DNA from: a virus
Lineage: Duplodnaviria; Caudoviricetes
Virus record (IMG/VR): IMGVR_UViG_3300020450_000030
Coordinates: 1 to 55,732 of that record
Length of the DNA: 55,732 bases
Direction: 5' to 3' (one strand)
Under the pieces are notes generated by a model that saw only the letters and a program-made list of their open reading frames with translations, was not told where the DNA came from and did not search any database. Both the position numbers and the translations under genes were made by a program. Each line of letters starts with the position of its first letter. Position 1 is the first letter of the stretch. Below, one piece after another: positions 1-55,732 of the stretch.

Positions 1-489
1 GTAATCTATATTTTGTAGAACTATTGGTACATCTTTTGTCTCTCCAACAGTAGTCAATAATTTTACAGATAGATTATAATGTGGTTGAAATATAGGTAGT
101 ATCTGTTCTAATATTTGTAAACCATCATCCTGATTTTTTGATATAATTCCTAACTCAAAACCAATATTATATGGTACAGGCATAAAAACATTTTTGTTTT
201 CATCTGTATCTTTTTTAAATTTAATTTTTTGTGTAGGTGAAACCTTTCTTGAAGGATCATATTCTACACCAGTGATCTCAAATGAAAGTCTTGGAAGAGT
301 TATTTGTATTCTTTTGTTTGTAGGATCTGGGTTTTGATCTAAACGTGCTAAAAATTTTTGTTTAGGACCATAAGCAAGAGGTACTTTCATAACCTCATCT
401 GACCTACGAATCTCTATATTATTGAATAGAGTACCGAAAGCGACAATTGTTTTACGAAAAATTTCGTTGTATGTGTAAGTTCCAAGCAT
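1..489 (-). CDS. gp15: Tail sheath stabilizer/terminator gp15 (3' end runs off the window)
   Basis: Not in the ORF track. Hand translation from ATG at 489: MLGTYTYNEIFRKTIVAFGTLFNNIEIRR...KVPLAYGPKQKFLARL...TLPRLSFE, typical gp15 motifs. TAATG overlap with the gp14 stop; follows gp13-gp14. Confidence 0.93.
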   Translation of the reverse strand, partial: MLGTYTYNEIFRKTIVAFGTLFNNIEIRRSDEVMKVPLAYGPKQKFLARLDQNPDPTNKRIQITLPRLSFEITGVEYDPSRKVSPTQKIKFKKDTDENKNVFMPVPYNIGFELGIISKNQDDGLQILEQILPIFQPHYNLSVKLLTTVGETKDVPIVLQNIDY

Positions 490-1415
490 TAGATTGTGTT
501 GTCAGTAATAGATCCAACTGAACCGAATGGATTTGCTTCAGTAAAGTCAATGATCTGATTGTCAAGAGTTTCAAAGTCGTTGTTTTGATCCATCTCAATA
601 TTTTTATTGTCGATGGTATTATATGTAGCAGTTGTCCAAGAGGCACTTGAACTACCACCTGTCAATGTTTCTGGTACAGTGAATGTTCCAGAACGATTAA
701 TAACAATGAGAGTTCTCGTAGAACTATCCCATGATTTAACTTCGGCAGTCACGTTAGATGTACCACCTGTTACAATTTCTCCTACTGTAAAGTCTCCACT
801 ACCACCAGTTGCAAGACCAACTGTAATAGCATTTGCAAACGCATTTTCTATAGCATCGAGATCTGTAATGCCTGTATTGATTTCTTCGTCGCTGTACTCG
901 AATAGTTCACATTGACATTCCCAAACGTAGTTCCTACCTAACTGATAAAAAGGTCTTTCTACTTCTACAAATTTTATTTCAAACAAATGTCTGGTAATAG
1001 GAAACCATATTAAGTCCCCTTCGTTTGGTCGTCCTTCGACGTTAAGCGTTGTAGAGTCGTCAACATGCTCTTTAAATTTTTCACGGGAGAATATAAAAGT
1101 TGTCTTGTCTTCAATACGGATTCCAAATTTTGTAAGTAACTCACCTTGTCCTTCCCATCCTTCAACATTATTGACGTAAGCTCTGATAGCTTTCGCTGAC
1201 TCAAATTTTCCATCCGAATCTTCTTCAAAGATTGAATCTTTGTTGACAATCGTTCTCGGAACATAGTAAATGTCTTGCCCATAGATCTCGATACTTTCTA
1301 CGATTAAGTTTTCAATGAATTTCTGCTCTTGAGCAGATCCATTTATATTTAGTCTTGCACTATTACTATAGTCTGACTGAACATAATCCTGAGCTGGTGT
1401 GTTTGAAATTGCCAT
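489..1415 (-). CDS. gp14: Neck protein gp14
   Basis: ESIEIYGQDIYYVPR, RPNEGDLIWFP, FEIKFVE..PFYQLG, CELFEYS, DFTEANPFG motifs; synteny. Confidence 0.93.
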   Translation of the reverse strand: MAISNTPAQDYVQSDYSNSARLNINGSAQEQKFIENLIVESIEIYGQDIYYVPRTIVNKDSIFEEDSDGKFESAKAIRAYVNNVEGWEGQGELLTKFGIRIEDKTTFIFSREKFKEHVDDSTTLNVEGRPNEGDLIWFPITRHLFEIKFVEVERPFYQLGRNYVWECQCELFEYSDEEINTGITDLDAIENAFANAITVGLATGGSGDFTVGEIVTGGTSNVTAEVKSWDSSTRTLIVINRSGTFTVPETLTGGSSSASWTTATYNTIDNKNIEMDQNNDFETLDNQIIDFTEANPFGSVGSITDNTI

Positions 1416-1416
1416 G

Positions 1417-2223
1417 TTATCCTACAATATCTAACGGTGGTATTTCATAACGATCACGGAGTTCTTTTTCAAGATCTAACTTATACTGACTAGCATCTTC
1501 TAAGATTTGTCTACCGTTCAAAGTGACTCCTCCTAACATTTGAATACCATCATACTTACTAAGGTTTCTACCCCACTGTTGTTGGAATAGTGCCTCAACA
1601 TAATCCTTTAACCAGTTGTCATTAAACATATCAGTGAAGGTTGTAGGATCTTGACGCATTGTCATATCAACCATTATAAAATCACCTGTGGTAAGATCAT
1701 TCCAGTCAAAGTCTAAGTAAAGTCTATTAGAATGTTCATTCCATTTGACTCTTCTATTTGCTTGAGAGTTGGTGACAAAATCAAGAGTTTCTAAGTATTG
1801 AGATGTTAGGAAATAATGTAGTATCTGTCCATGAGTCATGGAGTAGATATCATTCAAAAATATTTGATATTTGATATTGAAAATATTACCAGGTACAATA
1901 CTTGATGCACCTATATTTGTGTACACATGATTGATACCTAAAGTACCAGGTGGTGTAGATACATAGTTATCTTGTCCAAACCAAGGAGTTGATCCTTCTT
2001 GAGTAAATCCTTTTGCCTGTGTTTTAATGGCATCAGTGACTTCTATTCTCATGAAGGTTTTAAAACTACCATTGTAATGGTACTCTTGATAGTAATCTAT
2101 TGCCTCTTCTATTAAATCATCCAGCTGCTCAGTGGCAACATTAATGTCTATCGTAGGAAAACCTAATCTACGAAGAGCATAATCTTTTAATTCTGTTTTA
2201 GTTGCAGGTCTTGTAGCAGACAT
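1417..2223 (-). CDS. gp13: Neck protein gp13
   Basis: LKDYALRRLGFPTIDINV, WLKDY...QWGRNLSKYDGIQMLGGVTLNG motifs; synteny. Confidence 0.95.
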   Translation of the reverse strand: MSATRPATKTELKDYALRRLGFPTIDINVATEQLDDLIEEAIDYYQEYHYNGSFKTFMRIEVTDAIKTQAKGFTQEGSTPWFGQDNYVSTPPGTLGINHVYTNIGASSIVPGNIFNIKYQIFLNDIYSMTHGQILHYFLTSQYLETLDFVTNSQANRRVKWNEHSNRLYLDFDWNDLTTGDFIMVDMTMRQDPTTFTDMFNDNWLKDYVEALFQQQWGRNLSKYDGIQMLGGVTLNGRQILEDASQYKLDLEKELRDRYEIPPLDIVG

Positions 2224-2229
2224 AGTTTA

Positions 2230-5200
2230 TTAACCGAATGAACTGATAGTTAAGTTAGTTACATCATTAGCACCAACTGTCTCTCCTTTTTTGAAGAATC
2301 CAGATACATTATCTACAGTCACAGAAGATGAGTCCATCGCTGTTATAACTCCTGTGCTATTTGAAGTTGCTCCTGTTAGAGTTGATCCAACCTCCATAGT
2401 TGTGATGTCGGATAAACTGAAGGTAGCATTAGTGAATACTGTTGCAACATCAAGTGTTGCATTAGTAAAGATTGTAGCAATGTCAATCGACGCTCCATTT
2501 CCATGTATTGCAGATACTGGAATCGTTGCACCATTACCATGTAAATCAGATACAGGTATGGTAGCATCTGCATTTCCTCCTGTAATAGTTATAACTTCTG
2601 ATGATGCATAACCAGATCCATCATTGTTAATTGTTGCAGAAGTGACATTTCCACTCACATCAACAACGATATCAAGAGTCAATCCTGTACCAGATCCAGA
2701 GGATGTTGTTGCAACACCTGTTTGTGATCCTGGAGTGTATCCTGTGCCTGCTGCACTTATAGGACCAAGAGTTTTAACACCAGTTGCGTTAGCATTTACG
2801 ATTGTAATCGTATCGGAAGTTGTAAATCCAGTACCATCATTATTGATTGCTACTGCTGTGATTGCACCAGAACCATCTACAGATGTTATGTCTATTGTAA
2901 AGTCTGATCCAGATCCGTCATTGGTTGTTGCGATTGCAGTTCCAGTTGAGTATCCTGTTCCTGCTGTAGCAATAGATCCAAGAGTCTTAACACCAGATGC
3001 GTTAGCATTGACGATTGTTATTGTATCATCAACTGCGTATCCAGATCCTGCAGCGTTTATCACCGCACCAGTGACAACACCATTTGAAGTTGTCAAGTCA
3101 ACTGTCAATCCTGATCCAGATCCAGTGGTTGTTGTAGCGATAGCAGTTCCGTTTGCATATCCTGTACCACCTACGAGTGTATCGACTGTCGCTGCTCCAC
3201 CCGCATTAGGGTTTGTAATTGTAATTGTATCACCTGCAGCATACCCTGTTCCTGCAGCGTTAATAACAACGTTTGTTATTGCTCCGTTTCCATCAACCGT
3301 AGTATTAACTGTTAAAGCATCATCACCAGATCCAGAGTTTGTAGTAGCAACACCAGTTCCTGCTGTAAATCCACCGACACCTCCAGATAATGTACCTAAG
3401 TTAAGAGTAGCAGCACCACCAAGATTAGAGTTGACAATTGTTAGTGTGTCTCCTATTAAGTAATCAGTTCCTGCAGTGTTTAGTGCGATCGCTGTGATAG
3501 CACCATCACCATCTACTGTAGTATCAACTGTCAATCCTGATCCTGTGCCACCTGTTGTAGCAACGTTTGTGCCTGCTGTAAATCCACCAACACCACTAGA
3601 GGTTATTGATCCAAGAGTGACAACTGCACCAGGTGTAGGATCGCCAGATAGATTTAGTTTTAATGTAGTAGAAGTTGCAAGATTGTTCAACATCGCTTGA
3701 AGTTGCTCAAACGCATGATCAAGTTTTGCTTGTACTCTTGCTTCTGTATGATATAGATTAGTTCCTTCTGGAAGATTTGTAGTAGATTTCTGACTTAGAT
3801 CTAAGTTTGCACCAGTTGCAGCAGCAACTCTTGCATCTGCTCTTGTGTTTGTAAAGAATACATTTGAAGATCCTTCTGTTATATTATCAGTATTGATATC
3901 TGACTGAGTTACAGCAAGTCCACCTGCACCATCATGTTCAATACCTGTGCCATATGTAAAGTGTCCTCTAGTTCTAGCAGCAGTTGTGAATAGGTTTGTT
4001 GAACCCTCGGTAACATTATCTGTATTAATCTCAGATTGAGTTACAGATAAAGTTCCTGATCCATCATGTTCAATACCTGTGCCATAAGAGAAGTGTCCTC
4101 TAGTTCTAGAAGCAGTAGTAAAGAGATTTGTAGATCCTTCAGTGACATTATCAGTATTAATATCTGATTGAGTGACAGATAGACTTCCTGATCCATCATG
4201 CTGAATACCTGTACCATAAGAGAAGTGTGATCTTGTTCTAGCAGCAGTTGTGAATAGATTAGTTGTTCCTTCTACAACGTTGTCAGAGTCAAACTCAGTA
4301 AAGTCAATCGCCAAATCAGCAGAGGTTAATTTAATACCTGTGCCATATGTAAAGTGTCCTCTAGTTCTAGCAGCAGTTGTAAAGAGATTGGATGATCCTT
4401 CTACAATACTATCACTATCAAACTCAGAGAATGCAAATGCTAATGTATAAGTTCCTGCAGCATCATCATAAGTCTTAGTTAAACCTGTACCTGCAGTTAT
4501 AAGAGCATCAACTCTATCATCAACTCTCTCATTTGTGAAGTATAGATTGTTAGATCCTTCAGCAAGAGAATCTGTATCATGGTTAGTAATACTGGATACT
4601 GTACCAGTGACATTACCTGTTAGATTACCTGTAAAGGTTGTTGAGTGTACGTTAGCATATTTGTTGGAGGTTGAACCAATGCTTCTTGTATTATTAGAAT
4701 CTGATAATAGATCACCTGTTAGAGTTGCACCTGTTGCTGAAGTGACAAATGTAGCAGTTCCATTATATCCTAAAGTGACTGCCCCATCAGCATCAACAAT
4801 TAGTCCAAATGAAGTGCCATTTTGACTCTTGACCTCAAGTTGTGCTGTTTGAATTATTTGTTTAGATGTTCCTGTTGACTTATAAAGAGTATTAGTGCCA
4901 TCAGATTCAATAACTGCGTCAGTTCCTGCACCAAGTTTAACAGCAACGTTATCACCAAACAGTAATGCGTTATCTGATTTATCAAATACTATATTACCAC
5001 CACTTGCTGATACAAGAGTTAAGTCATCATTAAGTGTTGTAGTTCCTTGAACAGTTAATATATCATCTACATTTACAGTTCCACCTGCAGAATCAAGTGT
5101 TAAATTACCAGATGATGTATCAATCTCATTTGCTCCTGCGACACCAACTTGAATATTCTGTGCGACTAACTTAGAAGTAATTTGATTAGATGCAAAATTA

Positions 5201-8200
5201 CCAGATCCATCACGTATTACTAAGTTATTTGCAGCGTTTGTACTTGCAGATGCTACGTTGATTGTAGTATTACCAGATATACCATCAGCATTTGTTAGTG
5301 TAATACCAGAGGATGCTGTGACTTGGAACGTACGATGAGCATATGTGTTCGTAGCAGTTCTGACCATGTATCCTGTGCCAGATTGTGCAGCAAGTGCAGT
5401 AATATCTCCATCATTAAATGTGACTGAGAGTGTTGGATCAGAAGCACCGTTAATTGATACTGAACCATCTACAACACCATCAATGGTCAATGTTCTAGCA
5501 GTCTTCCATGCATCAGCAGTTGATGCGTTTCCTAAGATACCTGCTGAAGCACCTGCAGAACTTGATACTGTAATTTGATCAGCAGAGAAACTACCAGATG
5601 ATCTAACTACAACACTATTACCAGTTGTATCTGTAGAACTTGTGGTCAATCCATCAAGTAGATCTGCGTTAAGATTATTAACTTTGGTTGAAGATGCTAC
5701 TACAAATGGTGCTACACCTTGAGGAAGTTGAGAAATTATTTGACCATCAACTGTTGCTGTACCATCAACATTTAAGTTATTATCAATATCAACAGATGTA
5801 CCTGCACCAGTGACATTTAAAGAACCAATTCTCAAAGCACCATCAGTTCCAGAAAATACTTCACTATTATTAGTAGCAGCAGTTAAGAAAGCAAATTCGT
5901 TAGTTGATCTATCAAATCCAAAGAATCCTAATCTTGCTTGGGAATCAAAATATCTAAACTCGATACCTCTGTCTTTACCATCGTTTGATGCAGGAGCAGT
6001 ATCACCACCAAGAGTAAATACTGGATCATCAATTGTGACGGTTGTTGAGTTAACAGTAGAAGTTGTACCATTAACCGTAAGATTACCTGTGATAACTAGA
6101 TCAGAACTACCGATTATATCTCCTTGAACCGTTAATGTTCCTTGTGTCTCAGTATTACCATTATCTGTATCTACTACAAACTTATCTGCAGCACTTGCAT
6201 TCTGTATTTTAAATACTTTATTATCTGCCTTAACAATTAATTGGTTTTCAATAACTGTTGAACCTGATATATTTGCACTACTATTGAGATCGAGAGCACC
6301 TGTTAATTCAGTGCCACCATACACCCTAAGCCCGCCACCAACTGCTAAGTTTTTACCGATACCTGCACCACCAGTCAATCTTATAGCACCATCAGCAGCA
6401 TATGATCCTGTAAGAGTTTGTTCTGTATTATTGGTGAATGTGTTGACACCAGATGTCTGGAAAGTATCATTGATCTGAGTTGCATCACCAACTGTCAATG
6501 TACCGATAATATTAGTATTACCATTATCAGTATCAATACTAAACTTAGTGACACCAGATCCATTGTTTACATTAACTACCTCACTATTGCTTTGAATAAT
6601 TAGAGAGTCATTGATAGTTGTTTGACCTGCAACAACTAGAGTACCATCAGTTGCAATATTACCTGTAGAAGATGCAACAGTCATCTTATCAGTTGTACCT
6701 GATCTAACTGCAAAGTTTGCATCGACATCTAAAGTGCCATTGATTTCTGTGTTGTTAGCAACAGTCAGTGTACCACCAAGAGTTGTATTGTTATCTACGT
6801 TAAGTGTAGAGTTTAACTCAGTGTGTCCATCAGCAGTCAGCGTACCTTCAATATTAGTATTACCAGTCACATTATCAACAAAGAACTTATCAGTCGTTCC
6901 GTTTCTAACTGCGAAATCAGCATCAATATCAACAACACCATTAATATTAACTGTACCTTCAATTATAGTATTACCATTATCTGTATCAACTGTAAATTTA
7001 TTGACTCCTGATCCATTTTGAATATGGAATGATTCGTTAGAAGCATTAACTATAAGACTATCATTTATATTTGTCTCACCTGCAACTGTTAGTGTACCTT
7101 GAATATCTGTATTACCAGTTGCACCGATAACACTAAACTTCTCTGTATCACCACTGTTCAACTTACCAACTGAGAATCTCTCTCCTGACCCTGTAGCACC
7201 AACGTACAAGGATTTCATAATACCTGCACCACCATGTGCCTTTATCGTGGAGAAGTTGTGAGATGCATAGGAAGGAGATGCCTGATATGTATCACCAAAA
7301 CGACCTCTGTATCTTACTCTCAACCAGTTCAATCTAGATTCAGTCTCTGTCGCACTATCCTTAACTTCGATAGGACCATTAACATGCAATGTACCATCAA
7401 TCAGACCAGATCCTGCTACATAGAAACCACCATCAAGTCTAAGTGCACCATAATCATTTGATTGAATTTCCCAAGCACCAGATGTTCCGTTCTTGGCAGT
7501 AGTAATATCATTTGTGCTTTCTAGATGTACATCTCCTGCTACAGCAACATCACTATTAGAATCTATATTACCAGTGACTGTAAGTATTCCACCAATTTCA
7601 GCATTACCTGTTGTGGTATGGAATGTAGTCTTAGTTGTGCCAGAACCATTCTTAAGTTCTAAAGTTTTAGATGCACCTTGGAATACAATATTATCATCAA
7701 ATCTACTTGTAGAATTAGCACGGAATGTACCATCTACATCTAATAATCCACCAACATTAACATCTTGTGTAATTCCAACACCACCTGCAACTACCAAATC
7801 TCCTGTAGTATTAGATGTTGAGTTAGTATTACTTGTAAGTTTTAAGTTACCCGCACGGATTCCTGAGTCAGTTCCTGTAAAAATCTCTGCGGAACTTTGT
7901 GAGGCATTGTGTAAGAACGCAAACCCTCCTGTGTGTCCTGCGAGATCTGCATACGAATCGTCGTAACCGAAGAATCCAAGTCTTGCTTGAGAGTCAAAAT
8001 ATCTGAACTCAATTCCCCTATCTTTATTATCGTCAGTAGTAGGAGCAGTGTCGCCACCCAAGGTAAATACTGGGTCATCCACTGTCGTAGTTGTACTATT
8101 AACTGTTGTAGTTGTTCCATCTACTTGTAAGTTTCCTAAAATTTGTACAAGACCTGTGATTGCTCTATCATCACCAGGATCAAGTTTAAGTGTACCAGTT

Positions 8201-9795
8201 GATGCAAGGTGATCTCCTTGTATCCTCATGTTTTCTACATGAACCTTACCAGTTGATGCGTCAGATGCTTGGATGTCTACAACATCTTCAGCAGTAATAC
8301 TAACTGTACTGGTTCCAGAACCTGAGTTAGTTGCTGATATGCTCAAGGATCTAGCAGAACTAGAACTTTGAGTTGTTTGAATTATTAGATTACCATCACC
8401 AGTTTTGTCTATTGTTTGTGCAGTAGCACCATCAAACACAACATCGGGATCACTTATTAAAGTTTTTACATTAATATCAACTTCACCGTTGCCACTATCA
8501 CCTGTATTATTTGCAGCAAATAATAAACCACCTGACGTATTTTTTACATTTAGATAATTTACTCCAGTAAGTCCTCTATATCCAGTTGTTGCGGTTAACT
8601 CTTGATCTAATTCAAAATGTTCAACAGAATTACCATCAGCAAAAGATATACGATTGTTTTGTAATTGTGTATTGTCTACACCTGCAGATGCAATAGTTAC
8701 ATGTCCTGATGATACATCAAAATCTTCTTGTGCAAAAGATGCAAGACCTTTTTGTTCTGTAGTTTCAGCACCAAGGAATCTCCATCCACCTGCATCTCCA
8801 GAACCATGAGTAGGAGCACCTTGACCTGCACTTATATCTTGGAATGCCTGATATACTTTACTTGCATTTTTGATGATTGCGTATCTAGTATATGCTGTTG
8901 CATTATTATAATCTGCAGCAGTTGTACCCTCTTGTGCTGTGGCAATAGGTACATTTGTGGCAGAGGTTAATCTACCATGTGCATCGACTGTAAATTTTGT
9001 AGCGTTTACAGTTTCTGTACCAAATGGTTCTGAGTTAGAACCTGTAGAACTGACAGATGTTAATGACTCTGTATTGTAATCACCTGCTACTACAGCAGTT
9101 GTGATAAGATCTAACGTTGGGTTTCCAGAAACACCATTACCATTAGATACTGAAATTCTTGCAGGAGTACCAGTGATTGTTCTGGTCGCCATGTTTCCAC
9201 CACTGGTTCTTGATATGATACCAGTAGTAGTAAGTCCTGCTATAGCAACCAAGTCAAGATCATATGGTTGAGCAGATGAACCCTCTACAGTTCCGTTTAA
9301 GTTATAATCAGCAAGAGTTGAAGGGAATGAAGCGTTTGTTATTCTACCTTTAGAATCTACTACAACTTTTGTGTATGTACCAGTAGCACTTCCAGTACCA
9401 TCATAATGTGGTAATGTAGATATAAGTTCTAAGGAAGAAGCAAGGTTTAGGTTTTGAGAACCATCAAAGTTTCCTGTTGCAGTTAAGTCGCCAGATATTT
9501 GTATTTGACGAGTTGAAGCAAGTCTTGCAGCAGTTGATGAATTACCAATTATAGTTGCAGTTATAGTACCTGCAGAAAAATTACCATCAGCATCTCTCTG
9601 CACGAGAGTGTTGGCAGTATTTGAGGTTGATTCAACTGGACGTTCATATCGTAAGGTATTCCATGCAGAAACACCATCACCGATTTTAAATCGACCTGTA
9701 TCTAACTCAATCCCAAGTTCACCTTGAGCAAGTGTTGGGTTTGCGTTTGCCCATTCCTGAGCACCCCCTCTTCTTAATTGTAATCTATTTGCCAT
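2230..9795 (-). CDS. Long tail fibre / fibre-like virion protein (2521 aa) with Mtd-N-like N-terminus
   Basis: N-terminal RLQLRRG..EW..ANPTLAQGELGIELDTGRFKIGDG..W (Mtd N-terminal-like); G/T/S/N-rich shaft repeats; own late promoter. Confidence 0.85.
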   Translation of the reverse strand: MANRLQLRRGGAQEWANANPTLAQGELGIELDTGRFKIGDGVSAWNTLRYERPVESTSNTANTLVQRDADGNFSAGTITATIIGNSSTAARLASTRQIQISGDLTATGNFDGSQNLNLASSLELISTLPHYDGTGSATGTYTKVVVDSKGRITNASFPSTLADYNLNGTVEGSSAQPYDLDLVAIAGLTTTGIISRTSGGNMATRTITGTPARISVSNGNGVSGNPTLDLITTAVVAGDYNTESLTSVSSTGSNSEPFGTETVNATKFTVDAHGRLTSATNVPIATAQEGTTAADYNNATAYTRYAIIKNASKVYQAFQDISAGQGAPTHGSGDAGGWRFLGAETTEQKGLASFAQEDFDVSSGHVTIASAGVDNTQLQNNRISFADGNSVEHFELDQELTATTGYRGLTGVNYLNVKNTSGGLLFAANNTGDSGNGEVDINVKTLISDPDVVFDGATAQTIDKTGDGNLIIQTTQSSSSARSLSISATNSGSGTSTVSITAEDVVDIQASDASTGKVHVENMRIQGDHLASTGTLKLDPGDDRAITGLVQILGNLQVDGTTTTVNSTTTTVDDPVFTLGGDTAPTTDDNKDRGIEFRYFDSQARLGFFGYDDSYADLAGHTGGFAFLHNASQSSAEIFTGTDSGIRAGNLKLTSNTNSTSNTTGDLVVAGGVGITQDVNVGGLLDVDGTFRANSTSRFDDNIVFQGASKTLELKNGSGTTKTTFHTTTGNAEIGGILTVTGNIDSNSDVAVAGDVHLESTNDITTAKNGTSGAWEIQSNDYGALRLDGGFYVAGSGLIDGTLHVNGPIEVKDSATETESRLNWLRVRYRGRFGDTYQASPSYASHNFSTIKAHGGAGIMKSLYVGATGSGERFSVGKLNSGDTEKFSVIGATGNTDIQGTLTVAGETNINDSLIVNASNESFHIQNGSGVNKFTVDTDNGNTIIEGTVNINGVVDIDADFAVRNGTTDKFFVDNVTGNTNIEGTLTADGHTELNSTLNVDNNTTLGGTLTVANNTEINGTLDVDANFAVRSGTTDKMTVASSTGNIATDGTLVVAGQTTINDSLIIQSNSEVVNVNNGSGVTKFSIDTDNGNTNIIGTLTVGDATQINDTFQTSGVNTFTNNTEQTLTGSYAADGAIRLTGGAGIGKNLAVGGGLRVYGGTELTGALDLNSSANISGSTVIENQLIVKADNKVFKIQNASAADKFVVDTDNGNTETQGTLTVQGDIIGSSDLVITGNLTVNGTTSTVNSTTVTIDDPVFTLGGDTAPASNDGKDRGIEFRYFDSQARLGFFGFDRSTNEFAFLTAATNNSEVFSGTDGALRIGSLNVTGAGTSVDIDNNLNVDGTATVDGQIISQLPQGVAPFVVASSTKVNNLNADLLDGLTTSSTDTTGNSVVVRSSGSFSADQITVSSSAGASAGILGNASTADAWKTARTLTIDGVVDGSVSINGASDPTLSVTFNDGDITALAAQSGTGYMVRTATNTYAHRTFQVTASSGITLTNADGISGNTTINVASASTNAANNLVIRDGSGNFASNQITSKLVAQNIQVGVAGANEIDTSSGNLTLDSAGGTVNVDDILTVQGTTTLNDDLTLVSASGGNIVFDKSDNALLFGDNVAVKLGAGTDAVIESDGTNTLYKSTGTSKQIIQTAQLEVKSQNGTSFGLIVDADGAVTLGYNGTATFVTSATGATLTGDLLSDSNNTRSIGSTSNKYANVHSTTFTGNLTGNVTGTVSSITNHDTDSLAEGSNNLYFTNERVDDRVDALITAGTGLTKTYDDAAGTYTLAFAFSEFDSDSIVEGSSNLFTTAARTRGHFTYGTGIKLTSADLAIDFTEFDSDNVVEGTTNLFTTAARTRSHFSYGTGIQHDGSGSLSVTQSDINTDNVTEGSTNLFTTASRTRGHFSYGTGIEHDGSGTLSVTQSEINTDNVTEGSTNLFTTAARTRGHFTYGTGIEHDGAGGLAVTQSDINTDNITEGSSNVFFTNTRADARVAAATGANLDLSQKSTTNLPEGTNLYHTEARVQAKLDHAFEQLQAMLNNLATSTTLKLNLSGDPTPGAVVTLGSITSSGVGGFTAGTNVATTGGTGSGLTVDTTVDGDGAITAIALNTAGTDYLIGDTLTIVNSNLGGAATLNLGTLSGGVGGFTAGTGVATTNSGSGDDALTVNTTVDGNGAITNVVINAAGTGYAAGDTITITNPNAGGAATVDTLVGGTGYANGTAIATTTTGSGSGLTVDLTTSNGVVTGAVINAAGSGYAVDDTITIVNANASGVKTLGSIATAGTGYSTGTAIATTNDGSGSDFTIDITSVDGSGAITAVAINNDGTGFTTSDTITIVNANATGVKTLGPISAAGTGYTPGSQTGVATTSSGSGTGLTLDIVVDVSGNVTSATINNDGSGYASSEVITITGGNADATIPVSDLHGNGATIPVSAIHGNGASIDIATIFTNATLDVATVFTNATFSLSDITTMEVGSTLTGATSNSTGVITAMDSSSVTVDNVSGFFKKGETVGANDVTNLTISSFG
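2401..3630 (-). repeat. Five nested ~80-aa beta-rich domains in the fibre C-terminus
   Basis: Five bodies (..VATT..GSG.GLTVD..V...GAIT...IN.AG.GY...DTITI) followed by five stacked terminal strands. Confidence 0.8.
3725..4585 (-). repeat. Tandem ~120-bp / 40-aa fibre repeats (xTDNVTEGSTNLFTTAARTRGHFxYGTG)
   Basis: Seven EG(S/T)xN(L/V)(F/Y)-type units; the central ones are near-identical in DNA with a 120-nt period. Confidence 0.9.
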
Positions 9796-9830
9796 TTTAA
9801 ATAGGACTTAACTATAACATGCTTCCAAGT

Positions 9831-9838
9831 TATTTATG
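9831..9838 (-). promoter_or_regulatory. T4-type late promoter (cATAAATA) for the fibre gene
   Basis: ATAAATA about 35 nt upstream of the ATG at 9795. Confidence 0.8.
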
Positions 9839-9841
9839 CTC

Positions 9842-9868
9842 AAAAAAGAAGGGAACTTACGTTCCCTC
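9842..9868 (-). terminator. Rho-independent terminator
   Basis: AGGGAAC-GTAA-GTTCCCT hairpin (GNRA loop containing the upstream stop codon) followed by TCTTTTTT. Confidence 0.8.
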
Positions 9869-10087
9869 AGTTTCTGTTTCAGTTTCTGTTGGAGGGACTT
9901 CTTCCACTTCTGGTGGATTGTAATACTCCAATGCTTCCAGAGCACCTTGAAGTTTTAGTGCTGTTGCCTCATTCTCTCGAATTTTATTGGCAAGTGCTTT
10001 GTTTTCTTCTATGCATTTTGCATATCTGTCTCTAAACTGTTTGATCATTTCAGTTTGAGAAACCTTTTCCATTGTACTATCAGTCAT
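9857..10087 (-). CDS. Small coiled-coil protein with acidic tail (possible fibre assembly chaperone)
   Basis: Heptad-like helix ending LKLQGALEALEYY; directly upstream of the fibre. Function inferred from position only. Confidence 0.7.
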   Translation of the reverse strand: MTDSTMEKVSQTEMIKQFRDRYAKCIEENKALANKIRENEATALKLQGALEALEYYNPPEVEEVPPTETETETEGT

Positions 10088-10090
10088 AAT

Positions 10091-10309
10091 TTAGTTAGCT
10101 AACTTTTTAAGTAAAGATTTTATCTCACTCATATCAGATTTTAGCAAAGAAACATCATTTTGTAAAGCTTCAAATTGTTGTTTCTTAACTTCTTCTGCTT
10201 TATGTGCTCGCATATACTTTTGATAAGTATCTTCATCTGCACATGATAGAGATCCATTGGATGAATCTCTAAACCATTTCTCTGCGTCTTGGACTGGGAT
10301 TTGGCTCAT
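10091..10309 (-). CDS. Small hypothetical coiled-coil protein
   Basis: FRD..NG.L followed by LKSDMSEIKSLL; ATGA overlap with the upstream gene. Confidence 0.8.
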   Translation of the reverse strand: MSQIPVQDAEKWFRDSSNGSLSCADEDTYQKYMRAHKAEEVKKQQFEALQNDVSLLKSDMSEIKSLLKKLAN

Positions 10310-13300
10310 ACTGCAAGTGCGATTGCTCTAAAGTCTTTTATGATAGGTGAGTATGCCTGATTAGGTGATATGAATATAACTTTGATTTGATACTGGTCAA
10401 AACTTAGTCCAGATACTTCATATTCATATTCAAAGAATAATTCTCTTTCTGATGTTGCAGGAATTTTTGCAGTATCAGTAGGGAAGAATTCATAACCTAA
10501 CTTTTCAATTGGATCAGTTGATCCAACTGGACGTACTCTATATAGCAACCTAATTTCACTGCCTGTTGGACGGTATCCACTGAAGAATATCTTGATAGAT
10601 CCTGATGGATTTACAAGGTTCGCAACACGAGTGATATAAACTGCATCATGCTCATCACCAACAGATAATTTAGCACTATTTGTATTTGTTGGTTTATTGA
10701 TTCTGTTAGATACGCATGTGATTGACATTCTATCAGTATCAATGACAGGTGATAAAGTTTGTACATCGCTAGTCATTGTTAGATCCATTCTAAATGACTT
10801 AGCACCACTGAGTTCAGATGATTCATTAATGCCTGAGCATATTAGAGCAGGTGCTAGTAATGGATTATCCTCACTTAAGATGATATCACTAAATACACCA
10901 TCATTAGAGAACGATGCTTCAAGGACTTGTTGACCATCATTAATTGATGTACCACTAATAGTGTTAATCCTAGCAGTCAAATTAGTCTTAGGAAGTAGCA
11001 TCCTTTCTATCTGAGGAACTAATATCTCATATTGAATATTTTGTGTTGATACTGTGTTTATTCCACCACCTACAATACCTAATCTAGCGATAGAACTTGT
11101 GGTGATTTCATAACTGTCAAGAGTAGGATTCTGAATACCAGTATGTGTCTTATTGATTTCTGTTAAAGGAATACCATCAAGATTATAACATTCTATAACT
11201 GTTTCATCAGCATGTGATCTTGCAGTTGTACCATTTAATCCTCTTTCATGAACAGTTATTGTTTTACCATCTGTGCTAATTGCACTATAGGATACAATTT
11301 CAGCAAATGTTGCTGCTAGACCCTGTGTATTATTATAGATTCTAGCGTAGCCAGGATTACTTGCACTTATCGCTGCACCATTAATAATTTTATGGAATGC
11401 AGTTGCGTCATTAACAGAAACTGATGTATCACTATTTGATATAGATGCAGTCAAGTATGTTGGTGATACTTCTGATTCTACACCTTCTATTGTCAAATTA
11501 TTTAATGGATCATGCATAGCATGATTACTGTGATGTACCTTTATTTTTCTCTGTGTTGTAGCATATGTTGGTGTTGCGTCAGGGAAAGAAGGTTGTATAG
11601 CACCACTTGATACTGCGTCTCCTAAAGGAACAAAGTTTGTACCAGAACTAGGTAGAGTTGTTTGTTGACTTGCAGTACCACCACCTGCACCATCTCCAGT
11701 AATAGTTTCACTATTTGCAAATGCTTTAGATGCATAGTTCACCTTGAGAGTTGTGCTATTGGTGACCTCTGTGATAGTAGCAGTAGCACTTGAGGTGCCT
11801 CCTGTTATTTCATCTCCAACTGCAAAACCAGATGTTGCAGCAACTGTTATTGTTGCAGTTGTTTTTGATGATACAATACCATTTGTAGAAGATGTACCTT
11901 GTACAAATGTTCCTGTAATATCTTTGATAGTTAATTGTACACCTTGTGTAGTATCAAGGATACCTGCGATTGTACCTTGTGCTAATGATGTCTTTTGATA
12001 GATACGTGCACCTATTGTATATGGAGTAGTCGCAACCTGTGAGTTCATATTCAATACAATTTCTGGTACGAATGTTTGAATAGGATCTCTTCTTAATTTA
12101 AGTTTACCACCATTTCCCTCTTCAAGTGAAATGTTATTCAATACTAATTTGCTACTTGCACCATTATTAAATTGTGCTCTAAAGATTGCAAATTTAAGAT
12201 CTTCATATTGGTCTGCAGTCCAAGTAGATGCGTTCTGTGATTTGAATAGAACACCTGCATATGGTTGCTCCGATATCGTTCTATCTCCTGTTATATCAAT
12301 CTCACCCATCCTTGATATCCAAATCTTGTATGAGTTAGAGTCAGATAGAAGTACAAAACAATGCTCGATTGATTGTGGGATATAAACTGGTGCTCTAAAT
12401 GTAAATTTAGTTGCAACAGCACCTGTTTCAGATATCTGAATAGCAGCAGGTTCTAACGTCACATCAGAGAAAGGTAGGATACTTGTTGTTGGATATCCAT
12501 TTTCCATTGTTCTGATTTGCATAGAAACAGGAATGTTTGTATCTTTAGTATTAAAGTAAACATCTACAGATGTTATGAATACACCGCCAGTCTCATCTAC
12601 AATAAATGATTGTGCGAGAGGGTCATACCATCCAATCTGTCTTGTTTCTGTTCTAGTAGAACGAACTGTTCTATCTTGTGTGACAGTATCACGAACAACT
12701 TCAGCGTTTCTAACAGCAAGAACATTTTCACGAACTCTATTAAGAGTTCCCTTTGCTTCGTATTCTACTTCAGCAGATGAATCTACTGATCCTGCTAGTC
12801 TTGAATCATCCTGAGCAGTGGTTAATCTCATTGTTCTTGTACCAGTTCTCCATCTTGGATTGCCAGGTACATTTGTTGGAGGAATAAAGAATGAACCTCT
12901 TAATTTACCGAAACGATCTGAAACTAATCTACGATCTTTAACAACTGCTTTAGCACCAGATGTTCCAATAATAACCTCACCTACTTGGAAATTACCAAAG
13001 AATTGTCCAGTTGCTTGGTTTGCACTCGCTGCTAAATCAATGTTTAATATTGAAGTTGTGGACGCATAAGATGAAGGTAATACAGTATCATCATATGGAT
13101 TAAATGCAAATGTAGCATTAGGTGTTGCCACTCTAAATCTTGCACCAGAGGTTTGACCTACTACTGTTTCACCGATCACAAAAGGTGTAGAGTTTGTACG
13201 ATTATCTGTTGATGGATCTTTAATAAGTTCAACTATCTTAGGAGTGATATATTGATCAATGTTTCTTCCATCAAAGAAAGCATACATTCTTGTTCTTGGT

Positions 13301-16300
13301 TTCAATCTTTCAACTACAAATTTAATGTTTCTAGAACGAATCCAAGGAATTGTTGTGGTTGAAATTATACTATCACCTAGTGATCTACGATCAATTCTAG
13401 GTATAACTCTTGATCTAACACCTCTTCTTGTTTGACCAGTTGTTGTTTCAATAGTAGTTGTCCTATTAACACGACGCATACCACGACCACCCCATACACC
13501 AGGATGAGGTGAACGTCCAACGTCCTCTGCTAACCAATGAGAGTTTCTAGTAGTTCTAGAAGAAATAACTCTTTCAGTTGTCCACTGATCTCTCCATGCA
13601 CCCCATTGAATAGGAGCAAAACCATTTTGATCAACTCTAAGTTCAGACGATACTGCTTGGAAATCACCTTCTACTTGTGTCACCTGTACAGGAAGTCTCT
13701 GTGTATCTAACCAGTCATCAGATGCAGGAGTTAGATCAATACGTCCAATGTATGTGAATACGTTGAATGGGTTGATATTCTCAACTCTTGATGCGTATGG
13801 TTGATCAATAATCTTTTGTTCAGTGTATGGTAAAGTAATTAAAGGACCAGTCTGCTGATAGTTAGTAGATAATGAATCATTAATCTCAAGACCTATGTTT
13901 GTAGTGTAATGAGATGCTCTTGCATAACCTTGTTTAAAATCTAATGCAGCACTAAAGTCTTCGTTTTGTGTGTCTGACTTACCGTGATCTGAAAAATCAT
14001 CTACAATAAAACCATTCTTAAGACGGTCTTTGCCATCTGCGTCTATAATCTTGGTATTAAAAGTATCAGTCTCTAATAAGTTTAACGAAGTATAGTATTC
14101 TACTTGATCTAATCTACGTTCTATACCACCAATATCACGCATGGTATAACGTTTGTTATCAGATCTTACTACTGCAACATCGGTCTCAGGATCAAAACCA
14201 TATGGTTTATGATTGATGACTGCTAAAAGCATACCATCTTTTAAATCATCTGGTTCTAGTGGTTCTTCTGCAGACTTACCTTTAACAATTTGGAACTCAC
14301 CGTCAGGTGATATAAATGCTTTATCAGTTCTTGGTAGATACCAATCAAAATCACAACGCATACTTGTTTTGATTTTAGGTATATCAAAAATTGTAGCAGT
14401 AGGAGTACCACTTACATTGAATACTCTTGAGTTAAAATCAAATGTGGATGATTGCACATATGCAGGTGATGATACTGTTCCTGTTCCAATGTATAAGTTC
14501 TTAACGCCTGGTCTAAAGTCAAGGAAATCTGCCATGAATTTAGTTTCAAAGAATGGAATATCACTGTAATCTGTGGAAAGATATGATTGACCTCCAAAGT
14601 AATCTCCAGTCGCAGAATGTGTGTAGTAGTCAATAACTATTTTTAATTTTCTAAGAGGAACTGCTACACCTTTCTTCCTAATAATCTTAGAAATATCATA
14701 TAAGAATCCAGTTTGATTGACCTCTAGGTAATAGTTGTCAGTCACAACTTTTGATCCTGCTACGATTGATCCTGCAGAGTCATTGATAATAGCACTAATA
14801 GCAATACCACTACTATTAACACCATTTATTGTTTCACCTGCAACAAATGTTCCTTCAAGATATACTAATGATAGTTTTAAACTACCAGAAGCAAAGTCAA
14901 TAACTTTTGCTCTTGCTTTAGAAGTTGATCCAGTGACAATAGTTCCAGTAGCAAAGAAAGTTGGTTCTACAATAGTCACAGAAGGTAATACAGGATCAGA
15001 GTCATCAAGTGATTCATATACTGCATGTAATCTATAACAATCTGATACACCTAGAGATATATCTCTATCTTCAATACGTGTACCATATACATTTGAATAA
15101 ACAAGATTGTAATTTTGTTTATCTAAATTTTGTACAGTTTTATTAACCTTCAACACAAACATCTGATTTTCAGTCTTTGTCTTTCTAGTTGCAATATTTT
15201 TAGATATTGTAGCAGTGACTTTTACAGATGTAATTTGAGTTAGATTTTCTACCTGTATTGTAGTTTGTTCAGATGATGTAAATGTTGTATAACCAATATC
15301 ACCAGATGCTGATGTATTCAAAGGTATCTCAGCACCTACAGCGTATGAACTATTAGATCCTGCTAATACTACTATAGTGTAGTTCTCATTTGTGATAGAA
15401 GAGAACTGCTCATTCTCAGGAAGAGTAATTGATATCGAGTTAGAGGATACTGTTTGAGCATCAAATGTTCTTCTGACAGTCATTGACTCATCAGATATTG
15501 ACTTGATGTATTTCTTAGGCATTGGACTAAGAAGATCAGCGTTCTCTACACCAAATAATTTTGCACGATATCTTAATAGTGCTGTATATGTACCTGCAGA
15601 AGGAGCGTTAGTAGGATCTACTTTAACTGTTTGTCCTGTAGCAGATGTATAATCAAATATGGATGATATACCTGTTGTAGGTAAAGAGTTTGGATTTATT
15701 TTATCTACATCAACATACTGTGTATTATTGAAATATAATCTATCGCCAGGTCTTAAATCTAACGCAAAGTTTGATTGTAGACCAGTAATTTTTTCTGCAC
15801 TACCTGTAGCATCATATGTAAATGTACTACCTTGTACAACTGAAATATCTTCGAGAATAATATCAGCACTAAACTCTACAGCAGATGTATTTTCATCTCT
15901 CGCTACAAGTTGTCTTGCATCAGAGAAGTTGTAGTAATGTATATTATTAACTGTATCTAAGTTCAATCCATCAACAGTAATCATTTCTCCTGCTTGGAAT
16001 GTTCCTTCAACTTGATATAGATCAATATGATCTGCAGAGAATGTTTCTGTCACATATCCTCTTGCACCAGATGTAGCACCAACAACTTGAGAACCTACTG
16101 TGACACTAACTGAACTTGCCATGTCCAAGATAGTAAACATCTGTATATCAAATAATACAGTCTTATAGATGTCATCTGCATCTCCAAATGTAGCATCCTG
16201 ATTAGAAGAATACTCACATGATAGGATACGAGCATAACCTATAATATTACCTGCACCTGTACCTGGTGAACTTGTAAATGCATCTCTTATCTGAGCAACT

Positions 16301-17553
16301 TGATATGCATTAGATAAAGTTGAACCTGTTGCATTTGGGAAACCATATACGTTGTTGACATTAACAAAGTTTCCAACCTCAAAAGGTATGTTTACATTTT
16401 GTGCTGACTGTGTGTCTCTTGGTTTTTCTAAGTCAACATATGTTGGTGATAGAGTAGATACTCTATATCCTTTTACGTATGCAGTACCAGGACCAAACTC
16501 AACTGCATATAAATTTTCTGCAGCAGTATTTTCTTGAGCAGTTGTAGCACCTATTGCATATACACCATTATTAAATGTATCATCTAAATTTTCTCTTATA
16601 TTAATATCAAAATCTTTAACAACATAATCACCTGATTCTTCAAATGTTCTTGTTGCTAATGATCTTTCTAATTCATCATATGCACTTCGATCAACAAGTT
16701 TTTCAACTTTACTATTGTTAATACGTAAGAGTTCGATAAAATCTTTATCGGCATCATCTGTAAGAAGTTTCTTAACTAAGTTTGTGGTGATTCTAAATCT
16801 ATGAGAACCAGGAGCAGCATAGTTAGATGTTCCTGCAGCATTATCGTTGAGGCTAAGGTCATCCTCTGGGGTAATAATTGATTCTTGAATATCAAGTCCG
16901 ATACGATAGGAGGGGTTGGTTCCATACTGATCTAATAAAATGTATTGATAAGGTACATCAACAAAGAAACCTCTAATAAAGTAAACACCATCTTGTACAT
17001 ATGCTACAGAACCAGTCTGTAATGCACCTGTAGGTAATAACTGAGCAAATGGTGAACCAACTTCAATCAAAGTAGTTCCGAAAGTTATTTCAGTATCAGT
17101 AATTAACTGCTCATTGTTGGAAAATGTTTGCTGTGTATTTCCAGTACCACCAGATTCAATATACTTAACGTAGATAGTAATATATCCTTTGGTTGATTCT
17201 GTATCAGAAATACTATACAATACCTTTGCTTTGACTCCTGATGTCAAACCAGTGATAATTTTATCTGTAAGTTGAGATCTATACAATTCAACGTCAGCAC
17301 CTAAGAATGACTCTTGAACCAAAATACAGTCAACGTTTAAGTCATAACCAACTTGACCTGGTATAACCATCGCACCATCTTTGAATAGATGTGCACCAAC
17401 GTTTTCAACCTGATTCTGCAGAATACTCTGCATGGATGTCAGTTCTCTTGCCTGTATTGGGAAACCAGGACGGAACAATACTCGATAAAAGTTTTTCGTT
17501 TTATCAAAGTCGTCGTAATACGGTGTTACGTTTAAATTAGTATTTTGTGCCAT
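10306..17553 (-). CDS. Large virion structural protein, DUF4815/VrlC-like
   Basis: N-terminal NLNVTPYYDDFD..KNFYRVLFRPG.PIQARELT; RLKNGFIVDDF; DPLAQSF; C-terminal DFRAIAL. Confidence 0.88.
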   Translation of the reverse strand: MAQNTNLNVTPYYDDFDKTKNFYRVLFRPGFPIQARELTSMQSILQNQVENVGAHLFKDGAMVIPGQVGYDLNVDCILVQESFLGADVELYRSQLTDKIITGLTSGVKAKVLYSISDTESTKGYITIYVKYIESGGTGNTQQTFSNNEQLITDTEITFGTTLIEVGSPFAQLLPTGALQTGSVAYVQDGVYFIRGFFVDVPYQYILLDQYGTNPSYRIGLDIQESIITPEDDLSLNDNAAGTSNYAAPGSHRFRITTNLVKKLLTDDADKDFIELLRINNSKVEKLVDRSAYDELERSLATRTFEESGDYVVKDFDINIRENLDDTFNNGVYAIGATTAQENTAAENLYAVEFGPGTAYVKGYRVSTLSPTYVDLEKPRDTQSAQNVNIPFEVGNFVNVNNVYGFPNATGSTLSNAYQVAQIRDAFTSSPGTGAGNIIGYARILSCEYSSNQDATFGDADDIYKTVLFDIQMFTILDMASSVSVTVGSQVVGATSGARGYVTETFSADHIDLYQVEGTFQAGEMITVDGLNLDTVNNIHYYNFSDARQLVARDENTSAVEFSADIILEDISVVQGSTFTYDATGSAEKITGLQSNFALDLRPGDRLYFNNTQYVDVDKINPNSLPTTGISSIFDYTSATGQTVKVDPTNAPSAGTYTALLRYRAKLFGVENADLLSPMPKKYIKSISDESMTVRRTFDAQTVSSNSISITLPENEQFSSITNENYTIVVLAGSNSSYAVGAEIPLNTSASGDIGYTTFTSSEQTTIQVENLTQITSVKVTATISKNIATRKTKTENQMFVLKVNKTVQNLDKQNYNLVYSNVYGTRIEDRDISLGVSDCYRLHAVYESLDDSDPVLPSVTIVEPTFFATGTIVTGSTSKARAKVIDFASGSLKLSLVYLEGTFVAGETINGVNSSGIAISAIINDSAGSIVAGSKVVTDNYYLEVNQTGFLYDISKIIRKKGVAVPLRKLKIVIDYYTHSATGDYFGGQSYLSTDYSDIPFFETKFMADFLDFRPGVKNLYIGTGTVSSPAYVQSSTFDFNSRVFNVSGTPTATIFDIPKIKTSMRCDFDWYLPRTDKAFISPDGEFQIVKGKSAEEPLEPDDLKDGMLLAVINHKPYGFDPETDVAVVRSDNKRYTMRDIGGIERRLDQVEYYTSLNLLETDTFNTKIIDADGKDRLKNGFIVDDFSDHGKSDTQNEDFSAALDFKQGYARASHYTTNIGLEINDSLSTNYQQTGPLITLPYTEQKIIDQPYASRVENINPFNVFTYIGRIDLTPASDDWLDTQRLPVQVTQVEGDFQAVSSELRVDQNGFAPIQWGAWRDQWTTERVISSRTTRNSHWLAEDVGRSPHPGVWGGRGMRRVNRTTTIETTTGQTRRGVRSRVIPRIDRRSLGDSIISTTTIPWIRSRNIKFVVERLKPRTRMYAFFDGRNIDQYITPKIVELIKDPSTDNRTNSTPFVIGETVVGQTSGARFRVATPNATFAFNPYDDTVLPSSYASTTSILNIDLAASANQATGQFFGNFQVGEVIIGTSGAKAVVKDRRLVSDRFGKLRGSFFIPPTNVPGNPRWRTGTRTMRLTTAQDDSRLAGSVDSSAEVEYEAKGTLNRVRENVLAVRNAEVVRDTVTQDRTVRSTRTETRQIGWYDPLAQSFIVDETGGVFITSVDVYFNTKDTNIPVSMQIRTMENGYPTTSILPFSDVTLEPAAIQISETGAVATKFTFRAPVYIPQSIEHCFVLLSDSNSYKIWISRMGEIDITGDRTISEQPYAGVLFKSQNASTWTADQYEDLKFAIFRAQFNNGASSKLVLNNISLEEGNGGKLKLRRDPIQTFVPEIVLNMNSQVATTPYTIGARIYQKTSLAQGTIAGILDTTQGVQLTIKDITGTFVQGTSSTNGIVSSKTTATITVAATSGFAVGDEITGGTSSATATITEVTNSTTLKVNYASKAFANSETITGDGAGGGTASQQTTLPSSGTNFVPLGDAVSSGAIQPSFPDATPTYATTQRKIKVHHSNHAMHDPLNNLTIEGVESEVSPTYLTASISNSDTSVSVNDATAFHKIINGAAISASNPGYARIYNNTQGLAATFAEIVSYSAISTDGKTITVHERGLNGTTARSHADETVIECYNLDGIPLTEINKTHTGIQNPTLDSYEITTSSIARLGIVGGGINTVSTQNIQYEILVPQIERMLLPKTNLTARINTISGTSINDGQQVLEASFSNDGVFSDIILSEDNPLLAPALICSGINESSELSGAKSFRMDLTMTSDVQTLSPVIDTDRMSITCVSNRINKPTNTNSAKLSVGDEHDAVYITRVANLVNPSGSIKIFFSGYRPTGSEIRLLYRVRPVGSTDPIEKLGYEFFPTDTAKIPATSERELFFEYEYEVSGLSFDQYQIKVIFISPNQAYSPIIKDFRAIALAV

Positions 17554-19085
17554 TAGAACTCGATTACGATTTTAATATCTTCTACTTGGTCGTTTGCACG
17601 ACTGATGGATCTCCTATTATCTATGTAAACAACGTCACCGCTATTTGACTCGATCTCAGGTTTAGCATATCCATTGTTAAATTTCATACCTAAGTCATAT
17701 TCTGTATTGTTGATTGTTCTCGCTGATGAGTTAGGAACAGCAGGGAAGTTTACGTCTGGAGCACCAGCCGCACCTGATGTTGCACCACTAACAACGTTTG
17801 AACCATCAAATTCATTTTGTGTACCAGTAACTTCTGGGAAGATACCATCAACAGCGTTCTGATAATATTTTAGAACTTTTGTTGTAGCATTCCATGAGAT
17901 TACTCGTGCTCTTGCAGTCACGTTTGTACCACCAACAACTCTTGTTTGTGTGATAATTTCGTCAGGAACGTAATTACCTTGGAATGTTGGAGAGAAAATA
18001 ACCGCTTTAGTAGCAGAAACAGTCAAGTCAGAAAGAAGTTCTGCAGTACCAAATTTTAAAGGATTAGTTATTAAACCAATTCTTCTGTAGTCGTTATCAA
18101 CTGGGAAGTCTCCTGCACCCTCATCATATGAGAGTTTAGCATTGATCATGGTTCTAAAAGCACCAAGTTCAACAATAGAGTCTTTACCATGACCGCCTGG
18201 TGGTGGGATGATAACATCAACTTGTCCACCAGTACCAGTACCGATACCAGTTATATTATCTACACTGATTTTACCGAATGTATATCCAGTACCACCAGAT
18301 GTCACTGTGGCAGATATAATCTTACCACCGTCAATAACGATTGAAACACGACCACCAGTTCCATCACCATTGATCGCTACATTATCATAGGTACCATTGT
18401 TGTACCCAGACCCTGCAGCGTTAATAACAACAGTATCGACTTCACCTGCAACCGCATTGGTTTGAACAGCAGCGTTGGTGAATACTGGCATGTAATCGTT
18501 TGAGAAAAACTTAAGAACGCTCGCAACTGGAATAGTGTACATGTACTTCCAACGATACCCATCACCAGTAGTGATGATGCTAGTGCTAGTACCAGTAGGC
18601 TCGACAGTAGAAGGTTTACCATTTGGATCGGACGGAGATGTTCCATTGTAGATACATTTGTATACTTGATACTGGGAGTTTACGACATAAAAGTCTGAAT
18701 CATATAGTTTAGTTGCACCAGAAGCAGCAGTTTTACTTGGTGAGTAATCATGACGATACATGTCATAGGTAAAACCTAATCCACCAGTAGTTTGTTCTGG
18801 GGAAACCCAGTCAATTCTACGCACCACCTGCACAGTATCTGAAGCCAGCACTCTTTTGAGAGATACCATGTCATCATAAGAACCAGAAAATTCAGAGAAT
18901 GAATCCACTGCCTGTGGCGGTGAGTTTTCATTATCCCAACTTTGTGGTCTACCAATGAAAAGATATAATCTGTCTCTTGTTGCACCCGCAACCGTATCAC
19001 TTTCGGTTGCATTAGGACCTTCAAGTGCCTTTATGAACTTTTGTGCTGAAAAAATTCTAAATTGGTCTGTTAATAGAGCTGCCAT
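17553..19085 (-). CDS. gp8: Baseplate wedge subunit gp8
   Basis: LYLFIGRPQSW, YDMYRHDYS, FYVVNSQYQVYKCIYNG, DGYRWKYMY, C-terminal QVEDIKIVIEF; AGGAGG upstream. Confidence 0.93.
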   Translation of the reverse strand: MAALLTDQFRIFSAQKFIKALEGPNATESDTVAGATRDRLYLFIGRPQSWDNENSPPQAVDSFSEFSGSYDDMVSLKRVLASDTVQVVRRIDWVSPEQTTGGLGFTYDMYRHDYSPSKTAASGATKLYDSDFYVVNSQYQVYKCIYNGTSPSDPNGKPSTVEPTGTSTSIITTGDGYRWKYMYTIPVASVLKFFSNDYMPVFTNAAVQTNAVAGEVDTVVINAAGSGYNNGTYDNVAINGDGTGGRVSIVIDGGKIISATVTSGGTGYTFGKISVDNITGIGTGTGGQVDVIIPPPGGHGKDSIVELGAFRTMINAKLSYDEGAGDFPVDNDYRRIGLITNPLKFGTAELLSDLTVSATKAVIFSPTFQGNYVPDEIITQTRVVGGTNVTARARVISWNATTKVLKYYQNAVDGIFPEVTGTQNEFDGSNVVSGATSGAAGAPDVNFPAVPNSSARTINNTEYDLGMKFNNGYAKPEIESNSGDVVYIDNRRSISRANDQVEDIKIVIEF

Positions 19086-19112
19086 TTTCTAGTGACTATT
19101 TGTCCTCCTGTT

Positions 19113-19120
19113 TATTTATG
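19113..19120 (-). promoter_or_regulatory. Late promoter (cATAAATA) for gp8
   Basis: ATAAATA followed by AGGAGG in the 36-nt intergenic gap. Confidence 0.8.
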
Positions 19121-19121
19121 C

Positions 19122-22100
19122 CTATTTTGATCGAACTATTGCAGAATACTCGATACTCTTAATTCTATAAGACGCACCGCCATTCCCATTAATAAGTTCT
19201 CCACCTAAAACTGCCTGTGCAGCAGCGTTAGCACCAGTAGTATCACTGGCATTATTTGTAAATGTCACTGTAGGATGTAAGGCATAAGTTCCATCCACAG
19301 TTTGTGGAATACCATAACCACCATTGTTTATAGTGATTGATGCAACTTGGTCTCCTTGGGGAGTCATAACCACGGTACCAGTTGCTTGTATATCACCTGT
19401 ATTTTCTATTGCTACAGTGGGAACTGCAGTATAGTTTGTACCAGGATTTGTTATAACAAAATCAACTATAGTATTCTTTTCTGAAAACTCATAAAGATAA
19501 CCTGCAATACCAACGTTGATATTATTAGTATTGAATGGTATAACATCCTTGACAGTTAGAACACCTGTTGAAGGTATCCAAGAAACAACAGTTGCTTGTA
19601 CACCAGACACAGAACCACTAACTATCTCATTAGTAGAGAAGTTCTGACCATTACCAGTTGTTTGATCTAATGTTATATTGATCAATGCAGTGTGTTCAAC
19701 ACCCTCTGATAATCCACCTGCAGTGGTGATTGTTGCAAACTTAAATGGTATATCTCCGTCTTTGATATTATCACCAACTTGGAATAGAGTTGTGTTAGTA
19801 CCACCTTGTGTTTCTTCAATACCATAAAGTGACTTGTAAATACCACCATCAAGTGCTATTTGGTTAGCATATGTGGTATTGGCATTACTTAAATCTGGTA
19901 TATCATCTCCTGCAGCAGTTGGTAAAATATCTTCAAAAGATTTATCCTGTAATACAGATAGTGGTTCTGTCAGTAAATCTATAGTAGAACCTGCAGTTGT
20001 AAGAATAACGTGTGGTAATACACCTGCAGCAGAACTATCTGCAACACCACCATCAAATTGTACAATGGCATCTTCAGTCGCTGCTCTACCACCATCAATA
20101 AATGCTAACTCATCAACCTCAAATGTGACTAATAATTCTCTTGTATTTGGATCCCAGTCATATACTTTAGCAACTTTATTATTCTGGTTCTCAACCTTCC
20201 TAATAACTCTATCACCTACAGCAAATTTGTAAAGTGATACACCATTAGCATCATTTTGACCAGGATCTAAAATAACTCTTTGATCATAATTAAAGTTTAC
20301 ACCACGAGTTAAACCAGTAAACCTACCTGCAGATTTAGAAGTATAACTTATTGTCTCTCTATTAAGAATAATTGATCCAGAACCAGGATATGCATCAGTA
20401 GAGTCAACATATATGTTTGTATCATTTGCGGTGACACTCTTGACTAACCCAGTCAAGAAAATTGCAGATGAGTTGAATGCCTGTCTCGCTCTTGTCTTTC
20501 GTTTTAATTGTACTAATTTAGTGAAGATTATATTAGGAGCAGATGTATATCCTGTGCCTGGTTCTGTAATATTAATACCTGTAATAGCACCTTGGAATAT
20601 ACTTGCTTCTGCCTTTGCACCAATACCTCCACCACCAGTGATGAGAATAAATGGAGGTTCTTGATAAAACTCACCTTCATTTACAATATTAATATTTGTG
20701 ACCTTACCTAGTTTATCAATCTCAGCAGCACCTTGTGCACCCTGTCCACCACCACCTTCAAAGATAAGTGTTGGGGGAGTAGCATAGTTTCTACCTGCAT
20801 TTAGTAGTGATAAACCTGTGATTGTTTGAACTACAGGACTACCCAAAGCACCAGTCCCTTGACCACCTAATATTCTTGCTTTTGCAGAACCAAAATAATT
20901 ATCTCCAAACTTAGTCATTTTAATATAATCAAGTTGACCTGCATTAGTTTCACTTAATATAACCTCTGCTTCTGCACCTTCTGGAAAATTAATTGCTAGA
21001 GGAGGAACTATATCATTTTCAAATAAAGGCACACCATAGAAAGTAGTTCCTATAGCATAAGGATATTGAGGATTGCCTGCAGCATCCTCTGTCATATAAT
21101 ATGCATAAGTTCCATTTGGATATTCTGGAGTAGTAGAAAATCTACCATTATGTCTATCTAATGTTCCTACAATCGCTAAGTATTTCCAATTACTAACAGT
21201 GCCACTTGTATGTGTAGGTGCTGATCCACCAGAACTAATTGCTGCTGTTGCTTCGTAAATATACCCTGCATTTCTTACAGTATCAAATTGAGCATAACTT
21301 GCACCTGCTGCCCATGAATCTGATTCATCAAAGATGTAATCATTTACAAGATCTCCTAACTGATATCCTCTATTAACTAATCTTAATCCTGCACCTGCAG
21401 TCACATACGCAAAAAGATATAAAAGACCAGGTGCATCTACAGGAATTGTTATACGTATTTCTCTTTGTGTGGTAGCAGCATTAAATAAACTTACGTAAGT
21501 TTGATATGGTCTTTGAGAACCATCAATCCAATACTCTACATTTTGTGTATAAAGAAAACTAGGATCTCCAACTAATCCTGCATGCCAACCATCATCTGTG
21601 GTAGAAAAGAATATATGATTAGAATTGGAATTAGAAGAATCTAATTGGTTAAAGATATATGTTTTACCTCTATCTAAAGTTAAGAAAGTAGGAGATGCTC
21701 CATCAAATAAAAATTTATTATTAGACATAGTCACATTATAAGTGACTGTGCCTGTAGTGGTCACCAAAGGTCTTGCACCTTGTAGTTCTGGAGTAGTTCT
21801 TAATCTATATCCTGTTCTTTCTCTTGCTATGGTATTACCAATCTTTCCAAAAGGTCCGTATATTGGATAACCATCAAATGACATACCAATAATTTTAGAG
21901 TGTCCATTCGTATGTCTTCCGTAATCTAGATTTCCACCTGATGCTGTGCCGAAGAAATTTTCGACATAGTAGGTATTCATGTTATCTTCTTCTTCTTCCT
22001 CAGAAGGGGTGTAAAGATACATGTATCCATAATCACCTTCAAAACCAGACATGTATCTGTGATATGGACAATGATAATAAATCCTATTATTTTCATCAGG

Positions 22101-23519
22101 ATTCATTATAAAGATTGGTTGGAAATTCTGTTCGTAATCAGTTGCCCATGCACCAGATGCACCTGTGCTATTATAATATATCGTTCCACCTGCACCAGGA
22201 TTTAAACTACCATCAGGTGTGGTGCTGAATCTCATTGGGTGTCCCTGTGTATGAACACTTGTTGGTTGGTTAGTTGCCCAATGTGGATTAATTACTGTAC
22301 CTGCAGGGTTTCTAAACTCTTTCTGCACCCAAATAATTAGATAATTCTTTTGTACTTTGATACCTTCTGGTGCAAAGTAGAAAACACCAGGTGTAAAAGG
22401 TCCGAACTCATGAGCATCAGGACCAAATTCAATGTAAAATATACCACCAGGAAACTTCCTTGGTGCACCGTTAACTCTAAATTGGAATCCATTAGATCCT
22501 AAACATAGATCATCTTGTACAAAATCATCACCTGTAAGTTGCCTTAAATATACTCTTGTGACTTCATTTTGACTATTACGAACTACCTTTGCTATTTCTC
22601 CTCTACCTGTACCACCAACTTCATCAACTATTCTACCAACTTCTACCTGTCCTAATGTCTCATCTACATTTTGAACATTGAGCATGACATTATCAAACTC
22701 ACATTTTATACTCCAATAAAATACTTCTTGCATTCCAAATTGGAATACACCATTTGTTAATGCAAATTCATCTATAGTCTTACTTGACTGATAATAATAA
22801 ATTTGATTATGTAATATACCATCATATTGATTTGTGTTTTTAACATAATCATATTTGACAAGATCAAGACCAAAGTTTACTGGTGTACCTCCTGCTTGTC
22901 CCCACTCAGGTGTATGTAAAAGACCACCATTTGCTAATATACCGAGTGCTTTATTTTCTTGTAAATCTCTAGTGTTAGGATTTGGAACATCCTTACCACC
23001 TCTGTAAATAAATTCTTGATTAAAATTTCTATCAATAATAACATCTGATCCACCAGGTTGTCTCTCTTGATCGTAAAGTTGAGATGGTTTTGGTGTATTG
23101 TCAGATACTATTGTAAGTCTATCTGTTTTCTTATTATTACTAAACGCAAAAGTTCCTTTTGTGACAGCGTTTTGTAATACATCTAATTGACTTGGATATG
23201 ATTGCCAAATTCTATTGATGTCAAAACTTGTGACTACATTAGGAGTTTCTTGTTCTGGAATTATTTGTACTCTTAATGGGTCATATCCTAAACCTCTATC
23301 AAGAACACGAACATGAACTATTTGACCTGAGTCTTCATCTATAATTGGATATAATAGTGCTTCTCTCGTAGGAGTTCCACATCCAGTCACAGTAAGTCTT
23401 GGAGGATCTGCAGGGTCATACCCAGATCCACCATTTATAACTCTTACTGCACGTACACCAAATACCTCGTCAAAAATAGGTTCAATGTCGGCACCAGTAC
23501 CAGGAACAGTTCTTGGCAT
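19122..23519 (-). CDS. Multidomain virion structural protein (YHYH-type domain, cupredoxin-like domains, CBM-like module, GxGY repeats)
   Basis: [17 protein letters not shown] and [22 protein letters not shown] (YHYH-type); GHPMRF...[10 protein letters not shown]; G(T/S)GY..P repeats; lies within the baseplate cluster. Confidence 0.8.
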
Positions 23520-24748
23520 TATTGTACAACGTTAATAGTTCCTTGCATCGCAGCATGGAGGGTACACTGATAATACAGCGTTGCAGGAGCATCTAGAGGA
23601 ACAGTCCAATATAATATTGTAGTTCCACTACCAGACTGACCTGCAGTGTATGGGGTTCCAGTCAAACCTTGAGAGGATTGTATTCTAAATGGGTGTCCAC
23701 CACCCTCAACAGTATTATCAAACGCATATGTAAAACCTCTATGTACATAAAGCGTTGGGTCTCTTACTTCACCATCAAGGCCAGGACCTGATATCAAATA
23801 ATCACTACTTGCATCTTCTACAGGTGCACCTAATTCATACCATATAATAGGACTTCTTGTGACCACCCATGAAGATCCATTATAGAATAGTGAATCACCT
23901 TGTGTAATACCCGAAGTATTTGTGTCAGTTAAAGCAGCTAGGGTGGTTGTTAAAGTTCCAGAAAAGTTGACAGTGACTGTGTCTCCTGCTACTGCAGTAG
24001 TAATATTTGTACCACCTGCAATAGTTAATGTATCTGTTTGACTATTGGCAGTTGTAGATCCAGAATCACCTGCGACTGTAGCAAACAAGTTGACAGCAGC
24101 AACACCTGCATTATCATCAGCAGGAACCCAGTTAGTTCCATTCCATTTTAAAGTTTGGTTTAAATTTGGTGCAGTAGTTGTGACATCAACGTTTGATAAG
24201 TCATTTATACCTGAGTACTCTGTTAATAATTTTGCTCTTGTATCTCCGACACCACCTGCAGTTATATTGATATTTACATATGGATTATCATCACCATCTA
24301 CTGTAAAAAAGTATCCACCATATGCTGAAGCAGCAGGGGCAGCAACAAGAGATGAATATTCATTTTTATATTTTACTGTGGTCGGTAAGTCCACCTCACC
24401 AGTAGAGCCATTGAAAGTGCTAGTGATGGAACCATGACCAATAGTAAGACTGCCAGTTCCGTTGGGAGCGATAGCAATGTTTCCATTACTTGAGGATACG
24501 ATAGAATTTCCATTTACATTAAGGGCGGCTGTAAGGTTTGAATAATCTGAGGGGATAAAAGATGATCCATCATAACGTAGTACCTGTCCTAAAGCAGGGT
24601 TTGTAGTATTTACAGTAAGTGTTGAACCATTTCCTAACGCAGTATACAATTCGTCAAAATTACCGTTAATTTTCGTACCACCAGCTCTCAGGGTATCACC
24701 TGTATTATCATTTGCAGCAGTTCCTAGATCTAGTGCTTGTTTTGCCAT
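23519..24748 (-). CDS. gp9/gp10-like baseplate-fibre connector with C-terminal cupredoxin-like domain
   Basis: N-terminal [35 protein letters not shown] (gp9/gp10 N-terminal type); C-terminal GHPF...[12 protein letters not shown]. Confidence 0.8.
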
Positions 24749-24773
24749 CTTTCTTAAGATTTTTTGCTAAAGT

Positions 24774-24781
24774 TATTTATG
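24774..24781 (-). promoter_or_regulatory. Late promoter (cATAAATA) overlapping the gp7 stop codon
   Basis: ATAAATA about 25 nt upstream of the ATG at 24748. Confidence 0.75.
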
Positions 24782-27700
24782 TGATTATCTCAGGGTCTAC
24801 AACCTCTTCACCATATTGACTTAAATCTGGTGCAACATAATCATCAGGCACAACAGTCTCGACTGCTATGTCTGGGTTTTGATATCCAGTACCTGTATTA
24901 CTCAAGGTCACTCCACCGACACCGACAAGTGCCTTAATATTACCTTCAAATCCAGATATAGAGTCAACCCTTACAGTTGGTCGTGTTGTATATCCAGAAC
25001 CTCCACTAGTGACCTGTACTTGTTTAATGAATCCAGTTGTCAATTGAGCAGTAGCGATTGCGTCTTGACCAAATACAGATCCAAGATAATCGAATGTGAT
25101 TAATGAGTTAGAAGATTCAATAACAGCAACTGTTCTATCTTCAGTCTCACCCTGTATTCTAATATCATCGCCTGGTTCTACAGGAGGTACAATTTCTGCA
25201 GCGTCTACGTCCGCTTCAGAACCAACGTATGAGAACGCAACGAATGTTGATCCTACACGAGGTATTTCTGAGAAGATAATTCTTGAACCAACGATCTCAA
25301 ATCCAATACCAGGTTCCTGTATAACACCATTCAATGAACAGATGATATTGTTCTCAGGTCTAATTGATGATGATTGTACACCATCAGTCAATGTCAATGA
25401 GTAGAATACATCATTACGTTTTAGGTTGAATGATTGACGTAATGAATCAAACTCAAATGATATATCATCTAATTGTCTAAGTTTACCAACGTAGAATCCT
25501 GTAAATGATGCTCCAAGATCAGGTGCTTCAGTAAACTGAATTTGATTAGAGAACGCTGTGTATGCGTTTGTAGCACCTGGTGGTTGTAGAATACCATTAA
25601 TGAATATTAGTAGATGTCCTGCAGGATCTGGTAGATAGGATGTACCATTGTTTTGAGATAAATCGAAGGTTGTTTGTACACCGTCAAATCCTTTGAATGA
25701 TCTCTTAACACGTGCCTTAAGATCACCCTTAGAAGAAATTACTGCCTTATAATTATCAATACTCTTAATAGCATCATTAATATCAAATACCCCTGCAACA
25801 TCACTTAGATATACTCTCTTAAGAGTTCCAACAGTCTTGATATCTTGAACAGTAGCAGATGCAGAACCTGCTTGAGTTATCTTAGTTGTTATTACTGCAT
25901 AACCTTGTGGGAAACTTCCTACTCCATAATCACCAATTTGATCACCATTAGTTAATGTTCCTTGGAACTCTATAGCGTATATAAAGTTATTAGCAATATC
26001 TACACCAGTTATTATTGCGTAAGTATTCAAATCTTGAACACCATTTGCAATCTTATAGAGTCTATTACCAACTTGGAATGTTGCAAGACTAGATATGATG
26101 CTAATACCAAGTCTAATATATCCAGTAGATGCTATTTTAGCACCAACTTTAAGTTCTAATCCATCATACTTAATAACATCAAGGAATTGTCTAGAACTCT
26201 CAGGATATACAACAGAATTAACTTCAAATGATCCTGTTAGAGTTGCAGTATCAACAGTCAATGTACCACCAGTATTATCTGTGACCGCAGCTTCATTCTT
26301 GAGGAATGATCCTGCAGGTTGTGCTGTCTCTCCAGATGTATAACCCTTGAATGGAATATTGTCTGTAAAGTCACCTTGTAAATCAATAATATGAATACGA
26401 CTTTCAATCGCACTTATCTGAGCAGTTGTTGAGTTATTTGAACCAACAATATTATCAGTAATTGCCCAAGGTCCTGCAGTTATTTTAACATCAAGATACT
26501 TGTAGTTTTCATCCTCAAAGAATCCATAAACCACACCATTTACAGAAGCATTACCTTGTTTCTGTACAGTCTCATTCATGGTATAAGGACCATCTGTTAT
26601 ATCACCATCAATTCTAAATCTTTGATATACCTGAACAACTTTTCCTGAATTTTCAAGTATAGATTCAATTTCACCATACACATTACTTGATAAACCATAA
26701 GCATAATCTGCATTGTTTATTCCACCAGAAAGACCAACAGGTAAGGATCTTACACCGAATAATTTAGTAGGAACCTTAATACCATTTTGAGATGTAATCT
26801 GTGTATAGTAAGTTCCTGTCTTAATCTGATTTCTAATAATATCTAAATTATATCTTATGATATGACCTATTGATTTAACATCATAATTTGCAGCATCAGA
26901 GGCACTATAATATGAGAAGAATCCTGCATTAGGTGAAGGAACTGTTAATGTATTATTAAGTGCTTGTTGCATGTATGTTTGAAGAGTGTTCAAAGCATAT
27001 TGCTTAATATTGTACTCATTATCAGAGAAGAATACTGTGCCATCTCCAGACTGATAAGGATCAAGTGCACTCTTAGTAAGTTTAACACCCCATACATAAA
27101 TTCCATCAGTGCCATTACCTGCATAGTTTTGAGAACCTGCAGCGTTGTTAATAATTATTTTATTAGATAGAGTTGTAAAACCGAAGGAGAATGTAGTTGT
27201 AATAAATGCTCTATACCATCCATTACCTAGAGGAACAACTCCTGCAGCATCGTTTGTTATACCACCTTGAGGTGTGAATACAGAACCAATAGTTCCTGTA
27301 GTTAAGTTAAGATCAAAGAAGATTCTTTGTACAGCAGATGTTCCCTCATCAAGTGCCATTTGGAAACGAACTGATGTATATCCACCTGCCTTTATAAACG
27401 CAGAGAATGTAAATGTCTGAGTTGCTGACGCTGATGCAGCACCAGTATCAAATGTCTCGTTAGTAGTGTCAAATTTAACTGTACCAGAGTCAAATGTTTC
27501 AAACGCAGTTAGACTGTGATCTCTATTGAGTGTATGTAGTGCAAGGTTGGTACTTGGTACAATTTTTTCAGAAGTAATTGTAAGATCAGGAGCAGCGATT
27601 GAGTTGTTTACAATGGTTGCTTCAGTTGGAGTCCAATCACTTGCTAGTGCTTCTGGATTAGTGAATAAGTTTATACCAGGAATTTGACCAGTGATATTAG

Positions 27701-30700
27701 ATGTTAGAGTTCTAGCATGTGCAATAGTTTGAACATTTGTTGGTTTATTATACCAATCATATGCACTACCAACTGCATTCACTACACCAACTGCTTTAGA
27801 TGTTCTACCAACAAGTGTATTACCATTACCCCATTGTGTTCCTACAAATGCTCCTATAACAAGGAAAGATGTATCTTCATTCCATTCTAATACTTCTGCG
27901 TATGCACCATTACTTGAGTGTATTACCTCACCTACTCTGAAATTACCTATGATACTTGTGAGTGTGACCTCGTATGCTGTTTGTTTATCAGTTAAATCGG
28001 TAGTGATAATATCATGAACTAAATCATCTGTAATATTGGTAAGGAAGTCATCATATGACCACTGACCAGTACCAAATTGTGTATTAACCTGCTGTGTAAT
28101 TTCCTCTTTATAGTAATTGTAGTTGTAAAGAATATGTTTAGCAGCACTTCTACCTGCAAGTTTAGCAGGTCCTAAGAAGTCAACTGCAATTTTAATTAAC
28201 TCTCTAAATCTAGTAATTACAGTAGATATACTGGTTGGTGTTTCTGTATCTCTATATGCAGTTTCATCAGTCTTTAATGCAGAATATCCAGTTGGTAAAG
28301 TAAATCCACTATTGAAATCATAAAGGATATTATTAAGTGCATGTTCCCCAATAACACCTACCTGTTCTATAGAATAGATAAATGCTCCCATTTCTTCTTC
28401 TACAGTTATTACTTGTAAGTTAGCATCTAGATATGTTTCTAGAGCAGTAATAGTGCTGTTTTGACCACCTGTTTGTAAATCAGATATAATAGCAATTAGT
28501 ATGTCAGAAAGATTACCTTGCCTCTGTACCTCAGTTCCATCTCCAGAACCAGGATAACTGTATGCATTATATGATACACCATTAAGTTCATATGTAAATT
28601 CTGTTGATGTTAGACCAGTTGATTCTTCTGCAATGTATTTTCTGTTAAAGTATAATCTATCTCCACCAATAGCAAAATCGTTATTGGTAGGTGCAATCAT
28701 ATCATTTATTGTTGTGATAAGATTGTCAACCTCAGTCTTAACACCATCAAAGTAATTAGCAACGCCATTACCAGTAATATCCCAATCACCTGTAATGATA
28801 TCGTTAGTGTTGTCATAAGTTAAATCTCCTGTGATTGCTTGTTTAATATAAATTGCAAGACGATCATGAGCAAAAATTGTTTGAACAACTTCTAAACGAA
28901 CTCGCCTTATCTCATTACTATTTCCAAGATAGAAACCTGCTGCCTCAACAGTTCTTGCATTACCACCATTCTCAATATCATTAGCGATTGCTTGTACAAG
29001 TGATGTTAAGTCAGTTTTCTTTTGTAATGTTCCTGCATCAGATAAACCATTATTATTACCTGGTAAATCTAGTACGAGATCAGGATAACGTTGTAGCATA
29101 TCAAATGCTGCCTTGTCAACAATAACACTAGCATTTTGACGAATTAGATATGCAGCATCTCTAAATCTGTATTGTCCATCTACATCAATTTGATTAGTGT
29201 AAATTAAATCAGATGTGCCATCATGATATGATACTGGGAATGGTATTTCTTTAAATCCATTAACTCTACCACCGACAAATTCAGCAGCAGGACTTACAGA
29301 TGTCACTGTAGCAAGATGATCTGTAGGAGATGCTAATATTGCATTACCTAAAGCATCTGTAAATATTGATACCAAGTTGGTCTGAGTAGTGATAACGTCA
29401 GAACAATCTGATAATGAGTAGAATACTTTAGTGACAGCATTTGCTGCAGATGTAGAGAATGTATGTGTATACTGATCATCTGCTTTAGATGCACCAACAT
29501 TTACAGTAAATGTATTTGTGGTATGTGCAGTAATTGGTAAAACTTGAGCAGATGCAGGGTCAGTAGATCTTGGATATGTATGAATTGTAGCATTACCATC
29601 TTTAGTACATGTAAATGATAATGAGTTATCTGAAATAATTACAGAATCTCCTGCAACATCAATTCCATTACTTGTAGCAGATACAAATGTATGTACGTAA
29701 TTACCACCTGTAGATACTCCATTAGCAAGTCCAGATACAAATTTATGTTCATAATTACCACCAGTTTGAACAAGTGCTCTCGTGATTCCATTAGTTGTAG
29801 CGGAAACAAATGTATGAGAGTAATTACCACCTGTTGTAATTGCATCTGCAGTAGCAGAAACAAATATGTGATTAGAAGTATTTGTGGAAGGAGTGCTTGC
29901 TAAGGTTTGAACAGTGATTGTATCATCAGTGACATCAGTGATTGTGACCGCAGTGTTGTAGTTAGGATCAGTTGTTCTGGGATATGAATGGTCTGTAGCA
30001 TAATCGTCTAGTGCACATCTGAAGGTTATTGAATTTGTTGCAATCTTAACTGCAGTTCCTCTTCTTAGATTATGACGACCTATAGTAAGTGTCATGAATC
30101 CTGTTGTAGGATTATACTCTGCATGTGTAGGTGTGAACTTTCTTAATGGAGATTTACCAACGTTGATACTTAGTTTATTATAATCAACATTGAATACTTC
30201 CATATACTTACCACTGATAGGATCAGTAGCACGAGGATATGCTTTATTAGAACTATTTCCATCCATTGAGCAACTAAATGTCACTGCACCATCTGCTAAT
30301 TTAATTCTTTCGTATTCTTTAATTTGATGTCCATGTTGTACAGCATTGGTTGATGCAGATACAAATGTATGAGCAGATAGATCTGATATTGGAGTTCCAT
30401 CTCCATTTACATTAACTGTAATTGTTGTCGCAGTTTCATCAGTGACTGTTAGATCATACTGGTAAGCATAGTCATTACTTTGTGCTCTTGGATATGTCTT
30501 CTGAGCAGTATTACCATCTAATGTACATGTAAATGTAATTGAGTTAGGTTGAATTCTTACTGTATCACCAACTTTCAAAGTATGTGATCCAATAGTCAAT
30601 ACCATATCACCTGTAGTAGGATTATATGTTGCGTTAGTTGGTGTGAAATTAGTAGTTGCAAATGTCAATTCCATAACACCAGTTGTTGCATCATAAGTTG

Positions 30701-33700
30701 CATTATTAGGTGTGTACTGGTTGCTTACAACTCCAGACAATGTATGAGAAGTTGTATTTGAAGGTGTATATCCATCAAGAGCATTGATAGTTATAGTTGT
30801 ACCTGATACTGCATCAATAGGAACTGCCTGAGCAACTAGAGGATCACCTTCTATAATTCCACCTTTAATAGCGGATACAAATGTATGAGTTGTTGTATTT
30901 GTAGAAGGAATCTTATCAAGAACATTGACTGTAAATGTTGTTGTAGTTGGAACAGATGCTACAAATAACCATCTATCACTTGCATAGTCTGTAGATCTTG
31001 GATATGGATGAAGTGTAGCATTATTATCTTCAGCACATGTGAATGTTAGAGATCCATCTTGGAACATAATTGGTGAACCAGTTCTTAATCCATGTGCATT
31101 TGCAGTTGTCACTGTCATGACACCAGTCACAGGATTGTAAGATGTACCAGTTGTTGCAGTATGTCTATCTTGCTCAGGTCTAGGATATAGATGTTCTGTA
31201 GCATTACTATCTTGAGTACATGTAAAGATTAGAGAATTAGGTGCCAACTTAATAGTTGAGTTTGCTTTACTTACACCACCAGATGTTGCACTTACAAATG
31301 TATGAGCAGTGACATTTGTTGATGGAATATTGTCTAATACTTGAACATCAAATGTGTTTGTTGTGACATTAGAAATAGGAATCCACTTATTACTTACAGC
31401 ATCAGTTGATCTTGGATATGTGTGGTTTGTATTATTACCATCTTGTGCACAAGTAAATGTTAGTGAATTATCAGCAATCTTAATTTTCTCACCGTTAGAG
31501 AAGTTATGACCTGCAATAGTCAATGTCATGATACCTGTTGAAGGTACATAGTTTGCATTTGTGACTGTATGGGTTGTTGGAGCAGGAAGACTATGATTTC
31601 CAATAGTTAACTCAAGTGCACCTGTGGTAGCATTATATGTTCCTCCAGTAGGTGTGTAAGCGACTGTTGGTGATTTACCAATATTAACTGTAATTGTATT
31701 ATTTCTCTTAGCAATACCATTTTCAAGAGCAGATAAGAATGTATGAACATATTGATCTTTAAGTGCACCAATACCAACATTAACTGTAATTGTATCATCA
31801 GTTTTAGCAGTAATTCTTAACCATCTTTGTGCAGCAGGATCAGTTGCTCTAGGATATGAATGAGTTGTTTTATTTCCATCCTTAGTGCATGTAAATGTTA
31901 GAGAATTTAATTCAATTCTAACTTCATCATCTGTTGTCAATCCATGACTAGGAATAGTGATAACCATATCACCTGTAGTCTGATCGTAAATTGCATTAGT
32001 TGCAGTTAGATTTGTACCATTAGTCCAGATTGGAAGCGATGTATTATAACCAGGATCATCAGTTCTTGGATATGAGTGTATAGTTCTAAAGTTATCTTGT
32101 GAGCATGTAAATGATACTGCATCTTTGGAAAGTCTGAGTGTCTCTCCAGAACGAACCATAGAATTAGGTAATGCATACTGGAATGTATGAGTTGTAGTAT
32201 TACTTGAAGTACCTACATTTACATCAAATGTATTTGTAGTGACATTGCTTATTGCTAACCACTTATTATAGTAAGGATCAGTAAGTCTAGGATATGGGTG
32301 ATCTGTAGCGTTGCTATCTTGTGCACATGTAAAGACTAATGAATATACATCAAACATCACTCTATCACCAACATAGAATCCGTGATTAGCAATAGTAATT
32401 GTCATCACACCTGTTGATGGATTGTAAGCAGCTCCTTCTGGAGTGTACTTCCAAGCAGTTCTTAAATCATTATCACCAATATTCATGGTCATGAATCCAG
32501 TCTGACCATCGTAGGTAGCATCAAGGATTGTGTAATTTACAGTTGGTGATTTACCAACATTAATACTAAAGTTATTAGCATCAATTCTAGTGACTTCCAT
32601 CCAACCTTGTGCAGCAGGATCATCAGGACGAGGGTAAGATTGTGATACTGTATTGCCATCTGATGTACATGTCATGGTAATAGAGTTTGGTTTCAACTTG
32701 ATTCTATCACCAGTCTGAAGATTATGACCATTAGATGTAATTGTTAAAACACCAGTAGTAGCAGTGTATCCTGCGTCTGTTGCAGTAATTTCACGAGGTG
32801 AAAGTAAATTATGACTATTGCTAGTAATAACCATATCACCAGTTGCAGCATTGTATGTTGCACCTGTAGGAGTGAAGTTTACGGCAGTTGGATAATCAGA
32901 ATCTTTTAAAGTTCCATCATATATTTGTACAAATGAATGACTTGTATCTTGAATATCCCAAGGAACATTATTAATAACAAACTTAGATATTTTTTCTACA
33001 ATTTCAGTTGCAAATATTTCTTGTGGTACATCGTCTTCGATAGTTCCTGTTTGTATTGATACAGGATTTGTTGTTCTATTAACATAACTTGCAGCAGTGT
33101 TCCAAATATGACTATTACTACCATTACGAAGGTCATCTATTAATGCCTGTATAAGAACTTCAAGTCTTGCTAATTGAACACTATCTCCACCTTTTACAGT
33201 ATGAGCAGGATATACCTGTTTCATAATGTATAATGATTCTGCTTTTATAAGTTCTTTGTTTATTAATATATGATCCGCAGCGTTTAAGTATCTGTGTGTT
33301 CTACCAACAAATCCAGCTGGTGCACCAGTTGTACGAGAGGTTGCTAATATTGAATCATTATTAAACTCATCTCCGATAGCAGGAGTGACAAAACCAGACC
33401 AATCTTCAGTATATGTTTGACCGTTAGAACCATCAAAATGAACTAATAATTTAGAGTTTGTATCACCTTGATGTATTCCAGTTGCAACATTAAATGCTGA
33501 TGTATAACGGTTTGTAGTAGAAACTCTTAATTCATCAATGTATCCTTCAAATTCATTAGAGCCTGCATAATCCGCACCAACTCTAATTGGTTTAGCAGCA
33601 AAGTTGCTACTATCAGTTCCAGTTCCTACCTCAGCACCATTTAACCAAAGTTTAGTAGTTGTAGAAGATCTAACAATTGCTAGATGATACCATGTATTGT

Positions 33701-36700
33701 TATTAACAGTTGTGGCACCTGATGTGACAAGATCTGATCCATTTACATTATAACGAATTTGAGCTGCTTCTAGATATACTCTAACAGCAACCTCAGTTGC
33801 ATTTTCTCTTTGATCAAGTAAAGTTGCAGTTCCAGAAATAGCACCAGAACCAGGATTAAACCAGAACTCTAAAGTAAATGCATTAGTTCCCCAAGCAAAC
33901 TCACTAGAAGATGCAATATTTACATAATCACCTGTACCGTCTAACAATAGAGATGAATTACCAAACTTAGAACCTGCTGTGCTAATTTGTGCATTACCTG
34001 CAAATGTTATTGCATGAATATCTTGACCATTATATTGACATCTACCGATCTTACCAAGATAGACTGTTTTTCTTGCCTGACTATAACCAACAACTTCTGC
34101 TTTAGTTCCTTCACCTTCTAATACAGAACCAATTCTAATAGTTTGACCTGCTACAAAGAATCCTGTTCCTTTCTGATTTTTGAATGTTAATTTACGTATC
34201 TTAGCATCTTCTGCTGAATTAAAATCTCCATTAGCATTACCATATTCTATCTTGTAATTTCTAATATCCTCATTCTCTGCTAAATCACCACTAGCATTAT
34301 CATAAGGAATTACATAATTATTAATTTGTTCAGTAGAAGGGAAGTTCTCATTGAATGGAGTATTGTTGTCTGTGAAATCAACAATGTTGACTTGAGAGTT
34401 AGCAATATTATCAAGAACTACGTTTGGATATGTCTGTGATGTAATTCTGTTGAATAGTAAACCAAAGAATGATGATCCTGGTGATATATCAACCTGACCA
34501 ATAAACTCATTAGTTGTAGGATCTTGATATACACTAGATGCAGTGACCTGTGCTACAACACCAGACTGTGCAGCAATAATATAATCATTAAGTTGAATAT
34601 CAAATAGACCTGGTGTAGATTGATATGTACCTGCAGTTTTACTTAGTGTTAATTGATTTGTGACAGATATGTCAGTTCCATATACAGGAACATTTTCTTG
34701 ATGTGATACTGCAGTGGTACCATTCTGTGCTCTGGTCACAGTCAATGTTGTAGAATTAGTATTCTGTGTAATAACATTAACTTTTACAATCTCAGATCCA
34801 AACTGATAATTAACACCTGCTGTAAATGTTCCAGCTGGAACTACCTCATCAGCAGCACTGTTATCGGTTTGATATTTTACAACTTCTATAGATGTAGTAG
34901 AAAGACCAATAGTATAACGAAGTTGAGCAAGAGGTGTTTCTTGACCTGTCTGTAAGTTGACTTGTTCAACTCTTGCAGTATCACCCTCAAAGTTAGTGAC
35001 TGTTTCACCAAATATGAATAAACCACCACTCTGAACACCACCACTGACACTATAAGTTGTACCTGAGAATGATGCTCCACCAGCTAGTGTAGCAGTTATA
35101 ATTTCGTTAGTTTGGAATTGTCCTGCGGTCACAGTTCCACTAATAACAACACCAACCACATTTGTAAGTGTTAATGTAGCACCAGAGGTTGCACCTGTAA
35201 ATACTGTACCTGCAGTGACATCAGCAGTATCAGGGAAATTGCCAGTAGTAATATTTTGAATACCAACATCAACAGTTCTAGTTGCGATGTTAGCAGAGAA
35301 TCCAGTAGCACTAACTGTACATAACTCACCACCACCGCCTGCTGCTGTGGGTAGTAAGAAGTTTCCTTGAGTTATAAAACCAGTAACAGTATTACCAGTG
35401 ACTTTGGTCACTGTTAAACGAGCATTAGTTGAAGTACCTACAACGACATTACCAACACGAGGGAAAATACCACTAATATTAGTAAATTCTAAATCAACAG
35501 TTGGTATAAGATTAATAGTGACATTTACATATTTGACACTAGCAGGTGGTTGTGGTGGTTCAACAAATACTATAGAATCCTGTTGAATTGAAAATGCAGT
35601 GCCAGGTGTTTGTACAACACCATTAAGTACAATCATCAACTGATTTGCGTTAGCAACAATATTGGTTTGATCAACTTGTAATGGGAATGAAGTTCTCTCA
35701 CCATCAAATAGATTTGATATATCATCAATTCTTTGTACAACAGATGTTAAAATATTCTCAGAAGAAGTTAATCGTTTCTGTCTGAATAATACCTCAGTAT
35801 TATTGAATGCAGTATAAACAGGTTCTACAAGAGCAAAGTTTTGTATATTAGGAACTATCGCTTCTTGTGCTAATTCAACAGATTTAGTTAAAGAGAAGAA
35901 TGTTTCTTTGTTAGGAATAAATCCATACTCATTTAAGTTAAGTTCACCAAATACTTTGAATGATGCAGGGTGAACGTTCTTAATAAGAATCTCTTTCCAT
36001 TCACTGATAGAAGTAGAAGATTTAACAGCATAAGAGAAGTCCTGATAATAGTAAGAGTCTTGAATCTTCTGAATAATCTCAGATGGTTTACCAACGTCAT
36101 CAATAAACTGACCAGTGGTTTTAGTGATAGAACCAATCTCAAGAACACCACGAGCAATTTTAAGATCAGTTATAATACCAGAAGACTTAGATATAACACC
36201 AGTAATTCTTGAATTTGCAGAAAATTCTCCAGTGTAATCAACAATCTTAAGAATTCTAGGTCCTACTTGCCAACCAGAGTTAGTAGATACAAATCCTTGA
36301 GCAGTTGCAGTCGCAAGAGAATCACCTTGATATACAAGTTCTCCTTCTAAGAAAGTAGAAGTAATAACATTCGCTTCAGCAGCACCACCAAATGATTCAG
36401 TTAATACTTGTTGACGACCTGTACCTGCGTTAGAGAATGATAAAGCATCACCGAGTTCAGCGTTAGTAGCAGTGATAGCAAGTTTTAATTGATCATCTTC
36501 TAATGAGTTTGCAGTACCTGCAATAGCATAGTATGTTGTATTACCATTCAATCTACCAACCGCACCTGCAGATAATGGGAACTCAGCACCATCACCAGTA
36601 TCAACTACATTTAATGTGACTGCAGCACCATTTTGAATACCATGTGGGAAAGCAAATTGTAGTAATCCTAAGTCAAGGTTTACAACATAGTTAAATGAAG

Positions 36701-39700
36701 ATCTTAAATTTACTGCGGGAGTAGAAGAATATCCTGCACCAGGATCCTTAACTATAATTACATCTAATCTACCATTTTTGATAGTTGCTTCAGCAATAGC
36801 ACCACTACCACCACCTCCAGTGACTACAACAGCAGGTGCTTGTGAATATCCAGTACCTGGGTCTGTAATAGTAATACTATCAAGTATGCTTGTAGAAGTA
36901 AGCTGTGCGTTTATTGGGAATGATATCTCAGGGCGTAGTGTATAATCATGTGGATAATCATAACCAAAGTTATTGTTCTTAAGTTTCTTAATTTTACCAA
37001 CATTAGCACCTTTAGTAAATACAGATGCTCCTGTACCTGCTGATGGTATAACAACTACTAATTCAGCACCTGATCCAGTCAATCCAGATCCAAGAATGCC
37101 AGGTATAGCATTGATATCAATAATTGCTGTGGTATAATTTTTACCTGGTGATGTGACAACTACATTACTGATTTGACCAGGAATTGTTGATCCTTGTGCA
37201 TCAGTGCCATCAGCAACTGTAATTTGTACAAATCCACCTTCACCATCACCACTAATAGGAACGCCATTGTATGTTCCAACAGCGTATTCAGTACCTGGTG
37301 CATTTATTTGTACTCTCTCAATTTGTCTGCTTGATGTAATACCACTAACAATGGGTAATTTAGTATAGAAACCACCAGGATTAACAATACGAACATCACC
37401 AATTGCACCAACCGCTTTTAGAGAACTGGTTTGGTAAGATGCTTGTGATATAGTTGCAGCACCCTCTGGTTCGTTTGCAAGTGGGAATTTAAGTATATCA
37501 GCACCTTTAGTAATAGTAGCACCTGCAACAGAACTAATTTCAAATGTTCCGTTATATGGAGAATCTACAACATCGAGATAACTTCCTGCTACAACAGGAG
37601 AATCATTACCTGTTCTTGATGGATCAAAGTAGTATGATATGTTTGTTACTATATCTCTATCAACTTTAAGTTTTACTGTAGGAGTTGGTTGTCCACCGCC
37701 AGTCACACCAGGTGTACCTACTCTCTCTATAGAGTTAAATGAATATTCTAGTTTGTATAGATTATCTTTTGCAAATGATAAGTTTCCACCTGCCATAGAT
37801 GAATGACTTAGATCAAACAGATATTGATGACCATAATACATCTTCAATGTAGGTGATTTAATAAAGACACTTACAGCAGATGCACTTGTAGCAGGAGCAG
37901 TCAAAGCATTTGATTTTAATTTATATGTAAATTCAAGAGGACTAACAACTCTCTCTACAGCAAATGCACCATCATATTCATCATATACAACACCACTAAG
38001 AGTTTGTGATGGATTACCATCAATGTAAACCATATCACCCTTATCTAAGTAATGACTTGTATCTGTAATTACATAAACCTCATCACTATTTGCTACAGCA
38101 GTTGCTTGAAGAATCTTAGTTAGATTTGCAACTAAAGTGATTTTAAGAACACCTGTTAATCCACTAATTGTTGCTTGTGAATAATCAGCATTAAATGATA
38201 TATTTCCTGCACCTATAGTGACCACAGATCCAACAATGTATGCTGATGATCCAGAAACTTGATCTATTCTTACTGAGTAATCAGCATCAGCGTATGGTTT
38301 GAACGTTGCAAATGAATCAAGATTACCTGTGCAAGAATTAATACTAAACTTAGCATCTCCATTACCACCACTTACTACAACTTCATCTCCAACTAGATAT
38401 CCACTACCTGCAGCATTACCAATTTGAATTGATTGTATAACACCACCAGATGCAGTATAGTTGACGATTAATCCAGTTGCTTCACCATTAGTTGTGGTTG
38501 TAGGAATACTATCACCAGAATTAGGATAACCAGTTCCTGCTGCAGTTAAAGAAATAGTTGCAGGAATATCAGCGATTGTACCATCTAAATCAAAACTATC
38601 CAAATTGATAATAAATGTGCCAGGTGTTTGATTATTGATCTCTGCAAATGTATAATTGCTTATCTCATTAATGTCATTAGGAATATCACCAGTAATACCA
38701 TAATTACTTTGCTCATTAAATTGCTCTGTAGATAACTGACCAGTGGTTAGATCATTACTCCAAGCATTATTATTAACTGCCAAGTATAATTTATTGTTTG
38801 CATCGTCCTTTCTAATAATATAACCACTATTGACAAATTGTCCAGAGTCATTCTTTAATACTAATTTAGAACCAACAGAGAAGTTAAATGCTTGATTGAT
38901 AGTCAATTCTTGTACGTTATCAATCTTAACTGTAGGTGTGACTTTGAAGTAATATCTATCTTTAACAACTGCAGTGACTTGTAGTTTTTGTGAACCTGGT
39001 GAAGGAACAGTAGCAGTTCTAGAACTCCAAATATCTTGAACATGAGTTATAGTCTCAGTGTCCTCAGACATAGTTGTTGTACTATCATCAAAGTCTAATG
39101 ACTGATAACCTGCATCTCCAAGAGGATAACCATTTATATTAATTGTAAGAGGTGAACCAGTGACAGGTGATACAGCAGTTCTTACAAAACTTACACCACT
39201 ATTAGGTTTCTTACCTTGATCTCCTAATCTTACTGCATCAGCATTTTTATCACTCTTAAGACCAAATCCTGCATAATCAATATAATCATAACGACTCATA
39301 TGATCAGTAAACCAAGCATCATCAACCCAATCAATTGTAAGACCATATGCACCTGCAGTAGGTAGTGCAAGAATATCACTAGGAACTGTTGGTGTGACTG
39401 CTCTATTTCTTAAACGTAAGTGATCTATATGGAATTGACCTTGTTCATTAGATCTAAACTGACCTAATGTACCATTCGCACCAGGAATATTACCAATGTA
39501 TAGATCTTTAGCACCTAATGATGTTCCTGATATAGTACCAGTAAGAACTTCAATTCCATTTACATATGCCTTAAATGTATCACCACTCTTAGTGACTGCT
39601 ATTGCTTGCCATGTATTATCAGCATATAAGTTTGTTTGTGATGATGTTAAAGAACTACCTGCAGAGTTGATACTTGTTGTACTATTAGTAATAGTCATGG

Positions 39701-42700
39701 ACAAAGGACCACTCGGACCTGCAGAACTCTGATCATAGTATAAATGTAGTCCACCAGTAGATACTGATGCATCACCTATAGCAAAAAGTGTCTCTTTAGG
39801 CTGAGAGAATACATTGCTGTTTGTAGCATCCTTGAATATAAAGAATTCTAGAGTCCAATCACCTGCAAGTTTCTGTCCTAAATCTGTACCTGCAAATTTT
39901 ATGTTAGTATTAGTCCAAACACTTGGTGCTGCTGTTGTGGCACCCAATATCTTACCCCATCCACCAGAAGTATCATAACTGAAAGAATCACTTGTGCTTG
40001 TAAGAGAAGCAGTATAATGACCTGTAGTATCTGTAAGTGCACTACCTGTAAATGGTATAACAAACTCATTTCTATTCCAGAAAGTTTGTCCAAATACATG
40101 AACATCGCCAGATGTATCAACATCTAATGAATGTGCTTGTAAACCTTCTATATTATCAGCATCGAATTCTGTAGTAGTATGATTTTTGATTGTACCATCA
40201 TATCCAATTTTAAGAACATCAAGAGTTTTATATTCATTAGTATTATTATCTCTAGTGAATGCGATGTTTAAATCACCAAATAAATCAATAGCAGACTTAC
40301 CTGCAGAAGTCACATCTCTACCTGGTGTCAAATAACGATAGTTCCAAAGTAATGCACCTGTACTATCAATTTTACCTACCCATATGCTATCTCTATCAGT
40401 ATCGTTTGCCTTCTGTCTACAAGTAGCATTGATATAGATCTCATTAAACTCATCAATTGCAATGCTAGTGTTTATCATAGAGTGTAAAGAACTAGCGTAA
40501 GTATTAATCCACTCAACAGTAATAGCATTGATTCCAATTTGACATTTACCAACAGCAACGTCTACATCTGGAGAACCAACTGTTGATGCAGTTTCCATAC
40601 AGAAATAAACATCAGAACCATTACATATGATATCAGTAATTCTTTCAGATTTATTTGCAGAGGCAAATTTTCTCTTAATTGCAAAATTACCAGATGTATC
40701 AATAGATGCTATAAATGCATCATCAGGATTTGCTGAGTTTGTATTGGTATATCCACCAATTAGATAACGAGTATCGCTATATTTTTTAATTATTGAGATA
40801 TTATCAGCACGAGTACCACCAGATATACCTGCATATGCTTTTTGGAAGGCAAGTGTAGCACTTAAACCATTTGCTGCCTGTGTGTACTTACAAAGTATTA
40901 TATCAGGGTTATATGCATTAAGAATACTGGTGTTTGGTTTATTAATACCAACAACCCATATATCATTACCATCTACGAATAGAGAATTAAATTCAGCGTA
41001 GTTTAACCCACTAGAGAGTTCAAGAGTTTTTGACCATTCTTTAACACCAGTTGCTGATAATTTAGAGACGAATGCGACAACGTTTCCGCTTGCATCTTTT
41101 GTTTTACCACAGATGAATACTTCCTTATTAGTGTTGACTTTAACATCATTGACTTTAACATAATCATTATTATTAATGAACGATAGGTAATAATCTGCCT
41201 TTTTGAAGATTTGAGGATGAGATAATATAACACGTGGATTTGTTGCATATCCAGAACCAGAGTTTATAATACTAACAGTATCAATAGAACCTACACTTGA
41301 TACAACTGCTTGTAATTCACCATCTTTACCAGTTCCACTATCAATAATAATAGTAGGAGGAATATCTGAACTATATCCAGAACCAGTTTGTGTGATCTGT
41401 ATTTCTTCTATACCTCTATATTGACGAACAGTAAATTGTTTATTTGTATTGTCCATCACAGGAGTATAGTCAACAAATATACTATCACCTGCAGATAAGT
41501 TATGAGGATTAGAAGTTGTTAGAACACCAAAGTTATTTCCACTTATACTTTCAAAGGTATATGCAGATACTGATTCTCCTCTAATACGAGAAACACGTGC
41601 AGAAGCACCATCACCACCAGTTCCTGCATTATCAAAGACTAATCTATCATTTACCTGATAAGATGTACCTGCGTTTTCAATAGTGAATCCAGTGACGTTA
41701 GCATCTTCAAATTTGTTAGTTGTTTCTACTTCAATATCAACTTTTGAGTCAAATCTAACTTTAGGGAAGTAATCAAATAGTTGTAGAGGTGATTCTTCAA
41801 ACAATTGTCCTAGATTAGGTAATGATTGTTCTTCAGCATCTATCTGTCCGTCTCTATTAGTGTCTTCTGGATCAAAGAGTAGTATTTCACCGTTCTCAGT
41901 TGTTAAGGCGTTTGTAGAGGCATTTGGTGCTCTCTCAACATCAATATCAACATTCTCATATGGATCACGATATCTTACGACACCTTCTGGAATATTTTGC
42001 TGTACAGCACTTGTGCTTAAATTCCAACTATCAACAACAGAGTTGAAACTAGGACCTAAGACATAAGGGAATTCTGGATTACCTGCCTCTGTAGCATCAA
42101 TAGTCACAAAATAACAATATCTACCTGTGGGGTAGTCAGGTGTCTTACAGAATCTACCATTGTATTGATCCAAATCACCAAGGTTGAAGACGTATTCATA
42201 ATCCTCAACAAAATTACCTGCTGCTTCATTAGAAAGCAAAGGACCTGCAGTTCTTACGGGAGTTGGATTAGTTTCACTTTGTACAAGAGCAGTTTTTAGT
42301 CTATATGAAGTTCTTAGTCTTGTAATCTCAGATGATTGATTAGTAGGGTCTGTATATCCATAAGGACCGTAAATTGGGTTTCCATCAAATGCCCAACCAA
42401 TAATAGGAGAGTGTGCTAACTGTGTTTCCTGTTCAGTTATAGTTCCTACAGTTGCTTCTTGTAAGTTATCACCAAGAATGAAACGTAATTTTTGTGGGTT
42501 TGATATGTGAGCATACTCACCGCCATACTGATTATTATATCCTTCAAATACTCCACCCTTAGCAGCGTCTAGTATAGATGTTGCTTGTAAGTTATATGTC
42601 CACTGGAATACTGAAGGTGTAAATATTGCACCCTGACCAACAGAGGTCATATTGATAAGTGTAGTTCCTTGAACATACTCAATACCACGGTTGATAATAG

Positions 42701-45700
42701 TAATGCTAGTCACCCTACCTGCATTTTCACCATCAGTGTCTATGGTAGCACGAGCAACAGCACCAAATCCAACACCTTGAATACTAACTTCAGGTGCTGT
42801 AGTATATCCTGAACCTGCTGATATAATAGCGATAGAAATGATTCTACCATTTTGCACAATGGGTTGAGCCACTGCACCAGAACCAGAAGATAGACTTACA
42901 TTAGGAGCACTGGTATAAGAAGTACCACCATTGGTAATATTAACGGTATTAATAGGACCTCTAACACTTGCAGTACCTGCTGCACCTGTTCCGCCCCCGC
43001 CAACAATAGTGATTGATGGTTGTGAAGTATAACCAGTACCACCAGAGTTAATTAAAATACGACTTACAGAACCCTTTGTAATAATAGCAGTTGCTGCAGC
43101 ACCAGAACCTCCACCACCAACAATTGATACTAGAGGAGATGATGTATATCCAGAACCTCCTTCTGTGACTGTGATCTCAGAGATAGAACCATTGACTACA
43201 ACACTAGCAGCAGCACCAGTTCCCCCACCACCAGAAATGGTGATAACAGGAGGAGATGCAGCATCATAACCTTGTCCTGCATTAGTAATTGCAATACTTG
43301 TAATAGCACCAAAGGTTTTGCTTTGTGTTGACTTATATGACCATACAGATACACCATTGACCCATGTACCTATCGGACCTGCTATGATACTATTCTTTGT
43401 AGAAATAGTAGTAGGAAGAGTTGGGAATCTGTTTAACTTACGTTGGTTGCCAGGTAGAAGAGCAGAACCAGGAAACGGACCTATAGAATAGTTGGGTATA
43501 CCAGTTGATGCGACATAAGTGTAATTATCATTAAAGAATGAGTTCTGTATATTAGTGGTGTAAGGTCCGATCGCGTTTAAAATTGTGGATGTATCAGACT
43601 TACCCTTATTCAAGTCAACAGATACTAGAATATTACCTTGAGGTATGATTGATGCGGGTTGTGGTAATGAATATTGGAATACTGTCTCACTATCTCTTGA
43701 AGTGACGGTAAATGTTCCATTGTAGATGATTGGGTTTGCACCGTAGACTGTGACCTGATCACCAACTAGCAATCCATGATTATTGGCACATGTGACTGTT
43801 GCGGATTGATTGTTTACACCACCAAATGTAATACCGCTAACTGTAATCAGTTTTTTAACGTTATATAACCAAGTAGTAAGTAATGGAGATGTGCCAGTAC
43901 CACCTAATTTAGAAACTGTTAGTTTATCACCTTGTAAGTAGTATGAACCTGTATCAGTTAAGGTTGTTTGTTGAGCATCAACAATACCAACCACATTCAT
44001 CACAACTTCTTGAGAAGTTCCTTTGTTTATGAATACTTGGAAGTTGGATGATACCTCTGTAGCAGAATCCCAATCTTCTACTACGCCATTTACGGAACGA
44101 GTACACTCAATAAACTGGTTTAATGATTTTTCTTTGTATTGTACTAATTCTGTAGTAGCACCAGAACCAATTACAAACTCACCGTTTCTTTCTGGCCACC
44201 CAATAGTAGAGTCAACTGTAATGATTGAATCCGTAGCATTTAAAGGTTCAGCAAGTTTAGTTTTGTAAGGTACGGTAAATGTACCGTTAATAGTTTCTTC
44301 AGATAGAACAAGTTCAAATATCTCTACTGTAGATGTTTTAATTGAGATATAGTTTTCAACTAAAGCAGATGCTTGTTTTACATTAGAGTCTGCAATATCC
44401 GCTTCTTGTATAAGGAGACCGTCCTGTATGTCAGTAGAAAGACCAGAAACCTTAGTAGCACGCAAAATAGTGTCTATAGACCATGTTGCTGCAGATGGTT
44501 TGATAATTTGATCTTTAGGATATGATATACTTACTGTCTCACCATATAATAACTTGAATAGGTATGCAATACTAAATGATGTTCCTTTTGCAGAGTAAAA
44601 GTCTTTAATAGTCTTGATTGCTGTGCGAACATCAATCTTGGTATAATCTAGTTCTGGTACATCAGGCAAGAACTGTTCTGTATACTTGTCTAGTAATCGT
44701 TTTACAAATAATGCATCAAGACACTTAACTTCTTTGTCAATAACAGCTGAGGTAGCAGTAGTGTTATTAGAGAATACAGCATTACCATCTTCCGTGTATT
44801 CGACAATACCAGACGCAGCACGTGCACATCCTATGAACTGTGCCTTATTATATCCGCTTCCTTTTTGATTAACTTTGAATCCTGTGACCTCATTTAGACC
44901 TATTTCCGCAGATGCCTCAGCACTTGGTGGTGCTTGAATAACAACAGAGGGAGGATTTGCAGCAGTATATCCGCTACCAAAAGTATTTACGTTAATATCG
45001 GTAATAGAACCGTTGAATATAGCAGCAGTTGCGGTAGCACCTGTACCACCTGCGTATCTACCTGTAGCATCTACTCTATTATCAACAATATAAACGGAAG
45101 GAACTTCATCATATCCGTTTCCTCCGTCAAGAACATCAATACGAATGACTCTTCCATCTCCGTCAACTACAGTTTGTAAAACTTGTGCACCAACAGGATC
45201 TACAATTGCTACTCTAGGTACAACAGTGTATCCTTGTCCTAGATTGATAGTATTGATAGATGCGATAGTTCCATCAGATGCTAATACTGCTTCAAAGGAT
45301 GCAGTAATAGGATTTGAACCCATTGGAGGGTCAACATATATTTTTGGAGGAGTTGAATATCCAAATCCTGCGTTTACTACAGTTAAACCACCAACGACTG
45401 ATCCATTAGAAATGGTCGGAGTGGCAAGTGTAGCACCGCCAGGTTGACGAAAAGTAATTCTAGGGGTAAATGTATATCCAGAACCTGATCCAGTCAATTC
45501 TACAGAAGTTACTGATCCATTCTCTACCGTTGCTTTTAGAGTTGCTTGTGTAGAACCTGTTTTAGTTGGAGACTCTATCTGAACGACAGGAGGGTTTGTA
45601 TCACTATAACCTTTACCACCAGAAAGTAGAGTTATTCCTTTAATACCATTTACCAATGCTTGTGCAGCACCACCAGATCCTGTTTGAGTACTGATAGAAA

Positions 45701-46694
45701 CTTTTGGTGGATATTCAAATCTATAATTACTACCATTGACGTTAGTTGAGATGCTAGTAAGTTCACCCTGATCATTTACTCGTGCAAAACCTTCCGCACC
45801 ACTACCAAAAGAAGGAACAGGTGCCTCTATAGAGAATAATGATAAGAATCTACCGTTTGTAGGTGCGGTTTCAAATATGAAGTCTGCACCATCAATAAAG
45901 TAATCTACTTTAGGTATTAATAATCTTTTATCATAGATTGCAATTACATACTCATCAACAATGGGTTCATATGCTTGTCCATTACGTGTTATTCTAAACT
46001 GTGTCTTACCTTCACCAAAAGAGTTTGAAATATTATCAAGCGGAATAATTTGATTTTCTACAAAACCATCTAGGTATGTAATAAATGTGTTTATAGCATC
46101 ATCAGAAGGAATCTTTGTACGAGGAGCAGTAGTAAATGATATTTGAGATCCAGCTACATTATAATCAACGCCAGGTGTCAATACTTCTCCATACACCTTT
46201 ACGATCAAGTGTTGTGGACTAGGAGGTACAATAGGATTATCTTGAGATACTAAGTTGAATAGATTTGTAGTACCATCAAAGAGATTAATAGGACTAAAAA
46301 GATTTACCCACTTTAATTTTACCTGGTCATATGAAATGCCAGGTGAAAGTGCAATGTTTGGAGAACTGGTTGTCCTCTCATAGTAGATAACCTCATTACC
46401 TATGAGGATAGATCCAGACTCTTCTAAGAACTGGTCAATTGATTCTACAACAATATTACTACTTGTAGCAGTAATTGGTTCTACTAATTTTGTTTTACCA
46501 TCTAATATACCTACGTCTAACCTATCAATGTCAAGGTATCCTAAAAAATTATTGAGAATATTCTGTCCAAGACCAGTCTTCTCTTGAGATTGATAGTAAT
46601 ACTCAAGAAATCTATTGAACAGAGGATAGTCAGACTCTACAAACTCTGGAGTCTGGGCAACAATTGCCTGTGAGACTTTATTAATATTTGTCAT
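24777..46694 (-). CDS. gp7: Giant baseplate wedge initiator gp7-like protein (7305 aa)
   Basis: N-terminal QTPEFV..DYP.F..FLEYYY, FYSAKGTS.SIAYLFKLLYGE and IQDSYYYQDFSYAVKS...VHPA motifs; follows gp6; uninterrupted ORF with propeller-like, LamG-like, YHYH-type and repeat domains. Confidence 0.88.
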   Translation of the reverse strand: MTNINKVSQAIVAQTPEFVESDYPLFNRFLEYYYQSQEKTGLGQNILNNFLGYLDIDRLDVGILDGKTKLVEPITATSSNIVVESIDQFLEESGSILIGNEVIYYERTTSSPNIALSPGISYDQVKLKWVNLFSPINLFDGTTNLFNLVSQDNPIVPPSPQHLIVKVYGEVLTPGVDYNVAGSQISFTTAPRTKIPSDDAINTFITYLDGFVENQIIPLDNISNSFGEGKTQFRITRNGQAYEPIVDEYVIAIYDKRLLIPKVDYFIDGADFIFETAPTNGRFLSLFSIEAPVPSFGSGAEGFARVNDQGELTSISTNVNGSNYRFEYPPKVSISTQTGSGGAAQALVNGIKGITLLSGGKGYSDTNPPVVQIESPTKTGSTQATLKATVENGSVTSVELTGSGSGYTFTPRITFRQPGGATLATPTISNGSVVGGLTVVNAGFGYSTPPKIYVDPPMGSNPITASFEAVLASDGTIASINTINLGQGYTVVPRVAIVDPVGAQVLQTVVDGDGRVIRIDVLDGGNGYDEVPSVYIVDNRVDATGRYAGGTGATATAAIFNGSITDINVNTFGSGYTAANPPSVVIQAPPSAEASAEIGLNEVTGFKVNQKGSGYNKAQFIGCARAASGIVEYTEDGNAVFSNNTTATSAVIDKEVKCLDALFVKRLLDKYTEQFLPDVPELDYTKIDVRTAIKTIKDFYSAKGTSFSIAYLFKLLYGETVSISYPKDQIIKPSAATWSIDTILRATKVSGLSTDIQDGLLIQEADIADSNVKQASALVENYISIKTSTVEIFELVLSEETINGTFTVPYKTKLAEPLNATDSIITVDSTIGWPERNGEFVIGSGATTELVQYKEKSLNQFIECTRSVNGVVEDWDSATEVSSNFQVFINKGTSQEVVMNVVGIVDAQQTTLTDTGSYYLQGDKLTVSKLGGTGTSPLLTTWLYNVKKLITVSGITFGGVNNQSATVTCANNHGLLVGDQVTVYGANPIIYNGTFTVTSRDSETVFQYSLPQPASIIPQGNILVSVDLNKGKSDTSTILNAIGPYTTNIQNSFFNDNYTYVASTGIPNYSIGPFPGSALLPGNQRKLNRFPTLPTTISTKNSIIAGPIGTWVNGVSVWSYKSTQSKTFGAITSIAITNAGQGYDAASPPVITISGGGGTGAAASVVVNGSISEITVTEGGSGYTSSPLVSIVGGGGSGAAATAIITKGSVSRILINSGGTGYTSQPSITIVGGGGTGAAGTASVRGPINTVNITNGGTSYTSAPNVSLSSGSGAVAQPIVQNGRIISIAIISAGSGYTTAPEVSIQGVGFGAVARATIDTDGENAGRVTSITIINRGIEYVQGTTLINMTSVGQGAIFTPSVFQWTYNLQATSILDAAKGGVFEGYNNQYGGEYAHISNPQKLRFILGDNLQEATVGTITEQETQLAHSPIIGWAFDGNPIYGPYGYTDPTNQSSEITRLRTSYRLKTALVQSETNPTPVRTAGPLLSNEAAGNFVEDYEYVFNLGDLDQYNGRFCKTPDYPTGRYCYFVTIDATEAGNPEFPYVLGPSFNSVVDSWNLSTSAVQQNIPEGVVRYRDPYENVDIDVERAPNASTNALTTENGEILLFDPEDTNRDGQIDAEEQSLPNLGQLFEESPLQLFDYFPKVRFDSKVDIEVETTNKFEDANVTGFTIENAGTSYQVNDRLVFDNAGTGGDGASARVSRIRGESVSAYTFESISGNNFGVLTTSNPHNLSAGDSIFVDYTPVMDNTNKQFTVRQYRGIEEIQITQTGSGYSSDIPPTIIIDSGTGKDGELQAVVSSVGSIDTVSIINSGSGYATNPRVILSHPQIFKKADYYLSFINNNDYVKVNDVKVNTNKEVFICGKTKDASGNVVAFVSKLSATGVKEWSKTLELSSGLNYAEFNSLFVDGNDIWVVGINKPNTSILNAYNPDIILCKYTQAANGLSATLAFQKAYAGISGGTRADNISIIKKYSDTRYLIGGYTNTNSANPDDAFIASIDTSGNFAIKRKFASANKSERITDIICNGSDVYFCMETASTVGSPDVDVAVGKCQIGINAITVEWINTYASSLHSMINTSIAIDEFNEIYINATCRQKANDTDRDSIWVGKIDSTGALLWNYRYLTPGRDVTSAGKSAIDLFGDLNIAFTRDNNTNEYKTLDVLKIGYDGTIKNHTTTEFDADNIEGLQAHSLDVDTSGDVHVFGQTFWNRNEFVIPFTGSALTDTTGHYTASLTSTSDSFSYDTSGGWGKILGATTAAPSVWTNTNIKFAGTDLGQKLAGDWTLEFFIFKDATNSNVFSQPKETLFAIGDASVSTGGLHLYYDQSSAGPSGPLSMTITNSTTSINSAGSSLTSSQTNLYADNTWQAIAVTKSGDTFKAYVNGIEVLTGTISGTSLGAKDLYIGNIPGANGTLGQFRSNEQGQFHIDHLRLRNRAVTPTVPSDILALPTAGAYGLTIDWVDDAWFTDHMSRYDYIDYAGFGLKSDKNADAVRLGDQGKKPNSGVSFVRTAVSPVTGSPLTININGYPLGDAGYQSLDFDDSTTTMSEDTETITHVQDIWSSRTATVPSPGSQKLQVTAVVKDRYYFKVTPTVKIDNVQELTINQAFNFSVGSKLVLKNDSGQFVNSGYIIRKDDANNKLYLAVNNNAWSNDLTTGQLSTEQFNEQSNYGITGDIPNDINEISNYTFAEINNQTPGTFIINLDSFDLDGTIADIPATISLTAAGTGYPNSGDSIPTTTTNGEATGLIVNYTASGGVIQSIQIGNAAGSGYLVGDEVVVSGGNGDAKFSINSCTGNLDSFATFKPYADADYSVRIDQVSGSSAYIVGSVVTIGAGNISFNADYSQATISGLTGVLKITLVANLTKILQATAVANSDEVYVITDTSHYLDKGDMVYIDGNPSQTLSGVVYDEYDGAFAVERVVSPLEFTYKLKSNALTAPATSASAVSVFIKSPTLKMYYGHQYLFDLSHSSMAGGNLSFAKDNLYKLEYSFNSIERVGTPGVTGGGQPTPTVKLKVDRDIVTNISYYFDPSRTGNDSPVVAGSYLDVVDSPYNGTFEISSVAGATITKGADILKFPLANEPEGAATISQASYQTSSLKAVGAIGDVRIVNPGGFYTKLPIVSGITSSRQIERVQINAPGTEYAVGTYNGVPISGDGEGGFVQITVADGTDAQGSTIPGQISNVVVTSPGKNYTTAIIDINAIPGILGSGLTGSGAELVVVIPSAGTGASVFTKGANVGKIKKLKNNNFGYDYPHDYTLRPEISFPINAQLTSTSILDSITITDPGTGYSQAPAVVVTGGGGSGAIAEATIKNGRLDVIIVKDPGAGYSSTPAVNLRSSFNYVVNLDLGLLQFAFPHGIQNGAAVTLNVVDTGDGAEFPLSAGAVGRLNGNTTYYAIAGTANSLEDDQLKLAITATNAELGDALSFSNAGTGRQQVLTESFGGAAEANVITSTFLEGELVYQGDSLATATAQGFVSTNSGWQVGPRILKIVDYTGEFSANSRITGVISKSSGIITDLKIARGVLEIGSITKTTGQFIDDVGKPSEIIQKIQDSYYYQDFSYAVKSSTSISEWKEILIKNVHPASFKVFGELNLNEYGFIPNKETFFSLTKSVELAQEAIVPNIQNFALVEPVYTAFNNTEVLFRQKRLTSSENILTSVVQRIDDISNLFDGERTSFPLQVDQTNIVANANQLMIVLNGVVQTPGTAFSIQQDSIVFVEPPQPPASVKYVNVTINLIPTVDLEFTNISGIFPRVGNVVVGTSTNARLTVTKVTGNTVTGFITQGNFLLPTAAGGGGELCTVSATGFSANIATRTVDVGIQNITTGNFPDTADVTAGTVFTGATSGATLTLTNVVGVVISGTVTAGQFQTNEIITATLAGGASFSGTTYSVSGGVQSGGLFIFGETVTNFEGDTARVEQVNLQTGQETPLAQLRYTIGLSTTSIEVVKYQTDNSAADEVVPAGTFTAGVNYQFGSEIVKVNVITQNTNSTTLTVTRAQNGTTAVSHQENVPVYGTDISVTNQLTLSKTAGTYQSTPGLFDIQLNDYIIAAQSGVVAQVTASSVYQDPTTNEFIGQVDISPGSSFFGLLFNRITSQTYPNVVLDNIANSQVNIVDFTDNNTPFNENFPSTEQINNYVIPYDNASGDLAENEDIRNYKIEYGNANGDFNSAEDAKIRKLTFKNQKGTGFFVAGQTIRIGSVLEGEGTKAEVVGYSQARKTVYLGKIGRCQYNGQDIHAITFAGNAQISTAGSKFGNSSLLLDGTGDYVNIASSSEFAWGTNAFTLEFWFNPGSGAISGTATLLDQRENATEVAVRVYLEAAQIRYNVNGSDLVTSGATTVNNNTWYHLAIVRSSTTTKLWLNGAEVGTGTDSSNFAAKPIRVGADYAGSNEFEGYIDELRVSTTNRYTSAFNVATGIHQGDTNSKLLVHFDGSNGQTYTEDWSGFVTPAIGDEFNNDSILATSRTTGAPAGFVGRTHRYLNAADHILINKELIKAESLYIMKQVYPAHTVKGGDSVQLARLEVLIQALIDDLRNGSNSHIWNTAASYVNRTTNPVSIQTGTIEDDVPQEIFATEIVEKISKFVINNVPWDIQDTSHSFVQIYDGTLKDSDYPTAVNFTPTGATYNAATGDMVITSNSHNLLSPREITATDAGYTATTGVLTITSNGHNLQTGDRIKLKPNSITMTCTSDGNTVSQSYPRPDDPAAQGWMEVTRIDANNFSINVGKSPTVNYTILDATYDGQTGFMTMNIGDNDLRTAWKYTPEGAAYNPSTGVMTITIANHGFYVGDRVMFDVYSLVFTCAQDSNATDHPYPRLTDPYYNKWLAISNVTTNTFDVNVGTSSNTTTHTFQYALPNSMVRSGETLRLSKDAVSFTCSQDNFRTIHSYPRTDDPGYNTSLPIWTNGTNLTATNAIYDQTTGDMVITIPSHGLTTDDEVRIELNSLTFTCTKDGNKTTHSYPRATDPAAQRWLRITAKTDDTITVNVGIGALKDQYVHTFLSALENGIAKRNNTITVNIGKSPTVAYTPTGGTYNATTGALELTIGNHSLPAPTTHTVTNANYVPSTGIMTLTIAGHNFSNGEKIKIADNSLTFTCAQDGNNTNHTYPRSTDAVSNKWIPISNVTTNTFDVQVLDNIPSTNVTAHTFVSATSGGVSKANSTIKLAPNSLIFTCTQDSNATEHLYPRPEQDRHTATTGTSYNPVTGVMTVTTANAHGLRTGSPIMFQDGSLTFTCAEDNNATLHPYPRSTDYASDRWLFVASVPTTTTFTVNVLDKIPSTNTTTHTFVSAIKGGIIEGDPLVAQAVPIDAVSGTTITINALDGYTPSNTTSHTLSGVVSNQYTPNNATYDATTGVMELTFATTNFTPTNATYNPTTGDMVLTIGSHTLKVGDTVRIQPNSITFTCTLDGNTAQKTYPRAQSNDYAYQYDLTVTDETATTITVNVNGDGTPISDLSAHTFVSASTNAVQHGHQIKEYERIKLADGAVTFSCSMDGNSSNKAYPRATDPISGKYMEVFNVDYNKLSINVGKSPLRKFTPTHAEYNPTTGFMTLTIGRHNLRRGTAVKIATNSITFRCALDDYATDHSYPRTTDPNYNTAVTITDVTDDTITVQTLASTPSTNTSNHIFVSATADAITTGGNYSHTFVSATTNGITRALVQTGGNYEHKFVSGLANGVSTGGNYVHTFVSATSNGIDVAGDSVIISDNSLSFTCTKDGNATIHTYPRSTDPASAQVLPITAHTTNTFTVNVGASKADDQYTHTFSTSAANAVTKVFYSLSDCSDVITTQTNLVSIFTDALGNAILASPTDHLATVTSVSPAAEFVGGRVNGFKEIPFPVSYHDGTSDLIYTNQIDVDGQYRFRDAAYLIRQNASVIVDKAAFDMLQRYPDLVLDLPGNNNGLSDAGTLQKKTDLTSLVQAIANDIENGGNARTVEAAGFYLGNSNEIRRVRLEVVQTIFAHDRLAIYIKQAITGDLTYDNTNDIITGDWDITGNGVANYFDGVKTEVDNLITTINDMIAPTNNDFAIGGDRLYFNRKYIAEESTGLTSTEFTYELNGVSYNAYSYPGSGDGTEVQRQGNLSDILIAIISDLQTGGQNSTITALETYLDANLQVITVEEEMGAFIYSIEQVGVIGEHALNNILYDFNSGFTLPTGYSALKTDETAYRDTETPTSISTVITRFRELIKIAVDFLGPAKLAGRSAAKHILYNYNYYKEEITQQVNTQFGTGQWSYDDFLTNITDDLVHDIITTDLTDKQTAYEVTLTSIIGNFRVGEVIHSSNGAYAEVLEWNEDTSFLVIGAFVGTQWGNGNTLVGRTSKAVGVVNAVGSAYDWYNKPTNVQTIAHARTLTSNITGQIPGINLFTNPEALASDWTPTEATIVNNSIAAPDLTITSEKIVPSTNLALHTLNRDHSLTAFETFDSGTVKFDTTNETFDTGAASASATQTFTFSAFIKAGGYTSVRFQMALDEGTSAVQRIFFDLNLTTGTIGSVFTPQGGITNDAAGVVPLGNGWYRAFITTTFSFGFTTLSNKIIINNAAGSQNYAGNGTDGIYVWGVKLTKSALDPYQSGDGTVFFSDNEYNIKQYALNTLQTYMQQALNNTLTVPSPNAGFFSYYSASDAANYDVKSIGHIIRYNLDIIRNQIKTGTYYTQITSQNGIKVPTKLFGVRSLPVGLSGGINNADYAYGLSSNVYGEIESILENSGKVVQVYQRFRIDGDITDGPYTMNETVQKQGNASVNGVVYGFFEDENYKYLDVKITAGPWAITDNIVGSNNSTTAQISAIESRIHIIDLQGDFTDNIPFKGYTSGETAQPAGSFLKNEAAVTDNTGGTLTVDTATLTGSFEVNSVVYPESSRQFLDVIKYDGLELKVGAKIASTGYIRLGISIISSLATFQVGNRLYKIANGVQDLNTYAIITGVDIANNFIYAIEFQGTLTNGDQIGDYGVGSFPQGYAVITTKITQAGSASATVQDIKTVGTLKRVYLSDVAGVFDINDAIKSIDNYKAVISSKGDLKARVKRSFKGFDGVQTTFDLSQNNGTSYLPDPAGHLLIFINGILQPPGATNAYTAFSNQIQFTEAPDLGASFTGFYVGKLRQLDDISFEFDSLRQSFNLKRNDVFYSLTLTDGVQSSSIRPENNIICSLNGVIQEPGIGFEIVGSRIIFSEIPRVGSTFVAFSYVGSEADVDAAEIVPPVEPGDDIRIQGETEDRTVAVIESSNSLITFDYLGSVFGQDAIATAQLTTGFIKQVQVTSGGSGYTTRPTVRVDSISGFEGNIKALVGVGGVTLSNTGTGYQNPDIAVETVVPDDYVAPDLSQYGEEVVDPEIIT
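29433..32876 (-). repeat. Eleven recursively nested ~105-aa CxxD/YPR domains in gp7
   Basis: 11 opening segments (YxxxTGx(M/L)), 11 CxxD...YPR cores and 11 closing Hx(F/L) strands in balanced nested order. Confidence 0.85.
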
Positions 46695-46702
46695 TTAACC
46701 TG

Positions 46703-48691
46703 TTAGGCTACCGCAACTAATGTTGGTGTTTGGTCGAACACTGTTGGACTCAAACTATTTAGTGGGATTGAGGGAGGTGGTGCAGTTCCAATTGGAGAAA
46801 TTGTCACTTCTGGACTTACTAAGTTAATAATAGTGCCTGGTGTGGAGGCAGGTATCGTTGAACTGTTAGCAGGTATGAATTGAATTGGCAATGATAATCC
46901 TGTTGGTAATCCTGCAGGATCGCTTACAGAACCCGCACCAGTTGTTGAATCTGTAATTGTTATACCAGTGGTTGCAATATTTGAACCTGTTCCAATAATA
47001 GCAATAGGACCAAAGGCAATTTCTCCTGTGTCATAGTTGACAGTTCCTGCATTTTGGTTTGTAAATACCTTTCTTGTACCTGTATTATAGAACGTTCTAA
47101 GATTTCCATATCCATCATCTTCAAATTGTTGATCAACACCTGGTCTATCTGCTGAACGGAACTGTCCAGATAATAGAATTGGTTCTTTTGCACCATCTAT
47201 AGAAAGAGATGACTTACTTGGTGCAGAGTTATAAAGGGCAGAACCAGTAGATATTGTATATGTGTTAGTTTGATTGGTTACAGGTAAAATATATCTCAAT
47301 AGAGTAACCTGTAGAGATACGTCTGTAATGGCGTTATTTGACAGTGTAATCGCCTTCTCGTACGCTTGTGATCTAAATGTACTATTGAAGTTGTTTATCT
47401 GAGTTTGTGTTGCCCATTGACTAATTGCAGTCTGCACATTTGTTTTAATTGTAGATGTGTCAGAACTACTACCAGTATCGTATGAAACAAACACCTTAGT
47501 ATAGATGTATAAGTTCTCTGGGTCAATGATTACAGGGTCAATAGATGCCATTGCATACTTTCTTAAGTCCGATGCAATGTTCTTTTTAGTTTGATCGTTC
47601 AATGTAGCACCTGTAGCAGTTTTAACTGCAACAAACACTTTACCGTAAACAGGAGGATTCAATGAGTCTCCACCGTATGCCACCACTGCATCTGCGTTAG
47701 GATACACCTTCTTAGTTAGAATAGCGTAATCTCCTGCAGTCACAGCACGGTATTGTGATGAATAGAACCTTGGAGCGTTATATTTGATAGACTCAATGGT
47801 CTCAGCAGCACTTCCGTTTTGAGAACGTGCTACTCTTGTCATTGTTATAGCAGAAACAGGATAACTTTGTGCAAGTGTATCCGTCATTCTACCTACGTAT
47901 GAGAACCTATCTACGTCATTTGCCTCTTCACCAGAGGTGACAAGATACTCAAGAAGGACAACTTCACCATCTTTGAGTGCTCTACCTACGGAATCATCAC
48001 CAAATTTCACCTCATACCGCATATCTTCACCCTCAGAAAGGAAGTATACCCTTGTAGATGCGGTAAGTCCTGTGATTGTATCCACTAAATTGTATAAATC
48101 AGAGGTTGTTGATGATTCATTTGCCTTTACTCTTACAGAAAGTGTGGTAATGTCCGCATCTTCTGAAGGAACTTTATAATTTTGTGTCGCAAATGTGTTT
48201 ACAACATACTGAAATGTGACAACAGATCCTTCTTTTAGTATAAGATTGTTAAAAGTTGCGATACCAGTTGTGGAATTTACCTCAGCAGTGGTATCAGACA
48301 TCACATTCCATACATAATTACCTCCAGTTGCCACTGCACCTTTCTTAAGTGTGACTGTAGAAGGGTATGATCCGCTACTTTGTATGGTTTGTACCTGTAT
48401 GTTTACAGTTGCTTGACTCGCTTGTATAGATCTTGGTACATAATTTAAAAGTTTTGCTATATTAACTACATTATCTCTAACAGTAGAGGAGGGAAGGAAT
48501 GCCTCATTCATTGCCATGTTAGCATTGAATGAACTATAGTAAGTATTATATGACAGTACATCAATCAAATAGTTCAATGTAGCACCATCAAACTCATAAT
48601 CTGTGAATTCTTTTCGAGTTCGTAGATAAGATTTGATTGACGCTTTTATGTCATTGAAGTCTAGTGCTGTTAAATTATTTGGAGTTGCCAT
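46703..48691 (-). CDS. gp6: Baseplate wedge subunit gp6
   Basis: LDFNDIK..., FTDYEFDG, LSYNTYY, YEVKFGD, ESIKYNAP...QYRAVTAGDY, YGKVFVAVK. Confidence 0.95.
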   Translation of the reverse strand: MATPNNLTALDFNDIKASIKSYLRTRKEFTDYEFDGATLNYLIDVLSYNTYYSSFNANMAMNEAFLPSSTVRDNVVNIAKLLNYVPRSIQASQATVNIQVQTIQSSGSYPSTVTLKKGAVATGGNYVWNVMSDTTAEVNSTTGIATFNNLILKEGSVVTFQYVVNTFATQNYKVPSEDADITTLSVRVKANESSTTSDLYNLVDTITGLTASTRVYFLSEGEDMRYEVKFGDDSVGRALKDGEVVLLEYLVTSGEEANDVDRFSYVGRMTDTLAQSYPVSAITMTRVARSQNGSAAETIESIKYNAPRFYSSQYRAVTAGDYAILTKKVYPNADAVVAYGGDSLNPPVYGKVFVAVKTATGATLNDQTKKNIASDLRKYAMASIDPVIIDPENLYIYTKVFVSYDTGSSSDTSTIKTNVQTAISQWATQTQINNFNSTFRSQAYEKAITLSNNAITDVSLQVTLLRYILPVTNQTNTYTISTGSALYNSAPSKSSLSIDGAKEPILLSGQFRSADRPGVDQQFEDDGYGNLRTFYNTGTRKVFTNQNAGTVNYDTGEIAFGPIAIIGTGSNIATTGITITDSTTGAGSVSDPAGLPTGLSLPIQFIPANSSTIPASTPGTIINLVSPEVTISPIGTAPPPSIPLNSLSPTVFDQTPTLVAVA

Positions 48692-49110
48692 TATTCGGGT
48701 CTCTTAAGTACGAATGACACAGTTTCAACTAGAGGTTGCCCTACTATAACATATTCAATAGTGACATTAAATCCATTTGCACCTGGTTGTTCTACCACAG
48801 CAAGGTTTTCAATGGTAATTCTTGGTTCATGCTGTCCCACAGTATTTAGGATATCATCCCTAATAGCGTCTGCTGTGAAACCATCCATAGGTTCAAACAA
48901 TAATTGCCTAATTCCAGAACCTATCTGGGGTTGGAAAAGTTTCTCACCAGGTTGTGTCAACACAAGATTCTTTAATGACTGCTTGATAGCTTGGTCATTG
49001 GAGACTGCTGAGACATCTTGAGTAAATGGATTTCTTGCAAAGTCTACTTTTATATCTTTAAAAGCACGACTAAGGTTGACATCCTTTCCTCCTAGTGATT
49101 TTAACGCCAT
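48691..49110 (-). CDS. gp25: Baseplate wedge subunit gp25
   Basis: AIKQSLKNLVLT.PGEKLFQPQIGSG...LLFEP...HEPRI. Confidence 0.95.
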   Translation of the reverse strand: MALKSLGGKDVNLSRAFKDIKVDFARNPFTQDVSAVSNDQAIKQSLKNLVLTQPGEKLFQPQIGSGIRQLLFEPMDGFTADAIRDDILNTVGQHEPRITIENLAVVEQPGANGFNVTIEYVIVGQPLVETVSFVLKRPE

Positions 49111-49214
49111 TTGCTAAGTGGTTTTACATCCTTTTCTTTTTGTTTAGGATACTCACTAATCAGTGTTTTGCCACTTTTGACAAATTCTTCACTTTTATCG
49201 ACTTTTACGACCAT
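49101..49214 (-). CDS. Small hypothetical protein (37 aa, MVVKVDKSEEFVKSGKTLISEYPK...)
   Basis: Hand-translated, below the ORF-track cutoff. GAGGT RBS, directly after a late promoter, overlaps the gp25 start. Confidence 0.7.
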   Translation of the reverse strand: MVVKVDKSEEFVKSGKTLISEYPKQKEKDVKPLSKWR

Positions 49215-49234
49215 ATTTACCTCGATCCTAAAAG

Positions 49235-49242
49235 TATTTATG
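49235..49242 (-). promoter_or_regulatory. Late promoter (cATAAATA) heading the baseplate operon
   Basis: ATAAATA about 20 nt upstream of the ATG at 49214. Confidence 0.8.
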
Positions 49243-49326
49243 CTACTTATTGAATACTTTTAACTTTGCTAGAATGAAAAGTCCTAAGATTACCCAAAAT
49301 GTGATTTCTAATCCGATGTGATTCAT
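49243..49326 (-). CDS. 27-aa hydrophobic peptide (MNHIGLEITFWVILGLFILAKLKVFNK)
   Basis: Hand-translated. ATGA overlap with the oxygenase stop; one TM-like helix followed by lysines. Confidence 0.55.
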   Translation of the reverse strand: MNHIGLEITFWVILGLFILAKLKVFNK

Positions 49327-49886
49327 TTATAGAAGTTTAAATTTAACAAAATGCGATTAGCATGGTCTACTGGAGAGTGTCCTGTGTGCATATAATCTCC
49401 ATCGAAGATGACCAATCTATTCTTTTTAGGTGAAACTGTCTGTTGTATAGTCAATTCTGTATGATCTACGTTTCTTCTTTTCTCATTGTATATGATAGTG
49501 TCCCCATCACTATCTATCAAATATAGTATAACAGACCAATGAGGGTAGTTTTGGTCTGTATGTGGAGTGTGTATGATCTTTTCGGGTGCCTGCAGGGTCA
49601 TATCCAGTCTTGCTCTTGTTAGACCACCCTCATGGATACCCAGTTCCTTCTCTATTTTCAAGGTAGCGGGTATCCATCCATCACTTTCAAATCTAATATT
49701 GTTCTCAATATCAAAAATGACCTTGGATAAACCATGCAGTTGCTTGTTCTCCCGAAGCGATGCGTGGTTAGGGGGTATGAACTTGGAAATGTTATTGTGG
49801 TAACGCCACTCGAACATCGGACTGGTGACACAACTCGACAGATAATCTATGTAATAGTCATCTAGGAAATCATCAATTACCCTCAT
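49323..49886 (-). CDS. 2OG-Fe(II) oxygenase family protein
   Basis: HTD (HxD)...GDT...PKKNRLVIFDG..MH...R..LNLNF facial-triad pattern. Confidence 0.88.
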   Translation of the reverse strand: MRVIDDFLDDYYIDYLSSCVTSPMFEWRYHNNISKFIPPNHASLRENKQLHGLSKVIFDIENNIRFESDGWIPATLKIEKELGIHEGGLTRARLDMTLQAPEKIIHTPHTDQNYPHWSVILYLIDSDGDTIIYNEKRRNVDHTELTIQQTVSPKKNRLVIFDGDYMHTGHSPVDHANRILLNLNFYK

Positions 49887-49889
49887 CGG

Positions 49890-50027
49890 TTATTTTCCTT
49901 GTCCTCGGTACGCTTTTTTCTTGTGGTTCCTCGCGGTCGCAGCATATTTTGTATGCTTGCCTGATCCTTGATTAGTCTTCTTTGGTCTTCTTTCATCTAC
50001 TTTGATACCATTTCTATAAAATGCCAT
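49890..50027 (-). CDS. 45-aa highly basic protein ending KKKAYRGQGK
   Basis: Hand-translated MAFYRNGIKVDERRPKKTNQGSGKHTKYAATARNHKKKAYRGQGK; fills the intergenic gap. Confidence 0.75.
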   Translation of the reverse strand: MAFYRNGIKVDERRPKKTNQGSGKHTKYAATARNHKKKAYRGQGK

Positions 50028-50054
50028 AATTGTGGTCGCTCGCGGGTAGGTTTA

Positions 50055-50330
50055 CTATTTTCGGCACCAACGGTGCAAATTATCGACTTTTTTGTCGATT
50101 ATCTCAATTTTTTCGTATAAATCGTTAATTATTTGTACAAAATCAAGATTTTCTTCACTATTTTTCGGTTTATACTGTATTTTATCTATACTTGGCGTTT
50201 CTGAGACGTATTTTTCTATATTTACGACTCTTTCTGCTAAATTTACTGCAATTTGGTTCAATCCGTCCAATGCTTCAGCATATGGATCTCTTAGATCTTC
50301 CTCAAGTTGCTGCATGATGTCTTTACTCAT
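50055..50330 (-). CDS. Hypothetical coiled-coil protein
   Basis: ORF track; ATGA coupling to the upstream gene. Confidence 0.75.
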   Translation of the reverse strand: MSKDIMQQLEEDLRDPYAEALDGLNQIAVNLAERVVNIEKYVSETPSIDKIQYKPKNSEENLDFVQIINDLYEKIEIIDKKVDNLHRWCRK

Positions 50331-50575
50331 CTGTTTAGGAAGTAATGATTAATGACCTCTATCTTTTCATGTGCATCACCAATCTTATCGAGTTCTTTCT
50401 CAATAGTTCCCATGACATCGGAATGTTCCCCAATACCTATGGGTTGATTGAGATAGATCTCAACATTCTGTTGGTGCTTACATATTATACCTTGATAATA
50501 ATTTAATTGTGATTTTAAAATTTGATCTCTCAAGTTAATCGGCATTCGTTTTACTATACTATTCATATGATACAC
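50327..50575 (-). CDS. Hypothetical protein (NVEIYL..PIGIGEHSD motif)
   Basis: ORF track; motif recalled from marine phage hypotheticals. True start may be the internal MPINL. Confidence 0.8.
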   Translation of the reverse strand: MYHMNSIVKRMPINLRDQILKSQLNYYQGIICKHQQNVEIYLNQPIGIGEHSDVMGTIEKELDKIGDAHEKIEVINHYFLNR

Positions 50576-50584
50576 TATCTATCG

Positions 50585-50860
50585 TCAGTTGTCAAGCAAC
50601 CAATCACGAAAGGGTTGTTGTGGGTCATCTCTTTCCTGTAGATTGTCAAAGAACTCCTCTATATCATCATCGGAGTGTTTCCAACTGACACCAGAGGTAG
50701 ATCCTTTACAAGGATTGATACACTTGGGGTTTTTATGCTTCTCTAATACATTACAAATAAGACCTGCAAGATCATGTGGACATGCAGATCTACCATTTGC
50801 CCAATATAATTGGTTATCCAACCATCTAGCATCACAAACAGGACAAACGTGTAGTTTCAT
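50585..50860 (-). CDS. Cys-rich hypothetical protein (possible metal binding)
   Basis: CPVC...CPHDLAGLICN...CINPC. Confidence 0.75.
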   Translation of the reverse strand: MKLHVCPVCDARWLDNQLYWANGRSACPHDLAGLICNVLEKHKNPKCINPCKGSTSGVSWKHSDDDIEEFFDNLQERDDPQQPFRDWLLDN

Positions 50861-51027
50861 TCAATAATCTCGAATGTCCATTTAATACTCTTAATGTAAT
50901 CAAAGGTATCATACATGTAAGATCTATCTTTAGTGTTATATTTTCTCTCTGTTAAGTAATTTCTCAGTTCCTCAAGACTAAATGATCCTTGAGGTACATG
51001 GTTCTCATCATATAATCTATACTTCAT
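50857..51027 (-). CDS. Hypothetical protein (56 aa, MKYRLYDENH...TFDYIKSIKWTFEIIE)
   Basis: Hand-translated; ATGA overlaps at both ends. Confidence 0.75.
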   Translation of the reverse strand: MKYRLYDENHVPQGSFSLEELRNYLTERKYNTKDRSYMYDTFDYIKSIKWTFEIIE

Positions 51028-51197
51028 CTCTCTAAGGGGCGAAAATGTATAGAACCGTCTTCACTCATTTCATATTCAAATTCTGTAGTGGCATCCCATC
51101 CAAACTCTTCACAGATATCATATGGTATAGTGAGTTGGAGGTCACCAAAGTCATCTTCGAGGAGTTTAGTGGTGAATCTCTGAGACATATTAAGCAT
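51024..51197 (-). CDS. AbrB/MazE/SpoVT-like small DNA-binding protein (57 aa)
   Basis: Hand-translated MLNMSQRFTTKLLEDDFGDLQLTIPYDICEEFGWDATTEFEYEMSEDGSIHFRPLER; L.LTIP..I.E.FGW fits the swapped-hairpin pattern. Confidence 0.65.
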   Translation of the reverse strand: MLNMSQRFTTKLLEDDFGDLQLTIPYDICEEFGWDATTEFEYEMSEDGSIHFRPLER

Positions 51198-51202
51198 TTC
51201 TA

Positions 51203-51388
51203 TTATAGTTTATTAGTGGGTTTATGTATCCAATACTTATCCCATGCCTTATATAGTAAATCTATATCTTGTGTACCATCATTCTGTTCAGCATATATCT
51301 GGGCACATTCATACATCTTAGGGTAAAGACAATTCTCCTTTTTAATTAATTGTTCTATCGCCCAAACTCTTGTGTCTTGTAAGGTCAT
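51203..51388 (-). CDS. Hypothetical protein
   Basis: ORF track 51203..51427; the ATG at 51388 (MTLQDTRVW) is a more plausible start than the upstream TTG. Confidence 0.7.
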   Translation of the reverse strand: MTLQDTRVWAIEQLIKKENCLYPKMYECAQIYAEQNDGTQDIDLLYKAWDKYWIHKPTNKL

Positions 51389-51585
51389 TTTTTTTCTGGG
51401 AATTTTTTTATATAGAGAAGGAATCAAAATATGAATAATATACTGCCTCTGGGGAACCTTTGTAGGTTAGGGTCTCTATCCTTTTTATATTACGGCCGCC
51501 CCGACCGCCCAAAACCCTTACAGTGACTGCTGTTTGGACTGTTATTCTTTATACTTAGTAGGGTTAATCTCTGCTATAACATAAT

Positions 51586-51610
51586 AAAAAAGGGGTCTTA
51601 TTGACCCCCT
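51586..51610 (-). terminator. Rho-independent terminator ending the early region
   Basis: GGGGTC-AATAA-GACCCC followed by TTTTTT, just after the stop at 51624. Confidence 0.85.
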
Positions 51611-51623
51611 TATTATAGTATAA

Positions 51624-51857
51624 TTAAGCAAGTTTGTCAAGTAGATCCTGTGAAACTCTCTCTATATCATCATTTTTTGATGTGATGCCAATCCACTTGT
51701 TAATGTGGCGAGATGTAGTAGTAGAGAAAAATTCCTCAGATCTTACAAAACCTCTTCCAAAGATGTAAGCAGCAACAGGTGTTTTATATGAAAAGAAAAC
51801 TCTTGCGTTTTCTGTTTCGATTTCTGTTTGGTTTGCTGCGATTGGTGTAAGTCTCAT
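51624..51857 (-). CDS. Early hypothetical protein (FSYKTPVAA...STTTSRHINKW)
   Basis: ORF track; directly behind a promoter cassette. Confidence 0.85.
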   Translation of the reverse strand: MRLTPIAANQTEIETENARVFFSYKTPVAAYIFGRGFVRSEEFFSTTTSRHINKWIGITSKNDDIERVSQDLLDKLA

Positions 51858-51940
51858 AATGCCTTTGTTTGTTATGTACTTATTATAACAAGGCGTTACC
51901 AGGTGTGACCAATCCCTGTGACACTTATTTTATTGGCACA
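51858..51940 (-). promoter_or_regulatory. Early promoter cassette copy 1
   Basis: TGTGCCA (51934-40), GTGTCAC, TATAAT (51882-87), ATAACAAAC leader. Confidence 0.8.
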
Positions 51941-52110
51941 TAGTAGCATAACCCTTCATCCAGGAAGTAATTGCAATACCGTTCAATAAATTCATTATAG
52001 TGTGTCTGCTCAGTATCTAACAAGAACTGGCATAAATCAACTTTTAATTCGTTACATATAGTGGGGAAATTATCCCATAGTTGTTGATACTTAACAGGAA
52101 GAAATAGCAT
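51925..52110 (-). CDS. Hypothetical protein
   Basis: ORF track; sigma70-type promoter and AGAGG upstream. Confidence 0.7.
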   Translation of the reverse strand: MLFLPVKYQQLWDNFPTICNELKVDLCQFLLDTEQTHYNEFIERYCNYFLDEGLCYYVPIK

Positions 52111-52137
52111 AGTAATTCTTAAACCTCTACAAGGTTA

Positions 52138-52166
52138 ATTGTACCATAATTCTTATTACTTGTCAA
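52138..52166 (-). promoter_or_regulatory. Sigma70-type promoter TTGACA-17-TACAAT with extended TG
   Basis: Near-consensus hexamers with exactly 17-nt spacing. Confidence 0.85.
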
Positions 52167-52294
52167 GAAAATGTGCGTTTGCTAATAGTACTTGACAGAT
52201 GGGTATTTGCACGCTAAAAGTATAACAAACGGAAGGATACTATCCTCTACTAACTAAACACTAATAGATTTAATTAACCATTTATTAAATATAC

Positions 52295-52450
52295 TTAATT
52301 TAGCGGATTTCTGGGATTTGTATCATTTTTATTGCTAATATACTTCTTTCTCATATACTCCCACATGATTACGATTAACTCCTTAATTGTTATCCACGCA
52401 TAGTGAATATCATTACTAAGTATTATCTTAGATCGCTTATTATTACTCAT
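52295..52450 (-). CDS. Hypothetical protein (51 aa, MSNNKRSKIILSNDIHYAW...)
   Basis: Hand-translated; ATGA overlap with the upstream stop. Confidence 0.55.
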   Translation of the reverse strand: MSNNKRSKIILSNDIHYAWITIKELIVIMWEYMRKKYISNKNDTNPRNPLN

Positions 52451-52728
52451 TTCTTATTACCTACCTCGAAACGATTAGGTCGCCCTTCGATAACATTTAA
52501 TTCACTCCATTTACCTCTGTGAATTAACAATAATACCTGTCTAAATGGACTGCGGGAATGTTCCGCATATTCCTTATTATGTGGGATTTCATGTAAACAA
52601 ACTGTTATGTAATCCTTGTCAATAAAGTTTATATAACCCTCCCCATCTTCGGGTGTTAATATATACATTCCCCTGACAAATTGCTTATAATTCATTACAT
52701 TATATCCCGATATATATCTTTCCTTCAT
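52447..52728 (-). CDS. Hypothetical protein
   Basis: ORF track (G.INFID..YITVC pattern). Confidence 0.75.
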   Translation of the reverse strand: MKERYISGYNVMNYKQFVRGMYILTPEDGEGYINFIDKDYITVCLHEIPHNKEYAEHSRSPFRQVLLLIHRGKWSELNVIEGRPNRFEVGNKK

Positions 52729-52939
52729 TGTTAATTAGTTGACTATCTGCAAGTGAATAGTCATCACAATCTTTGTCATATATGCTAACAGTTTGCATAA
52801 GTTCATCGCTGTTAAGTTCAGATAATTGTTTATACAAATCTAAGTAAGTCATAGTTTCTTTATTGTTATCTATCGCCTGTAATGTGTCGATAGATGTTGT
52901 TAATAAATTCCAAGGAATTAATGTCCATGTTGTTGACAT
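52700..52939 (-). CDS. Hypothetical protein
   Basis: ORF track; start may be the internal MTYLDL. Confidence 0.6.
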   Translation of the reverse strand: MSTTWTLIPWNLLTTSIDTLQAIDNNKETMTYLDLYKQLSELNSDELMQTVSIYDKDCDDYSLADSQLINNEGKIYIGI

Positions 52940-53031
52940 AAACCCATAATGTTGTTGGTGTTGTTATTACTTATGTAAGTAAAAAAATCGGGCGAGCAAC
53001 CACATTCGGTGCAAGTTTACTCGGATAAGTG

Positions 53032-53148
53032 TTATCTAAGATGGAATCTTTTATTATCTGAGTAATATTCTTTTGTATGTAATAATTTCCGATCTAGTTC
53101 ATCTTGCCTTAATAATGCTTCATAGATCTTTTCATTTAGTGGTTGCAT
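53032..53148 (-). CDS. Hypothetical protein (38 aa, MQPLNEKIYEALLRQDEL...)
   Basis: Hand-translated; starts 1 nt after the upstream stop. Confidence 0.5.
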   Translation of the reverse strand: MQPLNEKIYEALLRQDELDRKLLHTKEYYSDNKRFHLR

Positions 53149-53149
53149 T

Positions 53150-53335
53150 TTAGACTGATTCATAATAATTAACGTGATAGATTTGGTTTAAATTAACATC
53201 TAATACTGATGCTTTTCCGTAGTCAGATGCCCACTCGTCAGCACTTTTTTGTGCTGTCTCTAGGTCATTTGTAAAATGTTCATGCTGACCTAGAGGAAAA
53301 TCGGGGACTATAACAGTATAAGCGAATTTTGTCAT
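53150..53335 (-). CDS. Early hypothetical protein
   Basis: ORF track; GGAGG RBS. Confidence 0.75.
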   Translation of the reverse strand: MTKFAYTVIVPDFPLGQHEHFTNDLETAQKSADEWASDYGKASVLDVNLNQIYHVNYYESV

Positions 53336-53620
53336 TTATGCAACCTCCCTTATATAACCATTTTCAGCGTGTATAAAAGCATCTAGTTTAGCAACATCAA
53401 GATCTGGATCATCAAAATCTACCTTTGCACAACCATCGACACCCCACTCTGCTAACTCTTCTACAAATTCTTGCCAGTTAGCACAACAACATGCCATATT
53501 TTGAAAATTCTCAACTTGAACGATTCTGTTCATAACTCTTTGAGTTTTGGTCTCTACTACGTCCTGACCTATCATGATTTGGTCATTCTTGCAAAGTTCT
53601 TTGTATTCTGCGATTGTCAT
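53336..53620 (-). CDS. Early hypothetical acidic protein
   Basis: ORF track; behind cassette copy 2. Confidence 0.8.
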   Translation of the reverse strand: MTIAEYKELCKNDQIMIGQDVVETKTQRVMNRIVQVENFQNMACCCANWQEFVEELAEWGVDGCAKVDFDDPDLDVAKLDAFIHAENGYIREVA

Positions 53621-53708
53621 AATAATGTTTGTTTGTTTGTTATACTACTATTATAATGGTATTAGTTGCTGAATAGTGCCAGTAGTAGACACTAATTCAA
53701 CTGGCACA
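53621..53708 (-). promoter_or_regulatory. Early promoter cassette copy 2
   Basis: TGTGCCAGTT (box 53702-08), GTGTCTAC, TATAAT (53650-55), GTATAACAAACAAAC. Confidence 0.85.
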
Positions 53709-53711
53709 ATA

Positions 53712-53954
53712 TTAATACTCTGATACTTTTTTTAACCATGCCCACACTTCTGACCTACTTAACCACCCTTTAACGTCAGTCCACTCTAGGTCATCGTATA
53801 TAATTTTATTATCTTTTAAAAGGGCAATTTCATAAAGTCCCTCTTTACCGCCATAAGAATGTTCATGACATGCAACGGATAAACCATATCCATTCTCGCA
53901 GTAATATCTAACTACTTCATCATTTGGTCTAATTACTCTTTTTTCTGTGTACAT
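53712..53954 (-). CDS. Early hypothetical protein (NGYGLSV...SYGG..GLYEIA)
   Basis: ORF track; behind cassette copy 3. Confidence 0.85.
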   Translation of the reverse strand: MYTEKRVIRPNDEVVRYYCENGYGLSVACHEHSYGGKEGLYEIALLKDNKIIYDDLEWTDVKGWLSRSEVWAWLKKVSEY

Positions 53955-54043
53955 AAAACCTTTTGTTTGTTTGTTATACTAATATTATACCATTGGATAT
54001 AATCAAAATGGTTGTAAGAGTGTACACTAATAAAACTGGCACA
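53955..54043 (-). promoter_or_regulatory. Early promoter cassette copy 3
   Basis: TGTGCCAGTT (box 54037-43), GTGTACAC, TGgTATAAT (53984-89), GTATAACAAACAAAC. Confidence 0.85.
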
Positions 54044-54046
54044 TGA

Positions 54047-54292
54047 TTACTTGACATTTTCAAAACCCTCCCTTAATCTTTTCATTCTACCTTTTAATGC
54101 TTCCTTATGAAATTCTGGGAAAAATAAATCTATCATGTAGTTATATGTGTCATAGTCAAAAACATGACCATTGACTTCTACGTCATTTGGTAAAAATCCA
54201 AAATGTACATAATGGTCAAGTGCATATTCTCTTACGAGATCCGCACTTGTCTTACTTGAGTCTAGCATACCGATTAAATTGTTCATTACCAT
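54047..54292 (-). CDS. Early hypothetical protein
   Basis: ORF track. Confidence 0.75.
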   Translation of the reverse strand: MVMNNLIGMLDSSKTSADLVREYALDHYVHFGFLPNDVEVNGHVFDYDTYNYMIDLFFPEFHKEALKGRMKRLREGFENVK

Positions 54293-54624
54293 GTACCGTT
54301 TTTGTGATCGTAGTTAAACTTATCAAGTAAAATATCTCTTACTCTCTCTCTGTCTAGAGAATCCCCATCGCCCCATGTGCATAACTCGAAATCATCGTTA
54401 TTGCACTGGTCAAGATATACGATTGTAGCATGTAGTATATCAGTTTTTGTTAATGGTTGTCCCTGATAAACTAGAGGGTAAAGCGGATCATTCTGACCAT
54501 AGAATGAATCAACATAATCAACAAAATCATCAATCTGTCTTTTTGCTGTGAGTAAATCGGTTGGTCTGGTCATAGTGTAGTTTCCTGTTAGAAATTGGTC
54601 AAGTGTGATAGTTTTTGTTTTCAT
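54286..54624 (-). CDS. Early hypothetical protein (WGDGDSLDRERVRD)
   Basis: ORF track 54286..54690; start trimmed to ATG 54624 because the upstream part is promoter cassette 4. Alternative start at 54573. Confidence 0.8.
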   Translation of the reverse strand: MKTKTITLDQFLTGNYTMTRPTDLLTAKRQIDDFVDYVDSFYGQNDPLYPLVYQGQPLTKTDILHATIVYLDQCNNDDFELCTWGDGDSLDRERVRDILLDKFNYDHKNGTW

Positions 54625-54689
54625 ACCTCTATTATAGAGGTAAAGAACGAACTGTGTCAGTAATAATGGACAGTTCTTCCTGTGGCACA
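54625..54689 (-). promoter_or_regulatory. Early promoter cassette copy 4
   Basis: TGTGCCA (54683-89), CTGTCCA, TATAAT (54631-36). Confidence 0.75.
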
Positions 54690-54913
54690 AACTGGGCGGG
54701 TCTCTTAGTATTGATCTTTACTTCATATCCATAGTTGTCAATTCTGTCCATTAACTCTACTGCCATGTCATTAACGTGGATCAACTTCTTGTTTACTGTC
54801 TCATTTACAAAAGTTAAAATCCTGAGTCTGACCTTATTTGAAACAACACCATTCCAGTTTTTGCACTCATAGTAGTCAACTGTCATAGCACCGTCAGCAG
54901 ATTTGATTTGCAT
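54632..54913 (-). CDS. Early hypothetical protein
   Basis: ORF track 54632..54952; start trimmed to ATG 54913 (GAGGT RBS, downstream of cassette 5). Confidence 0.8.
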   Translation of the reverse strand: MQIKSADGAMTVDYYECKNWNGVVSNKVRLRILTFVNETVNKKLIHVNDMAVELMDRIDNYGYEVKINTKRPAQFVPQEELSIITDTVRSLPL

Positions 54914-54997
54914 GTGAACCTCGTTTGTTATACTATAATTGTACCATAGCAATTATATCAAATGGTTGTAAGAGTGGACACTAATACAACTGGCACA
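54914..54997 (-). promoter_or_regulatory. Early promoter cassette copy 5
   Basis: TGTGCCAGTT (box 54991-97), GTGTCCAC, TGgTACAAT (54938-43), GTATAACAAAC. Confidence 0.85.
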
Positions 54998-55201
54998 CTA
55001 AAACTGATAACTCCATAAATTGTCTGGTATATATGAAACAAGAGTGTGTTTCGTACCATCAAAAAAAGTAATTTTAAGTCTATCTTGAATAATGCTGATA
55101 ACGTAGGATCGGGTCTCTTGATCTAGTCTATCATGCTTTAAAAGACGATTCAAATAACTGGTATCTGATTCTCTAAGAACCTGTTTTTTAAAATTATTCA
55201 T
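54998..55201 (-). CDS. Early hypothetical protein
   Basis: ORF track; ATGA coupling. Confidence 0.7.
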   Translation of the reverse strand: MNNFKKQVLRESDTSYLNRLLKHDRLDQETRSYVISIIQDRLKITFFDGTKHTLVSYIPDNLWSYQF

Positions 55202-55536
55202 AGGTATTGAATCTCTCCGTTTTCAACTGCTTCCATGTATTCACACATATCAGAATGTGCCTTATCTTTGTCATCTTGCCATTGATCCCAACATAGTCTG
55301 CGGTTGATGTCCATCAATTTACTCATGTCAACACCTTCCCAGTCTGTCCACTCTGAAACATAACCTAGTTGACTCTCGTCATATCCACCATCAACTAGAC
55401 TAGGTGCGGATATAAACTCAAAGGCAATATCAATAAAGAAGTGCCTACCAAATTCTTCGCTCTCGATAGTCTGAAGTGGTATGAATTTACTAGGATACTC
55501 TGATTCTAGATAGTTTTTGAAAGTGTAAGTTCTCAT
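55198..55536 (-). CDS. Early hypothetical acidic protein
   Basis: ORF track; ATGA coupling. Confidence 0.75.
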   Translation of the reverse strand: MRTYTFKNYLESEYPSKFIPLQTIESEEFGRHFFIDIAFEFISAPSLVDGGYDESQLGYVSEWTDWEGVDMSKLMDINRRLCWDQWQDDKDKAHSDMCEYMEAVENGEIQYL

Positions 55537-55730
55537 TGTAGTAAATCCTCAAATTCTTTTTCTGTTTGAAATTGTACAAAATTAAATGCTTCTAAGTGAG
55601 TATCAAACGTGTCATGAGTCCTCTCATTCTCATAAGTGGTCTCATAAGATCCAACTCCATTGGAACATTTGATGATGTCCCACTTCTCAAAAATGCCTTC
55701 AAGAATACTCTCATTATGTAAGCAACTCAT
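55533..55730 (-). CDS. Early hypothetical protein
   Basis: ORF track. Confidence 0.7.
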   Translation of the reverse strand: MSCLHNESILEGIFEKWDIIKCSNGVGSYETTYENERTHDTFDTHLEAFNFVQFQTEKEFEDLLQ

Positions 55731-55732
55731 TA

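What the first reader, a model, noticed from the sequence alone, without database searches (positions are those of the whole stretch)
2401..3630. Second, independent Russian-doll array: five-deep nesting at the tail fibre C-terminus
Seen: five domain bodies each end ..(D/E)(T/V)(I/L)TI without a last strand. Five short strands then follow in a row (GNADATIPVSDLH / GNGATIPVSAIH / GNGASIDIATIF / TNATLDVATVF / TNATFSLSDIT, 2401-2577). An un-nested copy in gp7 (~38330-38570: ..AAGSGYLVGDEVVVSG-GNGDAKFSINS) shows that this strand normally completes the domain. The stack itself sits between the first strand (TTLKLNLSG) and the remainder (MEVGSTLTGATS...GFFKKGETVG) of a small beta-barrel-type domain. 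Inference: the chain runs out and back, making a rod whose tip is mid-sequence. This is a different domain family from the gp7 tree, so recursive self-insertion looks like a general mode of virion protein growth here.
Basis: partly seen in the sequence, partly recalled or inferred. Interest (0 to 1): 0.85.

Follow-up and report, generated by a model that had tools for sequence, protein, structure and literature searches.

The report
Five nested domains in cyanophage fibre
The last 480 residues of a giant fibre protein of a marine T4-like cyanophage most likely form a rod of five small beta-domains inserted one inside the next, each finished by a short strand that the chain supplies on its way back, so the far tip of the rod lies in the middle of the sequence.

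Summary
On the minus strand, the last 480 residues of a 2521-aa fibre ORF (2230-9795) hold five 68-73-aa bodies, then five 11-15-aa strands, then a 56-aa end domain.

The nested reading is well supported, though I saw no atomic contacts.
- Body and strand counts match in 119 of 120 proteins and in all 79 parsed IMG/VR loci (3 to 8 levels; 1 and 2 levels seen by eye).
- Against a profile built from un-nested copies in other proteins, the four outer bodies lack the last strand. The five return strands score as that strand.
- Two relatives about 85-89% identical differ from the window by one 92-aa indel. It is a complete domain sitting in the last hairpin loop of the window's innermost domain.
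- AlphaFold2 folds the two innermost levels at pLDDT 95.3 and pTM 0.82, and the detached strand is ordered.

The full 484-aa fold failed (pLDDT 39). One homolog has 4 bodies and 3 strands.

The domain has no Pfam family and no PDB fold match. The closest known parallels are Si3 of cyanobacterial RNA polymerase and the sheath protein gp18.

This scan reported the same architecture earlier on other genomes. My searches found it in no paper.

The parts
2230..9795 (-). Fibre ORF, 2521 aa. Mtd_N domain at residues 6-43. Member of PHROG 697, the cyanophage 'structural protein / fiber' family.
3640..3672 (-). Conserved segment STTLKLNLSGD just before the stack, following a helical stretch. It is a possible first strand of the end domain, which was not tested.
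   Evidence: (invariant columns)
3436..3639 (-). Body 1, the outermost level: strands a1-GY-b1-c1-a2-GY-b2, with no last strand.
   Evidence: the hit stops at model position 70 of 81..
3217..3435 (-). Body 2.
   Evidence: the hit runs to model position 79 only by overlapping the first strand of body 3..
3013..3216 (-). Body 3.
   Evidence: the hit stops at model position 71 of 81..
2800..3012 (-). Body 4.
   Evidence: the hit stops at model position 71; pLDDT 91-97 in the two-level model.
2584..2799 (-). Body 5, the innermost level. It is contiguous with its closing strand, so B5+C5 is a complete un-nested-type domain and the presumed tip of the rod.
   Evidence: full model coverage, positions 2-80, i-Evalue 2.4e-26..
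2539..2583 (-). Closer 5 (TGGNADATIPVSDLH): the loop and last strand of body 5.
   Evidence: 9.3 bits as last strand against 4.0 as first strand; strand at residues 146-153.
2503..2538 (-). Closer 4 (GNGATIPVSAIH): the proposed last strand of body 4.
   Evidence: 11.2 against 1.4 bits; 8-residue strand at 158-165, block pLDDT 94 and 86.
2467..2502 (-). Closer 3 (GNGASIDIATIF): the proposed last strand of body 3.
   Evidence: 9.5 against 4.0 bits; the level-3 body type tracks the level-3 closer type in 22 of 22 five-level stacks.
2434..2466 (-). Closer 2 (TNATLDVATVF): the proposed last strand of body 2.
   Evidence: 11.0 against 1.1 bits.
2401..2433 (-). Closer 1 (TNATFSLSDIT): the proposed last strand of body 1.
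   Evidence: 7.4 against 1.3 bits.
2233..2400 (-). 56-aa C-terminal small domain (TMEVGSTLTG...SSFG). On this reading the returning chain brings it back to the base of the rod.
   Evidence: PHROG 697 positions 2024-2078; PHROG 358.
38325..38570 (-). Un-nested complete copy of the same domain in the 7305-aa gp7-like ORF (24777-46694). It ends ..VVVSGGNGDAKFSINS.
   Evidence: i-Evalue 1.9e-19, model positions 5-79.

Best explanation
**What it is.** The fibre ends in a self-nested stack of one domain family.

**The domain.** A complete domain has about 82 aa and six strands: a1-GxGY-b1-loop-c1-turn-a2-GxGY-b2-'GGNxDA' loop-c2.

**The nesting.** In the window, the b2-c2 hairpin loop of each of bodies 1 to 4 is occupied by the next domain.
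- The chain runs outward through five bodies and turns in the innermost, complete domain (B5+C5).
- It then runs back, giving each open body its missing c2 strand in reverse order (C4, C3, C2, C1).
- The 56-aa end domain therefore returns to the base, next to the helical segment. The far tip of the rod is the innermost domain, about 120-200 residues before the C-terminus.

**How it grows.** The rod grows or shrinks in whole levels.
- At the tip, one insertion of a complete domain adds one body and one closer at once.
- Inside the array, paired indels are needed.

**Shown.**
- The repeat grammar and the missing strand in the outer bodies.
- The c2-like nature of the return strands.
- Count parity across relatives.
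- The single-indel relation between 5-level and 6-level fibres.
- A confident fold of the two innermost levels.

**Inferred.**
- The actual strand pairing and the rod geometry.
- That the tip domain contacts the host.
For: **1. Count parity.**
- 120 proteins were parsed with independent regexes for bodies and closers (the window's own plus 119 listed homologs out of 331 hits).
- 119 are balanced: 3/3 in 44, 4/4 in 24, 5/5 in 27, 6/6 in 18, 7/7 in 1, 8/8 in 5. That is 77 of 78 unique stacks.
- Of 80 IMG/VR loci, 79 parsed and all are balanced (78 by regex, L059 by eye). 44 of these stacks are new.
- One-level forms (P0141, P0142, P0216, P0132) and two-level forms (P0126, P0131) were seen by eye.

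**2. The closing strand belongs to the domain.**
- It is part of the domain in 31 of 148 other proteins whose hit covers the whole model, or 51 with relaxed ends.
- With a profile built from 23 such un-nested domains, B1, B3 and B4 stop at position 70-71 of 81. B5 is complete.

**3. Strand identity.** Against that same profile:
- 5 of 5 outgoing strands score higher as a1: 5.9-7.7 against 2.2-5.9 bits.
- 5 of 5 return strands score higher as c2: 7.4-11.2 against 1.1-4.0 bits.

**4. A single indel links 5-level and 6-level fibres.**
- The window against P0011 (420/474 identical) and against P0004, the P-RSM3 'fiber' (405/474), each show one 92-aa gap.
- The gap is a complete domain plus GNG, lying between ..EVITI(T/V) and A(T/Q)IPVS...
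- So the strand that is contiguous with body 5 here is detached in those relatives.
- P0017 against P0016 shows one 91-aa gap at the same place.

**5. Register.**
- An Asp in the second GxGY loop of a body goes with a His at the end of the closer of the same level in 257 of 273 non-contiguous pairs.
- With a shift of one level the figures are 146/196 and 204/273.
- In 22 of 22 five-level stacks the level-3 body type matches the level-3 closer type.

**6. AlphaFold2 on B4-B5-C5-C4 (169 aa, 42-row alignment A2).**
- Mean pLDDT 95.3 and pTM 0.82. All five models score 93.2-95.3.
- C4 is an 8-residue strand, like C5.
- The first strand of B5 has the same short form as that of B4.

**7. Independent models.** BFVD holds independent predicted models with the same two-domain arrangement: TM 0.70 and 0.67, rmsd 3.5 and 3.8 A over 177 and 176 columns.
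Against: - **No contacts seen.** No coordinates or contact map were available. So C4 packing onto body 4, rather than hairpinning along C5, was not seen directly.
- **The whole stack did not fold.** It gave pLDDT 38.9 with an 11-row alignment.
- **One exception.** P0068 (one contig) has 4 bodies and 3 closers.
- **The profile is not clean for body 2.** HMMER can read the first strand of body 3 as the last strand of body 2.
- **MAFFT placement is unstable.** It placed un-nested domains differently depending on context.
- **The Asp/His rule is not strict.** The counts agree in 61 of 78 unique stacks.
- **The pairs are not independent.** The sequences are related, so the number of independent events is far smaller than the number of pairs.
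Confidence: 0.8

Rival explanations
1. Strand-swapped tandem array. Each body is closed by the first strand of the next body, so 'GVKTLGSI' acts as the last strand. The return strands fill the vacant first-strand positions. The chain still runs out and back with one return strand per body, but the domains are swapped rather than inserted.
For: - It predicts the same count parity.
- HMMER extends the body 2 hit over the first strand of body 3.
- In one context MAFFT aligned the last strand of un-nested domains onto 'GVKTLGPIS'.
Against: - 5 of 5 outgoing strands are more a1-like and 5 of 5 return strands more c2-like.
- The single 92-aa indel shows that the same strand is either contiguous or detached as c2.
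- The Asp/His concordance peaks at the same level: 94% against 74-75% when shifted by one level.
- In the AF2 model the first strands of B4 and B5 have the same 4-residue form, and C4 has the same 8-residue form as C5.
Confidence: 0.1
2. Two independent arrays. The five bodies are complete tandem domains, and the five short strands form a separate structure, for example a trimeric beta-helix. The equal counts would reflect how the repeats mutate, not how they pair.
For: - The protein is a fibre and is probably trimeric. Its N-terminal part has fibre-type repeats and an Mtd_N domain.
- Short 11-12-aa repeats do occur in fibre shafts (general knowledge).
- The full-length monomer did not fold.
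Against: - Mid-array differences between relatives need two separate indels, about 70 aa in the bodies and 11-12 aa in the closers. Yet the counts stay equal in 119/120 and 79/79.
- The bodies are one strand short of the un-nested domain.
- C4 is ordered in a monomer model.
Confidence: 0.06
3. Not a real feature: low-complexity Gly/Thr-rich sequence that only looks like repeats.
For: The composition is strongly biased. Overlapping plus-strand ORFs appear in the same stretch.
Against: - There are five profile hits at 5e-14 to 2e-26 with a profile built from unrelated proteins.
- The family has 1360 members at E<=1e-3.
- The AF2 model reaches pLDDT 95.
Confidence: 0.01

Closest known systems
Si3 insertion of cyanobacterial RNA polymerase beta' (RpoC2)
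   Same: - One small beta-domain family is inserted recursively into copies of itself.
- Several copies are built from distant parts of the chain, giving an elongated arm.
- A 2026 survey calls its 6-level nesting in Prochlorococcus RpoC2 the showcase of hierarchical insertion.
- Sources, passages read: PMC13114784 and PMC10895346.
   Different: - The fold differs. Si3 is made of sandwich-barrel hybrid motifs, and my model has no PDB match at E<=1e-3.
- Si3 is branched and of fixed size within a lineage.
- The fibre stack is strictly linear and regular: all bodies first, then all closers.
- It varies from 1 to 8 levels among close relatives.
- It sits in a virion fibre, not an enzyme.
'Russian doll' domain organisation of contractile sheath proteins (T4 gp18; diffocin CD1363)
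   Same: - It is a phage tail protein in which domain I is inserted in II, II in III, and III between the termini that form IV.
- Sources, passages read: PMC3004832 and PMC6088184.
- There is a weak Pfam hit to Gp18_dom_I at residues 247-278 of P0001.
   Different: - The sheath domains have different folds. They are not copies of one domain.
- The depth is 2-4 and is fixed.
- The Pfam hit is below the cut-off: 18.5 against 27 bits, E 0.002.
- Foldseek found no sheath structure.
Un-nested and tandem copies of the same GxGY domain in other phage and bacterial proteins (for example P0269, P0154, P0256; P0147 and P0148)
   Same: The sequence family and strand grammar are the same, including the ..ITI(S/T)GGNxDATIxV ending.
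   Different: - There the last strand follows its body directly.
- The family has no Pfam model and no solved structure by sequence.
S-TIM4 ORF108 and other cyanomyovirus 'YadA domain-containing structural protein' / 'fiber' genes
   Same: - They are orthologues: 48.8% identity over the whole 523-aa query (H23), in the same PHROG 697.
- ORF108 was mutated in all experimentally evolved populations and is placed in the tail fibres (PMC6224464, passages read).
   Different: - The passages I read do not describe the C-terminal architecture.
- No YadA Pfam family is detected in the window's protein at E<=1.

Membership tests
Recursive self-insertion of one domain family (the kind of architecture seen in Si3) | A domain is interrupted in sequence by a complete copy of the same family. 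| tested here: met
   - one 92-aa indel, a complete domain, lies in the b2-c2 loop of the window's innermost domain in P0011 and P0004.
- outer bodies lack model positions 72-81.
- the return strands are c2-like.
Recursive self-insertion of one domain family (the kind of architecture seen in Si3) | The two separated pieces of the host domain come together in three dimensions. | tested here: inconclusive
   the two-level model has pLDDT 95.3 and pTM 0.82, with the detached strand ordered. No coordinates are given, so the pairing was not seen.
Si3 / SBHM (HABAS) domain family | Sandwich-barrel hybrid motif fold. | tested here: not met
   Foldseek against 350,542 PDB chains gives 0 matches at E<=1e-3 and a best TM of 0.23; there is no sequence match either.
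T4 gp18-type sheath domain I (Pfam PF22639) | Score above Pfam's gathering cut-off. | tested here: not met
   18.5 bits against a cut-off of 27, E 0.002.
Cyanomyovirus fibre / structural protein family (PHROG 697) | Full-length profile match. | tested here: met
   E 0 and 3308.8 bits for the whole protein; 3.5e-122 for the last 523 aa; 244 phage records, all Synechococcus, Prochlorococcus or cyanophage.
Phage tail fibres with an Mtd_N N-terminus (Pfam PF18454) | Score above the gathering cut-off at the N-terminus. | tested here: met
   47.8 bits against 26.3, residues 6-43.
YadA-type trimeric autotransporter adhesin (the name given in several records) | YadA head, stalk or anchor Pfam domains. 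| tested here: not met
   no YadA family at E<=1 in the 2521-aa protein. The name comes from the record annotations.
Trimeric fibre | Three chains per fibre, and the arrangement of the three stacks. | not tested
   No multimer fold of the stack was run. The single complex job asked a different question.

The most novel reading that the evidence does not exclude
The fibre tip is a length-programmable hairpin rod that grows by tip insertion.
- One recombination event drops a complete domain into the last hairpin loop of the current tip. That adds one level and at the same time swaps the exposed tip module.
- Two alternative tip types, standard and 'GIKTVGNFGATD..', occur on stacks of 3 to 7 levels.
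- The host-contacting determinant would then sit mid-sequence in the innermost domain.
- The true C-terminus would be parked at the base of the rod.
- The same grammar would be a general building rule for virion proteins of marine phages. An unrelated 1604-aa protein, P0130, shows 11 bodies and 11 closers in balanced bracket order.
Probability: 0.35. Interest if true: 0.85.

Novelty: new variant of a known kind. Interest (0 to 1): 0.7.

Why it matters
Domain-in-domain insertion is known, but mostly one level deep and between different folds. The deepest case I found in print is six levels, in cyanobacterial RNA polymerase.

Here one domain is inserted into itself five times in a strictly linear order, and relatives carry 1 to 8 levels. 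Close relatives also differ by exactly one inserted domain. That catches the growth step in the act.

If the structure is confirmed, three things follow:
- It gives a simple natural rule for building rods of adjustable length from one chain.
- It moves the functional tip of a phage fibre away from the C-terminus. That matters for reading host-range mutations and for annotating receptor-binding regions in cyanophage genomes.
- It defines a widespread domain family (1360 representative proteins at E<=1e-3) that has no Pfam entry and no solved structure.

Tried and rejected
- **AlphaFold2 on the whole 484-aa stack** with 10 five-level homologs. Mean pLDDT 38.9 and pTM 0.26, so it could not be used.
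- **Complex prediction** with B4-B5-C5 as one chain and C4-C2 as the partner. The verdict was 'no answer' (ipSAE 0.01, mark 0.32) and the controls were not run. This is no evidence either way.
- **PDB by sequence**: only a chance hit at E 1.5.
- **Foldseek against the PDB**: nothing at E<=1e-3.
- **ESM Atlas**: the nearest 30 clusters have no common Pfam family, and no structure search was possible.
- **Pfam on the last 523 aa**: only two sub-threshold hits.
- **MAFFT placement of un-nested domains as evidence.** Rejected, because the placement changes with the set of rows.
- **Early regex counts.** The first count gave five 4/3 cases. Four of them (P0077, P0079, P0080, P0081) were false positives on the first GY motif of body 2. 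A first spacing filter then miscounted the same proteins as 2/3. One search is the corrected count.
- **TRF on 2200-4600**: no DNA tandem repeat inside the stack.
- **Literature searches** and a term search inside the RBPseg fibre atlas. None describes this architecture in a phage fibre. Only 9-15 titles per search were seen, and supplements are closed.
Full report
**Where it lies.** The finding sits on the minus strand at the 3' end of one ORF, 2230-9795, 2521 aa.
- The window is the structural module of a T4-like cyanomyovirus. The last 523 aa match 244 phage records, all Synechococcus, Prochlorococcus or cyanophage. P-SSM3, P-SSM4 and P-RSM3 are closest, at about 82%.
- The genes downstream are a head-tail adaptor, a head closure protein and a tail sheath stabiliser.
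- The protein has an Mtd_N domain at residues 6-43 and belongs to PHROG 697. Records name its relatives 'fiber', 'structural protein' or 'YadA domain-containing structural protein'. No YadA Pfam family is found.

**The observation.**
- Five bodies lie at 3436-3639, 3217-3435, 3013-3216, 2800-3012 and 2584-2799.
- Five short strands lie at 2539-2583, 2503-2538, 2467-2502, 2434-2466 and 2401-2433.
- A 56-aa end domain lies at 2233-2400.
- A profile built only from 23 un-nested domains of other proteins finds the five bodies at i-Evalues from 5e-14 to 2e-26. The repeats are therefore real, although they are not a DNA-level tandem repeat.

**The domain.**
- A profile search of 1.84 billion representative proteins found 1360 proteins at E<=1e-3.
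- In 31 of the 148 new proteins returned, one hit covers the whole innermost-domain model including the last strand. With relaxed ends the number is 51.
- These copies give the grammar: a1, GxGY, b1, Gly-rich loop, c1, turn, a2, GxGY, b2, 'GGNxDA' loop, c2.
- The window's own gp7-like ORF holds such a copy at 38325-38570.
- The family has no Pfam model and no solved relative by sequence.

**What is missing in the bodies.**
- In bodies 1 to 4, only one strand lies between the loop after b2 ('N.NA.G') and the next GxGY motif. In tandem un-nested arrays there are two.
- The independent profile stops at position 70-71 of 81 in B1, B3 and B4, and covers 2-80 in B5. In B2 it runs on only by overlapping the first strand of B3.
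- Scored against the a1 and c2 blocks of that profile, all five outgoing strands are more a1-like: 5.9-7.7 against 2.2-5.9 bits.
- All five return strands are more c2-like: 7.4-11.2 against 1.1-4.0 bits.

**Counts in relatives.**
- Bodies and closers were counted with separate regular expressions. Of 120 proteins (the window's own plus the 119 listed of 331 hits), 119 are balanced: 44 with 3 levels, 24 with 4, 27 with 5, 18 with 6, 1 with 7 and 5 with 8.
- That is 77 of 78 unique stacks.
- The exception is P0068, on one contig, with 4 bodies and 3 closers. It differs from P0050 by a 12-aa deletion between near-identical closers. It may be real or an assembly collapse.
- Earlier counts with more 'exceptions' were regex errors that I checked by eye.
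- Of 80 IMG/VR loci, 79 could be parsed and all are balanced, 78 by regex and L059 by eye. 44 of these stacks are new.
- One-level and two-level forms exist (by eye).

**The growth step.**
- Global alignment of the window's stack with P0011 (420 of 474 aligned residues identical) and with P0004, the P-RSM3 fiber (405 of 474), gives a single 92-aa gap in each case.
- The gap is a complete domain of a variant type plus 'GNG'. It sits between ..EVITI(T/V) and A(T/Q)IPVS...
- So the strand that directly follows body 5 in the window is the detached fifth closer in those phages.
- P0017 (6 levels) and P0016 (7 levels) differ in the same way, by 91 aa.
- Differences inside the array come as paired gaps, about 70 aa among the bodies and 11-12 aa (or 23 aa for two levels) among the closers.
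- This explains the parity. It also shows that a closer is the last strand of a body that began earlier.

**Register.**
- The Asp in the second GxGY loop of a body and the His at the end of a closer agree at the same level, counted from outside, in 257 of 273 non-contiguous pairs.
- The figures are 146 of 196 and 204 of 273 when shifted by one level, and 38% when shifted by two.
- In all 22 unique five-level stacks, a 'T.DTLV' level-3 body goes with a '.D.A..F' closer, and a 'KTLGSI' body goes with a 'PVSAIH' closer.
- These sequences are related, so the independent events are few. The Asp/His counts agree in 61 of 78 stacks.

**Structure prediction.**
- The whole 484 aa with an 11-row alignment failed (pLDDT 38.9).
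- The two innermost levels (window 2494-3000, 169 aa) were run with alignment A2. It held 16 two-level rows, plus 25 single-domain rows that aligned on the contiguous inner domain.
- That job gave mean pLDDT 95.3 and pTM 0.82, with all five models at 93.2-95.3.
- The detached strand C4 is an ordered 8-residue strand (158-165), like C5 (146-153). The first strands of B4 and B5 have the same short form.
- The tool returns no coordinates, so I could not see the pairing. A hairpin of C4 along C5 is not excluded by this output alone.
- Foldseek finds no PDB match at E<=1e-3.
- It finds 17 BFVD models at E<=1e-3. Two of them match across both domains, at TM 0.70 and 0.67.

**How it most likely works.**
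- The chain goes out through five open bodies and closes the innermost domain. It then returns and gives each body its last strand.
- The short linkers (6-7 residues out, 3-4 back) require the first and last strands of each inserted domain to lie side by side. This is an inference.
- The rod's far end is then the innermost domain, and the end domain returns to the base.
- That the tip binds the host is also an inference. It rests on the fibre's role and on the two interchangeable tip types.
- In S-TIM4 the orthologue was mutated in all populations evolved on different hosts (PMC6224464, passages).

**Comparison with what is known.**
- Recursive insertion of one domain family is documented for Si3 of cyanobacterial RNA polymerase. 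A 2026 survey describes it as six-level nesting (PMC13114784, passages; PMC10895346, passages; PMC11515920, listing only).
- Sheath proteins have a 'Russian doll' of different domains (PMC3004832; PMC6088184).
- The fibre stack differs in four ways: its fold, its strict linear order, its variable depth (1-8), and its place in a virion fibre.
- My searches found no description of it. I saw only the listed titles and passages, and supplements are closed.
- This scan has reported the same architecture on other genomes. I used those notes as leads for the comparisons and tested the claims here independently.

**Untested side claims.**
- Whether STTLKLNLSG is the first strand of the end domain was not tested. 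Weak un-split relatives of that domain in a 2421-aa ORF and in the head-closure protein are preceded by strand-like segments.
- The claim that gp7 uses a different family is doubtful. The same profile hits about 20 modules in gp7 and others in two further ORFs.

Noticed in passing
P0130 (1604 aa), residues about 100-1100: An unrelated protein of the same domain family has 11 open bodies and 11 closer-like 'sGF..V....' strands. They are ordered as 4 bodies, 2 closers, 6 bodies, 1 closer, 1 body, 8 closers. That is a balanced, branched bracket word. Counted by eye and with a rough regex.
   Followed up: partly
window 24777-46694 (-), the 7305-aa gp7-like ORF; also the 1469-aa and 511-aa ORFs named -2_10733 and -2_12214: The profile of the fibre domain hits about 20 GxGY modules in gp7 (i-Evalues down to 1e-11, plus the full copy at 1.9e-19) and several in two other large ORFs. 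The fibre domain and the gp7 modules are therefore related, not separate families.
   Followed up: partly
window 3856-4272: A 132-nt tandem repeat, 3.2 copies, 80% matches. It encodes the 44-aa 'TEFDSDN..EG.TNLFTTAARTRGHF.YGTGI' repeats of the fibre shaft just upstream of the stack.
   Followed up: no
P0147 and P0148 (982 and 973 aa): These are secreted-looking proteins with a signal-peptide-like start and a C-terminal region typical of Bacteroidota surface proteins (my reading, not tested). They carry about ten un-nested three-strand GxGY units in tandem: five of a 'GY..ATGVATT..GxGTGL.VDI' subtype, then five of a 'GY.VGD.ITI.GGNGDA.I.V' subtype.
   Followed up: no
window 492-1415 (-), residues about 187-264 of the head-closure (gp14-like) protein; also a 2421-aa ORF (frame -1_12720): Weak un-split relatives of the fibre's 56-aa end domain (i-Evalue 1.2e-3 and 8.8e-6). 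A neck protein and another giant structural protein share this small barrel-like module.
   Followed up: no
P0068 (2197 aa): The only unbalanced stack, with 4 bodies and 3 closers. It lacks one 12-aa His-type closer relative to P0050. It could be an evolutionary intermediate or a collapsed repeat in a metagenome assembly.
   Followed up: partly

What the first reader, a model, noticed from the sequence alone, without database searches (positions are those of the whole stretch)
29433..32876. Recursively nested domains in gp7 encode a branched, tree-shaped single polypeptide
Seen: gp7 residues ~4607-5754 are built from three segments, A (e.g. FTPT.ATYN.TTG.M.LTI..H.L), B (G..I.L..NSLTFTCxxD.N.T.H.YPR.TDP.....I......TITVNV) and C (HTFVSA..NG(I/V)). 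There are exactly 11 of each, but not in ABC-ABC order. They balance like parentheses: A1( A2 B2( A3(D4) B3a(D5) B3b( A6(D7) B6a(D8) B6b C6a( A9(D10) B9(D11) C9 ) C6b ) C3 ) C2 ) B1 C1, where D is an intact ABC unit. Internal check: three 'G-KSP' openers (KSPTVN, KSPTVA, KSPLRK) are matched by three 'TGGNY' closers in the stack of C strands at 29661-29870. This gives nesting depth 6, six intact leaf domains and about five distinct insertion loops. Inference: several parent domains carry two or three children, so the fold would be a dendritic antenna on the baseplate rather than beads on a string, generated by repeated insertion of a domain into copies of itself. I do not know of a description of this in phage virion proteins, but could not search. 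The split of C6 is the least certain part of the parse.
Basis: partly seen in the sequence, partly recalled or inferred. Interest (0 to 1): 0.95.

Follow-up and report, generated by a model that had tools for sequence, protein, structure and literature searches.

The report
Self-nested domain tree in cyanophage gp7
A giant baseplate protein of a marine cyanophage carries eleven copies of one small domain inserted inside each other like Russian dolls with branches, a module that has grown from a single domain at the same spot in related phages.

Summary
Residues 4607-5754 of the 7305-aa gp7 (window 29433-32876, minus strand) hold 11 copies of a ~105-aa domain with no Pfam family. Six are intact and five are split. 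A profile built only from the six intact copies tiles the region into 20 fragments with complementary profile coordinates. These parse as one balanced tree, reached by 6 of 100,000 fragment-order shuffles.

My parse is D1(D2(D3(D4,D5,D6(D7,D8),D9(D10,D11)))). That gives depth 5, not 6.

Comparative evidence supports growth by insertion:
- The same site in gp7 orthologues holds 0 domains (S-ShM2), 1 intact domain (S-RIM2), 4 nested (P-RSM1), 11 (this group) or 15 (a metagenomic group).
- S-RIM2's single domain is colinear with A1 and B1C1, which lie 1046 residues apart here.
- Split fragments are as conserved as intact copies and covary with their assigned distant partners.

The "dendritic antenna" shape therefore remains inference. 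The closest precedent is the recursively inserted HABAS/SBHM domains of cyanobacterial RNA polymerase Si3. Ten literature searches found no description of this in phage proteins. Verdict: a new variant of a known kind.

The parts
24777..46694 (-). gp7-like giant baseplate wedge protein, 7305 aa, host of the array
   Evidence: ORF list. Pfam Baseplate_wedge 33.9 bits against a cut-off of 27, plus YHYH and Laminin_G_3. Neighbours are gp6-like and other baseplate wedge PHROGs. 90% nt identity to P-SSM3/P-SSM4 gp7.
32790..32876 (-). A1: N-terminal hairpin of the outermost domain D1 (aa 4607-4635)
   Evidence: Profile positions 2-31. Colinear with the upstream flank plus the A part of S-RIM2's single intact domain.
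32544..32789 (-). A2+B2 of D2, ending in the GKSP opener
   Evidence: Profile positions 2-83; GKSP motif.
32454..32543 (-). A3 of D3
   Evidence: Profile positions 2-27.
32148..32453 (-). D4, intact leaf, in the A|B site of D3
   Evidence: Profile positions 1-102. Its L013 orthologue is split by a 311-aa insert.
32013..32147 (-). B3a of D3
   Evidence: Profile positions 26-72.
31704..32012 (-). D5, intact leaf, in the ~72/73 turn of D3
   Evidence: Profile positions 2-104.
31668..31703 (-). B3b of D3, ending in the GKSP opener
   Evidence: Profile positions 73-83, recovered by the gap search at 6.1 bits.
31578..31667 (-). A6 of D6
   Evidence: Profile positions 2-26.
31263..31577 (-). D7, intact leaf, in the A|B site of D6
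   Evidence: Profile positions 2-104.
31167..31262 (-). B6a of D6
   Evidence: Profile positions 28-59.
30849..31166 (-). D8, intact leaf, in the ~58 loop of D6
   Evidence: Profile positions 2-103. Its L013 orthologue is split by 185+48 aa.
30717..30848 (-). B6b+C6, closing D6
   Evidence: Profile positions 58-96.
30648..30716 (-). A9 of D9, sibling of D6 in D3's B|C loop
   Evidence: Profile positions 2-26.
30330..30647 (-). D10, intact leaf, in the A|B site of D9
   Evidence: Profile positions 2-104.
30147..30329 (-). B9 of D9, ending in the GKSP opener
   Evidence: Profile positions 23-82.
29835..30146 (-). D11, intact leaf, in the B|C loop of D9
   Evidence: Profile positions 2-104. One unit (103 aa) is absent here in the L013 group.
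29652..29834 (-). Stack of three closers, C9, C3 and C2, each starting with TGGNY
   Evidence: Profile positions 88-104, 86-103 and 87-103. C9 is contiguous with a B segment in the L013 group. The nested assignment ranks 1 of 6 by leaf-trained couplings.
29433..29651 (-). B1+C1, closing the outermost domain D1
   Evidence: Profile positions 28-102. 53% identity over 186 aa, together with the downstream flank, to the B+C of S-RIM2's single domain.

Best explanation
Residues 4607-5754 of this cyanomyovirus gp7 form a self-contained insertion cassette. It is built from 11 copies of one ~105-aa beta-rich domain that has no Pfam family.

The cassette grew by repeated insertion of whole domains, or whole sub-trees, into surface loops or turns of resident copies. 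Four sites are used here: A|B, ~58, ~72/73 and B|C. Five copies are therefore discontinuous. D1's two parts lie 1046 residues apart.

The topology is the rooted tree D1(D2(D3(D4,D5,D6(D7,D8),D9(D10,D11)))).

Inferred, not shown: each split copy still folds as one domain from its distant pieces. Because the domain's own N- and C-terminal strands are adjacent, every sub-tree, and the whole cassette, starts and ends at the same point. The module can then expand or shrink without disturbing the parent domain or the gp7 scaffold.

The likely result is a compact or branched peripheral decoration of the baseplate wedge. Its role is unproven. A scaffold or adhesin-type surface is my guess.
For: 1. A leaf-only HMM tiles the region with complementary partial hits. 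The stack parse is 9/9 with 0 left over. 6 of 100,000 shuffles are balanced. 1118 of 1148 residues are covered.

2. Series at one site of gp7, found by searching the two flanks separately:
- S-ShM2 has the flanks 8 residues apart and no domain hit.
- S-RIM2 has one intact domain, profile positions 2-103. Its A is colinear with the upstream flank and A1. Its B+C plus the downstream flank is 53% identical over 186 aa to B1C1 plus flank.
- P-RSM1 has 4 domains that I read as nested with the same D1(D2(D3 backbone, but the strict parser placed 0 of its 3 continuation fragments on the top of the stack; the reading assumes D3 lacks profile positions 56-72.
- The L013 group has 15 domains on the same backbone.
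- By my arithmetic, 11 of 13 records paired by accession have a gap of 297-312 nt, the size of one domain.

3. Leaf D4 here corresponds to an L013 domain split by 311 aa (65/101 identical). Leaf D8 corresponds to an L013 domain split by 233 aa (57/105). One unit is absent in L013 at D9's B|C loop.

4. A second cassette sits in L013 where this gp7 has none.

5. Split fragments are as conserved as leaves in orthologues: 87.9 vs 90.8%, 63.2 vs 60.1% and 50.7 vs 54.4%. Core residues are kept equally in 306 intact and 141 split domains.

6. Column pairs that covary in leaves also covary between distant assigned partners. For 39 A|B-split parents the value is 0.059 against 0.005+-0.014 for permuted partners, reached by 0 of 500 permutations. 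For 84 B|C-split parents it is 0.038 against -0.003+-0.008, again 0 of 500.

7. DCA ladders include 2-5 with 101-103, so the termini are adjacent, and 17-23 with 73-80. Many of these pairs rank high in the parents-only DCA.

8. Across 68 homologues, 225 of 281 continuation fragments fit last-in-first-out order, 6 cross and 50 are orphans. Shuffles give 124, 43 and 114.

9. Small indels in the leaf alignment fall at the same places as the domain insertions.
Against: - No structure prediction or complex prediction could be run, so co-folding of distant pieces is inferred.
- Covariation and partner matching can partly reflect shared ancestry of the pieces rather than present contact.
- The coupling-based partner assignment is weak for the short C pieces overall. 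24 of 58 score best against about 18 expected, and only 5 of 18 proteins rank first. For the A pieces in this protein the nested assignment ranks 2 of 24.
- Only 18 to 20 of 58 to 62 nested homologues parse without any unplaced fragment. 50 of 281 fragments are orphans.
- 77 units lack a detectable C, 38 dropped during parsing and 39 left at the end. The AB part may therefore stand without C in some cases.
- BLASTP finds L013's contiguous B equally like B9 (46%) and B11 (about 47%), so which unit was gained or lost there is ambiguous.
- The conservation statistics are biased, because split pieces were found by the same HMM.
- In RNA polymerase Si3, recursively inserted domains sometimes exchange strands (passages of PMC11515920). 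The same could hold here.
Confidence: 0.78

Rival explanations
1. Interdigitated or swapped assembly. The fragments do complement one another, but not strictly one parent to its own pieces. Strands would be exchanged between neighbouring nested copies, as reported for Si3, or between gp7 subunits of adjacent wedges. The object would then be an interlocked mass rather than a tree of discrete domains.
For: [quoted passage not shown]
- The partner assignment for C pieces is barely better than chance overall.
- L013's B is equally similar to B9 and B11.
Against: - In this protein the nested assignment of the three closers ranks 1 of 6.
- A-to-B partner covariation is specific, with 0 of 500 permutations reaching it.
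- C9's orthologue is contiguous with its B in L013.
- S-RIM2 shows A1 and B1C1 as one contiguous domain.
- Recalled, not from any call: T4 gp7 is present once per wedge, which makes inter-subunit swapping less likely.
Confidence: 0.12
2. Only the six intact copies, and perhaps the AB parts, fold. The short orphan pieces (the A hairpins, B3b and the stacked C strands) would be decayed remnants that serve as linkers or form a small beta structure of their own.
For: - 77 units in homologues lack a detectable C.
- The C pieces are short and their detection scores are low, 3.9-7 bits.
Against: - The pieces are complementary in profile coordinates and occur in last-in-first-out order, reached by 6 of 100,000 shuffles.
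- Split pieces are as conserved as leaves in orthologues: closers C3 and C2 are 79-82% identical to the L013 group against 60% for leaves.
- Invariant residues are kept.
- The number of isolated closers changes in step with the number of open B|C sites, 3 here and 2 in the first L013 module.
Confidence: 0.06
3. The pattern is a chance or alignment artefact of a degenerate tandem repeat.
For: Repeats of 60-80% DNA identity are scattered through the region. MAFFT can misplace repeat fragments, as seen.
Against: - The shuffle control.
- The spacing of the DNA repeats is irregular.
- BLASTP, independent of MAFFT, confirms the split and intact relations.
- Truly tandem homologues exist and parse as tandem (P0014, P0017, P0047, P0092, P0096).
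Confidence: 0.02

Closest known systems
Si3 insertion of cyanobacterial RNA polymerase beta' (recursively inserted HABAS/SBHM 'hybrid motif' domains)
   Same: - Copies of one small beta domain are inserted into other copies of itself. Several levels are present, with bifurcating nodes.
- The whole module sits in a loop of a host protein, so its ends meet.
- Sources, all read as passages only: PMC13114784 (six-level, eight-domain architecture in Prochlorococcus rpoC2), PMC11515920 and PMC10895346.
- A GD-box-like stretch (H-x-hydrophobic-x-x-G-D-x-V-x-I) stands at the A|B junction here. This is my reading against the motif quoted in PMC11515920.
   Different: - The protein, the context (a virion baseplate, not an enzyme) and the domain family all differ.
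- No sequence relation was detectable. No RNA polymerase chain appeared among PDB hits at E<=10, and there was no Biotin_lipoyl-type Pfam hit.
- This module is larger: 11 domains here, 15+4 in the L013 group (depth 7), and depth 8 in P0007.
- Orthologous sites here preserve the stages 0, 1, 4, 11 and 15.
Phage T4 gp7 baseplate wedge protein
   Same: - Pfam Baseplate_wedge hit above the cut-off.
- Gene order matches, with gp6-like and other wedge genes adjacent.
- Relatives are annotated gp7.
   Different: - About seven times longer than T4 gp7 (T4's length is recalled, about 1030 aa).
- No PDB chain matched aa 501-1100 at E<=0.01.
- The nested array, YHYH and Laminin_G_3 are additions.
Nested but non-homologous domains of the T4 tail sheath gp18 (recalled, not checked here)
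   Same: A phage virion protein in which domain I is inserted in domain II, which in turn is inserted in domain III.
   Different: There are three different folds and one level each. There is no self-similarity, branching or variable copy number.
E1_FCCH-like beta-barrel decoration domains of phage tail proteins (PF16190)
   Same: - Weak Pfam similarity over the A|B junction.
- PF16190 is precomputed on 8 of the 120 listed homologues.
- The nearest named Atlas cluster is a viral 'E1 FCCH' cluster, score 0.90.
- FCCH domains decorate siphophage tail tubes (passages of PMC13576161).
   Different: - The score is 18.5 bits against a cut-off of 29.5.
- Only 1 of 18 leaf domains hits it at E<=10.
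- This is a lead, not a membership.

Membership tests
Recursive (nested) domain-insertion architecture, Si3 type | A host domain's sequence is interrupted by a complete copy of a domain (A1-B-A2), and the pieces complement one another | tested here: met
   Partial hits have complementary profile coordinates. S-RIM2 has the same domain uninterrupted at the same site.
Recursive (nested) domain-insertion architecture, Si3 type | Inserted domains are themselves hosts, over several levels, with bifurcating nodes | tested here: met
   Depth is 5. D3 has four children, and D6 and D9 have two each.
Recursive (nested) domain-insertion architecture, Si3 type | Discontinuous pieces form one folded domain in three dimensions | not testable with these tools
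Only indirect support exists, from covariation and conservation.
HABAS / SBHM hybrid-motif fold | Sequence or profile similarity to HABAS-containing proteins | tested here: not met
   The leaf profile against all PDB chains at E<=10 gave 7 hits, none an RNA polymerase or a biotinyl/lipoyl protein. Pfam gave none. No fold comparison was possible.
T4-type gp7 baseplate wedge protein | Baseplate_wedge domain and a wedge gene neighbourhood | tested here: met
   PF23786 scores 33.9 bits against a cut-off of 27. Neighbours are phrog_219, 677, 708 and 438.
E1_FCCH (PF16190) | Score above Pfam's gathering threshold | tested here: not met
   18.5 bits against 29.5. 1 of 18 leaves hits it, at E 0.086.
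Tandem 'beads-on-a-string' domain array | Units contiguous and head to tail | tested here: not met
   Only 6 of 11 units are contiguous here. The feature is met in 6 of 68 homologues.

The most novel reading that the evidence does not exclude
This may be the deepest and largest self-nested domain architecture yet seen. A single ~105-aa domain at a fixed site of the cyanophage baseplate protein gp7 has budded copies of itself inside its own loops. The resulting trees have 4, 11 and 15 domains, with depth up to 7-8 in relatives, and every intermediate stage is still alive in different phages. Because its termini are adjacent and it has four or five permissive loops, the domain would act as a 'fractal' building block. 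Phages could use it to grow branched baseplate decorations without touching the scaffold. A His/Cys/His set contributed by the A, B and C pieces might clasp the pieces around a metal ion.
Probability: 0.55. Interest if true: 0.85.

Novelty: new variant of a known kind. Interest (0 to 1): 0.72.

Why it matters
A 2026 survey of 48,551 insertion events singles out the six-level, eight-domain Si3 of cyanobacterial RNA polymerase as its most complex case (PMC13114784, passages).

The array described here belongs to a different, unnamed domain family and sits in a virion protein. It has more domains and, in relatives, more levels. Orthologous sites also preserve the growth series 0, 1, 4, 11 and 15. 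That makes the evolution of recursive insertion directly testable, which Si3 does not offer in the passages I read.

It also explains part of why cyanophage gp7-like proteins reach 7000 aa. It gives structural virologists a defined module to look for at the baseplate periphery. It offers protein engineers a natural domain that tolerates insertion at several loops while being insertable itself.

The domain occurs in 326 phage records, all marine cyanophages. It is found in proteins annotated as tail fibre, short tail fibre or wedge proteins.

Tried and rejected
- Building a deep alignment for the fold with fragment homologues. MAFFT piled the fragments onto one repeat, misplacing 64 of 87 rows, and the mixed design also failed. 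I kept only 19 whole-region rows (alignment A1).
- The first parser's 'deeper' and 'left open' counts in close orthologues proved to be threshold artefacts, for example a closure at profile position 93 against a threshold of 94. I lowered the closing threshold and added a closer HMM. I then allowed units without a C. Each version was compared with shuffles under the same rules.
- Recent self-copying was rejected. Parent-child identity is 37% against 43% for other pairs, and the DNA repeats are only 60-86% alike.
- No known family was found in Pfam, NCBIfam or PDB by sequence or profile.
- A scan of prokaryote genomes with one leaf found no relative. This method finds close relatives only, so the evidence is weak.
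- I could not obtain Si3/HABAS sequences for a profile-profile test. The genome search reported the control genomes but returned no loci.
- No tRNA or Rfam family lies in the window.
- Literature searches found no description of nested domains in cyanophage or other phage virion proteins. Only the held library was searched. The supplementary tables of PMC3037559 on gp7 gene clusters could bear on the annotation, not on the nesting.
- Complex prediction gave no verdict because it was unavailable.

Full report
WHAT THE WINDOW IS

The window is a 55.7-kb fragment of a T4-like marine cyanomyovirus. The finding's DNA is 90% identical to Prochlorococcus phages P-SSM3, P-SSM4 and P-RSM3, where the gene is annotated gp7 or virion structural protein. 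The ORF 24777..46694 on the minus strand encodes 7305 aa. It carries a Pfam Baseplate_wedge match above the cut-off, plus YHYH and Laminin_G_3 domains. It lies between a gp6-like wedge protein and other wedge proteins. The finding covers residues 4607-5754.

CHECK OF THE OBSERVATION

Read by hand there are 11 A, 11 B and 11 C.

For an objective test I built a 105-position HMM from the six intact units alone and searched the region. It returned 6 full-length hits and 12 partial hits whose profile coordinates complement each other. Examples are positions 3-28 at the very start of the region and 28-102 at its very end. A search of the leftover gaps recovered the two pieces that were missed, at 6.1 and 3.9 bits. 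Real gap hits outnumber hits in shuffled gaps by 218 to 7 at 4 bits.

A stack parser opens a domain when a fragment starts near profile position 1. Otherwise it continues the top of the stack if the coordinates follow on. It placed 9 of 9 continuation fragments and left nothing open. The result is 11 domains, 6 intact and 5 split, at depth 5. Shuffling the order of the 20 fragments gave a balanced parse in 6 of 100,000 trials. The fragments cover 1118 of 1148 residues, so there is almost no linker. Within the window the domain occurs only in gp7.

The tree is D1(a:D2(g:D3(a:D4, b2:D5, g:D6(a:D7, b1:D8), g:D9(a:D10, g:D11)))). The site labels mean:
- a = the A|B junction, profile position ~27/28
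- b1 = ~58
- b2 = ~72/73
- g = the B|C loop, ~83/87

D6 is closed by its own C. D9 is its sibling. The three TGGNY closers belong to D9, D3 and D2. Depth is therefore 5, not 6.

IS IT A FAMILY PROPERTY?

A whole-library search found 590 proteins at E<=0.001. A second search found 480 at E<=1e-5, all from marine metagenomes and none with a name. In the phage collection the domain occurs in 326 records, all Synechococcus, Prochlorococcus, cyanophage or marine-virus records. It sits in giant proteins annotated as tail fibre, short tail fibre or wedge proteins.

After rebuilding the HMM from 209 non-redundant intact units and adding a closer HMM, many homologues parse as balanced trees of other shapes:
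- The L013 metagenomic group has 15 domains at depth 7, plus a second module of 4.
- P0003 has six modules of D(g:D(g:D(b2:D))).
- P0005 has 9 domains.
- P0007 reaches depth 8.
- Five proteins are purely tandem.

With a parser that tolerates units lacking a C, I examined 68 representative proteins. Of 281 continuation fragments, 225 fit last-in-first-out order, 6 cross and 50 have no open partner. Shuffles give 124, 43 and 114. Only 20 of 62 nested proteins parse with nothing unplaced. The failures I inspected were undetected short or divergent pieces at the array edges, or innermost units without a C. This limits the claim that homologues are always balanced. Split points cluster at profile positions 26-28, 42-48, 57-58, 72-79 and, above all, 83-84. 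Those are the places where intact units show small indels.

NATURAL 'SPLICED CONSTRUCTS'

I searched the sequences flanking the array separately against phage records and compared sites.
- In S-ShM2 the two flanks are 8 residues apart and the site has no domain hit.
- In S-RIM2 the same flanks enclose one intact domain, profile positions 2-103. BLASTP aligns its upstream flank and A colinearly with this window's flank and A1. It aligns its B+C and downstream flank (186 aa, 53% identity) with B1C1 and the flank. Here those two parts lie 1046 residues apart.
- In P-RSM1 the site holds four domains that I read as nested, D1(a:D2(g:D3(b1:D4))), the same backbone as here. The strict parser did not confirm this nesting: 0 of 3 continuation fragments fitted the top of the stack, 2 fitted a deeper domain and 1 was an orphan, because D3's pieces skip profile positions 56-72.
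- By my arithmetic on the coordinates, 11 of the 13 records I could pair by accession have a gap of 297-312 nt, one domain. One record has none and one has about 404 aa.

Within the array there are further cases:
- Leaf D4 here is 65/101 identical to an L013 domain interrupted by 311 aa.
- Leaf D8 is 57/105 identical to one interrupted by 185+48 aa.
- L013 lacks one unit (103 aa) at D9's B|C loop, so its B and C are contiguous there (BLASTP check).

For the last case BLASTP finds L013's B equally similar to B9 and B11. Which unit was gained or lost is therefore ambiguous, although the closer C9 is clearly orthologous. L013 also has a whole second cassette inserted where this gp7 has none. Cassettes thus behave as units whose ends meet.

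DO THE SPLIT COPIES STILL FUNCTION AS DOMAINS?

Direct folding could not be tested (see the section on what could not be done). The indirect evidence is as follows.
- In ortholog alignments the split pieces are as conserved as intact units: 87.9 vs 90.8% with close relatives, 63.2 vs 60.1% with the L013 group, and 50.7 vs 54.4% with L022.
- Core residues Y10, G15, H24, F41, C43, Y54-P55-R56, D59, H92 and F94 are kept equally in 306 intact and 141 split domains. The caveat is that the pieces were found with the same HMM.
- Mean-field DCA on the intact units gives beta-ladder-like couplings. These are 3-10 with 18-26, 17-23 with 73-80, 28-37 with 62-70, 37-43 with 48-53, and 2-5 with 101-103 (termini adjacent). 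C positions 90-95 pair with 43-51. Many of these pairs rank near the top in a DCA of the split domains alone. For example, 5-101 ranks 17 of 5050 and 21-76 ranks 4.
- The 20 column pairs that covary most between A and B in intact units also covary in 39 parents whose A and B are separated by inserted domains. Permuting the partners abolishes this (0 of 500). The same holds for AB against C in 84 parents.
- A harder test picks the right partner among the candidates of the same protein with leaf-trained couplings. For this protein it gives rank 1 of 6 for the three closers and 2 of 24 for the four A hairpins. L013's eight A hairpins rank 5 of 5000. Overall the result is modest: 10 of 21 for A against 5 expected, and 24 of 58 for C against 18 expected.

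All of this is compatible with shared ancestry as well as contact. The ladder pattern and the undiminished conservation make continued co-folding the simpler reading.

MECHANISM

Shown:
- The topology.
- Growth by insertion of whole units or sub-trees at a few loop positions.
- Preservation of the split copies.

Inferred:
- Because the unit's first and last strands pair, a unit can be dropped into a turn of another unit. Any sub-tree then begins and ends at one point.
- The same property lets the whole cassette sit in the gp7 scaffold, and lets it vary from 0 to 15 domains without disturbing the flanks.

Parent and child are not especially similar, 37% against 43% for other pairs, and the DNA repeats are old. 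The tree is therefore ancient and maintained, not a recent duplication burst.

Function is unknown. My guess is a peripheral baseplate decoration, as a scaffold or adhesive surface. It rests on context only.

COMPARISON WITH WHAT IS KNOWN

Pfam, NCBIfam and the PDB, by sequence and by profile, hold no family for the unit. E1_FCCH is a recurrent weak lead.

The closest known system is Si3 of cyanobacterial RNA polymerase. There HABAS/SBHM domains are recursively inserted into each other. A survey of 48,551 insertion events highlights the six-level, eight-domain case of Prochlorococcus rpoC2, with bifurcating nodes, as its extreme example (PMC13114784, PMC11515920 and PMC10895346, passages read). 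The principle is therefore known.

What is new is the family, the setting in a phage virion protein, the size and depth, and the surviving series of stages. Ten full-text searches found no description of this in phages. Sullivan et al. 2005 listed P-SSM4 orf080 only as a possible tail-fibre gene by paralogy (PMC1079782, passages).

WHAT COULD NOT BE DONE

The three-dimensional claims are therefore untested, including whether the object looks like a tree.

Noticed in passing
window 29433-32876 (-); alignment A2: His24, Cys43 and His92 of the unit are nearly invariant, and one comes from each of the A, B and C pieces. DCA links positions 43-92 and 55-92. This may be a metal site that clasps the three pieces together.
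   Followed up: partly
window ~29380-29420 (-), just downstream of the array; L013 aa 2607.. and 3272..: A similar short motif (Cys-Ser/Ala-Asp-Val followed by a helix-like stretch) follows the cassette here. It also follows both cassettes of L013 and the arrays in P0007 and P0198, and it precedes the array in P0005. The host scaffold seems to be a repeat that offers equivalent insertion sites.
   Followed up: no
homologues P0008, P0198 and others: 77 units in 68 proteins have A and B but no detectable C. They are often the innermost unit of a nest.
   Followed up: partly
window 42090-42533 (-) and 33516-33941 (-): gp7 also carries a YHYH domain (aa 1388-1535) and Laminin_G_3 lectin-like domains (two stretches, the best at aa 4252-4393).
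   Followed up: no
window 2230-9795 (-) and 10306-17553 (-): Two more giant ORFs lie in the window. One of 2521 aa has an Mtd_N (major tropism determinant N-terminal) domain at residues 6-43. One of 2415 aa has DUF4815.
   Followed up: no
L053 (S-MbCM6, JN371768.1): In L053 a 7022-aa protein that carries this domain is annotated 'gp8 baseplate wedge protein', while a smaller gene two genes downstream is called gp7. Whether it is the orthologue of this window's gp7 was not tested here. In other records relatives are called tail fibre or short tail fibre. Names in this gene family are inconsistent.
   Followed up: no
window, whole: No tRNA gene and no Rfam family at gathering score were found in the 55.7 kb.
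   Followed up: yes
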